A DNA stretch of 64,000 nucleotides from the human T2T-CHM13v2.0 reference genome, Homo sapiens, in assembly GCA_009914755.4 (NCBI GenBank), contig CP086569.2, positions 23,712,001 through 23,776,000 on the forward strand. The letters run 5' to 3'. Every line of letters begins with the position of its first letter. Position 1 is the first letter of the stretch. Position numbers and translations under genes: made by a program. Below are positions 1-64,000 of this stretch, in pieces. The notes under the pieces were generated by a model, which worked only from the letters and a program-made list of their open reading frames with translations, had not been told where the DNA came from and made no database searches.

Positions 1-168
1 TGTTCTCACTCATAGGTGGGAATTGAACAATGAGAACACATGGACGCAGGAAGGGGAACATCACACTCTTGAGACTGTTGTGGGTTGGGGGGAGGCGGGA
101 GGGGGGAGGGAAAAAAGAAAAAAAAGAGAAAAAAATAAATAATAAAAAAAAGAAAAATTTTGGAAGCA
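1..168 (+). mobile_element. LINE-1 3' end fragment (3'UTR with G-rich polypurine tract, then an A-rich tail). The element body lies left of the window.
   Basis: Positions 1-85 match the canonical L1 3'UTR sequence TGTTCTCACTCATAGGTGGGAATTGAACAATGAGAACACATGGAC...GGGGAACATCACACTC. The same motif recurs at the 3' end of the intact L1 at 49,380-49,450. It is followed by GGGTTGGGGGGAGGCGGGAGGGGGGAGGG and an A-rich tract (aaaaaagaaaaaaaagagaaaaaaataaataataaaaaaaag). Confidence 0.7.
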
Positions 169-3100
169 TTACACTTAACAATTTCCAAATACAAAATAAA
201 CCTAAAGTAATCAAAGCACTTTGGTACCAGTATAAAAGTAGAAAAAGAAATTAATGAAGCTGAATGCAGCACAGAAATAAACTTTTGAATAGAGAGGAGA
301 GACATACCACCTAGATTTTTCATTCAACTATATGTCATAATTCCTTTGGTAAGCAGGACCCACGCAGGAGAGGAGAGTTACACCATTTAGATGCTAATTT
401 CTGTGATATTTCAAATTTTTTCTGGATGCAGAGAACAATCTGGAGAGACACATAACCTAGCTGATAGGCCAAGAGATATGTGATATTATACCCTCTTGAT
501 AGAGCTCAAGCAGAAAAATCACATTATTTTGATTCTAACCCAGTGATAAGTAGCAATGCACCCATGGAAAGAAATTTGAGCCAAAAAGTCTCAACACCTG
601 GGTACTAGACCCAGGGATACGACACAATCTCATCATCTTTGAGGGTGACAACTTTAACTTTTAGCTAAACTTGTATATTAGAGTGACAATCTCACATGTT
701 TGCTGGGACAATGCATGACCCTCTGCAACATCCAAGTGATTTATAAAACCTGCATAAGAGTTGCAAAGCTGTGTGAGGCCTATGTGGTGGTATGGGCTCA
801 CAATCTTACATATTAACCTAAACCCAGGTTTGATAGTCAAGATCTCTCCTTTAGGCAGGGTTAAGGAAGAAGACCCATTATTATTCCTGTGGGCTGGGTC
901 TAGAAATGAGTGACCATCCCACTTGTGGCCAGGACCACATATAAATGTCACAATTCCAACTTTGTGCTGCATTCCCTTATTAGACTCATGATCTCGACAG
1001 TGGCATTGTAAATGTGGGATGGTGATAACTTTTAATTTCACCTGGGTATGTAACATAGAGTCCCAATCTGAAGGTTTGGCTGGGCCCTGTTATGAAATTT
1101 TATATCAACAAAGAGTTTATATACTACAGGTTAGTGTTGGAAGCTTCTGTGAGGTTGTTACATATTTGCAACCGAGGACATTGTCTATTGCCCCAAGCCT
1201 AACAGTGAAAGGCAAAATATCTTCTATTGGCTGAATCCCAATATAAGTTTGAACATCATGTCTGTGAACTGAAGCAGGGTATATGTTATAATCCCATATG
1301 TGGACAAAAAGCTAGGCAGGAGGGTAACATCACTTAGATGTTGTGCCAAGCAATATTTCACAATGTCTTCTCTAGGCAGGGCATAGGGAATTTGGTCATA
1401 TTAACTGCATGCTGGACCCAGCAATATGACAACATCCCACATGTGGAAAAAACCCAGCCAAGTTATGAGAACCAAAACACCTGCATGAAGAGACCAAGAT
1501 ATGTCAAAATACGTTAGGTGGCTGCAGCACAGGAGGAAAGTCACATAACAATGGTCCTGGGCCGAGCAATATGCAATATTCCATAAGTTCCTCTATATGC
1601 AGAAGCAAGGCAGAAGAGTAACATCATCTGGGTGCCGGGCCCTGCTGTAGGCCAAAATTCCTGTTTTGCAGGAATGGCTTGGGAAAATGAGGAGAGTCAC
1701 ATAACCTGAGTGCTGGGCTCAGTAATGTGCCAAAATCCTCCTATTGTGAAGGTCCAGGCTGAAAAAGAGAGTCACATCATTTAGGTCATGGGCTCAGAGA
1801 TACGTCCCAATGTCCCCAGTAGTCAGGGCTTAGGCAAACAAGGAGAGTCATATCACCTATGTGCTTCCCTAGAAATATGTCACAGGGTAAAATATGGGCA
1901 GAACTTATGCAGAAGAGCCACAACCCCAGAGTGCTGGGTTCTGAGATATTTCACAAGGTTCTCTTAGGGCAGCACCCAGCAAAGATAGTTAGGTGCGGGT
2001 TCTCTGTTTATGCCACAATGCTCCGTGTGGCCTCCATGTACACAGGGCCCAAGGAGGGAGTCACTTCACCTAGATGATAGGCCCAGAGATATGTCACAAT
2101 GACCTCTATGAAGCATAGCCCTGGCAAAAGTGTACCATCACCTGTGTGTATGGCCTAAAATATATCATTGTCAAGGTTGGCAGGGCCCAAGCAGAAAAGC
2201 CACATAACCCAAAGATAGACCCAGAGACATGTCACAATATCCTTTTGTGGACATGTCTCAGACAAAAGAGTACCCTTCCCTGTGTCCGTGGCCTTGCAAT
2301 GTGTCACTATCTTTCCTTTGTTCAGGGCTCATTTTAGAGAAGAGAGTTACATAACTTATGAGATGGACACAGAAATATGTTACAATATGTTATTATTCAA
2401 GTGGGCGGATCCCGGGAGAGGAGCCATATCATCTCCATAATAGGCCTTTATGGTATGTCAAAATTCCCTCTTTTGGGCATGGCCCTGGAAAAAAACTCAT
2501 CACTTCTGTGCCTGGCCTAGGAATAAGTCACTATTCTGCCCTGTGTGCAGGGTCCATAAAAAAGAGGAGAGTATTGTCTTCTAAGTGATAGGCACAGAGA
2601 TATGTCACAAGAATATGACATCACCTGGGTGGGGATTCAGTGATGTCACAATCTTACTGAGAGCAGGGCCTCAGTACAATAGTGTGTACAATAGTCACAT
2701 TACTTCAAGTTTGACTCAGGTAGATATTAAAATTCCATATGTAGGCTGGAAACTGTCTGAAGAGTGAAATCACACAGGTGCTTGGCAAGATTTTATGCCA
2801 GAATAACGATGGAATTAAATTCTAGGGATGAGATGTAAAATAACACACGTGTCCTGTTTACCTGTAGGAGAGCTGCTTTCATCCATCTGTTATGATGATA
2901 GTCCTTACTGTCAACTGAGGGTGCATACAAGATTCACAATTTTCTCTGTGGGCTAGGACCTGTTATGACACTCTTTATACAAACCAAAGGTGGGATATCA
3001 TGTGTGGGTGTTGTCATGATCTGTGACCTTTTTACCAGAAGGTAAACCTGAACAACACTCATGTCCCAAAAATAGTTATTAGAGTCAAAATTTCTCCTAT

Positions 3101-4257
3101 TGTTTCCATTCACATATGAGAGTCATTATCATGCCTGTTAGCTGTGCCTAGGTATAGGTCACAATCCTCTCTCTGGTTATTAAACTGGCAGGACAAACAC
3201 CTCACCTAAATCCTGAGCCAGAAATATTTCAATATTTTCTTTAAAGGTAAGACCCTAACAGAAACTTCACAAAACTTGGGTGCTAGGCAAAGTTCTATGG
3301 CAAAATGGCCCTTGAGGAAAAAGTCCAGGCAGGAGAGGAGAGTCATATAACAAATGATTGACCCAATGATATGTCACAATGCCTCCTGTTGAAAGGCCCA
3401 GGCCAGAGAGTCATGTCATTTGGATGCCATGTTTAGAAATTCTACAGTCTTCACTGGATGCAGGGTTCAGGCAGGAGAGGAGAGTCACATAACCTGGATG
3501 ATGGGTACAGATATATGTTACAATCCCCTCTGAGGTCACTTTTAGACAGGGGAATCAAATCACCAAGGTTCTTGGCATAGGTTTACGTCAAAATGTAATC
3601 TGTGGGCTATAAGTAGGCATGGTTATTAAATCACATAGGAGCTGGACAATGGCATATGTCACAAAAACAACTGTGGAAAGGTTAAGAAATGAAAGTCACC
3701 ACCTTGCATGTGTCCTGGCTCCAGGTACAATTGTCATTATTAGGGTTTCGGTCTGGTCTCAGGTATATGGAACAGTATCACCTCTGGCAGGGAGAAGAAA
3801 GGAAAGTCACATCATTTGTGTGGGTGCTGGTCCAGTGAAATGTCACAATCCTACCTGTGGGCAGGACTGTGGGAGAAGAGTCTCTTCACCTGGATGCTGG
3901 TTTCAGTGATATATGCAAATCCCCCTTGTGGGCAAGGCTTAGGAAGAACAGTAGACAAACTTCACCTTGGTAATTGGCATGAATATGTGTCACAGTGGCC
4001 ACTATGTGAAGAACCAAGGCAGAAGTGTCACCTAATCTTGGTGCTGCATTCAGCAATATGTCACAATCTCTTTGGTGTTCAGGGCCCAGGCAAGAGAGAA
4101 GAAACATTACCCAGGTGCTGAGCCATGGGATATGTTAAAAAGCCCCCACAAAAAAGAGTCACATCACCTGGGTGCAGTGCCCAGTTATGTTTCACAATGC
4201 ATTGCGAGTTCAGGGCCAAGGTAGTAGAAGGAAGTTACATCACTTATGCAATGCACC

Positions 4258-4550
4258 TAGGCAGGCAGATCACGAGGTCAGGAAATCGAGGCCATCCTGG
4301 CTAACACAGTGAAACCCCATCTCCATTAAAATACAAAACAAAACAAAAAAATAGCCAGGTGTGGTTGTGGGCACCTGTAGTCCCAGCTACTTGGGAGGCT
4401 GAGGCAGGAGAATGACGTGAACCTGGGAGGCAGAGCTTTCAGTGAGCTGAGATCGCTCCACCGTGCTCCAGCCTGGGCAGCAGAGTGAGACTCCATCTCA
4501 AAAAAAAATAAGCAAAACATAAAAGAAAACAAAAAAGCCACAGTACTCTT
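4258..4550 (+). mobile_element. Alu element, 5'-truncated (starts about consensus position 40), with A-rich tail
   Basis: The sequence GGCAGGCAGATCACGAGGTCAGGAAATCGAGGCCATCCTGGCTAACACAGTGAAACCCCATCTC...GCCAGGTGTGGTTGTGGGCACCTGTAGTCCCAGCTACTTGGGAGGCTGAGGCAGGAGAATG...CCAGCCTGGGCAGCAGAGTGAGACTCCATCTCAAAAAAAAATAAG matches the Alu consensus. Satellite block C resumes at ~4,600. Confidence 0.85.
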
Positions 4551-7500
4551 CTTAGGCAGGGGTCAGGATAAGATCTCACATCAGCTGTGTGATGGTCGCA
4601 GTGACATGTAAAAGTGCCTTTGTCACATGGCCAAAGAAAGTGTCATCCATTGCATAAGTGTGTGCTGCATGTGTGTCACAATTTCAACCGTGCCCTGGAT
4701 GTAGAAAGTCAGAACACTCAGATATTGACAAAAGTCCACCCTTCTTATCAGTTGGGTCTAAGTACAAGAGTCATAATCTCAACAATGAGCAAGATCCATG
4801 TATAAGAGCCCCAGTCCCACTTGAAGATGGTGTTCCAGTAGGAGACTCACAGCACCACAGTTCACTGAATCATGGTTCAAAAGTCACCAAACAACCTGTG
4901 GATCAGATTCATGTATGGAAGTAACAATTTCAAGCTTCCATTGATTATATCTGTGAGATTTAGTACCTCATATGTAGATGCTGTTAATGTGTGAGAATAA
5001 CAATCATGTCAGCTGGGTGTGAATCCAAGAGTCACAGTAACACCTGGTTTCTGGGGACTGTTATCACACCCTTTGTACCACTCAGGCTTTATGTGATATG
5101 CCTAAATAACATACTTTCCTGTGAATTATTACAGGTGGGTGATCTTGGACTTTACCTTTGTTGATAAGACTGGCTATGAGAGTTGAAACACCTCCCATGG
5201 CTGTGTCTAGTTATAAGAGTTATTATTGGGCATATGAGCTGAATCCAGGTGTATGTCCCAATTTCACCTTTGGACAGAGACAAGACAGAAGAGTCTCATC
5301 ATCTGGGTTCTGATCCAGGGACTCAGTGGTACGTCACAATTTCTTCAGAGAGCAGGATCCAGACAGGAGAGGAGATTCACATTACCTAATGCAATATCAA
5401 GAGCTATGTCCCAGTATTCCCAGTGGACAGGGAACTGGCAGGAGAGACACATGACCTAGCTGATAGAACTAAAGATATGTGACAATATCTGCTGTTTGGC
5501 AGGGTCCAAGCAGAAGAGTGACATTATTATAAATCTAACCCAGAGATATTTCACAATGCACCCATGGAAAAGAATGTAAGCCAAAAGTTCTCAACACCTA
5601 GAGGTACTAGGCCTAGTGATATGACACAATCTCTTCATGTGTTAGGGTGACACCTTTGACTGTTAGCTAGGTGTGTGTATATAAGAGTCACAATGTCACG
5701 TGTGTTCCGGGTCATCATATGACACACTCTATCATATCTGAAGGCTTGGTATGCATGAGACTTGCAATCTACTATGAGAACTACATGCTGATATTAACTC
5801 ACAATTTTACATATTGCTTTAAATCCAGTTATGATAGTCCACATCTCTCTTATTAGCTGGATTTAGACAGGGGACCCATTATTATGCCCCTGATCTGGGT
5901 CCAGAAATAAGTCACCATCTCACCTGTAACAACATCCACATATGAAACTCACGATTCCATCTTTTTACTTTATTTACATTTTAAACTCAGGGCTTCAGCA
6001 GTGGGATTTGTAAACATGAGATGGGGACAACATTGGCTCCACCTGCATGTGTAATCAAGAATCATGATTTTAACCATCTCCTGGGCCCTTTTATAAAGCT
6101 CTGTGTACCACGCAAGGATTTTATAGAATATGAGTCAGTGTTTTACACTTCTGTTAGCTTTGTTCAGATTTGCAACTCTTAATTGTAATTTAATAGGTAA
6201 ATAGTAATTTACCTATTACTCTAAGTGTAGAAATGAGAGGCAAAATATCTGCTATTGGTGGAATTCCAATTTCAGTTTGATAGTCACACTTCTGAATTGA
6301 AGCAATGTAAATTTCATAATCTCATTTGTAGAAAAAAATTAGCAGCAGAGTAGCACAACTTACATTCTGTGCCAAGCAATAAGTCACATTGCCCTCTCTA
6401 CACAGGGTCTGAAATGCGGGTTACAATATCTGGGTGCTGAACCCAGCAACATGACACAATCCCAAACGTGGATAAATCAAACCCAGACAAATGATGAGAG
6501 CAAATCACCTACAGAATTGGCCCAAGATATGTAAAAATACTTTCTGTTGCTCCAGCAGAGGCAGGAGAGTTACATCATCAGAGTGTGTGTCCTAGCAATA
6601 TGCCATAATTATATCTTTATGCAGAACCCAGTCAGAAAAGGAACACCATCTCAGTGCTGGGCCCAGCAATAGGTCAAAATTCCTTTTTACGGTCATGGTT
6701 CGGGAAAAAAAAGAAGAGTCATATTACATAATTATTGGGCTTAGCAATAGGTCACATTGACCAATTGTAAAAAAAAATAAAAATAAAAAAAATAAAACCT
6801 GCAGAAGAAAAGAGTCACATTACATAAGACACAGGCTCAGATATATGGTCCAATGTCCCAGGTAGGTAGGACTCAGGCATAAGAGAAGAGTCATATCACG
6901 TAGATGCTTCCCTAGGTTTATGAAATAATCTAACGTGTTAGGTGAAACCATGCAGAAGAGTCACATCACTTTGATGCTGGTCTAGAGATATGTCACAAGC
7001 CTCCCTTAAGACAGGACCCTAGCTAGAGAATTACAACAAATGAGTTCAGGTTCTACCCTTATGTTCAATGTGGGCAGAACCCAAGCAGGGAGTCACATTA
7101 TCTAGCTGATAGGTGCAGAGCTATGTCACAATGTCCTCCTTAAGTTATGGTCCTAGTGAAAGGGCACCATCACCTGTGTGACTGGCCTAGCAATATGTCA
7201 CTATTTGAGTAAGCAGGACCCAAGCAGGAGAGCAAATTCACCTAGGTGATAGGTCCAGAGATTTGTCAAATGTCATCTTAAGGACAGGGCCCTCGCAAAA
7301 GAGTGCTGTCACCTCTTTGCCTGACACAGCCATATGTTACTATCCCCCACTGTGTGCAGGGTCCATTCTAGTGTGTAGAGTTATGTCACCTAAGTGGTTG
7401 ACACAGTGATAAGTGCCAGTGATATCTGTGCACATGACTCAGGCAAAAATGTAACATGACCTGAGTGCTGGATCCAGTGATACGTCACAATTCTTACTGA

Positions 7501-10500
7501 GAGCAGGGATTGAGCAAAAACATCGCATCACCTAGAGGTTGGCCCAGGTAGATTTCACAATAACATATTGATCTGGAACAAGTCTGAAGAGTCAAATCAC
7601 ACAAGTGCTTGGCCAGCAAGCACAAGATTTATATCACAGACACAGTGGCAGAAAATTACCAGGATGAGATTTAAAATACCACACATGTCCTATTTTCATG
7701 AGTGACATTTGACTTCAGATATGTGAGACAGTGACAGTCCTTACTGTCAGCTGGGTGTGCATATGAGACTCACACTTTCACCTTCCTACTGGGTTCCATT
7801 ATATATACACTCTCAGTACAAGCCAAGGGCTGTTAAAGTCTTCTTTGTCCTTTTTTAAAAGAAAGTGATTTATTCACTCCTGTTTCTGAACGAAGTTATG
7901 AAACTTAAAATTACTCCAATTTCTGGGGTCCACATATGAGGGTTATTATCATGCCTGTGAGTTGTGCCTAGGTATGTGTAACAATTTAATCAGTGGCAAT
8001 GAAATAGGCACAACAGTCAAGTACAACAAATGCTGAGCCAGAAATATTCCAATATTCTCCTTGTTGGCAAGTTTCTGTCAGCAAAGTTGCATAACTTGGG
8101 AGTTACACCCAGATGTATGGCACAATGCCCCTTGTTGGCAGTGTCCAGACACAAAAAGAGACTCATATCACTTAAATGCTAGGCCCAGAGATATGACACA
8201 ATGTCGCATGTTGAAAGGACCAGGCAAAAGAGTCAGATCACTTGGATGCAGTGCTTAGAAATGGTACAATCCCCATTGGAAGCAGTATCCAGGCAGGAAA
8301 GGAGAATTAGATAACTAGATGATGGGTCCAGAGCCATGTTACAATCCTTCTTGAGGATACCGTAAATATAGGAGAGTCAAATCACCAAGGTGCTCAGCCA
8401 AGGTATATATCCAAATCTAATTTGTGGGCCACACGTAGGCAGGATTATTTAGTCTCTTGGGAACTGGGAAATAGTTTATGTCACAATGACACAGGTGGAA
8501 AGTTTCAGGAATGAGAATCACCCTCTTGTATATGACCTGGCTTAAGGTTTAAGAGTCATGATTAGTACTCTTATTTGGCCTCAGGTATATGGCACAGTAT
8601 CATCTGTGGGCAGAGAGCAAGCAAAAATATCGCATCACCTGGATGGGTGCTGATCCAGTGAGATGTCACAATCTTTCTTGTGTCCAGGACTCTGGAAGAA
8701 GAGTCACTTCACCTGGCTACTGGTTTTAGTGATATATCAAAATTCCTTGTGTGAGCAGGCCTTAAGAAGTTGAGGAGACTTATTTCACCTAGGCAATTGG
8801 CTATATATATGTGTCTCAATGGCTGCTGGTGCAAAACCAAGGTATGAAACTGACCTCACTTTGGTGCTGGGTTTATTAATATGTCACAATCTCCCCTGCT
8901 GTCAGGGTGAGGCAAGAGAGGAGAAACATGACCTATGTGCTGAGCCAAGTGATACTTTACAAAGCTTCCTGTTGACAGAACCCAAAATGGAGAGTCACAT
9001 CACCTGGGTACAGTACCCAGTTTTGTGTCACAATGCACCATAAGTGGAGGGCCAAGGAAGTAGAAGTGACATCACTTACATGATAGACCTAGATATGAGC
9101 CACAATGCCTTTTATAGGCAGAGATAAGGCAAATAATTTACCTCACCTGGGTGCTGGTCCCAGTGATAAGTAAATGTGCAATTTGTAGGCAGGTCCAGGC
9201 ACCTTTGCTTAGTTGTATGTTCCACATATGTCACAAGTTCATCCGTCCTCATGGCCAAAAAAGGAGAGTTAAATTATTCAGGAGTGGGGATAACTTTTAT
9301 GTCCTAATCACACACTAGGAAATATTCAGAAATACATTTCCCAGTCCCACACAAGTCTTGGCTTTGCGTGTGTGAGTCAACACATCCAGTGGCTTGGATC
9401 AAAACAGAGGAGTCACAATCTCAACAATGCACAAGATCCATGTATAAGATGCCAATTCCACTTGAAGATTGTGTTCTAAGAGGAGAGTCACAGCTTCACA
9501 GGTCTGCTGATTCATGCATCACAAAAGGATCCTTGGGTCAGATTTATTTATGAGAGAAAAAATTTCAAACTTCGACTGCTTTTTTTCATGAGATCTAGTA
9601 CGTTATTTGTAGGCCCTATTCTTGTGAGAGAATGACAATCAGGTCATCTGGGTGTGCATCCAATAGTGACAATAGCATCTGATTGTTGTTCCCTGTTATG
9701 ACACTCTTTGTACCACTCACGCTTTACATGATATGCCTGAGTGTCATAATCCTCTGTGAAATGTACACAATTAGGAGACTGATTACTTTACTTATGGCCA
9801 TAAGACTGGCTATGAGAATCAAAATGTCTCCCTTTCTGGGTCGAGGTATGATAGTTATATTTGTGCATGGTAGCTGAATGCAGCTATATGTCACAATTTC
9901 ACCTGTGGGCAGAAATATCACAGGAGAGTCTCAACACATGGATGCCAAGCTCAGGAAACATTATAATCTCCTTTGCAAGCAGGGCCAAGTCAGAAAAGTC
10001 ACATCACCTGGGTACAGCCACAAGTAATATGGTCCCATGTCCACTGTAGACAGGGTTGAAGAAAAAGAGGATAGTAACACCATCTTGGTGCTGGGCTCAG
10101 CAATATGTAACAATCCCCTGTTTTGGCCAACTTCAGAATACAGAGAAGAGTTGCACTGCCTAGGTTTTCCACTCATCGGTATGTCACAATTCCTTTAGTG
10201 GGTAGGACGTAGGCAGGAGAGAAGAGTGACATTTCCTAGATGTTACCCCGATGATGTCACAATGTTCCCTGGGGGCAAATCAGAGGCAAAATAGAAAAAT
10301 CACCTATCAGATAGGCTCAGAGATATGTGATATTATCCCTACTTGGCAGGACCCCAGCAGAAGAGTCACATTATTATGATTCTGTCCCAATGATATGTCA
10401 CAATGCACACATGGAAAACAATTGGAGCCAAAGTTTTAACACCTGGGTACTAGGCCTAATGATATGACAAAATCTCCTCATATTTTAGGGTGACACCTTG

Positions 10501-13500
10501 AACAGTGATCTTGGTGTGTATATGAGTCACATTGTCATGTGTGTGCTGCATCATTTTATGATGCCCTCTACAACATCGGAGGGCCTTACATAGTATGCAT
10601 GAGAGTTGCAAACTACACTGAGGCCCACACACTCATATAGACTCTCAAACTTATATAGTGCCTTAAACTCAGGTGTGATAGTCAACATCTCTCATTTAGG
10701 CTGAGCTCAGGAATGAGACTTATTTTTATGCTTTGAGCTGGCTCTGAAAATGAGACACGATCGAACCTGTGGCCAGATCCACAAATAAGAGTCACAATTC
10801 CATATTTGAAGTGTTTTTACCTGTTGAACTCAGTTCCTCAACAATGGGCTTTGTAAAAGTGGGATGGTGACAACTTTTACTTTCACCTGGGTGTCTAATT
10901 GAGAGTTACAATCTTAACTTTTTGCTAGGCCTTGTTATGAAACTCTCTGTACCACCAAAGGAGTTTGTACAATACTAATTAGTGTTGTAAACTACTCTGA
11001 GTTTGGTACAAATATGCAAACCAGGATTTTACCTATTGCTCTAAGCCTTGTGATTAGAGGCAAAATATCTTCTATTGGTTGAATCCCAATATAAGTTTGA
11101 CCATCATGCCTGCGAAGTGGAGCAAAGTATATGTCATAATCTCATTTGTGGACAAAAAAATTAGGAAAAATAATAACATCACTTAGGTTATGTGGTAAGC
11201 AACTTGTCACAATGCCTTCCCTAGGAAGAATATAGGGGGAGGGTCATATTAACTGGGAGCTGGGCCCAACAATATTACACAATTTTTCTTGAGAAAAAGA
11301 TTAACCAAGGGATGAGAGCCAAAACACCTAGAGAATAAGCTGAAGACCTGTAAAAATTGTGTCTGTGGCTCTGGAACCAGCAGGACAGTAGCATCATCAG
11401 GGTTCTGGGGCCACCATTCTGCAATAATTCTCATTTTATTCAGGACAGTAGCAGAAGAGTAACATCACCTGAGTGCAATAGGTCAAAATTGCTCTTTGTG
11501 TGCATGGTTCAGAATAAAGAGTAGAATCATATGACCTAAATGCTGGTCTCAGCAATATGTTCACAACCACCACCACCCCCACCATTTTGAAGGGTGACAG
11601 GAGAAGAGAGTCATATCACTTAGGTCATGGGGTCAGAGATAGGTCCCAAAGTCCTCAGTAGGCAGAACTAAGAAAGAAAAGGAGAGTAGTATCTCCTATG
11701 TGCTTCTTTATGTATAAGTCACAATCTAACACATGGGCAGAAACCAGGCAGAAGAGCCACATTACCTAGGTGCTGGGTGCTAAGATGTGTCACAGGTCCC
11801 CCTTAGAAGAGAAACAAAGTGAAAGAGTTACATCACCTTGGTGCAGGTTTCACTTTCGTATCACAATGCTCTCTGTGGGTGAGGCCCAAACATTGAGTCA
11901 TATCAACTAGGTGATAGGGCCAGAGATATGTCACAATGTCCTTTTTGAAGCATAGCCCTGGGGAAAGAGTACCATCATCTGTGTGCCTGGCCTAGAAATA
12001 TGTCACTCTCCAGGTTGGCAGGGACCAAGTAGAAGAGCGGCATAACCTAAGTGATACTACCAGAGATATGTCACAATACCCTCCTTTGGGCATGGCTCTG
12101 GCAAAAAAATATCCCCACCTGTGTGCCTGGCTTTGCAATATGTCACTATCCTTCCTTTGTGCAAGACCTATACCAGAAAGGAGAGTTACATCACCCAATG
12201 TGGTTGACCTAAAAGCTAAACCCAAAAATATGTCAAAATTCCTCTTGTTGAGAAGGTTCAGAAGAGAGTGTCATGTCATTTGGATGCAATGTTTAGAAAT
12301 GCTACAATTACTAAAGTAAGCTGGGTACATGCCAAAAAGGAGAGTCATATACCCCAGATAATGGGTCCAGAAATATGTGGCTAGTCCCCCTGAAAACATT
12401 GGTAAGGTAGCACCGTCAAATCACCAATGTCCGTGACCCAAGTTTTGTCAAAATCTCATTTGTGGGACGTACCTAGGTGGAAGTGTTAAATTTCACAGGC
12501 ACTAGACAAAGGTGTACATACAATTACACTTGTGGAAAGGTTTGAAAATAAGGCTCACCATCCTATACATGTCCTGGCTCCAGACATATGAGTTTTTATT
12601 AGTCTTTTATTATGGTCTCAGGTATATGACACCATATCTCCTGTAGTAAGAGAGAAGGCAAGAAAGTCACACCACCTATGTGGGTGCAGTTCCAGTGAGA
12701 TGTGACAATCCACCTGGTGGTCAGGACCCTGGAAGAAGAGTCACATCACCTGGAAGTTCCTTTTAGTGACATATGAAAAACCCGCCTGTGAGGGTTTTAA
12801 ACTCAGAACCTCAACAGTGGGTTTTCTAAATGTGGGATGGTTGCAACTTCTAATTTCACCCGGGGGTGTAGTAGAGACTTCCAATCTGAACTTTTTGCTG
12901 GCTCATGTTATGAAAATTTCTACCACAAAAGAGTTTATACAATGTAATTTAGTGGTGTAAGCTTCCTTGAGCTTGGTATAAACATGCAACCCAGGACCTT
13001 ACCTATTTCCACAAGCCTAACAATGAAAGGCAAAATATTTTCTATTGGCTGAATCCCAATATAAGTTTGATCATCATGGCTGTGAACTGAAGCAGTTATA
13101 TATTATAATTACATACGTGTGAAAAACACTAGGCAGGAGGGTAATGACATTTTGATGCTGTGCCAGGAAATACTTCACAATGTCTTCTCTAGGCAGGGTA
13201 TAGGAAATTGAGTCACATTAGCTGAATGCTGGACCCAGCAATATGATACAATCCTGCATATGGGAAAAGACTCAGCCAAGTTATGAGAGCCAAAATACCA
13301 GCACAGTATGCCCAAGATACATCAACATATCTTAGTAGCTCCAGCACAAGCAGGAAAGTCACATCATAAGGGTACTGGGACCAGCAATATGTAATATATC
13401 ATAATTAGCTCTTTATGCAGATTCCAGGTAGATGGTTAACATCATCTGGGTGCTGGGCAATGCAATAAGTCAAACTTTCTTTCCTGTGGGCATGGTTTGG

Positions 13501-16500
13501 GTAAAAGGAGAGAGTCACATATCCTAAGTACTGGGCTCAGCCATGTGCCAAAATCCTCCTATTGTGAATGATCGGGCAGAAAAGGAGAGTCACATCACTT
13601 AGGTCATGGGTTCAGAGATATGTCCTAATGTCCCCAGTAGGCAGGGCTCATGTAGAAGAGGAGAGGCCCATCACCTACGTGCTTCCCTAGGAATATGTCA
13701 CTTTGTGACTTGTGGGCAAAAACCAGGCAGAATAGCCACATCACTTGGGTGGTGGGTCCCGAGATACATCAAAGGCTCTCTTAATGCAGCACCCAGCCAA
13801 GAGAGAAACATCATACTAGGTGTATGTTTTCTGATTATACCACAATGCTCCATACGTGTAGGGCTCAAGGAGGGGATCATTTCACCTAGGTGATAGGCCC
13901 AGAGATAGGTCACCATGTCCACTATGAGGCAGAGCCCTGGCAAAAGAATACCATCACCTGTGTGCCTTGCCTAGAAATATGTAACTCTCAAGTTTGGAAG
14001 GGCCCAAGCAGTAAAGCCACATAACCTAGATGATAGGCCCAGAGATATGTCACAATGCCCTCCTTTGGGGATCCTCTGCAAAGGAATATCCTTGCCTGTG
14101 TGCCTGTTCTTGCAGTGTGTCACTATCCTTCTGTTGTACAGTGCCCATTTCAGAGAGAAGACTTACATCAACTATGAAGTGCACAGAGAAATATGTCACA
14201 ATAATTTTAGTGAGCCTGGCACAGGCAACTATGTAACATCACCAGGGTGCTAGATCCAGTGATATCTCACAATCTTTACTGAGAGATATGACCAGGTAGG
14301 AGAGTCATATCACCTCGATGTTGGCCTCGGTAGGAATCATAATCCCATATATGGGCTGGAACAAGTCTGGTGAGTCAAATTACACAAGTGCTTGGCAAAC
14401 ATTTATATCACAATCACACTGTCATAAAATTCCAAAGATGAGATTTACAATACCACACATGTCCTGTTTTCATGTGTGACAGTTGCCTTCATCCATGTGA
14501 GATGATAACAGTCCTTACCTTCAGCTGGGTGGGTATACAAGACTCAAAATTTCACCTGGGTGCTTAGCTCCAATTTGACTCTGACTGTATAGTCCAAAGA
14601 CTTTGTAAAATGTATGTGAGTGTTGTAATATTTTGTGACCTTTGTACAAGGAGGAGATCCAGGACATCAAACGTGTCCCTAAACTTAGTTATAAGGGTGA
14701 AAATATTCTCTATTTTCTGAGTCCACATATGAGAGTCATTATCATGCCTGTGAGCCATGCCTAGGTATATGTTACAATTCCCTCTGTGGTTATGAAGCAG
14801 GCAGAACAACCACATCACCTAAATGCTGGGCTAGAATTATTTCAAAAATTTTTTTTGTATTCTGTGCCCTATCAGAAATCTCACAAAACTTGTGTGATAG
14901 ATCCAGCTGTGTGGCACAATGTGCCTTGTGGGCAGTGTCCAGGCAGGAGAGGAGAGTAATATCACCTAAATGATGGGCACAAAAATATGTCAAAATGCCT
15001 ATTGTTGACAGGGCCCAGGCAAGGGGTCATATCATTTGGATGCAGTGTTTAGAAGAGCTACAATTACCAAAGGAAGCAGGGTACAGGCAAAAGAGGAGAG
15101 TCATGTAGATGAAGCATCCAAGAATCAGTTACAATCTCCCCTGAGGACATTTCTAAGGTACCTCAGTCAAACTACCAAAGTGCTTGGCCAATGTGTTTGT
15201 CAAAATCCCATTTATGGGCTATACTTTGGCAGAATTATTAAATAAGTCAGTAGTTGGGCAAAGGTATATGTCACAATTACACCTGTGGAAAGGCTTAATA
15301 GTAACAGCCACCATCCTGCACAAGTCCTAGGCTCCAGGCATATTAATTGTTATTAGGTTTCTGTTATAATCATTGCTTTATGGCACAATACCACTTGTGG
15401 CAAGAGAAAAAAAAAAAGCAAGCTTCATCACCTACGTGGGTGCAGTTCCAGTGAGATGTCACAATCCACCTTGTGGGAAGGACCTGGTGGAAGAGTCACA
15501 TCACCTGGATGCTAATTTCACGGACATATCAAAACCCCCTCTCTTGGCAGGACTTTGGTAAGAGAGGAGCCTCACTTCACCAAGGCCATTGGCCTAGATA
15601 TATGTCACAATGTCTGTTCAGTGCAGTACAGAAGCCAGAGAGTGGCCTCACATTAGTGCTGGGCCCAGCTTTATGTCACAATCTCCCTGTGGTCAAGGTA
15701 CAGGCAAAAGCCAAGAAACACCACCTAGGTTCTGATCCAAGTGACATGTTACAATGCTTCCTGTTAGCAGAACCCAAAAAGAAGAATTACATCAACTGGG
15801 TACAGTACATGGTTATGTGTCACAATGCACTGTAAGTGAAGGGCCAAAACAGTAGCAGGGAGCCACAACACTTATGTGATGGATCTAGATATAAAACACA
15901 ATTTTTTTGTAGGTAGTTTTATGAGTTTTATGCAGATAATGCACATCACCTGGGTGATGGTCCCAATGATATATAACAGTTCCCATTGTAGGCAGAGCCA
16001 TGAAACAAGGGATCTATTGCTTAGTCGCTTGTTCCACATATGGCCCAATTTCTTCCATGGTCTGGGCCTAGAAAAGAGTCATATTAGTCATGTGTTGGGA
16101 AAGTTATCTTGTTCCAATCACACTATCAGAAAGGTTCAGAAATAAATTTCACATCCCACACAAGTCCTGGTTTTGTTTATGTGAGTCAACTGTTCCTATG
16201 CATTGGGTTGAAGTAGAAGAGTCACAGTCTCAGCCTGGAACCAGATCCATGTATAAGATCCCCAATCCCACTTGAACACTGTGTTCCAGCAGGGGAGTCA
16301 GAGCACCACAGTGTGCTGAATCATGGTTCAAATGTTACAAAACCACCAGTGAATCAGATTCCTGAATTAGAGTAATTATTTCAACCTTCAACTGCTTTTT
16401 ATGTGTGAGATTTAGTGCCTCATTCCTAGGCCCTGTTCTGTGTGAGAATGACAATCATGCCAGCTAGATGTGCATACAAGAGTCCCATCTGCCCCTTGTT

Positions 16501-16724
16501 TCTGTTCTCTGTTTGACACTTTTTGTCATTAAGACTTCATATGATATATCTGAGTGTTATAATCCTTCATGAAGTTTATAAAAGTGAAAAATCCAGGACT
16601 TTACCCATGGCTCTGAGAGTCAAAATATTTCTACTGTGTGAGTCCAAGTATGAGGGTTATTATTTTGTGCACGTGTGCTTAACTAAGATATATGTTAAAA
16701 TTTCACCTGAGAGCAGGGAAAAGG

Positions 16725-17692
16725 TGTAGGGGTGGGTTGCCCCTACACACCTGTGGGTGTTTCTCGTAAGGTGGGACGAGAGATTTGGAAAAGAAAAAGA
16801 CACAGAGACAAAGTATAGAGAAAGAAATAAGGGGACCCGGGGAACCAGCGTTCAGCATATGGAGGATCCCGCCAGCCTCTGAGTTCCCTTAGTATTTATT
16901 GATCATCTGTGGGTGTTTCTCAAAGAGGGGGATGTGTCAGGGTCACAAGACAATTGTGGGGAGAGGGTCAGCAGACAAACACGTGAACAAAGGTCTTGGC
17001 ATCATAGACAATGTAAAGGATTAAGTGCTGTGCTTTTAGATATGCATACACATAAACATCTCAGTGCTTTACAAAGCAGTATTGCTGCCCGCAGGTCCCA
17101 CCTCCAGCCCTAAGGCGGTTTTTCCCTATCTCAGTAGATGGAGCATACAATCGGGTTTTATACCGAGACATTCCATTGCCCAGGGACAGGCAGGAGACAG
17201 ATGCCTTCCTCTTGTCTCAACTGCAAGAGGCATTCCTTCCTCTTTTACTAATCCTCCTCAGCACAGACCCTTTACGGGTGTCGGGCTGGGGGACGGTCAG
17301 GTCTTTCCCTTCCCACGAGGCCATATTTCAGACTATCACATGGGGAGAAACCTTGGACAATACCTGGCTTTCCTAGGCAGAGGTCCCTGCGGCCTTCCGC
17401 AGTTTTTGTGTCCCTGGGTACTTGAGATTAGGGAGTGGTGATGACTCTTAAGGAGCATGCTGCCTTCAAGCATCTGTTTAACAAAGCACATCCTGCACCG
17501 CCCTTAATCCATTCAACTCTGAGTTGACACAGCACATGTTTCAGAGAGCATGGGGTTGGGGGTAAGGTCATAGATTAACAGAATCTCAAGGCAGAAGAAT
17601 TTTTCTTAGTACATAACAAAATGGAGTCTCCTATGTCTACTTCTTTCTACACAGACACAGTAACAATCTGATCTCTCTTGCTTTTCCCCACA
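16725..17692 (-). mobile_element. Solo HERV-K(HML-2) LTR (LTR5 family; LTR5A/B-like rather than LTR5_Hs) flanked by a 6-bp target-site duplication AAAAGG
   Basis: The plus strand reads TGTAGGGGTGGGTTGCCCCTACACACCTGTGGGTGTTTCTCGTAAGGTGGGACGAGAGATTTGGAAAAG...ACAGACACAGTAACAATCTGATCTCTCTTGCTTTTCCCCACA. This is the reverse complement of the remembered LTR5 termini (5' TGTGGGGAAAAGCAAGAGAGATCAGATTGTTACTGTGTCTGT... 3' ...GAGAAACACCCACAGGTGTGTAGGGGCAACCCACCCCTACA). The length is 968 bp. AAAAGG occurs at 16,719-16,724 and again at 17,693-17,698. Joining the flanks reconstitutes one satellite monomer (GAGAGCAGGGAAAAGG|CAGGAGAGACATCACCTGGGTGCTGAG). Confidence 0.8.
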
Positions 17693-20479
17693 AAAAGGCA
17701 GGAGAGACATCACCTGGGTGCTGAGCTGCTGATACATTATAATCTCATTAATAGGGTGGGCCTATTTAGAAGAGTCACATCACCTGGATATAGCCTCAAA
17801 TAATATGTCCCCAAGCCCACTATAGAAAGGGAATAAGAAAAAGAGGAGTTACTCCACATAGGTGCTGTGCTCTGCAGTGTGTAATAATCCACTTTCTTGG
17901 CAGGGCCTAGCATATGAAGAAGAGTCACATCACATAGTTTCTGCAATAAGCAGTACATCAAAACTTTTTTGGTGAGCAGGACACAGGCAGGGGAGGAAAT
18001 CACATAACCTAGATGTTAAGCCAAACAATATTTCACAATGTGTTCTGATGGCAGTGCACAGGGAGGGGAGAAAAATCACCTAGCTTATAGGCCCAGAGAT
18101 ATGAGATAATTTGCCCTGTTGGCAGGGCTCAGGCAGAACAGTCACATTATTATAATTCTAACCCAGTGATATGTCACAATGCACCCAACAGAAAAAAAAT
18201 GTAATCCAAAAACTCACAACACCTGGTTACTAGGCCTAGTAATATGCCAAATCTTTTTGTCTTTGATGTTGACACCATTGAATGTGAGCTGGGTTTGTAT
18301 ATGAGAGTCACAATTTTCCATGTTTCCTGGGCTGTTGTATGACACTCTACAACATTTTAAGGGTTTATACAGCACGTGTGAGAGTGGCAAACCACTCTGA
18401 CCCCTACATGGTAGTATAGATTCACGATCTTAACATATTGCCCTAAACCCAAGTTTTATAGTCAACATCTCTTCTGCAGGCTGGGTTAAGGAATGAGATC
18501 CATTGTCATGCCTGTGAGCTAGATGTAAAAATGAGTCGCTATCCCATCTGTGGTCAGATCCACATAGGAAGGTCAAAATTCCAACTTTCTACTGTATTTA
18601 CTTTTTAGACTCAGGACCTTAACAGTGGGCTTTGGCCATGTGGGATGGAAACATTTACTTTCACTTGGGTGCATAACCAAGAATCCCAATCTGAACATTT
18701 TGCTGGTTCTTGTCTTGAAACTCTCTGTACCACCCAAGGAGGTTATACACTATGAGTTAGTGCTGTAAAGCTCTGTGAGCTTCATACAAATATGCAACCC
18801 AGGGCCTTACCCATTGCCCAAAGCCTAGTGATGAGAGGCAAAATATCTCCTATTGGCTGACTCCAATATAAGTCTGATCACCAGGCCTGTGATCTCAACT
18901 AAGGCATATGTTGAGATCAAGGTATATGTCAGAGTCCCATTTGTGGGCAAAATGTATGCAGGAGGGTAACATCTCTTTGGTGCTGTGCCAAGCAACTTGT
19001 CACTATGTCCTCCCTTGCTTGGCAGGGTATAGGAATTAGAGTCATATTAAATTGGTGCTGGACTGAGCAAAACAAAACCATCCTACCTGTGGAAGAAACC
19101 CAGGCAAAAGATATCAGAACACCCACATGATGGGCCCAGGATGTGTCAAAATACCTTCTGTGGCTCCAGGACAGTCATGAGTCATGAGATAATGTCCTGC
19201 TCTCAACAGGAAATTATCAGAGTTTTGGCCCCAGCAATATGCCATACTTCTATCTGTATGCAGGACCCAGGCAAAAGAGAAACATCGCCTGGGTGCTGGA
19301 CCTTGCAATAGGCCAAAAATTCGGGTGGTGGGAATGGTTCCAGAAAATAAGGAGTGACAAATAACCTGACTTCTGACCTCTACGATATGTCACAATCCCT
19401 TCTTGTAAAGACCAGGCAGAAGCTGAAAGTCACTTCACTTCAGTCTTGGGCTCAGAGATACATCCCAGTGTCCTCATTATGAAGGGCCCACAAAGAAAAG
19501 TCATATCAACTAGGTGCTTCCCTAGTTATATGTCACAATCTAACATGTGGGCAGAAACCAGGCAGCAGAGCCACACCACCTGGGTACAGCCTCAAGTAAT
19601 ATGTCACTATGCCCAATGTAGACAGTTTACAGTAAAAAAAGAAAATCACACCACCTGGGTGCTGGGCTCAGCAATATGTAATAATTTCCTTTCTTGGTAG
19701 AGTTCAGGACAAAGAGAACATTAATGTCACCTAGGTTTTGCACTCAGTGGTATGTCACAATTTCTTCAGTGGGCAGGATCTGGCCAGGAGAGCAGAGACA
19801 CATTACCTAGATGCTGTATCTAACAATATGACACAGCTGGATATGGGAAGGCCATTGGCAAGAGAGATATATTACCTAGTCAATAGGCCCAGAGATATGT
19901 GAAAATATCCACTGTTTGCAGTTCCCAGGCAGAAAAGTCACATTATTATGATTCTGAACCATTTCTGAACCATGTAGCATTATGGCTCTGAACCATTTCT
20001 GAACCATGTAACATTATTATGATTCTGAACCATTTCTGAACCGTGTAAGAATGCCCTTCTGGAAAAGAATTTATTTTTATTGTTTTTATTTTTATTATTA
20101 TACTTTAAGTTCTAGGGTACATGTGCACAATGTGCAGGTTAGTTACATATGTCTACATGTGCCATGTTGGTGTGCTGCACCCATTAACTCATCATTTGCA
20201 TTAGGTATATCTCCTAATGCTATCCCTCCCCTCTCCCCCTACTCTATGACAGGCCCCAGTGTGTGATGTTCCCCACCCTGTGTCCAAGTGTTCTCATTGT
20301 TCAATTCCCACCTATGAGTGAAAATATGCTGTGTCTGCTTTTCTGTCCTTGTGATAGTTTGCTGAGAATGATGGTTTCCAGCTTCATCCATGTCCCTACA
20401 AAGGACATGAACTCATCCTTTTTAATGTCAGCATAGTATTCCATGGCATATATGTGCTACATTTTCTTAATCCAGCCTG

Positions 20480-23400
20480 TCATTGATGGACATTTGGTTG
20501 GTTCCAAGTCTTTGCTATTATCGGTAGTGCCACACTAAACATATCTGTGCATGTGTCTTTATAGCAGCATGATTTATAGTCCTTTGGGTATATGCCCAGT
20601 AACGGAATGGCTGAGTCACATGGCATTTCTTGTTCTACATCCTTGAGGTACTGCCAAACTGTCTTCCACAATGGCTGAACTAGTTTATGTCCCACCAACA
20701 GTGTAAGAAACTCTGATGACAGCTTCTTTTGCTGTGCAGAAGCTCTTTCATTTAATTAGCTCCTATTTGTCAATTTTGGCTTTTGTTGCCATTACTGTTG
20801 GTGTTTTAGTCATGAATCCTTGCCCATGCCTATGGCTTGAATGGTATTGCCTAAGTTTTCTTCTAGGGTTTTTATGGTTTTAGGTCTAACATTTAAGTCT
20901 TTAATCCATCTTGAATTAATTTTTGTATAAGGTGTAAAGAAGAGATCCAGTTTCAGCTTTCTACATATGGTTAGCCAGTTTTCCCAGCACCATTTATTAA
21001 ATAGGTAATCCTTTCCCCATTTCTTGTTTTTGTTAGGTTTGTCACAGATCAGATGGTTGTTGATGTGTGGCATTATTTTTGAGGGCCCTATTCTGTTCCA
21101 TTGGTCTATATCTCTGTTTTTGTACCAATACCAAGCTGTTTTGGTTGCTGTAGCCTTGTAGTGTAATTTGAAGTCAGGTAGCATGATGCTTCCAGCTTTG
21201 TTCTTTTGGCTTAGAATTGTCTTGGCAATGCAGGATCTTTTTTGGTTCCATATGAACTTTAAAGTAGGTTTTTCCAGTTCTGTGAAGAAAGTCATTGGTA
21301 GCTTGATGGAGATGGCATTGAATCTATGAGTCACCTTGGGCAGTATGGCCATTTTCCACAATATTGATTCTTCCTATCCATGAGCATGGAATATTCTTCC
21401 ATTTGTTCATGTCCTCTTTCATTTTGTTTAGCAGTGGTTTGTAGTTCTCCTTGAAGAGGTCCTTCACATCCCTTGTAAGTTGGATTCCTAGGCATTTTAT
21501 TCTCTTTGAAGCAATTGTGAATGGGAGTTCACTCATGATTTGGCTCTCTGTTTGTTATTGGTGTATAGGTCTGCTTGTGATTTTTGCACATTGCTTTTGT
21601 ATCCTGAGACTTTGCTGAAGTTGCTTATCAGCTTAAGGAGATTTTGGGCTGAGACGATGGGGTTTTCTAAATATACAATCATGTCATTTGCAAACAGGGA
21701 CAATTTGAGTTCCTCTTTTACTAATTGAATACCTTTATTTATTTCTCTTGCCTGATTGCCCTGGCCAGAACTTCCAACATTATGTTGAATGGGAGTGGTG
21801 AGAGAGGCCATCCCTGTCTTGTGCCAGTTTTCAAAGGGAATGCATCCATTTTTTGCCCATTCAGTATGATATTAGCTGTGGGTTTGTCATAAATAGCTCT
21901 TATTATTTTGAGATATGTCCCATCAATACCTAATTTATTGAGAGTTTTTAGCATGAAGTGCTGTTCTGTTTATATGATGGATAATGTTTATTTATTGGTG
22001 TATATTGAACCAGCCTTACTTCCAAAGGATGAAGCCGATTTGATCATGATGGATAAACTTTTTGATGTGCTGCAGTATTTTATTGAGGATTTTTGCATCG
22101 ATGTTTATCAGGGATATTGGTCTAAAATTATTTTTTGTTTTTCTGTCTTTGCCAGGCTTTGATATCAGTATGTTGTTGGCCTCATAAAATGAATTAGGGA
22201 GGATTCCCTCTTTTTCTGTTGATTGGAATAGTTTCAGAAGGAATTGTATCAGCTTTTCTTTGTACCTATGGTAGAATTTGGCTGTGAATCCATCTGGTCC
22301 TGGACTTTTTTTGGTTGATAGGCTATTGATTGCTGCCTCAATTTCAGAGTCTGTTATTGTTCTATTCAGAGATTCAACTCCTTCCTGGTTTAGTCTTGGG
22401 AGGGAGTGTGTGTCAAGGAATTTATCCATTTTTTCTAGATTTTCTAGTTTATTTGCCTAGAGGTGTTTCTAGTAGTCTCTGATGGTAGTTTCTATTTCTG
22501 TGGGATCAGTCATGATCTCCCCTTTGTCATTTTTATTGTGTCTCTTTGATTCTTCTCTCTTTTCTTCGTTATTAGTCTTGCTAGCAGTCTATCAATTTTG
22601 TTGATCTTTCCAAAGAACCAGCTCCTGGATTCACTGATTTTTTGAAGGGTTTTTTTGTGTCTCTAACTCCTTCAGTTCTGCTCTGATCTTAGTTATTTCT
22701 TACCTACTGCTAACTTTTGAATGTGTTTGCTTTTGCTTCTCTAGTTCTTTTAACTGTGATGTTAGGCTGTCGATTTTTGATCTTTTCTGCTTTCTCTTGT
22801 GGGCATTTAGTGCTATAAATTTCCCTCTACACACTGCCTTAAATGTATCCCCAAGATTCTGGTATGTTGTGTCTTTGTTCTCACTGGTTTCAAAGAACAT
22901 TTCATTTCTGCCTTCATTTCGTTATGTACCCAGTAGTCATTCATAAGCAGGTTGTTCAGTTTCCATGTAGTTGAGCGGTTTTGAGTGAGTTTCTTAATCT
23001 TGACTTCTTGCTTGATTGCACTGTGGTCTGAGAGACAGTTGGTTATAATTTGTGTTCTTTTACATTTGCTGAGGAGTGCTTTACTTAAAACTGTGTGGTC
23101 AATTTTGGATTAAGTTTGATGTGGTGCTGAGAAGAATATATATCTGTTGATTTGGAGTGGAGAGTTCTGTAGATGTCTATTAGGTCCACTTGGTGCAGAG
23201 CTAAGTTCTATTCCTAGATATCCTTTTAACTTTCTGTCTCGATCTGTTTAATGTTGATAGTGGGGTGTTAAGGTCTCCCATTATTACTGTGTGGGAGTCT
23301 AAGTATGTTTGTAGGTTTCTAAGGACTTGCTTTATGAATCCGACTGCTCCTGTATTTGATGCATATATATTTAGTAAAGTTAGCTCTTCTTATTGAATTG

Positions 23401-23724
23401 ATCCCTTTACCGTTATGTATTGGTCGTCTTTGTCTCTTTTGATCTTTGTTGGTTTAAAGTCTGTTTTATCAGAAACTAGGATTGCAACCCCTGTTTTTGT
23501 TTTTGTTTTCTTTTTCTTTTTTTTTCATTTGCTTGGTAAATCTTTCTCCATCCCTTTATTTTGAGCCTATGTGTGTCACTGCACGTCAGATGGGTCTCCT
23601 GAATACAGCACACTGATGGGTCTTGACTCTTTATCCAATTTGCCAGTCTGTGTCTTTTAATTGGAACATTTACCCCATTTACACTTAAGGTTAATATTGT
23701 TATGTGTGAATTTGATCCTGTCAT
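20480..23724 (-). pseudogene. L1 ORF2 remnant (endonuclease and reverse-transcriptase domains, multiple frameshifts/stops)
   Basis: Track ORFs 23476..23724 (MTGSNSHITILTLSVNGVNVPIKRHRLANWIKSQDPSVCCIQETHL..., endonuclease N-terminus), 22016..22429 (…[18 protein letters not shown]…[19 protein letters not shown]…, reverse-transcriptase domain), 21533..21954, 20810..21361 and 20480..20698 all give ORF2p-like sequence. Confidence 0.85.
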
Positions 23725-23989
23725 TATGATGTTAGCTTGTTATTTTGCTCATTAGTTGATGCAGTTTCTTTGTAGCATTGATGGTCTTTACAATTTGACA
23801 TGTTTTTGCAGTGGCTTGTACCAGTTGTTCCTTTCCATGTTTAGTGCTTCCTTCAGGAACTCTTGTAAGGCAGACCTGGTGGTGACAAAATTTCTCAGCA
23901 TTTGTTTGTCTGTAAAGGATTTCATTTCTCCTTCACTTATGAAGCTTTATTTGGCTGGATATGAAATTCTGGGTTGAATATTATTTTCC

Positions 23990-24908
23990 TTAAGGATGTT
24001 GAATATTAGCCCCCACTATCTTCTGGCTTGTAGAGTTTCTGCCAATAGATCCACTGTTAGTCGGATGGGCTTGCCTTTCTGGGTAACCTGACCTTTCCTT
24101 TGGCTCCCTTAACATTTTTTCCTTCATTTCAACTCTGGTGAATCTGACAATTATTTGTCTTGTTGTTGCTCTCCTCGAGGAGTATCTTTTAGGCATTCTC
24201 TGTATGTTTTTGAATTTTAATGTTGGTCTGCCTCACTACATTGGGGAAATTCTCCTGGATAATATCCTGCAGAGTGTTTTCCAACTTGGCTCCATTCTCC
24301 CCATCTCTTTCAGGTACACCAATCAGATGTATATTTGGTCTTTTCATGTAGTGCCATATTTCTTGGAGGCTTTGTTCATTTCTTTTTACTCTTTTTTCTC
24401 TAAACATCTCTTCTTGCTTTATTTCATTCATTTGATCTTCAATCACTGATATCCTTTCTTCCACTTGACAGAATTGGCTACTGAAGCTTGTACATGCATC
24501 ACATAGTTTTCATGTCATGGTTTTCAGCTCCATCAGGTCATTTAGGGACGTCTCTACACTGTTTATTTTAGTAGACATACATCTAATCTTTTTTTCAAAG
24601 TTTTTAGCTTCTTTGCGATGGGTTCGAACATCCTCCTTTAGCTCAGAGAAATTTGTTATTACCAATCATCTGAAGCCTTCTTCTCTTGACTCGTCAAAGT
24701 CATTCTCCATCCTGCTTTGTTCCATTGCTGGTGAGGAACTGCATTCCTTTGGAGGAGAACAGGCACTCTGATTTCTAGAATTTTCAGCTATTCTGCTCTG
24801 GTGTCTCCCCATCTTTGTGGTTTTATCTACTTTTGTTCTTCGATGCTGATGTATAGATGGGGTTTTTGTGTGGATGTCCTTTCTGTTTGTTAATTTTCCT
24901 TCTAACAA
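23990..24908 (-). pseudogene. L1 ORF1 remnant (frameshifted; ORF1p coiled-coil/RRM region)
   Basis: Track ORFs 24666..24908 (MGRHQSRIAENSRNQSACSPPKECSSSPAMEQS...), 24189..24464 (MEERISVIEDQMNEIKQEEMFREKRVKRNEQSLQEIWHYMKRPNIHLIGVPERDGENGAKLENTLQDIIQENFPNVVRQTNIKIQ...) and 23990..24196 all give ORF1p-like sequence. Confidence 0.85.
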
Positions 24909-27900
24909 TTAGGACCCTCAGTTGCAGGACTGTTGGAGTTTTCTGGAGGCCCACTCCACACCCTGTTTGCCTTGGTATCACCAGCAGAAGCTGCAGAACA
25001 GCAAATATTGCCGAACAGCAAGTATTGCTGCCTGATCATTCCTCTGGAAGCTTCAACTCAGAGGGGCACCCAGTTGTGTGAGGTGTCAGGTGGCCCCTAC
25101 TGGGAGGTGTCTTCCACTTAGGCTACTCGGGGTTCAGGTACCAGTCTGTCCATTCTCAAATCTCAAACTCTGTGCTGGGAGAACCACTACTCTCTTCAAA
25201 GCTGTCAGACAACAATGTTTAAGTCTGCAGAAGTTTCTGCTACCTTTTGTTCATCTATGCCCTGCCCCCAGGGGTGGAGTCTACATAGGCAGGCAGGCCT
25301 CCTTGAGGTGAGGTGGGATCCACCCAGTCCAAGCTTCCTTGCCACTTTGTTTACCTAGTGAATCCTCAGTAATGGCAGATCACCCTCCCCCAGCATTGTT
25401 ACCACCTTGCAGCTCAATCTCAGACTGCTATGCTAGCAGTGAGTGAGGCTCCATGGGCAGGGGACCCTCTGAGCCAGGCACGGGATGTAATCCCCTGGTG
25501 TGCCATTTGCTAAGGCCAGTGGAAAAATGTAGTTTTAGGGTGGGCATGACCCAATTTTCTGGGTACCATCAGTCACGGCTTCCCTTTGCTGGGAAAGGGA
25601 ATTCCCCAATCCCTTGCATTTCCCAGGTGAGGCAATGCCCCTCCCTGCTCTGTGGGCTGCACCCACTGTCTGACAAGCCCCAGTGAGATGAACTTAGTAC
25701 CTCAGTTGGAAATGCAGAAGTCACCCACCTTCTGCATTCCTCACACTGGTAGCTGCAGACTGGAGCTGTTCCTATTCTGCCATCTTGGAAGCTCCTCCCT
25801 GGAAAAGAATTTAAACCAAAAAGTCTCAACACTGGGGTGCCAGGTGAAGGATATGACACAGTCTCCTCAACTATAAGGGTGACACCATTAACTATTACCT
25901 AGTTGTGTATATGTCAGTCACAAACTCACATGGGTGCTGGCCATAGTATGACACTCTATACAACATCTGAGAACTTTATATAACATGCATGAGAGTTGAA
26001 ACCTCACTGAGGCCTACATGCTTATATGGACTCACGATCTTACATATTGCACTAAACTCAGATATGACAGTCAACATCTCTCTTATATGCTGGCTTCAAG
26101 GATGACAGCATTATTGGGTTTGTGAGCTGGGTCCAGAACTGAGTGACCATCCCACCTGTGGCCAGATTCTTTGATAAAAATTACAATTTCATCTTTGTGC
26201 TGTGTTTACTTATTAGATTGAGGACCTCAACAATGAACGTTGTAAACGCAGGATGGTAATAACTTTTACTTTCACATGAACGTGTTGTGTAAAATCATGA
26301 TACTAACATTTTTCTGGACCCTGTTATAAAATTCTCTACCACCTAAAAAGTTTTTGTGAGATGAGTTATTGTTGTAAAATTCTGTGAGCTTGTTCACATA
26401 TGCAATTAAAGGCTTTACCTACTGACTTAAACCTAGTCATGAAAGGCAAAACGTCTCGTACTGGCTGAATCCCAATAGAAGCATGATCATCATGCTTTTG
26501 AACTGAAGAAAGGTATATGTTATAATCAAATTTGTGGGCAAAAAAAATCGGCAGGAGGTTGATATCACTTAGGTGTTGTGGCAAGAAGTATGACACAATG
26601 CCTTGTCTATGCAGGTCTTAGGAAAGAGGGTCACAATAATTGGGCTCTGGAGCCAGCAATATAACACAACTTCACATAGAAGAAACCCAGCAAAATAAGG
26701 AGACTCAAAACACCTATGGAAATGGGCCAAAGGTATATCAAAATACCTGCTCTGGCTCTGGCACAGGCTGGAGAGTCACATCATTAGTGTGCTAGGCCCA
26801 GAAATATGCTGAAATTCCCTCTTTATGCACGACCTAGGAATAAGTGTAACAGAATCCAGGTGTGGGGCCCTGAACTACAGCAAAAGTCCTGTTTGTAGGC
26901 AATTTTTGGCAACATGATGAGAGTCACATTACCTAATTGCTGGGCTCATCAACACATCACAATCTTCTCATTGTAAAGGCTTAGACAGAATAAGAGACTC
27001 ACATCACTTAGGTCATGGGCTCAAAGATATGGCCCAATGCCACAAGTAGGCAATACTCAGGCAGAAATAAAGAGTCATAACACCTAGATGCTTTTTCAGG
27101 TATATGTCACAATTTCACCTGTGTCCAGTCCTTCCATCCAGTCCTTTCTGTCAGCTGGGTGTGCATACAAGACTCACAATTTCAGCTGTGTGCTGAGCCC
27201 TGCTTTGACTCTGTCTGTATAACCCAAAGACTTTGGAAAATACATGTGAATGTTGTAATCTTTTGTGACCTTTGTAGAAGAAGGCGATACAGGACATCAT
27301 GCATGTCCCTAAATCTAGTTATAAGTGTCAAAATATTCTCTATAGGCTGAGTACACATATGAGAGTCATTATCACTCCTGTGAGTCATGCCTAGGTATCT
27401 GTTACAATATTCTCTGTGGTTATAAAGCAGGAAGAATAGTCATATCACCTAAATGCTGGACTGTACATATTCCAATATTCTCTTTGTAGGCAGGGTCCTG
27501 TCAGAAATCTCACATAATTTCTGTGCTAAATCCAGCTCTGTGGCACAATGTCCCTTGTGGGTAGTGTCCAGACAGAAGAGGAGAGTCATATCACCTAAAT
27601 GTTGGCCCCAAAAATATGTCACAATGACTAATGTTGACAGGGCCCAGAAAAACGAGTCATATCATTTGGATATAGTGTTTAGAAATGCTACAATTACCAA
27701 AGCGAGCTGGGTACAGGCAGGAGAGGGGAGTCATGTAACCTAGGTGATGTGTCCAGAAATATGTTACAATATCCCCTGAGGACATTGTTAAGACAGCAAG
27801 AGTCAAATCACCAAGGTGCTTGGCCCAGGCATTTGACAAAACCTCATTTGTGGGTGATACCTAGGCAGAATTATTAAATCACTCAGGAGCAGTGCAAAGG

Positions 27901-30900
27901 TTTATGTCATGATTACACTTGCGGAAACGTTTAAGAATAAGAATAACTCTCCTGAACATATCCTGGCTTCAGGTATATAAGCTGTTACTAGGCTTTTGTT
28001 ATGGTTTCAGGTATATGGCACAATATCACCTCTGGTCAGAGAGAATGCAAGAAAGTCACATCACATAAGTGGCTGTGGCTCCAGTGAGATATCACAATCC
28101 ACCTTGTGGACAGGACCTTTGCAGAAGAGTCACATCACCTGGATGCTGGTTTCAGTGACAAAAACCTCCTTGTAAACATGACTTTGGAAATAGAGGAGAC
28201 TCAATTAACCTAGGCAATTGGCCTAGACATATGTCACAATGGCCCTTATGTACAGTGCCAAGGCTGGAGAGTTACCTTACGTTGGTCAGTGGGTTTGGCA
28301 ATATGTCACAATCTCCCTGTGGCTGGGGCACAGGCAAAAGTGAAGAAACATCACCTTAGGTTCTGAGCCAAGTGATACGTTACAAGGTTTCCTGTTGACA
28401 GAATGCAAAAAGGAGAATCCCATCCCCTGGATGAAGTTCCCAGTTATGTGACACAATGCACTGTAACTGCAGGGCCAAGGCAGTACAAGGGAGTCACATC
28501 ACTTACCTGATGGACCTAGATATAGAACACAATTGTCTTTGTAAGCAGGCTTCAGGCAGATAATTCACATGACCTGGGTGATGGTCTCAGTAATATATTA
28601 AAGTGACCTTTGTAGGCAGAGTCAAGGAAGATATCATATATTGCTTTCATGTTTGTTCCACATATGGCACAATTTCATCTGTGGTCTGAGCCTAGAAAAG
28701 AGAGTCCCGCTATTTATGTGCTGGGCAAAGTTACCTGTCCCAATCACATGCTAAGAAAGGTTTGGAAATAATTTCACATCACACACAAGTCCTGGTTTCA
28801 CATATGTGAATCAATCCTATTTATGTTAGGCTAAACTAGAGGACTCACAATCTCAACAGTGGACAGGATCCATGTATAAGAGCTCCGATAACATATTATG
28901 TCAATGAGATTGTGTCATATCACTGGACCTAGTAACCAGGTGTTAAAACTTTTGCTTAAATTGTTTCCCGTGTGTGCATTGTGAGACTCTTCTGCCAGGG
29001 CACTGCCTAAAGGAGATATTGTCACATATCTATGAGCCTATCCACTAGGTGATTTGTCAATTTTACCTGTGCTTTGCTCCCAAAGAACATTATGACATCT
29101 TTTAATGTATCATTTAGGAAATGTGACTTCTCTCTCCTGCCTAGGTCCTGTGCTCTAAAGAAATAGGTACATAGTGCTGAATGCAAAATTTAAATAATGC
29201 AACTCTGCTCTTTATTCTGGAGTCTGCCAACAGAGGACATTTTTAAATATTGTTGAGTCTAACACCTTGAAGCTGCACCCAGATGATATGACTCTTCTGA
29301 CTTGGCACTACCTGCAGAAGAGATTATAATGTATTCTCAGCTCAGAATCCTGGTGATGAGAGTCTCCTACCTTGGTTCTGCCCACAGGAGAAATAGTGAC
29401 ATATACCTGGGTTCAGCTCACATGCACAAATACAGCTGTTATATCTAGACCCAGAAAGAAGAGATATTTTGACATTCTTAACCAGTCTTATGGCCATAAG
29501 TAAAGCAATGGGTCTACTAATTGTATAAAGTTCACAGAGGACTATGACACTCAGGCATATGATATACAGCCTGAATGGTACAAAGGATGTCCTAACAGGG
29601 ACAGTAACCCAGTGCTATTGTGACTCATGTACATACGATCAGCTGATCCTACTGTCATTCTCTCACAAGAATAGCCCCTACAAATAAGGTACTAAATCTC
29701 ACACAAAACAGCTGTCCCTGGTTGAAACTGTTCCTCTCATACATGTGTCTGGTCCACGGGTCTTTTGGTGATGCATGATTCAGCACACCTGTGAAGCTGT
29801 GACTCCCCTCCTGGAACACAATCTTAAAGTGGAATTGGGCATCTTATGCATGGATCATGCTCACTGTTGAGACTGTGACTCCTCTACTTTGGCCCAAGTC
29901 ATAGGGGGTGTTGACTCACATACACAAAGCTGGGATTTGTGTGGGACTGTGAAACTTATATCTGAATATATCCTAGTGTGTGATTAGGACATAAAAGTTA
30001 GCCCAGCTTCTGAATAACTTGACTCTCATTTTTAGGCCATAACCACAGATAAAATTGTGACATGCCTGGACCATGCCCCTAAGCATAGGTGCCTGGGCCT
30101 GCCTACAAATTACACTTTTACATATCACTGGGACCAGCACCAAGGTGATTTGAATTATCTGCCTGAGTGCTGCCCAAGAAGAGCACTGTGGCTGATATCT
30201 AGGTCCATCAGGTAAGTGATGTGACTCCCTTCTCCTGCCTTGGCCCTGCACTTATGGAGCATTGCAACACACAACTGGGTTCTGCACCCAAGTGATGTGA
30301 CTCTCCCTTTTGGGTTCTGCCAATGAGAAGCTTTGTAACATATCACTTTGCTCATCACCTAGGTCATGTTTCTCCTCTCTTCTCTCGACCTGATCACAGG
30401 GGAGATTGTGACATATTGATAAACTCAGCACCAAGGTGTAGTCACTTTCTTACCTTGGTTTTGCACACAGCAGCCATTGTGACATATACCTATGCCAACT
30501 GCCTTGGTTAAGTGAGCCTCCTCTCTTTCTTAAGCCCTTCCCACAGGTGGGATTTTGATATATCACCAAAAACAGTATCCAGTTGATGTGATTCTTCTTT
30601 CAGAGTCCTGCCCACAAGATGGATTGTGACATCTCACAGGACCAGCACCCACCCAGGTGATGTGACCTTCCCACTTGCTCTCCACTCACAGCCGATGTTG
30701 TGACATATACCTGAGATGAGATAAGAGGACTGACTAATCATGACTCTTAAATATGGAGCCAGGTCATATGCTATATGGTGACTCCCATTCCTGAAGCATT
30801 TCACTAATGTTATTGCGACATACACAATTGTCCAGCTCCTGAGTGATTTAATAATCCTGCCAAGGTGTAGTCCACAAGTGAGATTCACCTATATATTTCA

Positions 30901-31038
30901 GCTGCTCACCTTGGTGATTTGACTCTCCTGTCTTAACAATATCCCCAGGAAGAATTGTAACATGTCTCTGAATCCATCTTCTAGGTTACCTGTCTCCCTG
31001 CCTTGCCTCCTCTGCCTGGACTCTGCTTCCACAGGGAT

Positions 31039-31134
31039 TGTAGCATTTTTTTCTTTTCTTTTCTTTTCTTTCTTTTTTTGTTACCTAGGCTGGAGTGCAG
31101 TGGTGTGATCTTAGCTCATTGCAACCTCTGCCTT
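31039..31134 (-). mobile_element. Severely 5'-truncated Alu (3' ~65 bp plus tail) with a 15-bp target-site duplication GGGATTGTAGCATTT
   Basis: TTTTCTTTTCTTTTCTTTTCTTTCTTTTTTTGTTACCTAGGCTGGAGTGCAGTGGTGTGATCTTAGCTCATTGCAACCTCTGCCTT is the reverse complement of the Alu right-arm end (GGAGGTTGCAGTGAGCCGAGATCGCGCCACTGCACTCCAGCCTGGG...AAAA). It is flanked by cagGGATTGTAGCATTT at 31,023-31,038 and GGGGATTGTAGCATTTc at 31,135-31,150. Confidence 0.8.
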
Positions 31135-34100
31135 GGGGATTGTAGCATTTCTAAGCACTGCATGCAAATGACATGACTCTCCTGACTGGTTCCTTCAACA
31201 GAAGGCATTGTTGCACATCTCTCGGCCAATAATTTAAGTTATATGACTCTCCTCTTCTGCCTAGACACTGCTTAAAAGGGGCATTGTGTCATACATCTGG
31301 TTGACACCCCCAAGTTATGCAACTTTTCGTCCAGGAACTTTTCTACAAGTAGAATATTTGAAAAATTCTTGTTCAATAGTTAGGTGACTTGGCAGTCACA
31401 CCTGCTTCATTACCACAGAGTAAATTGTGATATATAACTAGGCACAACTCACAGGCATAATAATGACTCTCATACCCCACAAATAGGAGTAATTTTGACT
31501 CTCACTACTTGCTTTAGAAACATGAGTGATTGAATCTCTCTGCTTTAAAAAAAGGCCACAGAAGATTATAATAGCCTCAGAAATTTTATAAAGCCCTTGG
31601 CTTGTACAGAGAGTGCAATAACAGAATACAACAGAGAGTGTGATAACAGAATACAGAGAGTGCATGGTGAGTCTCATACACACACTCAGCTGGCAGTAAA
31701 GACTGTCACCATCTCATATATATGAAGCCACATGTCACTCCTGAAAACAGGATATGTGTGGGATTGTAAATCTCATCCTGGGAATTTTCTGTAAGTGTGA
31801 GATAAATATTTGCCGAGTACCTTGTGATTGGACTCTCCAAACTTTTTTCATCCCACATATGTAATTGTGATATGTACCTTGAATAACCTCCAGGTGATGT
31901 GACTGTCCTGCCTGAGCCTTGCTGTCAGTAAGAATCATGACATACCACTAGATCCAGCACCCTGGTCATGTTACATTTTTGCCTGAGCCCTGCCTACAGA
32001 AATCACTGTGACATATCACTGTGTCAACAACTTAGGTCACATAAATCTCCTCATTAGAATGGTCCCTGTGCACTGTCAGGGGCAGTAACATACAGTTGGG
32101 CCAGGCACAAAGCTGATGATACTCTTTTGCTAGGGCCATGTCCTAAAAAGGGCATTATGACAAATTTCTGGGTCTTCACATAGGGGATTTTGCTCTACCG
32201 CTTGGGTCATGCTTACCTGTATAGTGACATGTTGCTAGGCTAGGCACAAATGTATTGTTATTCTTTCACCAGGGCCAAGTCTCAGGGGGATATTGTGAAA
32301 TATCTCTGGCCCTATCACTTAGGTGATGTGACTCCCTGCCTGGGTCCTGCCAACATAGAGCATTGAAACATAGGGGCAAAAACTGCACCTATTTGCTCTA
32401 ACTCTCTTGCCTGGGTCCTGTCCTAAGGGGACCTTGTGAGATAGCTCAGAATCCAGCATCAACGTGATGTAGCTCTTTTGCCTGCTTTCACCCCACATGT
32501 AAGACTGTGTCATATACCTAGGGAAGCACCTATATGATATGTGTTATGACTCTTCTCTTCTGCTTGAGCCCTGCCTACTTGGAATATTTGGCCATATATC
32601 TGAGCTCCTGTCCTAGGTGATGTGACCCTGCTTTTCTGCCAGAGACTTTACGATGAGGTAATGTGAAATATTGCTAAGCTTGATACTTAGGAGATATGAC
32701 TCTTCCTTTTTTCCCAAACTGTGCCCGTGAAAAGGAATTCTGACATATTGCTGGGCCCAGCACCCAGATGATGTTCCTCTGCTGCCTTGGTCCTTCACAG
32801 AGAATTATGGCATACAGTTGGGCCCCCAACCCCGATGATGTAAGTTCCTGCCTGTGCCACAGCAACAGAAAGTATTTTAGCATATCTTGGTCCCATGTTG
32901 TAGGTGTGTTTGCTCTCATGATTTATCTGTTTTTCTTCCATATTCGGGATTGTGTTATATTGCTGGGTCTAGCACCCAGTTAATGTAACCCCCATTTCTA
33001 CACCCTGCCTAGAGAGGGCATTGTGACACATTGCTTGGCACAATACCTAAATTGTGCTACCTTCTTGTCAAGTTTTTTCCTACAAATTGGATTATTAAAT
33101 TTACATTCCTTCTATTCAGAGGGATGATGGTCAAATTTTAATTGGGATTACACCAATAATAGATATGTTGCCTCTCATCACTATGCTTATGGCAATAGGT
33201 AAGGTTATGAGTTGCATATTTGTACAAAACTCACAGAATGTTACAACACTAACTCATATTCTATAAACTTATTAGGACAGGGCCCAGCAAAAGGTTAAGA
33301 TCATGATTCTTGGTTTCACATGCAGGTGAGAGCAAAAGTTATCACCATCCCACATTTACAGAGGCCACTGTCAAAGTACTGAGTATAACAAGTAAATAAA
33401 GAACAAAGATGGAATTTTGACTTTCATATATGGATCTTGCTACAGATGAGATGGTGGCTCATTTCTGGACCCAGATCACAGGCATAATAATCAGTCTCCC
33501 ATCTGAACCCAGTCTATAAGAGAGATGCTGACTATCATAACTGGGTTTAAAGCAGTATATAAGATTATGAGTCAATACGAGCATGTATGCCTTAGAGTAG
33601 GTTGCTACTCTTATGCATGTTGCATAAAGCCTTCGGATGCTGCAGAATGTGTCATACGATGATCTAGAAAACACATGAGATTGTGACTCTCACATACACA
33701 CCAAGCTAGCCCTTAAAGGTGTCACCCTAAAAGATGAAGAGATTGTGTCATATCTCTAGGCCCAGTACTCCTAGGTGTTGAGAATTTTCGGCTTAAATTC
33801 TTTACCATGGGTGCATTGTGACACATCACTGGGTTAAAATGATGAAAAGGTGACTCTTCCGCTTGGACCCTGGCACCAGGGGATATTATCACATATCTCT
33901 GGGTCTATCAGGTAGGTGATGTGTCTCTCCTCCCAGTGCCCTGCCCACAGGGGACACTGTGACATATTGCTAGATACAACATCTAGATAAAGCGAATCTC
34001 CTCTGCTGCCTGGATCCTGCCCACTGAAGAAATTGTGACATACCACTGAGTATAAAACCTAGATGATGTGACAGTACCCTTTGTTATGTACTCTGTCAAG

Positions 34101-36812
34101 AGAGGGAATTTTAATATGTTGTTGAACATGGCACCTGGAGGTGTGACTATCCACTATTTTTTCAACCATGTATACAGTGGGCATGATGACATATTATTTG
34201 AGATTGTACCCAAGTGATATAAGCCTCCGGTCTGGGTTGTGCCTACAGAGGAGATTATAAGGTATGCCTGGCTAAGGACCCAGATGATGTGATTCTACTG
34301 TCTTGTCTCTGCCCAAACATAAAATTGGGACTTACTCATGAAATCAGTTCATATGTGTAACAAAAACTTTCAAACGTTGACGCAGCCAAGGGAGATATTT
34401 TGGTTCTCGTTGCCAGTCTTATGGCCATGGATAAATTCTGAGACCTCCCACCTGTAACAATTCACAGAAAACTGTGCTACTCAGGTATATCACATAAATC
34501 ATGAGTGGTACAAAGAGTTTCATAACAGGCACCAACAACCAGGTGCTATTTTGAGTCTTGGATGCACACCCAGCTGACACGATTTTCATTCTCATACATA
34601 AACAGAGCCTACAAATGAGGTACTAAATTTCACACACATAAGCAGTTGAAATCTTAAAATTGTAACTCTCATACATGAATCTGATCCGCAGTTGGTTTGG
34701 TGGCATTTGAACGATGATTCAGCAAGCCTGTGGTGCTTTGAATCTACTAGTGGAGCACAATCTTCAAGTGGGATTGGGGCTCTTATACATGCATCTTGCC
34801 CATTGTTGAGACTCTGATGTCTGTACTTCGACCCAACTCACAGGAGATGTTGACTCTTACACCCGAAGGCAGGACTTGTGTGGGACTATGAAATGTATTT
34901 CTGAACATTTTCGAGTGTGTGCTTTAGAAGTATGACTTTGCCCAGTATCTGACTGTTTTGAATCTCCTTTCTAGGCCCACAGCACAGTTCGGATTGTGAC
35001 ATATGTGTGCTAAGCACCTAAGCAATATATGATATCTTCTTTGGCAGAGGGACCAAGGACATCTTTACATATCCCTGAAAGAAGCACCCAGCTGATGCAA
35101 AACCTTGGCCGGAAGCTTGCCTACAAAGAGCACTGTGGCTTTCATCAAGGTCCATCATATAAGTGATGTGACTTCCTTCTACTGCCTTGGCCTTGCACTT
35201 CTAGTGCATTGTTACACATAACTGGGTACTGCACCCATGTGATGGGACCCTTTGTTTGGAGGGGGTAGATTCTACCAATATAAAAACTGTATAATATATC
35301 ACTTGGCTCAGCACCTAGGTGATGTTTCTTCTCTCTTGACTGAGCCCTGACCACCAGAGAGATGGTGACATATAGGTGAAACCAGCACAAGGTGAGTTCA
35401 CTCTCCTGCCTTGGTCATAAACATAGGGGCCATTGTGACATATACCCAAGCCAATTGCCTAGGTGAGGTTTGTGTCCTCTCCTGCCTAAGCCCTGCCCAC
35501 AGGGGGTTTTAGATATATCACTGAAACCAACATCCGGGTTAAGTGACTCTTCTTCTAGAGGCCTGTACACAGCAAGGATTGTGACATTCAACTAGACAAG
35601 CATCCACTCAGGTGATGAGAATTTCCTTTTTTCTCCATGTTCACAGGTTATATTGTGTCATATATGTGAGAGCAGATCAAAGGCCTAATAACGACCATTG
35701 CACCTGGAGCCTGAAACTTTTTATAGGTGTTATTGTGACACTTTCCTTTGCCAATCTCCTGAGTGATTTAATAATCCTACTCAGTTATAGCTAACAGATG
35801 ACATTTTGACATATACCTGGACAAAAGCGTGATGATTTGACTCTCATGTTTTAACAGTGTCCTCAGAAGGGATCATAACATATTGCTGGATTCATCCTCT
35901 AGGTTGTGTGTCTCTCCTCTCCTGCCTGAATCCTGATTCTAGTGAAGATTTTAGCATTTCTATGCACTGGATCCAAATGACACAATTCTATTGCATGGGC
36001 CCTTTTCAACAGGAGGCATTGTGACATATCTCTGGGGCCATGATTTAGGTGACATGACTCTACTCTCCTTCCTGGGCATTCTCCACAGGGGTATTATGCC
36101 ATAGGGCTTTGCTTAAAACCCAAGTTTTGTGAATTTTCTGTTAGTGTCTTGCCTTCAAAGAGAATATTGGAATAATTCTGACTTAAAATTTAGGTGATGT
36201 GACTGTCCTGTCTGTTTAATAACCACAGAGGTAATGATGACATTTACCTAGGTACAGCTAACAGGCATGATAATGACTCTAATATGGGAACCCAGGCAAT
36301 AAGGTAAATTTTGACTTTTGTCACAAGATTTTGAGACATGAGTGATGTTAAGGACCTTCATCTGGTAAAAAGCTCACAGAAAATCATAACAAACACACAT
36401 AATTTATAACAACCTTGGGTTATATAGAGTGTCATAATAATGCCTAGCAGACAGAGAAAACTATGAGTCTCATATGCACACCCAAATAACAGTAAGGGCT
36501 TTCAACATCAAAGATGAATGAAAGCAACTATCCTACATAAAAAGAGGACATGTGTGGCATTGTAAATCTAATTCCTAGAATTTAATTCCATTGTGAATGT
36601 GATATAAATCTTTCCCAAGCACCTGTGTAATTTCACTCTTCAGATTGGGTCCAGCCTATATATGGAATTTTGATATCTACCTGGGCCAATTTTCAAGTGA
36701 TGTGACACTTCCGCCTGGGCTGTGCTCTCAATAAGAATTGTGACATCACTGGATCCAGCACCCAGGTGATGTTACATTCTTGCTGCACTATGCCCACCCC
36801 CGATAATTCAAT

Positions 36813-37770
36813 GTTATTTCACGTAGGTTCTTTTCTATTTCCCTAAGTGTTGGCTGGTCTGAGAAATAAAGGGAAAGAGTACAAAAGAGACAAATTTTAA
36901 AGCTGGGTATCCGGGGGAGACATCAGACGTCGGCAGGTTCCCTGATGCCCCCTGAGCCATAAAACCAGCAAGGTTTTATTAGCAATTTTCAAAGGGGAGG
37001 GAGTGTATGAATAGGGTGTGGGTCACAGAGATCACATGCTTCAAGGTCAACAAAAGATCACAAGGCAGAAGGTCGGGGTGAGATCATGAGATCAGGGCAA
37101 GATTAGAATCACTAATGAACGTCCATGTCCAGCTGTGCACGCATTGTCATCTTAACAGGGTTCAAGGGCAGAGAACCGGTCTGACTAGATTTTGCCAGGC
37201 TGGCATGTCCTAATCCTAGCACGCCTGGGGATGCTGCTGGAGACTAGGGTGTATTTCATCCCTATCTATATCTGCATAAGGCAGACACTCCTAGGGTGTC
37301 CATTTTAGATGTTCCCCCCTGGGAATGCATTCTTTTCCCAGGGCTGTTAATTATTAATATTCCTTACTGGGGAAAGAATTCAGCGGTATTTATCTTACCC
37401 GTTTTCAGTAATAAGAGAAATATGGCTCTGTCCTGCCCAGCCCACAGGCCGCCAGACTTTAATGTTATCTCCCTTGTTCCCTGAAAATCGCTGTTACCCT
37501 GTTCTTAAGGTGCCCAGATTTCATATTGTTCAAACACACCTGCCCTACAAACATTTTGTGCAGGTAATGCAATCATCACAGGGTCCTAAGGTGACATACA
37601 TCCTCAGCTTATGAAGATGATGGGATTAAGAGATTAAAGTAAAGGCAGGCATAGGAAATTGTAAAAGTATTGATTGGGGAAGTAATAAATGTCCATGAAA
37701 TCTTCACAATTTATGTTCTTCTGCCATGGCTTCAGCCAGTCCCTCTGTTCGGGGTCCCTGATTTCCCTCA
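36813..37770 (-). mobile_element. Solo endogenous-retrovirus LTR of ~960 bp, family not identified (possibly class II/HERVK-like; needs Dfam), inserted into the satellite
   Basis: A non-satellite block interrupts the monomers: the satellite stops at ...TGCCCACCCCCGATAATTCAA and resumes at ACATCATTGTGACATTTCACTG. The block begins TG... (TGTTATTTCACG) and ends ...CA (GATTTCCCTCA). On the minus strand it carries an AATAAA (the reverse complement of TTTTATTAGC at ~36,975) about 80% of the way into the element, as expected for an LTR R region. It is unrelated in sequence to the LTR5 at 16.7 kb. No clear TSD is recoverable. Confidence 0.5.
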
Positions 37771-40700
37771 ACATCATTGTGACATTTCACTGTGTCCATC
37801 ACTTAGAAGAGGATGCCAGGGTCATGTAACAAGAGGGCATTTTGACATATCATAGGCCTATCATGTAGGTGATATGGCTCTTCTGCTTGGGACCTGCCCA
37901 CTTGAATAGTGACACATTGCCAGGCCAGGCACAAAAGTGATTGTACTCTTTTGCCAGGGCCATGCTTTAAAGAAGGCTTTATGACATATCTCTGAGCCTA
38001 TCACCTAGATTATATGACTTCTTGCTTTGCCTTGTCCACATGGATCTTTGTGATATAAGGGTGGAATCTGCACCTAGGTGATATAACTCTCTTGTCTGGG
38101 TCCTGTTCTAAGGGGGACTTATGAACATGTCAGGGCCCAGGACCAGATGATGTGGCTCTTTAGCCTGGTTTCTGCCCACATATTAATTTGTGATATATGC
38201 AAAAAGAAGCACCTATGTAATATGACTCTCTCTTTCTGCCTGAGCCTTGGCTACTTGTGACATTGGGCCATATCTGAGCCCATCATGGAAGTGATGTGAA
38301 TCCCTTCTGCTGCCTGGGTCCTTCATTTACAGTGCACTGTGACACAGAAGTGGGTACTGCACACAGGTGATGTGATTCTCCTTTTTGGGTTCTGCCAACA
38401 GGAAGTGATGTAACACATCACTTGGCTCAGCATGTAGGTGATGTTTCTTCACTTTTGCTTAGGCCCTGACCACACGGAGATTGTGGCCTGTTGCTGGACC
38501 CAGAAACAATGTGAAGGCACTCTCTAACATTGGTACTGCACATCAAAGACATTGTGAGACATATCTAGATAAATTCCTTAGGTCAAATGAGTGTCCTCTC
38601 TTGCTACAGTCCTGCCCACAGACGGGATTTGGATATGTCACTGCAGTCAGCATAAAGGTGATGTGGCTTTTCTGCCAGGGTCCTGCCCAGAAGGTGGATT
38701 GTGACATCTCACTGGTGCCACCTCCACATAGGTGACGTGACTTTCTTGCCTTCTCTATGGCCACAGTTGATATTATGCAATATACCAGAGAAAATTACAA
38801 AAGTCTAATAACAACTCATATGCCTGGTAATTGTGACAAGTACTTTTGCCCAGCTGCTGACTGACTTAGTATTTCTGCCTCTGTATAGCCCATAAATGAG
38901 ATTTTGACAAATAACTGTGCCGCACATATTAATGATTGCTTGTGTTATCTTAACAGTGTCCGCAGGGGGGAATTGTTAACATATTTCTGGACACATATTA
39001 TAGCTTACATGCCTCTCCTTTCCTGCCTGGACCCTGCTTCCTTTGGTAATTGTAGCTTTTCTAAACACTGTATCCAAATGATATGAATTTCTTGCTTGGG
39101 CCCTGCCAAAATGAGGCACTGTGACATATATTTGGGCCCACGATTTAGGTCATATAACTCTCCCCTCCTGCCTCGATACTGCTACAAATGACATTGTACC
39201 ACATAGCTGAACCTAGAACACAAGTTATGTAAAATTTCTGACAGTACCCTGCCTATTAAGAGAATATTGAAATATTTCTAGCCCAGTATTTAGGTGATGT
39301 GGCTGTTCTGCCTGCTTCATAACCACAGAGGGAATTGTAGCATATACTAGGCATGGCTCACAGGAATTATGACTCTCATATGTGGGCTCAGCCAATAGAA
39401 AATATTTTGACTCATAACTAACTTTAGGGACATGCGTGATGTCTTGGATCTCCTTTTTCTGCAAAGATCACAAGAGATTACAACACTCCACATATTTTAC
39501 AAGGTCTTTAGTTTATACAGACAGCATCAAAGCAGGGCTTGGCACACAGGTGAAATTGTGAGTCCTGTATACACACCGAGCCGTGTGTAAGGACTGTCAT
39601 TATTTCACAAGGATTAAGCCAGTTGTCACACATAAAAGCAAGATGTGTGGTATTGTAAATCTCACCTTTGGAATTTTCTGAAAATGTGATTTTGATATAA
39701 ATTTTTGCCAAGCTCCTGTGTAATTTGAGTCTCCAGGGTGGTCCTAGTCCATATATGGGATTCTGATATCTACTTAGGCCAAACTCTAAGTTATATGACT
39801 CTCCTTCATAGGCCCCTCTCTCAGTAAGGATTGTGATATATCACTGGATCTAGCACCCAAGTAATGTTACATTCTTGCCTGTGCCATGCCCACCCAAATT
39901 ATAGTGACATATTTCTGTGTCCACCTCATAGGTGATGTAACTCCTTTCTCTGGAATGGGCCGTGCACAAAGGAAGGATAGTGACATATTGCAAGGCCAGG
40001 CCCACAGGCAAGGATACTCTTTTGGCAGAGCCTTGCCCAAAGGAGGGCATTTTGACATAACTCTGGACCTATCACCTAGGAGATGTGGCTCTCCTGCTTG
40101 GGACCTGCCAACCTCGAGGTGAAATATTTCTTGGCCATGCACATAAGTAGTAGTACTCTTTTGCCAGGGCTATGCTTCATAGAGGACATTGTGATATATC
40201 TCTGGACCTATCTCCTAGGTGAAGTGACTCCTTTTTTGGGCCCTACCCACATGGAACATTGTGGCATAAGCAGAGAAACTGCACCTAGGTGATGTAGCTC
40301 TCTCTGCTGGGGGCTGTTTTAAGAGAGCCTTGTGCTATATCTCAGGACCCAGCACCCAAGTGATGTGGCTATTCTGCCTGCTTTCTGACCACATATTACC
40401 TGTGACATATTCCATGGAAAGAACATAAGTGATACGGCTCTTGTCATCTGCCTGAGTCCTGCATCCTGGGGACATTGTGACATATCTCTGAGCCCATGAC
40501 CTAAGTGATGTGACTCTTTTTCTGCCTGGGCATTCACAGTAGGAGGATTTGGGCACATTACTAAGCCCAGCACTCACAATATGTGACTCTCCCTTTTTTC
40601 CTGAATTATGCCACAATAAATGAAATTTTGACCTATTCCAGGGTCCATAGCCCAGATGATGTCACTCTACAACCTTGGTTCTGCATAGAGAGAAAATTAT

Positions 40701-41422
40701 GACATATGGCATATTGCTGGGCCAAGCACCCTTATGATGTGACTCTCCTGCCCGTTCTTGAGCCAATGAAGGTATTTTGACATATCTTAAGTCCATTATC
40801 TAGGTGTTTTGGCTCTCATAACTTGACTGGGTTTTTTCTGCATGTGGGATGGTGTCATAATGATGGGTCCAGCACCCAGTTAATTTGACCCAATTTCTTA
40901 TACCAGACATGGAAAAAGCATTGTTACATATTGCCTGGCAAAGCGTCTAAGTGATGTTACCCTTCTGCCTAGTTTTTTGCTCATATATGGGATTATGACA
41001 TATGCCTTTCTTCAGTTCACAGGCATAATGATTAAACTTATATTTGGATTCAGCCAATTAAAAAATCTTTTGCCTCTCAGTGTTAGGCTTAGGGCAATAA
41101 GTAAGGTCCTGGGTTGCATATTTTTCCAAGCTCACAGAAGTCTACAACACTAACTTATATTGTATAAACTCTGCTGGTAGAGAGCTTTATAACAGGGCCT
41201 GGCAAAAAGTTCAGAATGGGACTCTCATTTACACACCCAGATGAAATTAAAAGTTGTCACCATCCCACATTTATAATGCCCACTGTAGAAGTTCTGAGTC
41301 TAATGAGGGAATACATCACAAATTTGAAATTGGACCTTTTTTTTTTTTATTTGGATCTGGACACAGATGGGATGGTGACTTATTTCTGAACCGAGCCCAC
41401 AGGCATAATAATAGGTGTTCCT

Positions 41423-41805
<383 letters not shown>

Positions 41806-42692
41806 TCAGTTTAGGATGATAGGTAAGACCGTGAGTCCATATGAGCAAATAGGCCTCAGAGAGGTTTGAAACTCTCACACGGGTTTTATAAAGCCCTTAG
41901 ATGTTTTTGAGAGTGTAATACATTGGTCCAGCACACACGTGAGATTGTGACTCTAATATACATGCTCAGCTAAAGGTTAAAGTCATCCTCAAAGATGAAG
42001 GGATGGTGTCATATCACTGGCCTAGTATCGTGGTATTGAGACTTTTTGCCTCAAATTACTTTCCATGGGTGCATTGTTACATATCGCTAGGTCAGAATCA
42101 TAATAATGTGCCTCTTCTGCCTGGGCCCTGGTAACAGGGGATATAATCACAACTATCTGGGTCTATCAGATGCGTGGTTTGTCTCTCCTGCCTGTGCCCT
42201 GCCCCCAGAGAACATTTTGAAATACCACTGAAACTAATGTCCAAGTAATGTAACCCTCCTCTCTTGCCTGCATCCTCAGCCCAAAAGAATTGTGACATAC
42301 GGCTGAATGTAAAAGCTAGGTGACATATCTCTCCTCTCTATGCAAGAGTATATGTTTGTGCTGCATTCTATTTCATTACTTCGTATTCTACCTTTATTCT
42401 ACCAGTGCCAAAGTGCTTTGATTACTCTAGATTTTTGTATGTGTGTGTTTGGAAATTATTATGTGTAATGCTTCTAATATTTTTCTTCTTTTTAAAGTTT
42501 GTCAGGCTTTCCGTGGTCCCTTAAGATCTTACATAATTTTGTGAATTTTTTTCTATTTTTGGAAAACTCAAATTTAAAACTGAAAAGGGTCATGTTTTAT
42601 ATGTGGGTTACATTAAGCCACGAAGAAGCATGGACACATCACAATATTATGTCTTCCAACTCTTAAGAAGAGCATGCTCAAAATGTGTTGTT

Positions 42693-43016
42693 GGCCAGGT
42701 GTGGTGACTCATGCCTGTACTCTCAGCACTTTGGGATGCTGAGGAGGGTGTATGGAGACTTCAGGATATTGAGACCATCCTGGACAACATGGTGAAACCC
42801 TGTCTCTACTAAACTATAAAAAATATTTGTACTTTATGGTTGTGTGACTGTATTCTCAGCTACTCAGGAAACACGGTGGTTTGCATGCCTTTAATCCCAG
42901 CTACTCAAAAGGGTGAGGCTGGGGAACTGACTGAACCCGGGAGTTAGAGGTTGCAGTTAGCTGAGATTGTGTCAATGCCCTCCAGCCTAGGGACAGAGTG
43001 ATACTCCATCTCAAAA
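42693..43016 (+). mobile_element. Alu element (old; with a short internal duplication of the CCCAGCTACTC region) just outside the satellite boundary
   Basis: GGCCAGGTGTGGTGACTCATGCCTGTACTCTCAGCACTTTGGGATGCTGAGGAGGGTG...GACCATCCTGGACAACATGGTGAAACCCTGTCTCTACTAAA...CTCAGCTACTCAGGAAA...AATCCCAGCTACTCAAAAGGGTGAGGCTGGGGAACTGACTGAACCCGGGAGTTAGAGGTTGCAGTTAGCTGAGATTGTGTCAATGCCCTCCAGCCTAGGGACAGAGTGATACTCCATCTCAAAAACAAAC matches the Alu consensus. Confidence 0.85.
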
Positions 43017-43017
43017 A

Positions 43018-43018
<1 letters not shown>

Positions 43019-43065
<47 letters not shown>
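43019..43065. repeat. (AC)n/(CA)n dinucleotide microsatellite, ~22-23 uninterrupted units, abutting the Alu tail
   Basis: ACACACACAC... runs uninterrupted from ~43,019 to 43,065. Confidence 0.95.
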
Positions 43066-43066
<1 letters not shown>

Positions 43067-43069
<3 letters not shown>

Positions 43070-43497
43070 TTTCTCTGTTACGAATTTCTAGTTTTATTGC
43101 ATTTGCACTATAAATACTTGTAAAATTTTAATTTAAAAAATTATGAAGTCTTTTGTGGTGTCACACGTGGTCCACCTCACAAAATGATTTGTTAGCTATT
43201 GAAAAGAATGTGTGTTCAGTTTTCTATATATATTTGTTAGGTGTAATTATTGCATAGTGCATTCAACTTGTTCCTTCCCTTATTGATATTCTGTCTTGTT
43301 TTATTTATTCCTAAAAGCGGGATATTGATGTACCCTTCCATTATTATATTGCTGTCAATTTTGGCTTCAATTTTGTCAATGTTTACTTAATGTGTTTGAG
43401 AAAACTTTCATATATTTATAGATTCTCAGTGAATGATCTCTCTTACTAGAATTGAATGTCCTACTTGGTCTCTTGTAAATTGTCTTAAAGAAAATTT
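43067..43497 (-). mobile_element. Fragment of an old LINE-1 (L1M/L1PB-like ORF2 N-terminal region, minus strand). It is probably the same element as 49,618-53,830, split by the younger L1 insertion.
   Basis: GCTTCAATTTTGTCAATGTTTACTTAATGTGTTTGAGAAAACTTTCATATATTTATAGATTCTCAGTGAATGATCTCTCTTACTAGAATTGAATGTCC resembles the reverse complement of the 5' part of ORF2 in older L1 families, as remembered. This is an inference and not verified. Confidence 0.35.
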
Positions 43498-44532
43498 GGG
43501 GCGGTTCCAAGTGGCCGAATAGGAACAGCTCCAGTCTACAGCTCTCACATGAGTGATGACAAAGATGGCTGATTTCTGCATTTCCAACTGAGGTACCAGG
43601 TTCATCTCACTGGGGCTTGTCAGACAGTGGGTGCAGGACAGTGGGCACAGGTCACTGAGCATGAGCCAAAGCAGGGCGAGGCATTACCTCACCCAGGAAG
43701 TGCAAGGGATCAGGGAATTCCCTTTCCTAGCCAAGGGAAGCTATGACAGACATCACCTGGAAAATCGGGTCACTCCCAGCCTAATACTGCACTTTTCCAA
43801 TGGTCTTAGCAAATGGCACACCAGGAGATTATATCCCACGCATGGCTTGGAGGGTTCCACACCCATGAAGCCTCACTCGTTGCTAGCACAGCAGTCTAAG
43901 ATCAAACTGCAAGGTGGCAGCAAGGCTGGGGGAGGGGGATCCGCCATTGCTGAGGCTTGAGTAGGTAAACAAAGTGGCACAGAAGGTTGAACTGGGTGAA
44001 GCCCACCACAGCTCAAGGAGGCCTGCCTGCCTGTGTAGACTCCACCTCTGGGTGCAGGGCATAGCTGAACAACAGGCAGCAGAAACCTCTGCAGACTTAA
44101 AAGTTCCCATCTGACAGCTTTGAAGAGAGTAGTGGCTCTCCCAACAAAGAGTTTGAGATCTGAGAAAGGACAGACTGCCTCCTCAAGTGAGGCCCTGACC
44201 CCCAACTAGCCCAACAGGGAGGTACCCCCCAGCAGGGACAGACTGCAGCAGGGACAGACTGACACCTCACATGGCCGGGTATCCCTTTGAAATGAAGCTT
44301 CCAGAGGAACGATCAGGCAACAATATTTGCTGTTCAGCAATATTTGCTGTTCTGTCACCTCCACTGCTGATACCCAGGAAAACACGGTCTGGAATGGACC
44401 TCCAGCAAATACCAACAGACTTGAGGATCCTGACTGTTAGAAGGAAAACTAACAAACAGAAAGAACATCCACACAAAAACCCCATCTGTACGTCACCATG
44501 ATCAAAGACCAAAGGTAGATAAAACCACAAAG

Positions 44533-45284
44533 ATGGGGAAAAAACAGAGCAGAAAAGCTGAAAATTCTAAAAATCAGAGCACCTCTCCCCCTACAAAGGA
44601 ATGCAGCTCCTCACCAGCAATGGAACAAAGCTGGATGGAGAATGACTTTGGTGAGTTGAGAGAAGAAGGCTTCAGACTTCTCCAAGCTAAAGGAGGATGT
44701 TTGAACCCTCCACAAAGAAACTAAAAAACCTTGAAAAAAGATAAGACAAATGGCTAACTAGAATAACCAGTGTAGAGAAGTCCTCAAATGACCTGATGGA
44801 GCTGAAAACCATAGCACAAGAACTACACAATGAATGCAGAAGCTTCAGTAACTGGTTCAATCAACTGGAAGACAGGGTATCAGTGATTGAAGATCAGATG
44901 AATGAAATGAAGTGCAAAGAAAAGTTTAGAGAAAAAAGAGTAAGAAGAAATGAACAAAGCCTCCAAGAAGGATGGGACTATGTGAAAAGACCAAATCTAC
45001 GTCTGATTGGGGAGAAGGGAACCAAGTTGGAAAACACTCTGCAGGATATTATCCAGGAGAACTTCCCCAACCTAGCAAGGCAGGCCAACATTCAAATTCA
45101 GGAAATACAGAGAACGCCACAAAGATACACCTTGAGAAGACCAACTCCAAGACACATAATTGTCAGATTCGCCAAAGTTGAAATGAAGGAAAAAATATTA
45201 AGGGCAGCCAGAGACAAATGTCGGGTTACCCACAAAGGGAAGCCCATCAAGCTAACAGCTGATCTCTCAGCAGAAACTCTATAA
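44533..45284 (+). pseudogene. L1 ORF1 remnant (ORF1p, frameshifted between 44,724 and 44,796)
   Basis: Track ORFs 44533..44724 (MGKKQSRKAENSKNQSTSPPTKECSSSPAMEQSWMENDFGELREEGFR) and 44796..45284 (…EDRVSVIEDQMNEMKCKEKFREKRVRRNEQSLQEGWDYVKRPNLRLIGEKGTKLENTLQDIIQENFPNLARQANIQIQEIQRTPQRY…) give ORF1p-like sequence. Confidence 0.9.
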
Positions 45285-45587
45285 GCCAGAAGACAGTGGG
45301 AGCCAATATTCAACATTCTTAAAGAAAAGAATTTTCAACCCAGAATTTCATATCCAGTCAAATTAAGCTTCATAAGTGAAAGAGAAATAAAATCCTTTAG
45401 AGACAAGCAAATGCTGAGAGATTTTGTCACCACCAGGCCTGCCTTACAAGAGCTCTTGAAGGAAGCACTAAACATGGAAAGGAACAACTGGTACCAGCCA
45501 CTGCAAAAACATGCCAAATTTTAAAGACCTTCGATGATAGGAAGAAACTGCATCAACTAATGAGCAAAATAACCAGCTAACATCATA

Positions 45588-48500
45588 ATGACGGGATCAA
45601 ATTCGAGCATAACAATATCAACCTTAAGTACAAATGGGTTAAATGCTCGAATTAAAGACAGAGACTGGCAAATTGGATAAAGAGTCAAGACCCATCAGTG
45701 TGCTGTATTTAGGAGACTCATCTCACGTGCAGAGACACACGTAGACTCAACATAGATGGATGGAAGAAGATCTACCAAGCAAATAGAAAAAAAGGGGGGT
45801 GGAAGGGTTGCAATCCTGATTTCTGATAACACAGACCTTAAAACAACAAAGATCAAAAGAGACAAAGAAGGCTGTTGCATAATGGCAAAGGGATGAATTC
45901 AATGAGAAGAATTAACTATCCTAAATATATATGCACCCAATACAGGAGCACCCAGATTTATAAAGCAAGGCGTTAGAGACCTACACAGAGGCTTAAACTA
46001 CTACACAATAATAATGGGAGACTTTTTAACACCCCACCATCAACATTAGACAGATTAATGAGACAGAAAGTTAAAAAGGATATCCAGTAATAGAACTCAG
46101 CTCTGCACCAAGCGGACCTAATAGACATCTACAGAACTCTCCACCCCAAATCAACAGATATATGTTCTTTTCAGCACCACATCACACTTATTCCATAATT
46201 GACCACATAGTTGGAAGTAAAGCACACCTCGGCAAATGTAGAAGAGCAGAAATTATAAAAAACTGTCTCTCAGACCATAGGGCGATCAAACTAAAACTCC
46301 GGATTAAGAAACTCACTCAAAACTGCTCAACTACATGGGAACTGAACAACCTGCTCCTGAATGACTACTGTGTACATAAGAAAATGAAGGCAGAAATAAA
46401 GATGTTCTTTGAAACCAATGAGAACAAAGACACAACATATCAGAATCTCTGGGATACATTTAAAGCAGTGTGTAGAGGGAAATTTATAGCACTAAATGCC
46501 CATAAGAAATCATGAAAGATCTAAAGCTGACACCCTAACATCACTATTAACAGAACTAGAGAAACAAGAGCAAACACATTTAAAAGCTAGCAGAAGGCAA
46601 GAAATACCTAAGATCAGAGCAGAACTGAAGGAGACAGAGACACAAAAAACACTTCAAAAAATCAGTGAATCTGGGAGCTGGTTCTTTGAAAATATCACCA
46701 AAATTGATAGACTGCTAAGCAAGACTACTAAAGAAGAAAAGAGAGAAGAATCAAAGAGACACAATAAAAAGTTATATAGGGGATATCACAACCGATCCCA
46801 CAGAAATGGTAACTACCCTCAGAGAATACTAGAAACACCTCTATGCAAATAAATTAGGAAATCTAGAAGAAATGGATAAATTCCTTGACAAATACACCCT
46901 CCCAAGACTAAACCAAGAAGAAGTTGAATCCCTGAATAGACCAATAACAGACTCTGAATTTGAGACAATAATTAATCCCTATGAACAAAAAAAAGTCAAG
47001 GACGAGACAGATTCACAGCCGAATTCTGCCAGAGGTACAAGGAGGAGCTGGCACCATTCCTTCTGAAACTACTCCAATCATTAGAAAAAGAGGGAATCCT
47101 CCCTAATTCATTTTATGAAGCCAACAACATCCTGATACCAAAGCCAGCCAGAGACAGAACAAAAAAGAGAATTTTAGACCAATATCCCTGATGAACATCA
47201 ATGGAAAAATCCTCAGTAAAATACTGGTGAACCGAGTTTAGCAGCACATCAGAAAGCTTATCCACCACGATCAAGTTGGCTTCATCCAGGGGATGCAAGT
47301 CTTGTTCAACATATGCAAACCAATAAACGTAATACAACATATAAACAGAACCAAAGACAAAAACCACATGATTATCTCAATAGGTGCAGAAAAGGCCTTT
47401 GACAAAATTCAGCAGCCCTTCATGCTAAAAACTCTCAATAAATTAGGTATTGATGGGACGTACCTCAAAATAATAAGAGCTATTTATGACCAACCCACAG
47501 CCAATATCATACTGAATGTGCAAAAACTGGAAGCATTCCCTTTGAAAACTGGCACAAGTCAGGGATGGTCTCTCTCACCACTCCTGTTCAACATAGTGTT
47601 GGAAGTTCTGGCCAGGGCAATCAGGCAGGAGAAAGAAATTAATGGAATTCAATTAGTAAAAGAGGAAGTCAAATTGTCCCTGTTTGCAGATGATATGATT
47701 CTATATTCAGAAAACCCCATTGTCTCAGCCCAAAATCTCCTTAAGCTGATAAGCAACTTCCACAAAGTCTCAGGATGCAAAATCAATGTACAAAAATCAC
47801 AAGCATTCTTATACACCAATAACAGACAAACAGAGAGCCAAATCAAGAGTGAACTCCCATTCGCAATTGCTTGAAAAAGAAGAAAATACCTAGGAATCCA
47901 ACTTACAAGAGATGTGAAGGACCTCTTCAAGGAGCTCAAATCACTGCTCATTAAAATAAAAGAGGACACAAACAAATGGAAGAACATTCCATGCTCATGG
48001 ATAGGAAGAATCAATATCGTGAAAATGACCATACTGCCCAAGGTAATTTATAGATTCAATGCCATCGCCATCAAGCTACCAATGGCTTTCTTCACAGAAT
48101 TGGAAAAAATTACTTTAAAGATCATATGGAACCAAAAAAGAGACTGCATTGCCAAACGATCCTAAGCCAAAAGAACAGAGCTGGGGGCATCACACTACCT
48201 GACTTCAAACTATACTACAAGGCTACAGTCACCAAAACAGCATGGTACTGGTACCTAAATAGAGATATAGACCAATGGAATGGAACAGAGCCTTCAGAAA
48301 TGATACCACACAACTACAGCCAATTGATCTTTGACAAACCTGACAAAAACAAGAAATGGGGAAAGCATTCTCTATTTAATAAATGGTGCTGGGAAAACTG
48401 GCTAGCCATATGTAGAAAGCTGAAACTGGATCTCTTCATTACAGCTTATACAAAAATCAATTCAAGATGGATTAAAGACTTAAATGTTCTACCTAACACC

Positions 48501-49400
48501 ATAAAAACCCTAGAAGAAAACCTAGGCAGTACCATTCAGGACACAGACATGGGTAAGGACTTCATGTCTAAAACACCAAAAGCAATGGCAACAAAAGCCA
48601 AAATTGACACATGGGATCTAATCAAACTAAAGAGCCTCTACACAGCAAAAGAAACTACCATCACAGTGAACGGGCAACCTACAGAAGGGGAGAAATTTTT
48701 TGCAATCTACTCATCTGACAAAGGGCTAATATCCAGACTCTACAAAGAACTCAAACAAAGGTAAAAGCAAAAACAAACGACCTCATCAAAAAGTGGGTGA
48801 AGTATATGAACAGACACTTCTCAAAAGAAGACATTTATGCAGCCAACAGACACATGAAAAAATGCTCATCATCATGGCCAAAAAAGAAATGCAAATCAAA
48901 ACCACAATGAGATACCATGTCACACCAGTTAGAATGGTGATCATTAAAAAGTCAGGAAACTGCATGTGTTGGAGAGGATGTGGAGAAATAGGAACACTTT
49001 TACACTCTTGATGGGACTGTAAACTCGTTCAACCATTGCGGAAGACAGTGTGGTGATTCCTCAAGGATCTAGAACTAGAAATATCATTTGACCCAGCCAT
49101 GCCATTACCGGGTATATACCCAAAGAAGTATAAATCATGCTGCTATAAAGACACATGCACACGTATGTTTATTGTGGAACTATTCACAATAGCAAAGACT
49201 TGGAACCAACCCAAATGTCCAACAATGATAGACTGGATTAAGAAAATGTGGCACATATACACCATGGAATACTATGCAGCCATAAAAAAGGATGCATTCG
49301 TGTCCTTTGTAGGGACATGGATGAAGCTGGAAACCATTATTCTCAGCAAACTATTGCAAGGACAAAAAAAACAAACACCACATGCTCTCACTCATAGGTG
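45588..49400 (+). pseudogene. L1 ORF2 remnant (endonuclease / reverse transcriptase / C-terminal domain; many frameshifts and stops)
   Basis: An ATGACGGGATCAAATTC start lies at ~45,588. Track ORFs 46162..46515, 46496..46852, 47293..47874 (…[11 protein letters not shown]…[12 protein letters not shown]… reverse-transcriptase motifs) and 48126..48764 (…[19 protein letters not shown]…) give ORF2p-like sequence. Confidence 0.85.
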
Positions 49401-49617
49401 GGAATTGAACAATGAGAACACTTGGACACAGGATGGGGAACATCACACACCAGGGCCTGTCGTGGGATTGGAGATAGGGGGAGGGATAGAATTGGGAGAT
49501 ATTCCTAATGTAAATGATGAGTTAATGGGTGCAGCACACCAACATGGCACATGTATACATACCTACCAAACTTGCACGTTGCGCACATGTACCCTAGAAC
49601 TTCAGGTATTAAAAAAA

Positions 49618-52600
49618 GTAAATTTTATGAAATATCAGAGTTTTCAACTTAATAACTTGTTTCCTCTTTTCCACTCATTGGGTTAACACTTACATGGAAT
49701 GTATTTCTCATCCTGTCATTTTCTGTCTTTTTTTAAATTAGATCTGAAGTGATTCTCTTGAAGACATGACATAGTTGATCTTAATATACATCATGATATA
49801 GTGAGAATTTTTTTTTTTTTTTTCGTTTTGAAGGTTACTTTTGCTGGGTGTGGTATTCTTGCTTAGACTCTTTTTTTCAGTGTTTTAACTATGTCATCCT
49901 GCTCCCATCTTGCCCAAAAAATTTATGTTCATAAATTTACTTGTAATCTTGCAGAAGCATGCATACAAATAACACATCTCTTTTATCTTCTTGCATTCCA
50001 GATTCTCTTCTTGTCTGTGAATTTCAAAATATTGTTTATGTTGTGTCTTATTAGAAATATTTTTGTGTTAATCTTCATTGTTATTTGCTGAGCTTCTTGA
50101 TTTCTTATATTTTTTACTAATGTTGAAGTCCATGTTAGTTTTTTTTTGGTACTTCTACTCTACAATTTTTATTTCTTTTTGTGATCTTTATCTTTGGTGA
50201 ATTCCTTTTTGTTATTTCATTTTTTATCTTTATTCTCATTTTCTCTTTCAGATGGTAATATTGATTTTTAGGGTAATTTTTTTCTTTTAAATATAGATCT
50301 AGACTTCAATTCAAATTATCACAGCTAATTTTTAAAACTCCATCTTTAAATAATTGTTTTCTGTATATTCCTTTTTATGTTTGATTGATCCATATTATCT
50401 TGATGTATTTCAATGTTTGCCTCACTGTCTAGGTGGGGAAGTTATCATGGATGATATTCCAAAATATGTATTTCAAGTTGTTTTCATTCCCCCCATCACT
50501 TTCAGGCACTCTCTTTAATCATGTATTTGGTTACTTTACATAATTAAATATTTCTCAGAGGTTTTGTTCATTTCTATTTATTCTTTTTTTACTATTCTTG
50601 TCTCTATTATTTCAGAAAGCCAGTCTTGAAACTCTGAAATTCTTTCTTCTGCTTAGCCAATTCTGCAGTAATATGTGTGAATAAATTATAAAGTTTTGTA
50701 TTCTGTTTTTCAGCTTTATCACACTGGCCACATTTTCCTCCAGATTGTTTGTTTTATCTGTCAGTTTCTGCAATTTTCCCTTCCTTGCATTGGTTTGCAA
50801 CTTACTTTTGTAGCTCAATGAAGCTTATTTCTATTCACATTCTGAATTCTATTTCTGTCTTCTTAGGTCTTGCTGGAAATGTAGGTTGGTTATTTGGATT
50901 AAATAAGTCACTCTAGCTTTTTTTTTTTTTCCCCAGCAGTTTTGCATTGATTTTGTCTCATCTTTGTAGGCATATATTTGAGGTTGCTGAACTTTGAATG
51001 AAGATTTTTTAATCATATTTTGATGTTCTTGAGTATCTGATTGTGGCATAAGGTGCTTTCATCCAACAGGCTTTGTTCTTGGGAGAAGTTTTTATTTTTT
51101 TATTTTTATTTTTTATATTTTTTGTGGAGGGGTTGGGGGAAGTGCTCAGCTCACAACTCAGAGGCTTCATACTCAGCGGGAATTGTATTGAGCCCCAACT
51201 CTCTTCCCTGTCTCTTTGATATTTGGAGTCTGCCACCCTGTTGGACTAAGTTTCTGCAGCTTCAGCAGAGTGCTAGTGGATATGGAGTTTCTGCCTGTCT
51301 TCACTTATTCATCTCAGTAGCAGGAGCAATGTAGCTGGGATGGGAGTAGGTGCACCTGCTGGAGACTGTGTGCTGTTGCAATAAATGTGGTGTTAGCATG
51401 TGGTAGGATGCTGACCAATGAAGGTTTGAAGCCTTCTTTTTGCCCCCTAAAGAAGAAGTGATTGTTCAGAATGTGGGAGGATACACTGTTCTCTGCACAG
51501 TGTTAGCATAAAGGTAGCAGTGAGTCTTTTTGGCTCTCTGCCCACCAAAGCTTTATCTACAATGGCAGCTGCTGGGTTGGCAGGAGCATACTGCATTCCC
51601 GTTTGCTAGTGGGCCAAGCAAAGCCAAATCTGCCTTTGAAGACATGTGCCAGTAAAGTAATATGAGGAGTTGCCATGTTTTCGAGGGAAAGTGCAGTGTG
51701 GGAAAGAAACATGTGGGCTGCTGCAGTCATAGGGGCTGCCTAGCTGTTGCTCTTCAGGAGTTATATGTGACCTACCAGTGCAGATGGTATGGTATGGGCT
51801 CTCAGTGTGCCTGAGACTGGCCTGTAAGGATCTGGGTGCCTGGGAGAGGCGGTAAACCACGGAGTGCTCAGTTAGACAAGCTTCTGATTTTCAAAGCTAT
51901 ATTACAGTAATTAGGTCCAACACTTCCCTAGGGCAAAACTCTCTTATGTGAAAAAGTTGCTGGTAGAGAAATGGCCATCACTGGCCACACCTTACTACAG
52001 ATGCCCTTGCACCAAACCCTCTGGTCACCACATAAGCTGGCTTGCTGCCCTACCTCTTTGCTGGTTTTCTGAAGGCTGCATCTAAGAGAGATGTAGGTCA
52101 GCAATCCCTCAGTACAGTCAGCCCATGATGAAAGATCTGTGATTTTGGTCAAGTTAGGGGTCAACTGTCTGGTGAGGAGCAGTGGGTAGTTTGTGGGACC
52201 CATGGTGAATGAACTGGCCTCCTCTCCTTGGGTAAACTGCAGCTTGTTTGATGTTTGAATAAGACACTCAGGGTTTTGGATTTTTCACTAGTCTAAGGGT
52301 AGCAAGGAAAGTTCTACTATAGAGGCAGTGGCAGAAATATTTTCAGTCGTTACTGGGGTCCCTGTCCAGGGAGTCGCTAAGTTGCTACTATCTCAATACC
52401 TCTGGCAGTGATTGGCTAGTGGCCCAGGCCTGGAGAACCTGTCCAGTGAGAATATATGAGAACAGGCACTCACATAACAGTATGGCCACTTTTCTGAAGG
52501 GCTGCCTCAGTATGCGAGGTGTCCATTGCCATTCCTAGTCACCTAAGATTTTCCAGTACTTGAAGTTACCACCACTGAATGTTGCTAAACTAAATAATTG

Positions 52601-53830
52601 CAGCGTGCCTTTTTTTTTCTGGGTGCTCAATCCCAGGGAGGTATAGACCTCTTTCCAACCCAATAGCACCTATAAGAGGTAGCTGGAATCCCTTGTTGAA
52701 ATTTCTTACTCAGTAAAGAGAACGTAATTGGGGAGCCACTTAAGAAAGCAGTCTAGCAACATTTTCATAGTACGTCTCTGCTGTGCAGAGGTACCACTTC
52801 CATCCACAGTTTATTTGGATTCTCCAAAGCCAGAAGGCTGGAACAGCCAAGTCACACACATAGGAAAAATTGCTGCTCACTCTTCCCTCTAGCAATTATA
52901 TCACAAAGAGGTTTCAAAATTCCATCGACCAAAGATCGTGGTCTTTGATCACAGCTACTACCAGTGGTGGTAGCTGCTCACTCTGGTTAGGAAGTCCTTT
53001 CCAGTTGCAAGAAATGAGATTGGGTACCTGATTTAACAGGCATTCTGGCCATGTCTTTTTAGAGCACCTATACTGTGCTAGGAGATTCTTTATTCCCCAC
53101 GTTAGCTTGGGCTTTTTAAAGCCTGAAGGCTGGAATGCCTAAGTTGCCCAAGCAGCTAAGGTGGTGTCCCACTCGACTTTCTGATAGCTCCATGCCAGGG
53201 AGGTCCAGTGCTGCTACCAATGGGCTGACCAGAATGCTAAGCCAATAAGTCTTACCCTGTGGGGCACTGTGGGCATGGGTCCTAAGACCTAAGACCATGA
53301 CTGGTCAGCCTCATGGATTCTGTCTCTTTTCTATGAATACTTACAGAAGTACAGATTCCTGCTTTACTGGAGTTGCAACTACTTTTTCTGGGAAGCCTGG
53401 AAAAACTGAGTACCTAAAGTTCTTGAATCTCTGCACAGGCCTCAGCAGCTGATCTCTGAGACTCCACGTAGCTCTGTGTGTTCAACTGAAGGCCTTGATG
53501 AAGCAGGTTCATGAATAGATCTCCTCACCTGAGGGTTGCAAAGATCTGTGGGAGAATCGTGGGTTCCCAGGGTCACACTTATACCCACTGCTTTATTGAG
53601 TGGGAATGTTTTCTTGGTTCCATGTTGTTCCCAGGTGGTTCACTGTCCTGCCTTGCTTTATTCCATTCTCCATAACTTAAGTTGTTTGATTTTTCCCAAT
53701 GCAAGCACCTGGGTGTTTCAGTTGAAGGTGATGTATTTATGCACAACTTGCATTCCTCTCTATGAGAACTACACAGACTAGCTGCTTCTCATCAGCAGTC
53801 TTGATCACTTTCCTATAACAGGGACCTAGT
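49618..53830 (-). mobile_element. Probable ancient LINE-1 (L1M/L1PB-like) 5' portion on the minus strand: an ORF1-like region about 49,700-51,050 and a long 5'UTR-like region to ~53,830. Low confidence.
   Basis: Minus-strand ORFs 50612..50818 (…KLQKLTDKTNNLEENVASVIKLKNRIQNF…) and 50849..51049 have the heptad/coiled-coil character of L1 ORF1p. The reverse complement of 49,800-49,860 (GAATACCACACCCAGCAAAAGTAACCTTCAAAAC…) resembles the conserved 3' end of ORF1 in old L1s. The region is AT-rich and non-satellite with no other coding signal. Classification is from memory and unverified. Confidence 0.35.
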
Positions 53831-55024
53831 TTTTAATATTAAAATAATTTAATATTTTTCAAAAGCAAATATTGATGTAATTTAACTCTTACATTTGTTG
53901 CTATGTCTTCATATCTAAAATATATGGGAAAGAACATGGACAATTGTTGCTCCACCAGAGTTATGAGAGGTTCTTCCATATTAGATGGACAGATTTATCT
54001 ATTTTGCAATGGAAGACTAAGAAAACTGAAATCTAATATACATGAAAAATTTCTAAGTGAAAAGGGCAAGTACTGGTTGGTTTATAACAGTATCATAGTG
54101 ACAGGATGATAGGAGTGTGGTAAGTGCTCAGGATAATATTATGCATAGTAATAGGAACAATTTGAATTTTAAACAAAAATTGCTTTACCATTTGCAAATT
54201 AAGGTAATTAAAATACAGTGAATTTAAAAATACCTTTTTAATGACAATGTGTGGACTTAATTTTTTTCAAATTAACCAGAATTGTTGTTATTGTGTTAAG
54301 GCTATTTTATATTGAATGTGTGTCTTGCCACTGATGTTATCGTATCTTACTCAAAGCTGTAAGTAACAGATGGTGACAATTTGCTATAGGGTCACAGTGA
54401 AATAACGTCTGTAGTCATTCTTTTGTCAGTGGTCTTTAACTTAAAATAATTTGGAAAATATGGTTTTTACAACTTACATTTATGTTTTTCTTGTAACTAA
54501 AGGTGATTATGATGGCTCTAATGGAGATTATATGAGTATAATGGAGCTACAGTCTTCTGAATTCTGAACAAGTGTTTACAAAATTTTATCCTACTTTTTT
54601 CTATTAAACATATGACTTCTCTGGTCTGCTAAACACATAAAGACCTTTAGCTTTAGTTTACATGAATTTAAATATAAGAGATATATTACTGTAAAATAAA
54701 CTTTAGGTGTGTAACAGATCTATAGCAAGTAATGAGAGTTATTTATGGCTGTGTATCTACTTTGAGAAGGAAAGAAAAATGTTAGAATGCAACAGATAAT
54801 TTTACAAGTGTTGATAACTTATCACCAAATAAAAAACTTCAACAATTTTGAAAGCAAATCTATTTTCTCAGCTTTGTGTTAAACTCATTTATTTAAAATA
54901 TTATTGCTCCTGGCTTAGAAAAATCTTGGGCAAATTCTGCTTTTTATGTTTGTCCCTTTGCCTGTTGCTAACTGTAGACATAATGTATAATTCTCTTTTC
55001 AGAAAATTCCGCAAAACATTCTTT

Positions 55025-55245
55025 GGTGTGGGTGCAGTGGCTGACATCTGAAATCTCAGCACTTTGTGAGGCTGAGACAGGTGGATCACCAGAGACCAGG
55101 GGTTCAACACCAGCCAGGCCAACATACTGAAAGCCCATCTGTACTAAAAATACAAAAATTATCTGGGTGGGTGCGTGTAATCCCAGCTACACAGGAGGCT
55201 GAGGCAGAAGAATCACTTGAAACTGGGAAAGAGAGGTGGCAATGC
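55025..55245 (+). mobile_element. Alu element, old and 3'-truncated/diverged
   Basis: GGTGTGGGTGCAGTGGCTGACATCTGAAATCTCAGCACTTTGTGAGGCTGAGACAGGTGGATCACCAGAGACCAGGGGTTCAACACCAGCCAGGCCAACATACTGAAAGCCCATCTGTACTAAAAATACAAAAATTATCTGGGTGGGTGCGTGTAATCCCAGCTACACAGGAGGCTGAGGCAGAAGAATCACTTGAAACTGGGAAAGAGAGGTGGCAATG matches the Alu consensus. Confidence 0.8.
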
Positions 55246-56582
55246 ACCTTCTGGAGCTGCAGGGTGGGCACTGCGCAGTGGCTTGGTAAAAGGAGGGTGA
55301 GCAGCCTCTCACTGAGGGGATTTCATTGCCCCTTATTCTGATGGGCAAATTGAGCCCCCAAAGCCACAAGCCAAGAGGGGCAAAAGCACTCATCTGAGGC
55401 AAGAACCTTTTTCTTTACAGGCTCCCTTAAGTTTCAGACTTCCCTGGGCTTGCCTGAATCCTCTCTGGGCTTGCCTTTAGAAAAAAGATTCTTCTTCCTT
55501 CTGATTGTAGGCAGAGAAGCAACCAGTCAGTTGTGGTAAGCCCACCCACAGCTTCTTTTGTGGGCCAACCTGGGCCTCTACACTCTACTGGACTGTAAAA
55601 CAGAAATTCTAGAGTCCAGAATTCACATTTTGTTCTAGAACAAGAGTTAAGCACCCAGGCCAGAGCAAAAGTGGGCCTGTTAATTCCGTGGCACAAATCC
55701 CAAATCAGAGAACTGGCTTGACTGTCCAGCTACACCCAGGCAGGGTTTGTACTGTTTCAAGTTGGTCCCATTCTCTTCCTGCCTCCTCAGCTACACCCAG
55801 GCAGGGTTTGTACTGTTTCAAACAGGTCCCATTCTCTTCCAGCCTCCCGTAACTTGCCATCTGTATCAGCTGTTTCTCTACCCTCCACACCCTATAATTT
55901 TTGAAATTCCTCTGAAGACTGCCTGAGCCAAACATCAAGGGTCACAGAGCTCTAGCCTACTCAGGCTGTGCCAGGAAGGGAGAGCTCACAACCTACCTTG
56001 ACACTTAAGAGTCATGTACAAATAGTAGCAACTCTAGGAGGAGGACTGTCACATACTCAGATCCTTTTCTGGTCTCCATAACAAAAGATATGTCAGAATG
56101 GCAAGGATAATAATACACAACCCTGGCAGTTCTCCCTTTTAAAGGGCAGCCTCAGCCTGGTCATTCTGAACCACAATTTTAGGGTTTATTTCAGCATGTC
56201 CCACCTTGTAAAATAGTACTGGAGCCCCAGAATGATATGATTGAGTGAAATTCTGGAGAAGGAGCACCTCAGCAGCCTGAATGAACCTATAATAGGAACA
56301 GATCCTACCAGCTAAGAAGCCATCTCATTAACTTAGATATCCATACCAGCAACGTGCACACACATCAGCCCCTTAAATAAAATCCTGTCAATGGAGTGAT
56401 TCAGGTAAAAGCAAAAATTTGTTTATCTAGAGTCTCAGGAAGAAGAACCTCTGTTGTCTGAATCAGAATATATGATGGATGCAACTGACAGTGTTAACTT
56501 TACTTGGGGATAGCTGGACATTAACCTTACATTAAAAGTGCTTCTGAGTGTTAAAACTTCCAAGTGACAAAAATCAAATTGT

Positions 56583-56898
56583 GGCCTGGCTGGGAGCAGT
56601 GGCTAATGCCTGTAATCCCAGAACTTAGTTAGTCCAAGCCAGGTGGATCATCAGAGGTCAGGAGTTCAAGATCAGCCTGACCAACATGGAGAAACCTCTT
56701 CTCTACTAAAAATACAGAGTTCAAGATAAGCCTGACCAACATGGAGAAACCTCTTCTCTACTAAATATACATCAGCCAGAGATTGTGGAACTTGCCTGTA
56801 ATCCCAGCTACATGGGAGGCTGAGACAGGAGAAGATCATGCCATTGCACCCCAGCCTGGTCAACAGAGTGAGATTTTGTCTCAAAGAAAAAAAAAATC
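56583..56898 (+). mobile_element. Alu element containing an internal ~55-bp tandem duplication (56,664-56,718 and 56,719-56,773); A-rich tail
   Basis: GGCCTGGCTGGGAGCAGTGGCTAATGCCTGTAATCCCAGAACTT...GGTCAGGAGTTCAAGATCAGCCTGACCAACATGGAGAAACCTCTTCTCTACTAAAAATACAGA is followed by GTTCAAGATAAGCCTGACCAACATGGAGAAACCTCTTCTCTACTAAATATACATC and then ...GCCTGTAATCCCAGCTACATGGGAGGCTGAGACAGGAGAAGATCA...CTCAAAGAAAAAAAAAATC. Confidence 0.9.
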
Positions 56899-58087
56899 TA
56901 GTAGTGGCCAACCTAGAAGTTATTCTTTACCTATGAGGAACGTCTGAGACCCTGGTCTGTCCTATCCTGTGGCATGGAACACGGGCCACACAGAGGATTG
57001 AAGCCCTTTCATTTTTTGTTAAATAAAGGCTGACAGATGAAAGGTTGTTCAGACAAATGTGTTAAATAAAAATACTATACTAACTATAGGCTTTTTGCAA
57101 GTGGCTGTTGTTATCCTACTAAGCCCACTGACACTGGACTTTCTCCACTTTATGTAAGTCCAAAGTAAAACTCCATATCTCATTCACTGGTTCTGAGTCT
57201 ATTCTTTGACATCTTGAACCTCAAAACTCACCAAAGCATCAGCTATAGATGCAATTGTTCTCTTTACTACTCTCATTCAAGCCTCTTTTTTCAGATGAAC
57301 TTTCAGTGGAATACCAAGAAAGATGAACATGAAACACATCGTGGTCAGATGTAAGATTGATGCCAGAATAGGCAGTGACCACTTTCAAAGCAAAAGGGAG
57401 CATTTTTCTTTCCCCATGAGCAGCTCTCAACTTCTGTCATCATTTTCTGGTTTCAGTAATGGTTACATCCTGGCTCTGGAGGAACCATTGGCCCTGGGTA
57501 ATAAACATCTTCACTTAATCCTGGTGCAAAAAAGCTTTCTTTTGACAAATATGTCCTCTGTGATCACGAGCTTCTAAGCAATCTGGACAATGCCCAAACC
57601 AAAAAAAAAAAAAAAAAAAAACTATGAAAGAGAGATGAGTAGGTGTTAGGGAAACAACTTTCCACTTTTTTCTTTTGGCAAATTCAAACAATTTTGATGG
57701 TAGACAGATGTGCAGAAGAGGACAGCATAGTATAATTCCTCATCACATGAGTTTACAACCAAGAGTTTTCAGTCCTAACTATGAGAGCTCCAGATGAAAA
57801 CCAGAAGTTACTTCACTGTACATCTATTAATGTCTGATTGCACAGCTTTTTTTTATCATACTGAGGAGCCTTCACTGAGTATTTTTCCATTGAACATGTA
57901 GAGATAAACAGGAAAAGATAAAATAACAACTCCATAAATTTATTAAACAAGGTGTAGAAATGTTTATCTTCTCATATTATTACCATTTTCACACACACAT
58001 AATTGCATGTATATCTACCCATAAAGCTGAAATTTTCATAATAAATCTGTTATATGTCAAGTTTAAATTCAAAAAATATTTTTCAGT

Positions 58088-58395
58088 CAGTCGTGGTGGC
58101 TCACACCTGTAACCCTAGTACTTCAGGATCCTGAGGTGGATGGATCACTTGAGGTCAGGGGTTTCAAACCAGCCTGGTGAAACTATGTCTCCACTAAAAA
58201 TCCAAAAAAAAAAAAATTTTTCTGGGGATGGTGGTACATGCCTGTAATGCTACTTGGGAGGCTGAAGCCAGACAAGTTCTTGAATCTGAGATGTGGAGGC
58301 TGCAGTGATCCCAGATTGTGTCACCACACTGCAGGTGGAGTGACACCGCAAGATTCTGTCTCAAAAACAGACAAACAGAAAAATATTTTTTCTTT
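58088..58395 (+). mobile_element. Alu element (slightly 5'-truncated), with a long A/T-rich middle linker
   Basis: CAGTCGTGGTGGCTCACACCTGTAACCCTAGTACTTCAGGATCCTGAGGTGGATGGATCACTTGAGGTCAGGGGTTTCAAACCAGCCTGGTGAAACTATGTCTCCACTAAAAATCCAAAAAAAAAAAAATTTTTCTGGGGATGGTGGTACATGCCTGTAATGCTACTTGGGAGGCTGAAGCCAGACAAGTTCTTGAATCTGAGATGTGGAGGCTGCAGTGATCCCAGATTGTGTCACCACACTGCAGGTGGAGTGACACCGCAAGATTCTGTCTCAAAAACAG matches the Alu consensus. Confidence 0.85.
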
Positions 58396-58789
58396 CTTAC
58401 AACAAAAAGACACACATGTGTTCTAGATATGCCCTGGTGGAGTGGAGTGGGTGTGGAGCCTGTCTTTGTAAAGAAGGAAGAAGGGCCAGTACCCAGGATT
58501 ATGTGTGAAGGATGAATTGGCACACAAATAAAGGGGCAGCCAGGCCCTTGGCCTAGCAACACTGAAGCTTACAGGTGGCTTCGGAAAGCAGGATAAATAG
58601 CCCGTGGACTTAATGCTAGATGGCTCTGTAACAATGAAACATCTGCCCAGGGATCTTAGCAATCCTGCTAGAAGGCCCTGACTATACCCTGGATTGGAGA
58701 TACCTGAGGTAGAGTGGCTGCCAGAGAGCCTGAGCAAACACCAGTTTTGACCACTATGGCTGGGTCAATCTAAAATAGCTTATCTCTTC

Positions 58790-59330
58790 TGATTTACAAT
58801 ACAAAATATAGAAAAATAAAGTGAAAAAAGTAAAATCAAGAGAAAAAAATTAAAAAATAAGTTTAAAGTAATTAAAAATAGTAAAGACAAATAAACTGAA
58901 ACAAAATAGAGAAAAATAAAGAGAAATGTAATTAAGATCAGGGAAAGTAAATAAAATGAAGATGAAGAAAATAAATACAATAAAATTAAGAGAAATAAAC
59001 AGAAATGAAACAATTTGCAATAGAATAAAATAAAACTTTATGAATCAGGAGAAAAAATAAAAGTAAAAATAAAGATAAATATGGAGAAATAAAATAAAAT
59101 AATATAAAGGGATAAGAATGGGAGTAAATAAGATAAAAAAGAAATTAAATAAAATGTTTCAAACAAGACACAAATTGGAGAACATTTGAAATGAAGAGAC
59201 AATAATATAAAAAATAAAAGATAGAAACAAATTTAAATGCATAGAAAAAATGAAAGTAAATAAAAAATAAAAAAGAAAAAGAAAAATATATAGAAAAATA
59301 AAAGTTAAAGAGCAAAATAAGACCTGGGGA
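58790..59330. repeat. A-rich low-complexity / cryptic simple-repeat tract, units of the form (A)nTAAAG / AAATAAAGA
   Basis: About 540 bp consist almost only of A-rich words (aataaagtgaaaaaagtaaaatcaagagaaaaaaattaaaaaataag...). The minus-strand ORFs here (58780..59013, 59145..59429) are poly-F/L/I artefacts. Confidence 0.8.
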
Positions 59331-60559
59331 TAATCTACAAAATGTTTCACCCAACAATTGCATAGTACATATTTCTATATACATTTGGCATGTTTTCTTA
59401 GATAGGCAAACTTTTAAGCTAGAATGCAAGTTTTAGCATATTTAAACTGACGGTAATCACAAAAAATATTATTTCTGACTACAATAAAATATAACTGGAA
59501 GTAAAAACCAAAAGAAAACTAGTATATCTGCATATACATGAAACCTAGACAAATTCTTGAGCATACTATTTTTCAAGAGTTAGAATAGGCAAGTTTCTTT
59601 AGATGTTAATTGTTTGGATTCACTCAGGCCGCTGGCAGAAATATTACAGGGAAGTATTAGGAAAAGTTATAAGGAATAGTAACAAACCTTTTTGGCAGGC
59701 TAAAAGGCTAAAATTATTATATAGCTTGTAATAATTGAACAGGCTGAAGGCAACCTCTTCTTACCTTAAAGCATTAGGTCATAGGGTAAATACTAGGGAC
59801 AACTGAGGCTTCTCCAGTTAAGTCTGTTTACTCTACCTCCACTAACTAAGATGGCTCTCTCCAGGGAGTTCGACCAGAGAAATTGCCCCCAATGGTATTT
59901 ACTTTAGACTGTGGTAACTGAGGTTTAATCATTCACAGAACTATTCTCTTAACAATGTTAATTATCCACAAGTGTGTTTACTCAAAGCTTCTGTGATTAA
60001 TTCTATACTAAATAAATGCCTGGAGGGTGAGTTGCTCAGGGTGGGCCTCCATTCTTTACAGGACTCTCCGTGGAGTCTGGGAGTGGCCTCGGACCCTCTG
60101 CTGCTGGCAAAGCAGGATATCTGTGTGTCAGGTAGTTTATTCACCCATCGCCAGGTCTGCAGTTGGAGCCCATTGTGTGAGGCAGTCTGTGAAGGAAGTG
60201 TGAGAACCACCCTCATGAGGAAAGCTGTAGAGGAAGAGTGAGGAATGCGACAGACTCCCTGAAAGCAAAGGTGGAAAAAGAATTCACGTGGTGAAGTCAG
60301 TGACTAATCAGTAAGTCATTGGTGCCCACTCGAGGTTACCAAGTTCTGGGAGAAGTTGGGTCAAGCTGAGGTATTCTCATGGGACAACATTTATCAGCTC
60401 AACAGAAACAGTATATAAAAGTGTTGAAACAGTTGCTTAAGGCTAGTGGAGCATCAGTTTTGCAGGCTCAATTAGGGGACATAATGCAAACTGTTGTAAT
60501 CCTGAGAGGTAAAACTGGCTGGGCTTTGGGTGGGGTGGGGACTTGGAGAACTTTTCTAT

Positions 60560-60800
60560 CTAGCTAAATGATTGTAAATGCACCACTCAGTGCTCTGTGT
60601 AGAGCTAATCAGGTAAGGGACTTGGAGAGCTTTTCTGTCTAGCTAAAGGATTGTAAATGCACCAATTGGTGCTCTGTGTCTAGCTAAATGTTTATAAATG
60701 CACCAATCTGCACTTGCTAAAAACAGACCGATCAGCACTCTGTAAAATGGAACAATCGGCAGGATGAGGGTGGGGACAAATAAGGGAATAAAAGCAGGCC
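60560..60800 (+). promoter_or_regulatory. LTR12 U3 enhancer repeat block (CCAAT/GATA-type motifs, partly CpG-decayed) and AATAAAAG TATA-like promoter element. This is a potential LTR-driven promoter.
   Basis: CACCAATTGG, CACCAATCTG, GATCAGCACTCTGTAAAATGGAACAATCGGCAGG and GGGAATAAAAGCAGG lie at 60,787-60,794. Established knowledge says ERV9/LTR12 U3 repeats act as enhancers/promoters. Activity here is inferred only. Confidence 0.35.
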
Positions 60801-60913
60801 ACCTCAGCCAGCAGTGGCAACCCACTCAGGTCCCCTTCCACACTGTGGAAGACCTGTTCTTTTGCTCTTTGCAATAAATCTTGCTGCTACTCAGTCTTTG
60901 GGTCCACACTACC

Positions 60914-61313
60914 TTTATGAGCTGTAACACTCACCATGAAGGCCTGCAGCTTCACTCCTGAAACCAGCAAGACCACAAACCCACCGGGAGGAACAAACAA
61001 CACTGGATGCACCACCTTTAAGAGCTGTAACACTCACTGTGAAGCTCTGCAGCTTCACTCCCGAAGTCAGCGAGACCATGAACCCACTGAGAGGAACAAA
61101 CAACTCCAGAAACACCAACTTTAAGAGCTGTAACACTCACTGTGAGGGTCTGCAACTTCACTCCTGAAGTCAGCGAGACCATGAACACCTGAAGGAACAA
61201 ACTCTGGACACACTGTCTTTAAGAACTGTAACAGTCACCGTGAGAGTCCATGGCTTCATTCTTGATGTCAGTGAGACCAAGAACCCATGGGAAGGAATCA
61301 ATTCCAGACACAC
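60914..61313 (+). repeat. Four tandem ~100-bp repeats inside the LTR12 (R/U5 region)
   Basis: Units start at 60,914, 61,018, 61,121 and 61,218, each beginning TTTA(T/A)GAGCTGTAACA(C/G)TCAC. Confidence 0.85.
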
Positions 61314-61316
61314 TTT

Positions 61317-61334
61317 GGTGACCACAAAGGGACT
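61317..61334 (+). other. Retroviral primer-binding site complementary to the tRNA-Arg 3' end (CpG-decayed), 3 nt downstream of the LTR
   Basis: TGGTGACCACAAAGGGAC compares to the tRNA-Arg PBS TGGCGACCACGAAGGGAC. Both differences are CpG to TpG/CpA transitions. This is the arrangement expected for ERV9. Confidence 0.7.
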
Positions 61335-63768
61335 ATTGCCTATTGCCAAGCAGTGAGTACCATCGACCCCTTGTGCTTGCTATTCTGTCCTATTTTTCCT
61401 TAGAATTCTAGGGCTAAATAGCAGGCACCTGTCAGCCAGTTAAAAGCAACTAGCTTGGTCACTGAACTAAAGACATGGGTGCCAGGCTTTCTGGGAAAGG
61501 GCTCTCTAGCAACCCCAACTCTTCGGAGTTGGGAGTGTTGGTTTGCATGGAACTAGCTTCCACTTTCCCTGTACTTCTGGGCTGAGATGAGGGTTGATAG
61601 GAAAACCATTCAGCTCCATGGTCCCAACAACAAATTGGTTGACCCTGCAGCCATGGCGGAACTCTTAGTCATGTCGCCCAAGCGAGACTCTCCCATCTAT
61701 CCTATCTATCCTGAGCCTTGCCTCCTGGGTCCTAAAGCCTGTCAGACAATCTTCCTCTTGCTTCTGTTCTCTGAGGCTAGTCCTGCTTCTAAAAACCACT
61801 CCCTGTCTCTGGTGCTTTTCTAGTTTCTCCTGTAAGAACTATTTCTGGTATAAACTCCAGGACTCTATTCCCTTCTCCTGGCACTCAGGCTCAGCAATCA
61901 GAAAGAGAGAATTTTTGCCCAAAGCCCCATTTTAAGGGGGACTATCTGGAATTTTAGGATCCCTCCTCAGACAAACAGGCTTAACAAAACCTATTCCTGA
62001 AGCTAGGATATGGGACGCCTCAGAAATTGTATCTTTCTTATTCATATAAGTGAGGACAAAAGGCATCACTCTTCTGACTCTGGTGATCTCTTCCCTCCCT
62101 CAGGGTATGGCCCTCCACTTCATTTTTGGGGCATAACATCTTTATAGGACAAGGATAAATTCCCAATATTAACAGGATAATGCTTAGGACTCTAACAGGT
62201 TTTTGAGAATATGTCAGTAAGGGCCACTAAATCCGATTTTTCTCAGTCCTCTTTGTGGTCTGGGTGGACAGGCAAGGCTGCAGGTTTTGTTGTGGTCCAG
62301 GAGGAAAACCAGTGTTTCTGCTGCTGCATCAGTGAGCACAACTATTCTGATCAGCAGGGTCCAGGATCCATTGTGGGTTCTTGGGCAGGTGGAGAAACAA
62401 ACAAACAAAAAGAGTGGGCCGTTTTCTCTTTCGGATGGGAAACACTCAGGCATTAACAGACCCACTCTTGCAATGCATCCTAAGCCATTGGGACCAATTT
62501 TACCCACAAACCCTGAAAAAGTGGTGGCTTATTTTTTTCTGCACTATGGCCAGGACCCAATATTCTCTCTCTGATGTGGAAAAATGGCCACCTGAGAGAA
62601 ATATAACTTACAATACTATACTGTAGCTTGACCTTTTCTGTAAGAGGTAAGGCAAAAGGAGTGCAATACCTTAAGTCCAAGTTTTCTTTTCATTGAAGGA
62701 GAATACAAAACTATGCAAAGCTTGCAATTTACATCCCACAGGAGGAACACTCAGCTTACCTGCATATCCTAGCCTCCCTATAGCTCCCCTTCCTATTAAT
62801 GATAAGCCTCCTCTAATCTCCCCTGCCCAGAAGGAAACAAGCAAAGAAATCTCCAAAGGAACACAACCCTTCCCCGGGCTATCGATTACATCCCCTTCAA
62901 GCTCTAGGGAGAGGGGAATTTGGCCCAACCTTGGTACATGTCCCCTTCTCCCTCTCTGATTTAAAGCAGATCAAGGTAGACCTGGGAAAGCTTTCAGATG
63001 ATCCTGATAGGTACATAGATGTCCCACAGGATCTAGGGCAAAGCCTCGATCTCACTTGGAGAGATGTCATGCTATTGGTAGATCAAACCCTGACCTTTAA
63101 TGAAAAGAATGTGGCTTTAGTTTTAGCCTGAGAGTTTGGAGATACCTTGTATCTTAGTCAAGTAAATGATAGAATGACAGCTGAAGAAAGGGAAAAATTC
63201 CCTACGGGTTGGCAAGCCATTCTCAGTGTGGATCCCTATTGGGACCTTGACTCAGATCATGGGGACAAGAGTCATAAACATCTGTTCACCTGTGTTCTAG
63301 AAGGACTAAGGAAAATTAGGAAAAAGCACATGAATTATTCAGTGATATCCACCATAACTCAGGGAAAGGAAGAAAATCCTTCTGCCTTCCTTGTGTGGCT
63401 AAGGGAGGCCTTAAGAAAATATACTGCCCTGTCACCCAAATCACTCAAGGGTCAATTGATTCTAAAAGATAAGTTTATTACCCAATCAGCCACAGACATC
63501 AGGAGAAACTCCAAAAGCAAGCCCTGGGCCCTGAACAAAATCTGGAGGCATTACTAAACCTGGCAACCTTGGTGTTCTATAATAGGGACCAAGAGGAACA
63601 GGCCCAAAAGGAAAAGTGAGATCAGAGAAATGCTGCTGCCTTAGTCATGGCCCTCAGACAAACAAACCTTGGTGTTTCAGAGAGGACAGAAAAGGGAGCA
63701 GGGCAATCACCCGGTAGGGCTTGTTATCAGTGTGGTTTACGAGGACACTTAAAAAAAAAGATCATCCA
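61335..63768 (+). mobile_element. HERV9/ERV9 internal region (leader plus gag). The provirus is interrupted by an AluY at 63,769 and continues beyond the window.
   Basis: It is contiguous with the 5' LTR and PBS. The gag reading frames begin at 62,435. Confidence 0.7.
62435..63768 (+). pseudogene. Retroviral gag pseudogene (matrix / late-domain region / capsid / start of nucleocapsid), frameshifted several times
   Basis: ATG at 62,435 gives MGNTQALTDPLLQCILSHWDQFYPQTLKKWW… (an N-terminal MG(N/Q) myristoylation-type start). ORF 62693..62959 is proline-rich (PAYPSLPIAPLPINDKPPLISP, a late-domain-like region). ORFs 62931..63131 and 63147..63557 (…QGKEENPSAFLVWLREALRKYTALSP…) are capsid-like. 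At 63,722-63,750, TGTTATCAGTGTGGTTTACGAGGACACTT encodes CYQCGLRGHL, the start of a CCHC zinc knuckle, cut off by the Alu. Confidence 0.75.
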
Positions 63769-64000
63769 GGCCGGGCGCGGTGGCTCACGCCTGTAATCCC
63801 AGCACTTTGGGAGGCCGAGGCGGGCGGATCACGAGGTCAGGAGATCGAGACCATCGCGGCTAAAACGGTGAAACCCCGTCTCTACTAAAAATACAAAAAA
63901 TTAGCCGGGCGTAGTGGCGGGCGCCTGTAGTCCCAGCTACTTGGGAGGCTGAGGCAGGAGAATGGCGTGAACCCGGGAGGCAGAGCTTGCAGTGAGCCGA
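63769..64000 (+). mobile_element. AluY-like young Alu (CpGs largely intact) inserted into the gag nucleocapsid zinc-knuckle codons; runs off the window end
   Basis: GGCCGGGCGCGGTGGCTCACGCCTGTAATCCCAGCACTTTGGGAGGCCGAGGCGGGCGGATCACGAGGTCAGGAGATCGAGACCATC…GCCGGGCGTAGTGGCGGGCGCCTGTAGTCCCAGCTACTTGGGAGGCTGAGGCAGGAGAATGGCGTGAACCCGGGAGGCAGAGCTTGCAGTGAGCCGA is a near-consensus match to AluY. It is preceded by CACTTAAAAAAAAAGATCATCCAG. Confidence 0.9.

What the first reader, a model, noticed from the sequence alone, without database searches (positions are those of the whole stretch)
28790..28990. Sharp head-to-head orientation switch of the satellite array at ~28,880
Left of the junction, the plus-oriented array ends inside a truncated block C (…CAGTGGACAGGATCCATGTATAAGAGCTCCGATA). 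Immediately right (…ACATATTATGTCAATGAGATTGTGTCATATCACTGGACCTAGT…) the reverse-complemented marker monomer begins, and the array continues in inverted orientation for 13.5 kb. The two sides are in different higher-order-repeat phases, so this is an inversion breakpoint rather than a perfect palindrome. Such junctions are either real structural features of satellite evolution (inversions within arrays, potential hairpin or fragile sites) or assembly artefacts.
Basis: seen in the sequence. Interest (0 to 1): 0.6.

Follow-up and report, generated by a model that had tools for sequence, protein, structure and literature searches.

The report
Ancient inverted duplication in decayed beta-satellite
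The orientation switch at about 28,890 is real, but it is the inner edge of a very old (tens of millions of years) inverted duplication inside a decayed beta-satellite-like repeat block of a primate genome, which is a known and ordinary kind of structure and not a hairpin, fragile site or assembly error.

Summary
Observation confirmed. A repeat of about 71/76 bp fills 290-42,336. With a monomer HMM, all 193 hits left of 28,890 are on the + strand and all 111 hits to the right are on the - strand. Left-arm homology ends at 28,889±2. Right-arm homology starts by 28,904. At most 14 bp cannot be assigned to either arm.

Interpretation partly supported. It is not a perfect palindrome, and the two sides are in different repeat phases. 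But the right arm (28,906-42,494) is a colinear inverted paralogue of the outer left arm (143-10,476) at 79% identity (K2P 0.25). Both outer ends carry the same non-satellite flank, an ancient L1 ORF2 fragment. So the block is a degenerate, asymmetric palindrome made by an inverted segmental duplication, probably about 55-70 Myr ago.

The two arms later acquired different Alu, LTR and L1PA insertions. Every 21-mer at the junction is unique in the window, and the 201-nt junction folds no better than shuffles (z = -0.02). A repeat-collapse misassembly is therefore unlikely, and nothing supports hairpin or fragile-site potential.

Strand switches in beta-satellite are documented. Inverted beta-satellite blocks in the 19p12 zinc-finger cluster were, as I recall, described in 1998. 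Low interest.

The parts
143..290 (+). Left outer flank: fragment of an ancient L1 ORF2 (...GSITLNNFQIQNKPKVIKALWYQYKSRKRN...). It is cut on its left by the poly(A) of a younger L1 whose 3' end occupies 1-~147.
   Evidence: 148-280 matches the ORF2 region of the window's two L1s (21,207-21,073 and 48,169-48,301) at 62-64%. 143-300 matches rc 42,494-42,330 at 79.5%, with no other match in the array. Sequence read.
290..28889 (+). Left arm of the beta-satellite-like array. It holds 193 monomers in + orientation, in about 5 degenerate units of roughly 4.8-5 kb (front / back / tail). It is interrupted by an Alu, a solo LTR and a full-length L1.
4260..4537 (+). 5'-truncated Alu inserted in the left arm. 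It is absent from the homologous place in the right arm.
   Evidence: Sequence; tile map (4,258-4,750 corresponds to 35,148-34,838).
16726..17692 (-). Solo LTR of 967 bp flanked by a 6-bp target-site duplication AAAAGG. It looks like HERV-K LTR5 (identification from memory). It is specific to the left arm.
   Evidence: Sequence; no paralogue in the window (tiles 16,501-17,500).
20074..25799 (-). Full-length L1PA-type element inserted in the left arm, with a 14-bp target-site duplication TGGAAAAGAATTTA (20,060-20,073 and 25,800-25,813).
   Evidence: weak RVT_1 match below Pfam's cutoff on the ORF at 22,016-22,429; ~84-87% identity over 5 kb to the second L1, which carries strong RVT_1 and L1 ORF1 domain matches.
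27139..28889 (+). Last 'back' segment of the left arm, abutting the junction. Its closest paralogues are 14,509-16,266 and rc 39,596-38,270 (K2P 0.24-0.25), not the sequence across the junction (K2P 0.37).
28846..28914 (.). Perfect 10-bp inverted repeat CACAATCTCA / TGAGATTGTG with 49 nt between the arms. It is the conserved monomer motif of the two terminal monomers, facing each other across the junction.
   Evidence: I4.
28890..28903 (.). Junction interval AACATATTATGTCA, at most 14 bp, that cannot be assigned to either arm. It is either filler or sequence diverged beyond recognition.
28904..42336 (-). Right arm with 111 monomers in - orientation. 28,906-36,782 is colinear with rc of left 10,476-2,608, and 39,900-42,494 with rc of 2,387-143. 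An extra ~3.1 kb (36,800-39,895) holds another 'back' copy, a partial front and an LTR-like insertion.
36848..37773 (.). LTR-like insertion (TG...CA) specific to the right arm. Identity and exact ends are uncertain.
   Evidence: Sequence; no paralogue in the window.
41423..41755 (+). Full-length Alu with an A-rich tail inserted in the right arm. It is absent at the homologous left-arm position (~869-885).
42330..43497 (-). Right outer flank: the same ancient L1 ORF2, read on the - strand and running into the array. It is interrupted by an Alu (~42,700-43,015) and (AC)n (43,017-43,065), and cut by the 5' end of a second full-length L1PA (43,498-49,617, +).

Best explanation
The window holds one complete block, about 42 kb long (about 34 kb once transposons are removed), of an old decayed beta-satellite-like tandem repeat. 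It has monomers of about 71 and 76 bp and degenerate units of roughly 4.8-5 kb.

The array first grew by tandem duplication, giving units that now differ by K2P 0.32-0.40. Later, in a single burst (all pairs K2P 0.245-0.253), several multi-kb pieces were duplicated. One of these was the outer ~10 kb of the array together with its non-satellite flank, copied in inverted orientation to the far end of the array. This made a degenerate, asymmetric palindrome: flank > left arm > | < right arm < flank.

Position 28,889/28,904 is the inner breakpoint of that inverted copy. There, a left-arm monomer truncated at about position 50-58 abuts a reverse-complemented monomer from a unit position about 1 kb further along.

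Shown: the orientation switch, the colinearity, the shared flank, the two tiers of distance, and the arm-specific transposon insertions.

Inferred: that it arose as a one-step inverted duplication by non-homologous or replication-based joining (no long homology at the joint), an age of about 55-70 Myr, and that today it is an inert fixed structure with no arm-to-arm gene conversion and no cruciform potential.
For: Orientation: 193 '+' / 0 '-' hits left of the junction and 0 '+' / 111 '-' hits right of it. The skew flips at the same place.

Colinearity: for nearly every 500-bp tile of the right arm, the best paralogue lies in the left arm, in reverse order. 5,293-10,476 versus rc 34,072-28,906 aligns over 4,977 columns at 79.1% identity, K2P 0.248.

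Two tiers: in the 'back' and 'front' distance matrices, U1-R2, U2-R3, U1-R1 and U4-U5-R1 are at 0.24-0.26. All other properly aligned pairs are at 0.32-0.42; only the 'front' pairs involving the mis-set U4 coordinates are higher. Direct paralogues within the right arm are only ~69% identical.

Shared flank: an ancient L1 ORF2 fragment occurs only at the two outer ends, at 79.5% identity.

Age and independence of the arms: the Alus, the LTRs and the L1PA with intact target-site duplications are each present in one arm only. The two L1PA elements differ by K2P 0.145, less than the arms do. CpG o/e is 0.11-0.13. Identity shows no gradient towards the centre.

Not an artefact of repeat collapse: 21-mers are unique, and the longest exact repeat near the joint is 37 bp.

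Literature: strand switches are common in beta-satellite, with more than 200 breakpoints on chr1 and the acrocentrics (bioRxiv 10.1101/2021.07.12.452052). 19p12 is interspersed with beta-satellite blocks (PMC3018141).
Against: The left flank beyond the young L1 lies outside the window. So it is unknown how far the inverted flank homology extends, or where the distal breakpoint is.

The right arm is not a simple copy. It carries an extra ~3.1 kb, and its outermost 'back' segment is closest to interior left-arm units (U4/U5). More than one event, or later exchange, is therefore needed.

The same end state can be reached by a direct duplication followed by an inversion.

No independent sequence of the locus could be retrieved. 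Reality of the joint therefore rests on internal evidence only.

The date depends on an assumed substitution rate. The ts:tv ratio of 1.1-1.2 is low, which suggests some alignment noise.
Confidence: 0.68

Rival explanations
1. Simple inversion. A segment of a once unidirectional array, plus its right flank, was flipped, and 28,889/28,904 is one of the two inversion breakpoints.
For: There is a sharp switch with different phases on the two sides and no long homology at the joint. Inversions are frequent in diverged satellites.
Against: The far end of the inverted arm carries the same array-to-flank boundary (ancient L1 fragment followed by the first monomers) as the left end. The right arm is a colinear paralogue of the outer left arm. 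A prior direct duplication of flank plus ~10 kb into the end of the array would therefore have to precede the inversion. That needs two events instead of one. It cannot be excluded from this window.
Confidence: 0.2
2. Fold-back (hairpin-primed or breakage-fusion-bridge type) palindrome formed at this very point, with 28,890-29,842 as the single-copy spacer.
For: The layout back | rc(tail+front start, ~950 bp) | rc(back) has the form arm-spacer-arm. A perfect 10-bp inverted repeat brackets the joint.
Against: The two 'back' copies flanking the joint (27,139-28,889 and rc 31,600-29,842) differ by K2P 0.37, the background level of old units. Each has a closer relative elsewhere at 0.24-0.25. Sequence beyond the 10-bp repeat is not complementary. 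The 10-mer is simply the conserved monomer motif in both orientations.
Confidence: 0.07
3. Assembly artefact: a false join of two contigs or paralogous blocks in opposite orientation.
For: None specific to this joint. Satellite regions are generally prone to misassembly, and no read data or independent assembly could be consulted.
Against: The sequence around the joint is effectively single-copy within the window. All 21-mers in 28,790-28,990 are unique, only 7 of 1,971 31-mers within ±1 kb are repeated, and the longest exact repeat is 37 bp. The arms are 79% identical, far too diverged for a collapse or flip error. The two arms form a coherent mirror structure that ends in the same flank.
Confidence: 0.03
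4. Recent or polymorphic inversion that acts as a hairpin-forming or fragile site.
For: Inverted repeats can in principle extrude cruciforms. The 801-nt region folds slightly better than shuffles (z = -2.3, 1 of 20 shuffles as good).
Against: The 201-nt joint has z = -0.02. The 801-nt MFE of -93.5 kcal/mol is only about 12 kcal/mol below the shuffle mean, nowhere near that of a true palindrome. The arms differ by K2P 0.25 and carry different old transposons, so the rearrangement is ancient and presumably fixed.
Confidence: 0.02

Closest known systems
Inverted beta-satellite blocks of the 19p12 KRAB zinc-finger (ZNF91-family) cluster (Eichler et al. 1998, Genome Res 8:791). The paper is not held in the library, so its content is cited from my memory of the abstract: ~25-30 kb blocks of inverted beta-satellite with a symmetrical higher-order structure, dated to about 50 Myr.
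   Same: Block size (about 34 kb net of transposons), two inverted arms with mirror-image higher-order structure, and strong decay with L1/Alu insertions. The age is of the same order. The monomer consensus matches the beta-satellite-like primers published for a 19p12 SNP near ZNF208 (PMC5762523). PMC3018141 confirms that 19p12 is interspersed with beta-satellite blocks.
   Different: The genomic location of this window is unknown. No zinc-finger ORF lies in the window. The ZNF208-region primers are not present in it. The arms here are unequal, about 21.7 kb against 12.2 kb net of transposons.
Strand switches (inversion breakpoints) in beta-satellite arrays and divergent alpha-satellite in T2T-CHM13 (Altemose et al., bioRxiv 10.1101/2021.07.12.452052)
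   Same: An abrupt change of monomer strand inside one contiguous array. It is associated with sequence decay and transposon insertions.
   Different: [quoted passage not shown] Here there is a single switch in a small, highly diverged block, and the arms are recognisably colinear paralogues that include a non-satellite flank.
Large genomic palindromes, such as the human Y-chromosome ampliconic palindromes P1-P8 (from general knowledge)
   Same: Two inverted arms around a short non-duplicated centre. Here about 950 bp separate the nearest inverted homologues.
   Different: Y palindrome arms are more than 99.9% identical and are kept so by arm-to-arm gene conversion. Here the arms are 79% identical with no identity gradient, so the structure is a dead palindrome.
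DUP-TRP/INV-DUP type complex rearrangements (Carvalho et al. 2011, from memory)
   Same: Duplications of equal age together with one segment present three times, one copy of it inverted: 14,509-16,266, 27,139-28,889 and rc 39,596-38,270, all at K2P 0.24-0.26.
   Different: This is only a formal resemblance in an event tens of Myr old. The order of segments does not match the canonical DUP-TRP/INV-DUP layout, and no mediating inverted repeat pair can be identified.

Membership tests
Beta satellite (Sau3A / BSR family) | Tandem monomer of about 68 bp (Altemose preprint; PMC8125562) | tested here: inconclusive
   Spacing of the 304 monomer hits is bimodal at 70-71 bp (111 intervals) and 75-76 bp (53 intervals), with dimer peaks at 140-146 bp. 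This is close to 68 bp but not equal to it.
Beta satellite (Sau3A / BSR family) | The conserved block GATCAGTGC (which contains the Sau3A site) in the majority of monomers (PMC2671837) | tested here: not met
   There are no exact copies in about 36 kb of array. With <=1 mismatch there are 3 hits in monomer orientation plus 1 in reverse orientation. GATC occurs 78 times for 304 monomers. The consensus has GGTGCTGGGCCCAG where the canonical monomer, from my memory, has GGTGATCAGTGCAG.
Beta satellite (Sau3A / BSR family) | Sequence similarity to the family consensus | not testable with these tools
   No repeat library (Dfam/Repbase) is available. Against the canonical monomer as I recall it, the consensus aligns with few mismatches over its core, CAGAGATATGTCACAATGCCC..TGTAGGCAG..AAGAGT.ACATCACCTGGGT. 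This is a lead from memory, not a test. Searches for canonical k-mers in the paper library found only the ZNF208 primer.
Beta satellite (Sau3A / BSR family) | Multimeric higher-order organisation | tested here: met
   There are degenerate units of about 4.8-5 kb (front/back/tail) repeated 5 times on the left and 3+ times on the right, at 60-74% identity.
Inverted beta-satellite block of the 19p12 ZNF cluster | Block of some 25-30 kb made of two inverted arms with symmetrical higher-order structure (from memory of Eichler et al. 1998) | tested here: met
   The net arm lengths are about 21.7 kb and 12.2 kb. The right arm is colinear with the rc of the outer left arm, and the outer flanks are identical.
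Inverted beta-satellite block of the 19p12 ZNF cluster | Location between or within ZNF91-family genes on 19p12 | not testable with these tools
   No reference genome can be searched. There is no ZNF ORF among the ORFs of >=110 aa. The rs8105767, rs7248488, rs8103163 and rs2188971 primers are absent from the window.
Satellite strand switch / inversion breakpoint (sense of Altemose et al.) | Change of monomer strand within one contiguous array | tested here: met
   193 '+' hits then 111 '-' hits, with at most ~14-20 bp between the last + and the first - homology.
Perfect or near-perfect palindrome capable of cruciform or hairpin extrusion | Near-identical inverted arms with a short or absent spacer | tested here: not met
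   The nearest inverted homologues are 71-72% identical and about 950 bp apart. The longest perfect inverted match is 37 bp. The fold z-score is -0.02 for 201 nt and -2.3 for 801 nt.

The most novel reading that the evidence does not exclude
The burst of equal-age direct and inverted duplications (all K2P about 0.25), which includes one segment present three times with one copy inverted, records a single complex replication-based germline rearrangement in an early primate. On this reading, the resulting mirror-image satellite block, bounded on both sides by the same L1 flank, was retained as a functional module, for example a heterochromatin boundary co-amplified with neighbouring gene cassettes. 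It would not be neutral debris.
Probability: 0.05. Interest if true: 0.4.

Novelty: already known. Interest (0 to 1): 0.12.

Why it matters
It matters mainly as a negative result. The switch is neither an assembly error nor a hairpin or fragile site, and it needs no follow-up as an anomaly.

It is a clean small example of how decayed satellite blocks record their history. That history has an early tandem amplification, a later burst of direct and inverted segmental duplications, and then independent transposon insertions that date the arms.

If the window maps to 19p12, it is one more copy of the inverted beta-satellite blocks already tied to the expansion of the primate KRAB zinc-finger cluster.

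Tried and rejected
(1) Independent copies of the junction. An exact 33-mer across the joint was absent from metagenome, prokaryote-genome and viral contig collections. A junction-specific gapped pattern (GATCCATGTATAAGA N20-40 GATTGTGTCATATC) was also absent. These collections are not expected to hold primate DNA except as contamination, so the absence carries no weight.

(2) Exact-protein look-ups. Three window ORFs were tried to fetch the locus from other assemblies: 54 aa next to the joint, 183 aa in the L1, and 120 aa in the array. None is on record.

(3) Placing the window at ZNF208. Published 19p12 primers are not in the window at <=2 mismatches, so the locus remains unidentified.

(4) Fetching Eichler 1998, Waye & Willard 1989 and the chromosome 19 paper. 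None is held. Their content is cited from memory and marked as such.

(5) Fold-back origin at the joint. Rejected on the distance hierarchy.

(6) The two full-length L1s (inverted, 84-87% identical depending on alignment method) as part of the palindrome. Rejected. One sits inside a left-arm unit with its own target-site duplication, and the other sits outside the array in the flank. The positions are not homologous, and their K2P (0.145) is well below that of the arms.

(7) The two ~300-bp elements shared by the arms in direct orientation (4,292-4,524 and 41,472-41,704). These are independent Alu insertions, not part of the unit.

(8) I ran no further search on satellite ORFs. The chance of retrieving primate satellite loci seemed too low to justify it.
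Full report
**1. What the window is**

The window is primate DNA, and the evidence is as follows.
- There are Alu elements.
- There are two full-length L1s with L1 ORF1 and reverse-transcriptase domains.
- There is an ERV gag ORF, with LTR12-like tandem repeats, at 60-63.5 kb.

A diverged tandem repeat occupies positions 290-42,336.
- k-mer spacing peaks at 70-76 and 140-146 bp.
- An iterated nhmmer profile gives the consensus CAGAGATATGTCACAATGCCCTCTGTGGGCAGGGCCCAGGCAGAAGAGTCACATCACCTAGGTGCTGGGCC.
- Monomer spacing is bimodal at 70-71 and 75-76 bp.
- GC content is 42% and CpG o/e is 0.11-0.13.

It also matches beta-satellite-like primers published for a SNP near ZNF208 in 19p12 (PMC5762523). 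However, the hallmark block GATCAGTGC (PMC2671837) is absent. I therefore call it an old, decayed beta-satellite-like array. No repeat library was available for a formal test.

**2. The observation**

The orientation evidence is clear.
- Every one of 193 monomer hits left of the site is on the + strand, and every one of 111 hits right of it is on the - strand.
- The dimer profile gave 171 '+' and 100 '-' hits with the same clean split.
- No hit occurs in the 21.5 kb outside the array.
- GC and AT skew flip at about 29 kb.

The position of the joint is well defined.
- Direct homology to paralogous units ends at 28,881-28,889, and inverted homology begins at 28,904-28,906.
- Alignments with five left-type and seven right-type paralogues confirm this.
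- At most 14 bp (28,890-28,903) cannot be assigned.
- The left arm stops inside a monomer.
- The right arm runs to 42,336, with homology ending at 42,494. That is 13.4-13.6 kb.

The two sides are in different unit phases. The left arm ends at the position equivalent to 9,449/16,266. The right arm begins at the rc of the position equivalent to 10,476/633.

**3. Anatomy of the whole block**

Self-comparison shows degenerate units of about 4.8-5 kb, each with a front, a back and a tail. There are five on the left (one truncated) and three and a bit on the right.

Distance matrices for the 'front' and 'back' segments fall into two tiers.
- Most pairs are at K2P 0.32-0.42.
- A few pairs are at 0.24-0.26: U1front-R1front, U1back-R2back, U2-R3 (both segments), and U4back-U5back-R1back.

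Long pairwise alignments give strikingly uniform values for the young tier.
- 5,293-10,476 versus rc 34,072-28,906: K2P 0.248 (4,977 columns, 79.1% identity).
- 2,608-4,258 versus rc 36,782-35,148: K2P 0.253.
- 143-2,387 versus rc 42,494-39,900: K2P 0.245.
- 12,797-15,882 versus rc 41,303-38,280: K2P 0.246.
- 14,509-16,266 versus 27,139-28,889: K2P 0.248.

Direct paralogues inside the right arm are only about 69% identical. Each right-arm unit therefore has its closest relative in the left arm. The right arm as a whole is colinear with the reverse complement of left 143-10,476, apart from an extra ~3.1 kb at 36,800-39,895.

**4. The outer ends**

Positions 143-300 and rc 42,494-42,330 are 79.5% identical. 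They are not satellite. They are a fragment of an ancient L1 ORF2 that matches the window's L1s at 62-64%, and it occurs nowhere else in the array.

On the right, this old L1 continues for more than 1 kb. It is interrupted by an Alu and (AC)n, and then cut by a younger full-length L1. On the left, it is cut at about 147 by the poly(A) of another young L1, and the window ends.

Both arms thus end in the same array-to-flank boundary. The block is a degenerate, asymmetric palindrome.

**5. Transposon fossils**

Each of the following is present in one arm only.
- Alu at 4,260-4,537.
- Solo LTR at 16,726-17,692, with a 6-bp target-site duplication.
- Full-length L1PA at 20,074-25,799, with a 14-bp target-site duplication.
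- LTR-like insertion at about 36,848-37,773.
- Alu at 41,423-41,755.

The two L1PA elements differ by K2P 0.145, about 0.07 per copy at most. The arms differ by about 0.124 per arm. The arm duplication is therefore clearly older than the L1 insertion.

With commonly assumed primate or mammalian neutral rates, K2P 0.25 corresponds to roughly 55-100 Myr. Scaling to the L1PA copies suggests about 55-70 Myr. This date is an inference. It fits the ~50 Myr quoted for the 19p12 cluster (bioRxiv 10.1101/696245, citing Eichler et al.).

**6. Mechanism**

*Best reading (confidence about 0.68).* During a burst of segmental rearrangement in the array, the outer ~10 kb plus its flank was duplicated in inverted orientation to the other end of the array. 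Position 28,889/28,904 is the inner breakpoint of that copy. It was joined without long homology. The only symmetry at the joint is the 10-bp monomer motif CACAATCTCA/TGAGATTGTG in the two facing monomers.

*Direct duplication followed by inversion (about 0.2).* This gives the same end state and cannot be excluded.

*Fold-back origin at the joint (about 0.07).* This is disfavoured. The 'back' copies on either side of the joint are at K2P 0.37, while each has a relative at 0.24-0.25 elsewhere.

*Misassembly (about 0.03).* This is unlikely. The joint is single-copy at k = 21, the longest exact repeat nearby is 37 bp, and the two arms form a coherent mirror structure. Read-level proof was not available.

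*Hairpin or fragile-site potential.* This is not supported.
- The fold z-score is -0.02 for 201 nt.
- The z-score is -2.3 for 801 nt, with an MFE only about 12 kcal/mol below the shuffle mean.
- The nearest inverted homologues are 71-72% identical and about 950 bp apart.
- Identity shows no gradient towards the centre, so there is no sign of arm-to-arm conversion.

**7. Comparison with what is known**

Strand switches are a documented, common feature of beta-satellite arrays and of diverged alpha-satellite, where they go together with transposon insertions and decay (bioRxiv 10.1101/2021.07.12.452052). The 19p12 KRAB zinc-finger cluster is interspersed with beta-satellite blocks (PMC3018141).

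From my memory of its abstract, Eichler et al. 1998 (Genome Res 8:791) described these as ~25-30 kb inverted beta-satellite blocks with a remarkably symmetrical higher-order structure. That is the structure found here. The paper is not held in the library.

I could not place the window in a genome. There is no ZNF ORF in it, and the ZNF208 primers are absent. Membership of the 19p12 set is therefore a well-fitting lead, not a demonstrated fact.

**8. Verdict**

It is a breakpoint and not a perfect palindrome. It is best read as the boundary of an ancient inverted duplication rather than a plain inversion, and it is neither an artefact nor a structure-forming site.
- The kind of structure is already known.
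- Interest is low (0.12).
- The only mildly unusual aspects are the uniform age of all the younger duplications and the shared non-satellite flank.

Noticed in passing
window 143-42,494 (pairs listed): All younger paralogue pairs, direct and inverted, have the same distance (K2P 0.245-0.253). One 'back' segment exists in three copies of equal age, one of them inverted: 14,509-16,266, 27,139-28,889 and rc 39,596-38,270. This suggests one burst, or a single complex event. The ts:tv ratio is only about 1.1-1.2.
   Followed up: partly
window 20,074-25,799 (-) and 43,498-49,617 (+): Two full-length L1PA-type elements lie in opposite orientation (K2P 0.145). The first has a perfect 14-bp target-site duplication TGGAAAAGAATTTA. 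Their positions are not homologous, so they are independent insertions and not part of the palindrome.
   Followed up: yes
window 16,726-17,692 (-): A 967-bp solo LTR with a 6-bp target-site duplication AAAAGG. It looks like HERV-K (HML-2) LTR5 from memory, which would imply a catarrhine, probably hominoid, source. It contains a 125-aa ORF with no Pfam match.
   Followed up: partly
window ~36,848-37,773: A second LTR-like insertion (TG...CA) specific to the right arm. Its family was not identified and no clear target-site duplication was seen.
   Followed up: no
window 19,940-20,048: A 34-bp tandem repeat (3 copies, 82% matches) lies inside the satellite, about 10 bp upstream of the L1 target-site duplication.
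   Followed up: no
window 27,111-27,139: There is an internal discontinuity in the last left-arm unit. All paralogue alignments break here (unit phase ~1,884 jumps to ~2,900), so about 1 kb is missing. The 1.75-kb segment that abuts the junction may itself be a separately duplicated piece.
   Followed up: partly
window 12,200-12,797: A ~600-bp piece of 'back' sequence, closest to 27,593-28,160 at 76-81%, sits between two 'front' segments. This is another small rearrangement of the younger tier.
   Followed up: no
window 1-147: The window starts inside the 3' end and poly(A) of a further young L1, inserted exactly where the ancient L1 flank of the left arm would continue. This hides the left extent of the inverted homology.
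   Followed up: partly
window 60,538-63,557 and 63,780-64,000: There is an ERV region with LTR12-like 79- and 103-bp tandem repeats and a 136-aa ORF carrying a Gag_p30 domain (E = 6e-14). It is followed by a CpG-rich, apparently young Alu.
   Followed up: partly
window 55,727-55,847 and 56,662-56,771: Two short, well-conserved two-copy tandem duplications (61 bp at 93% matches, 55 bp at 96%). The second lies inside an Alu.
   Followed up: no
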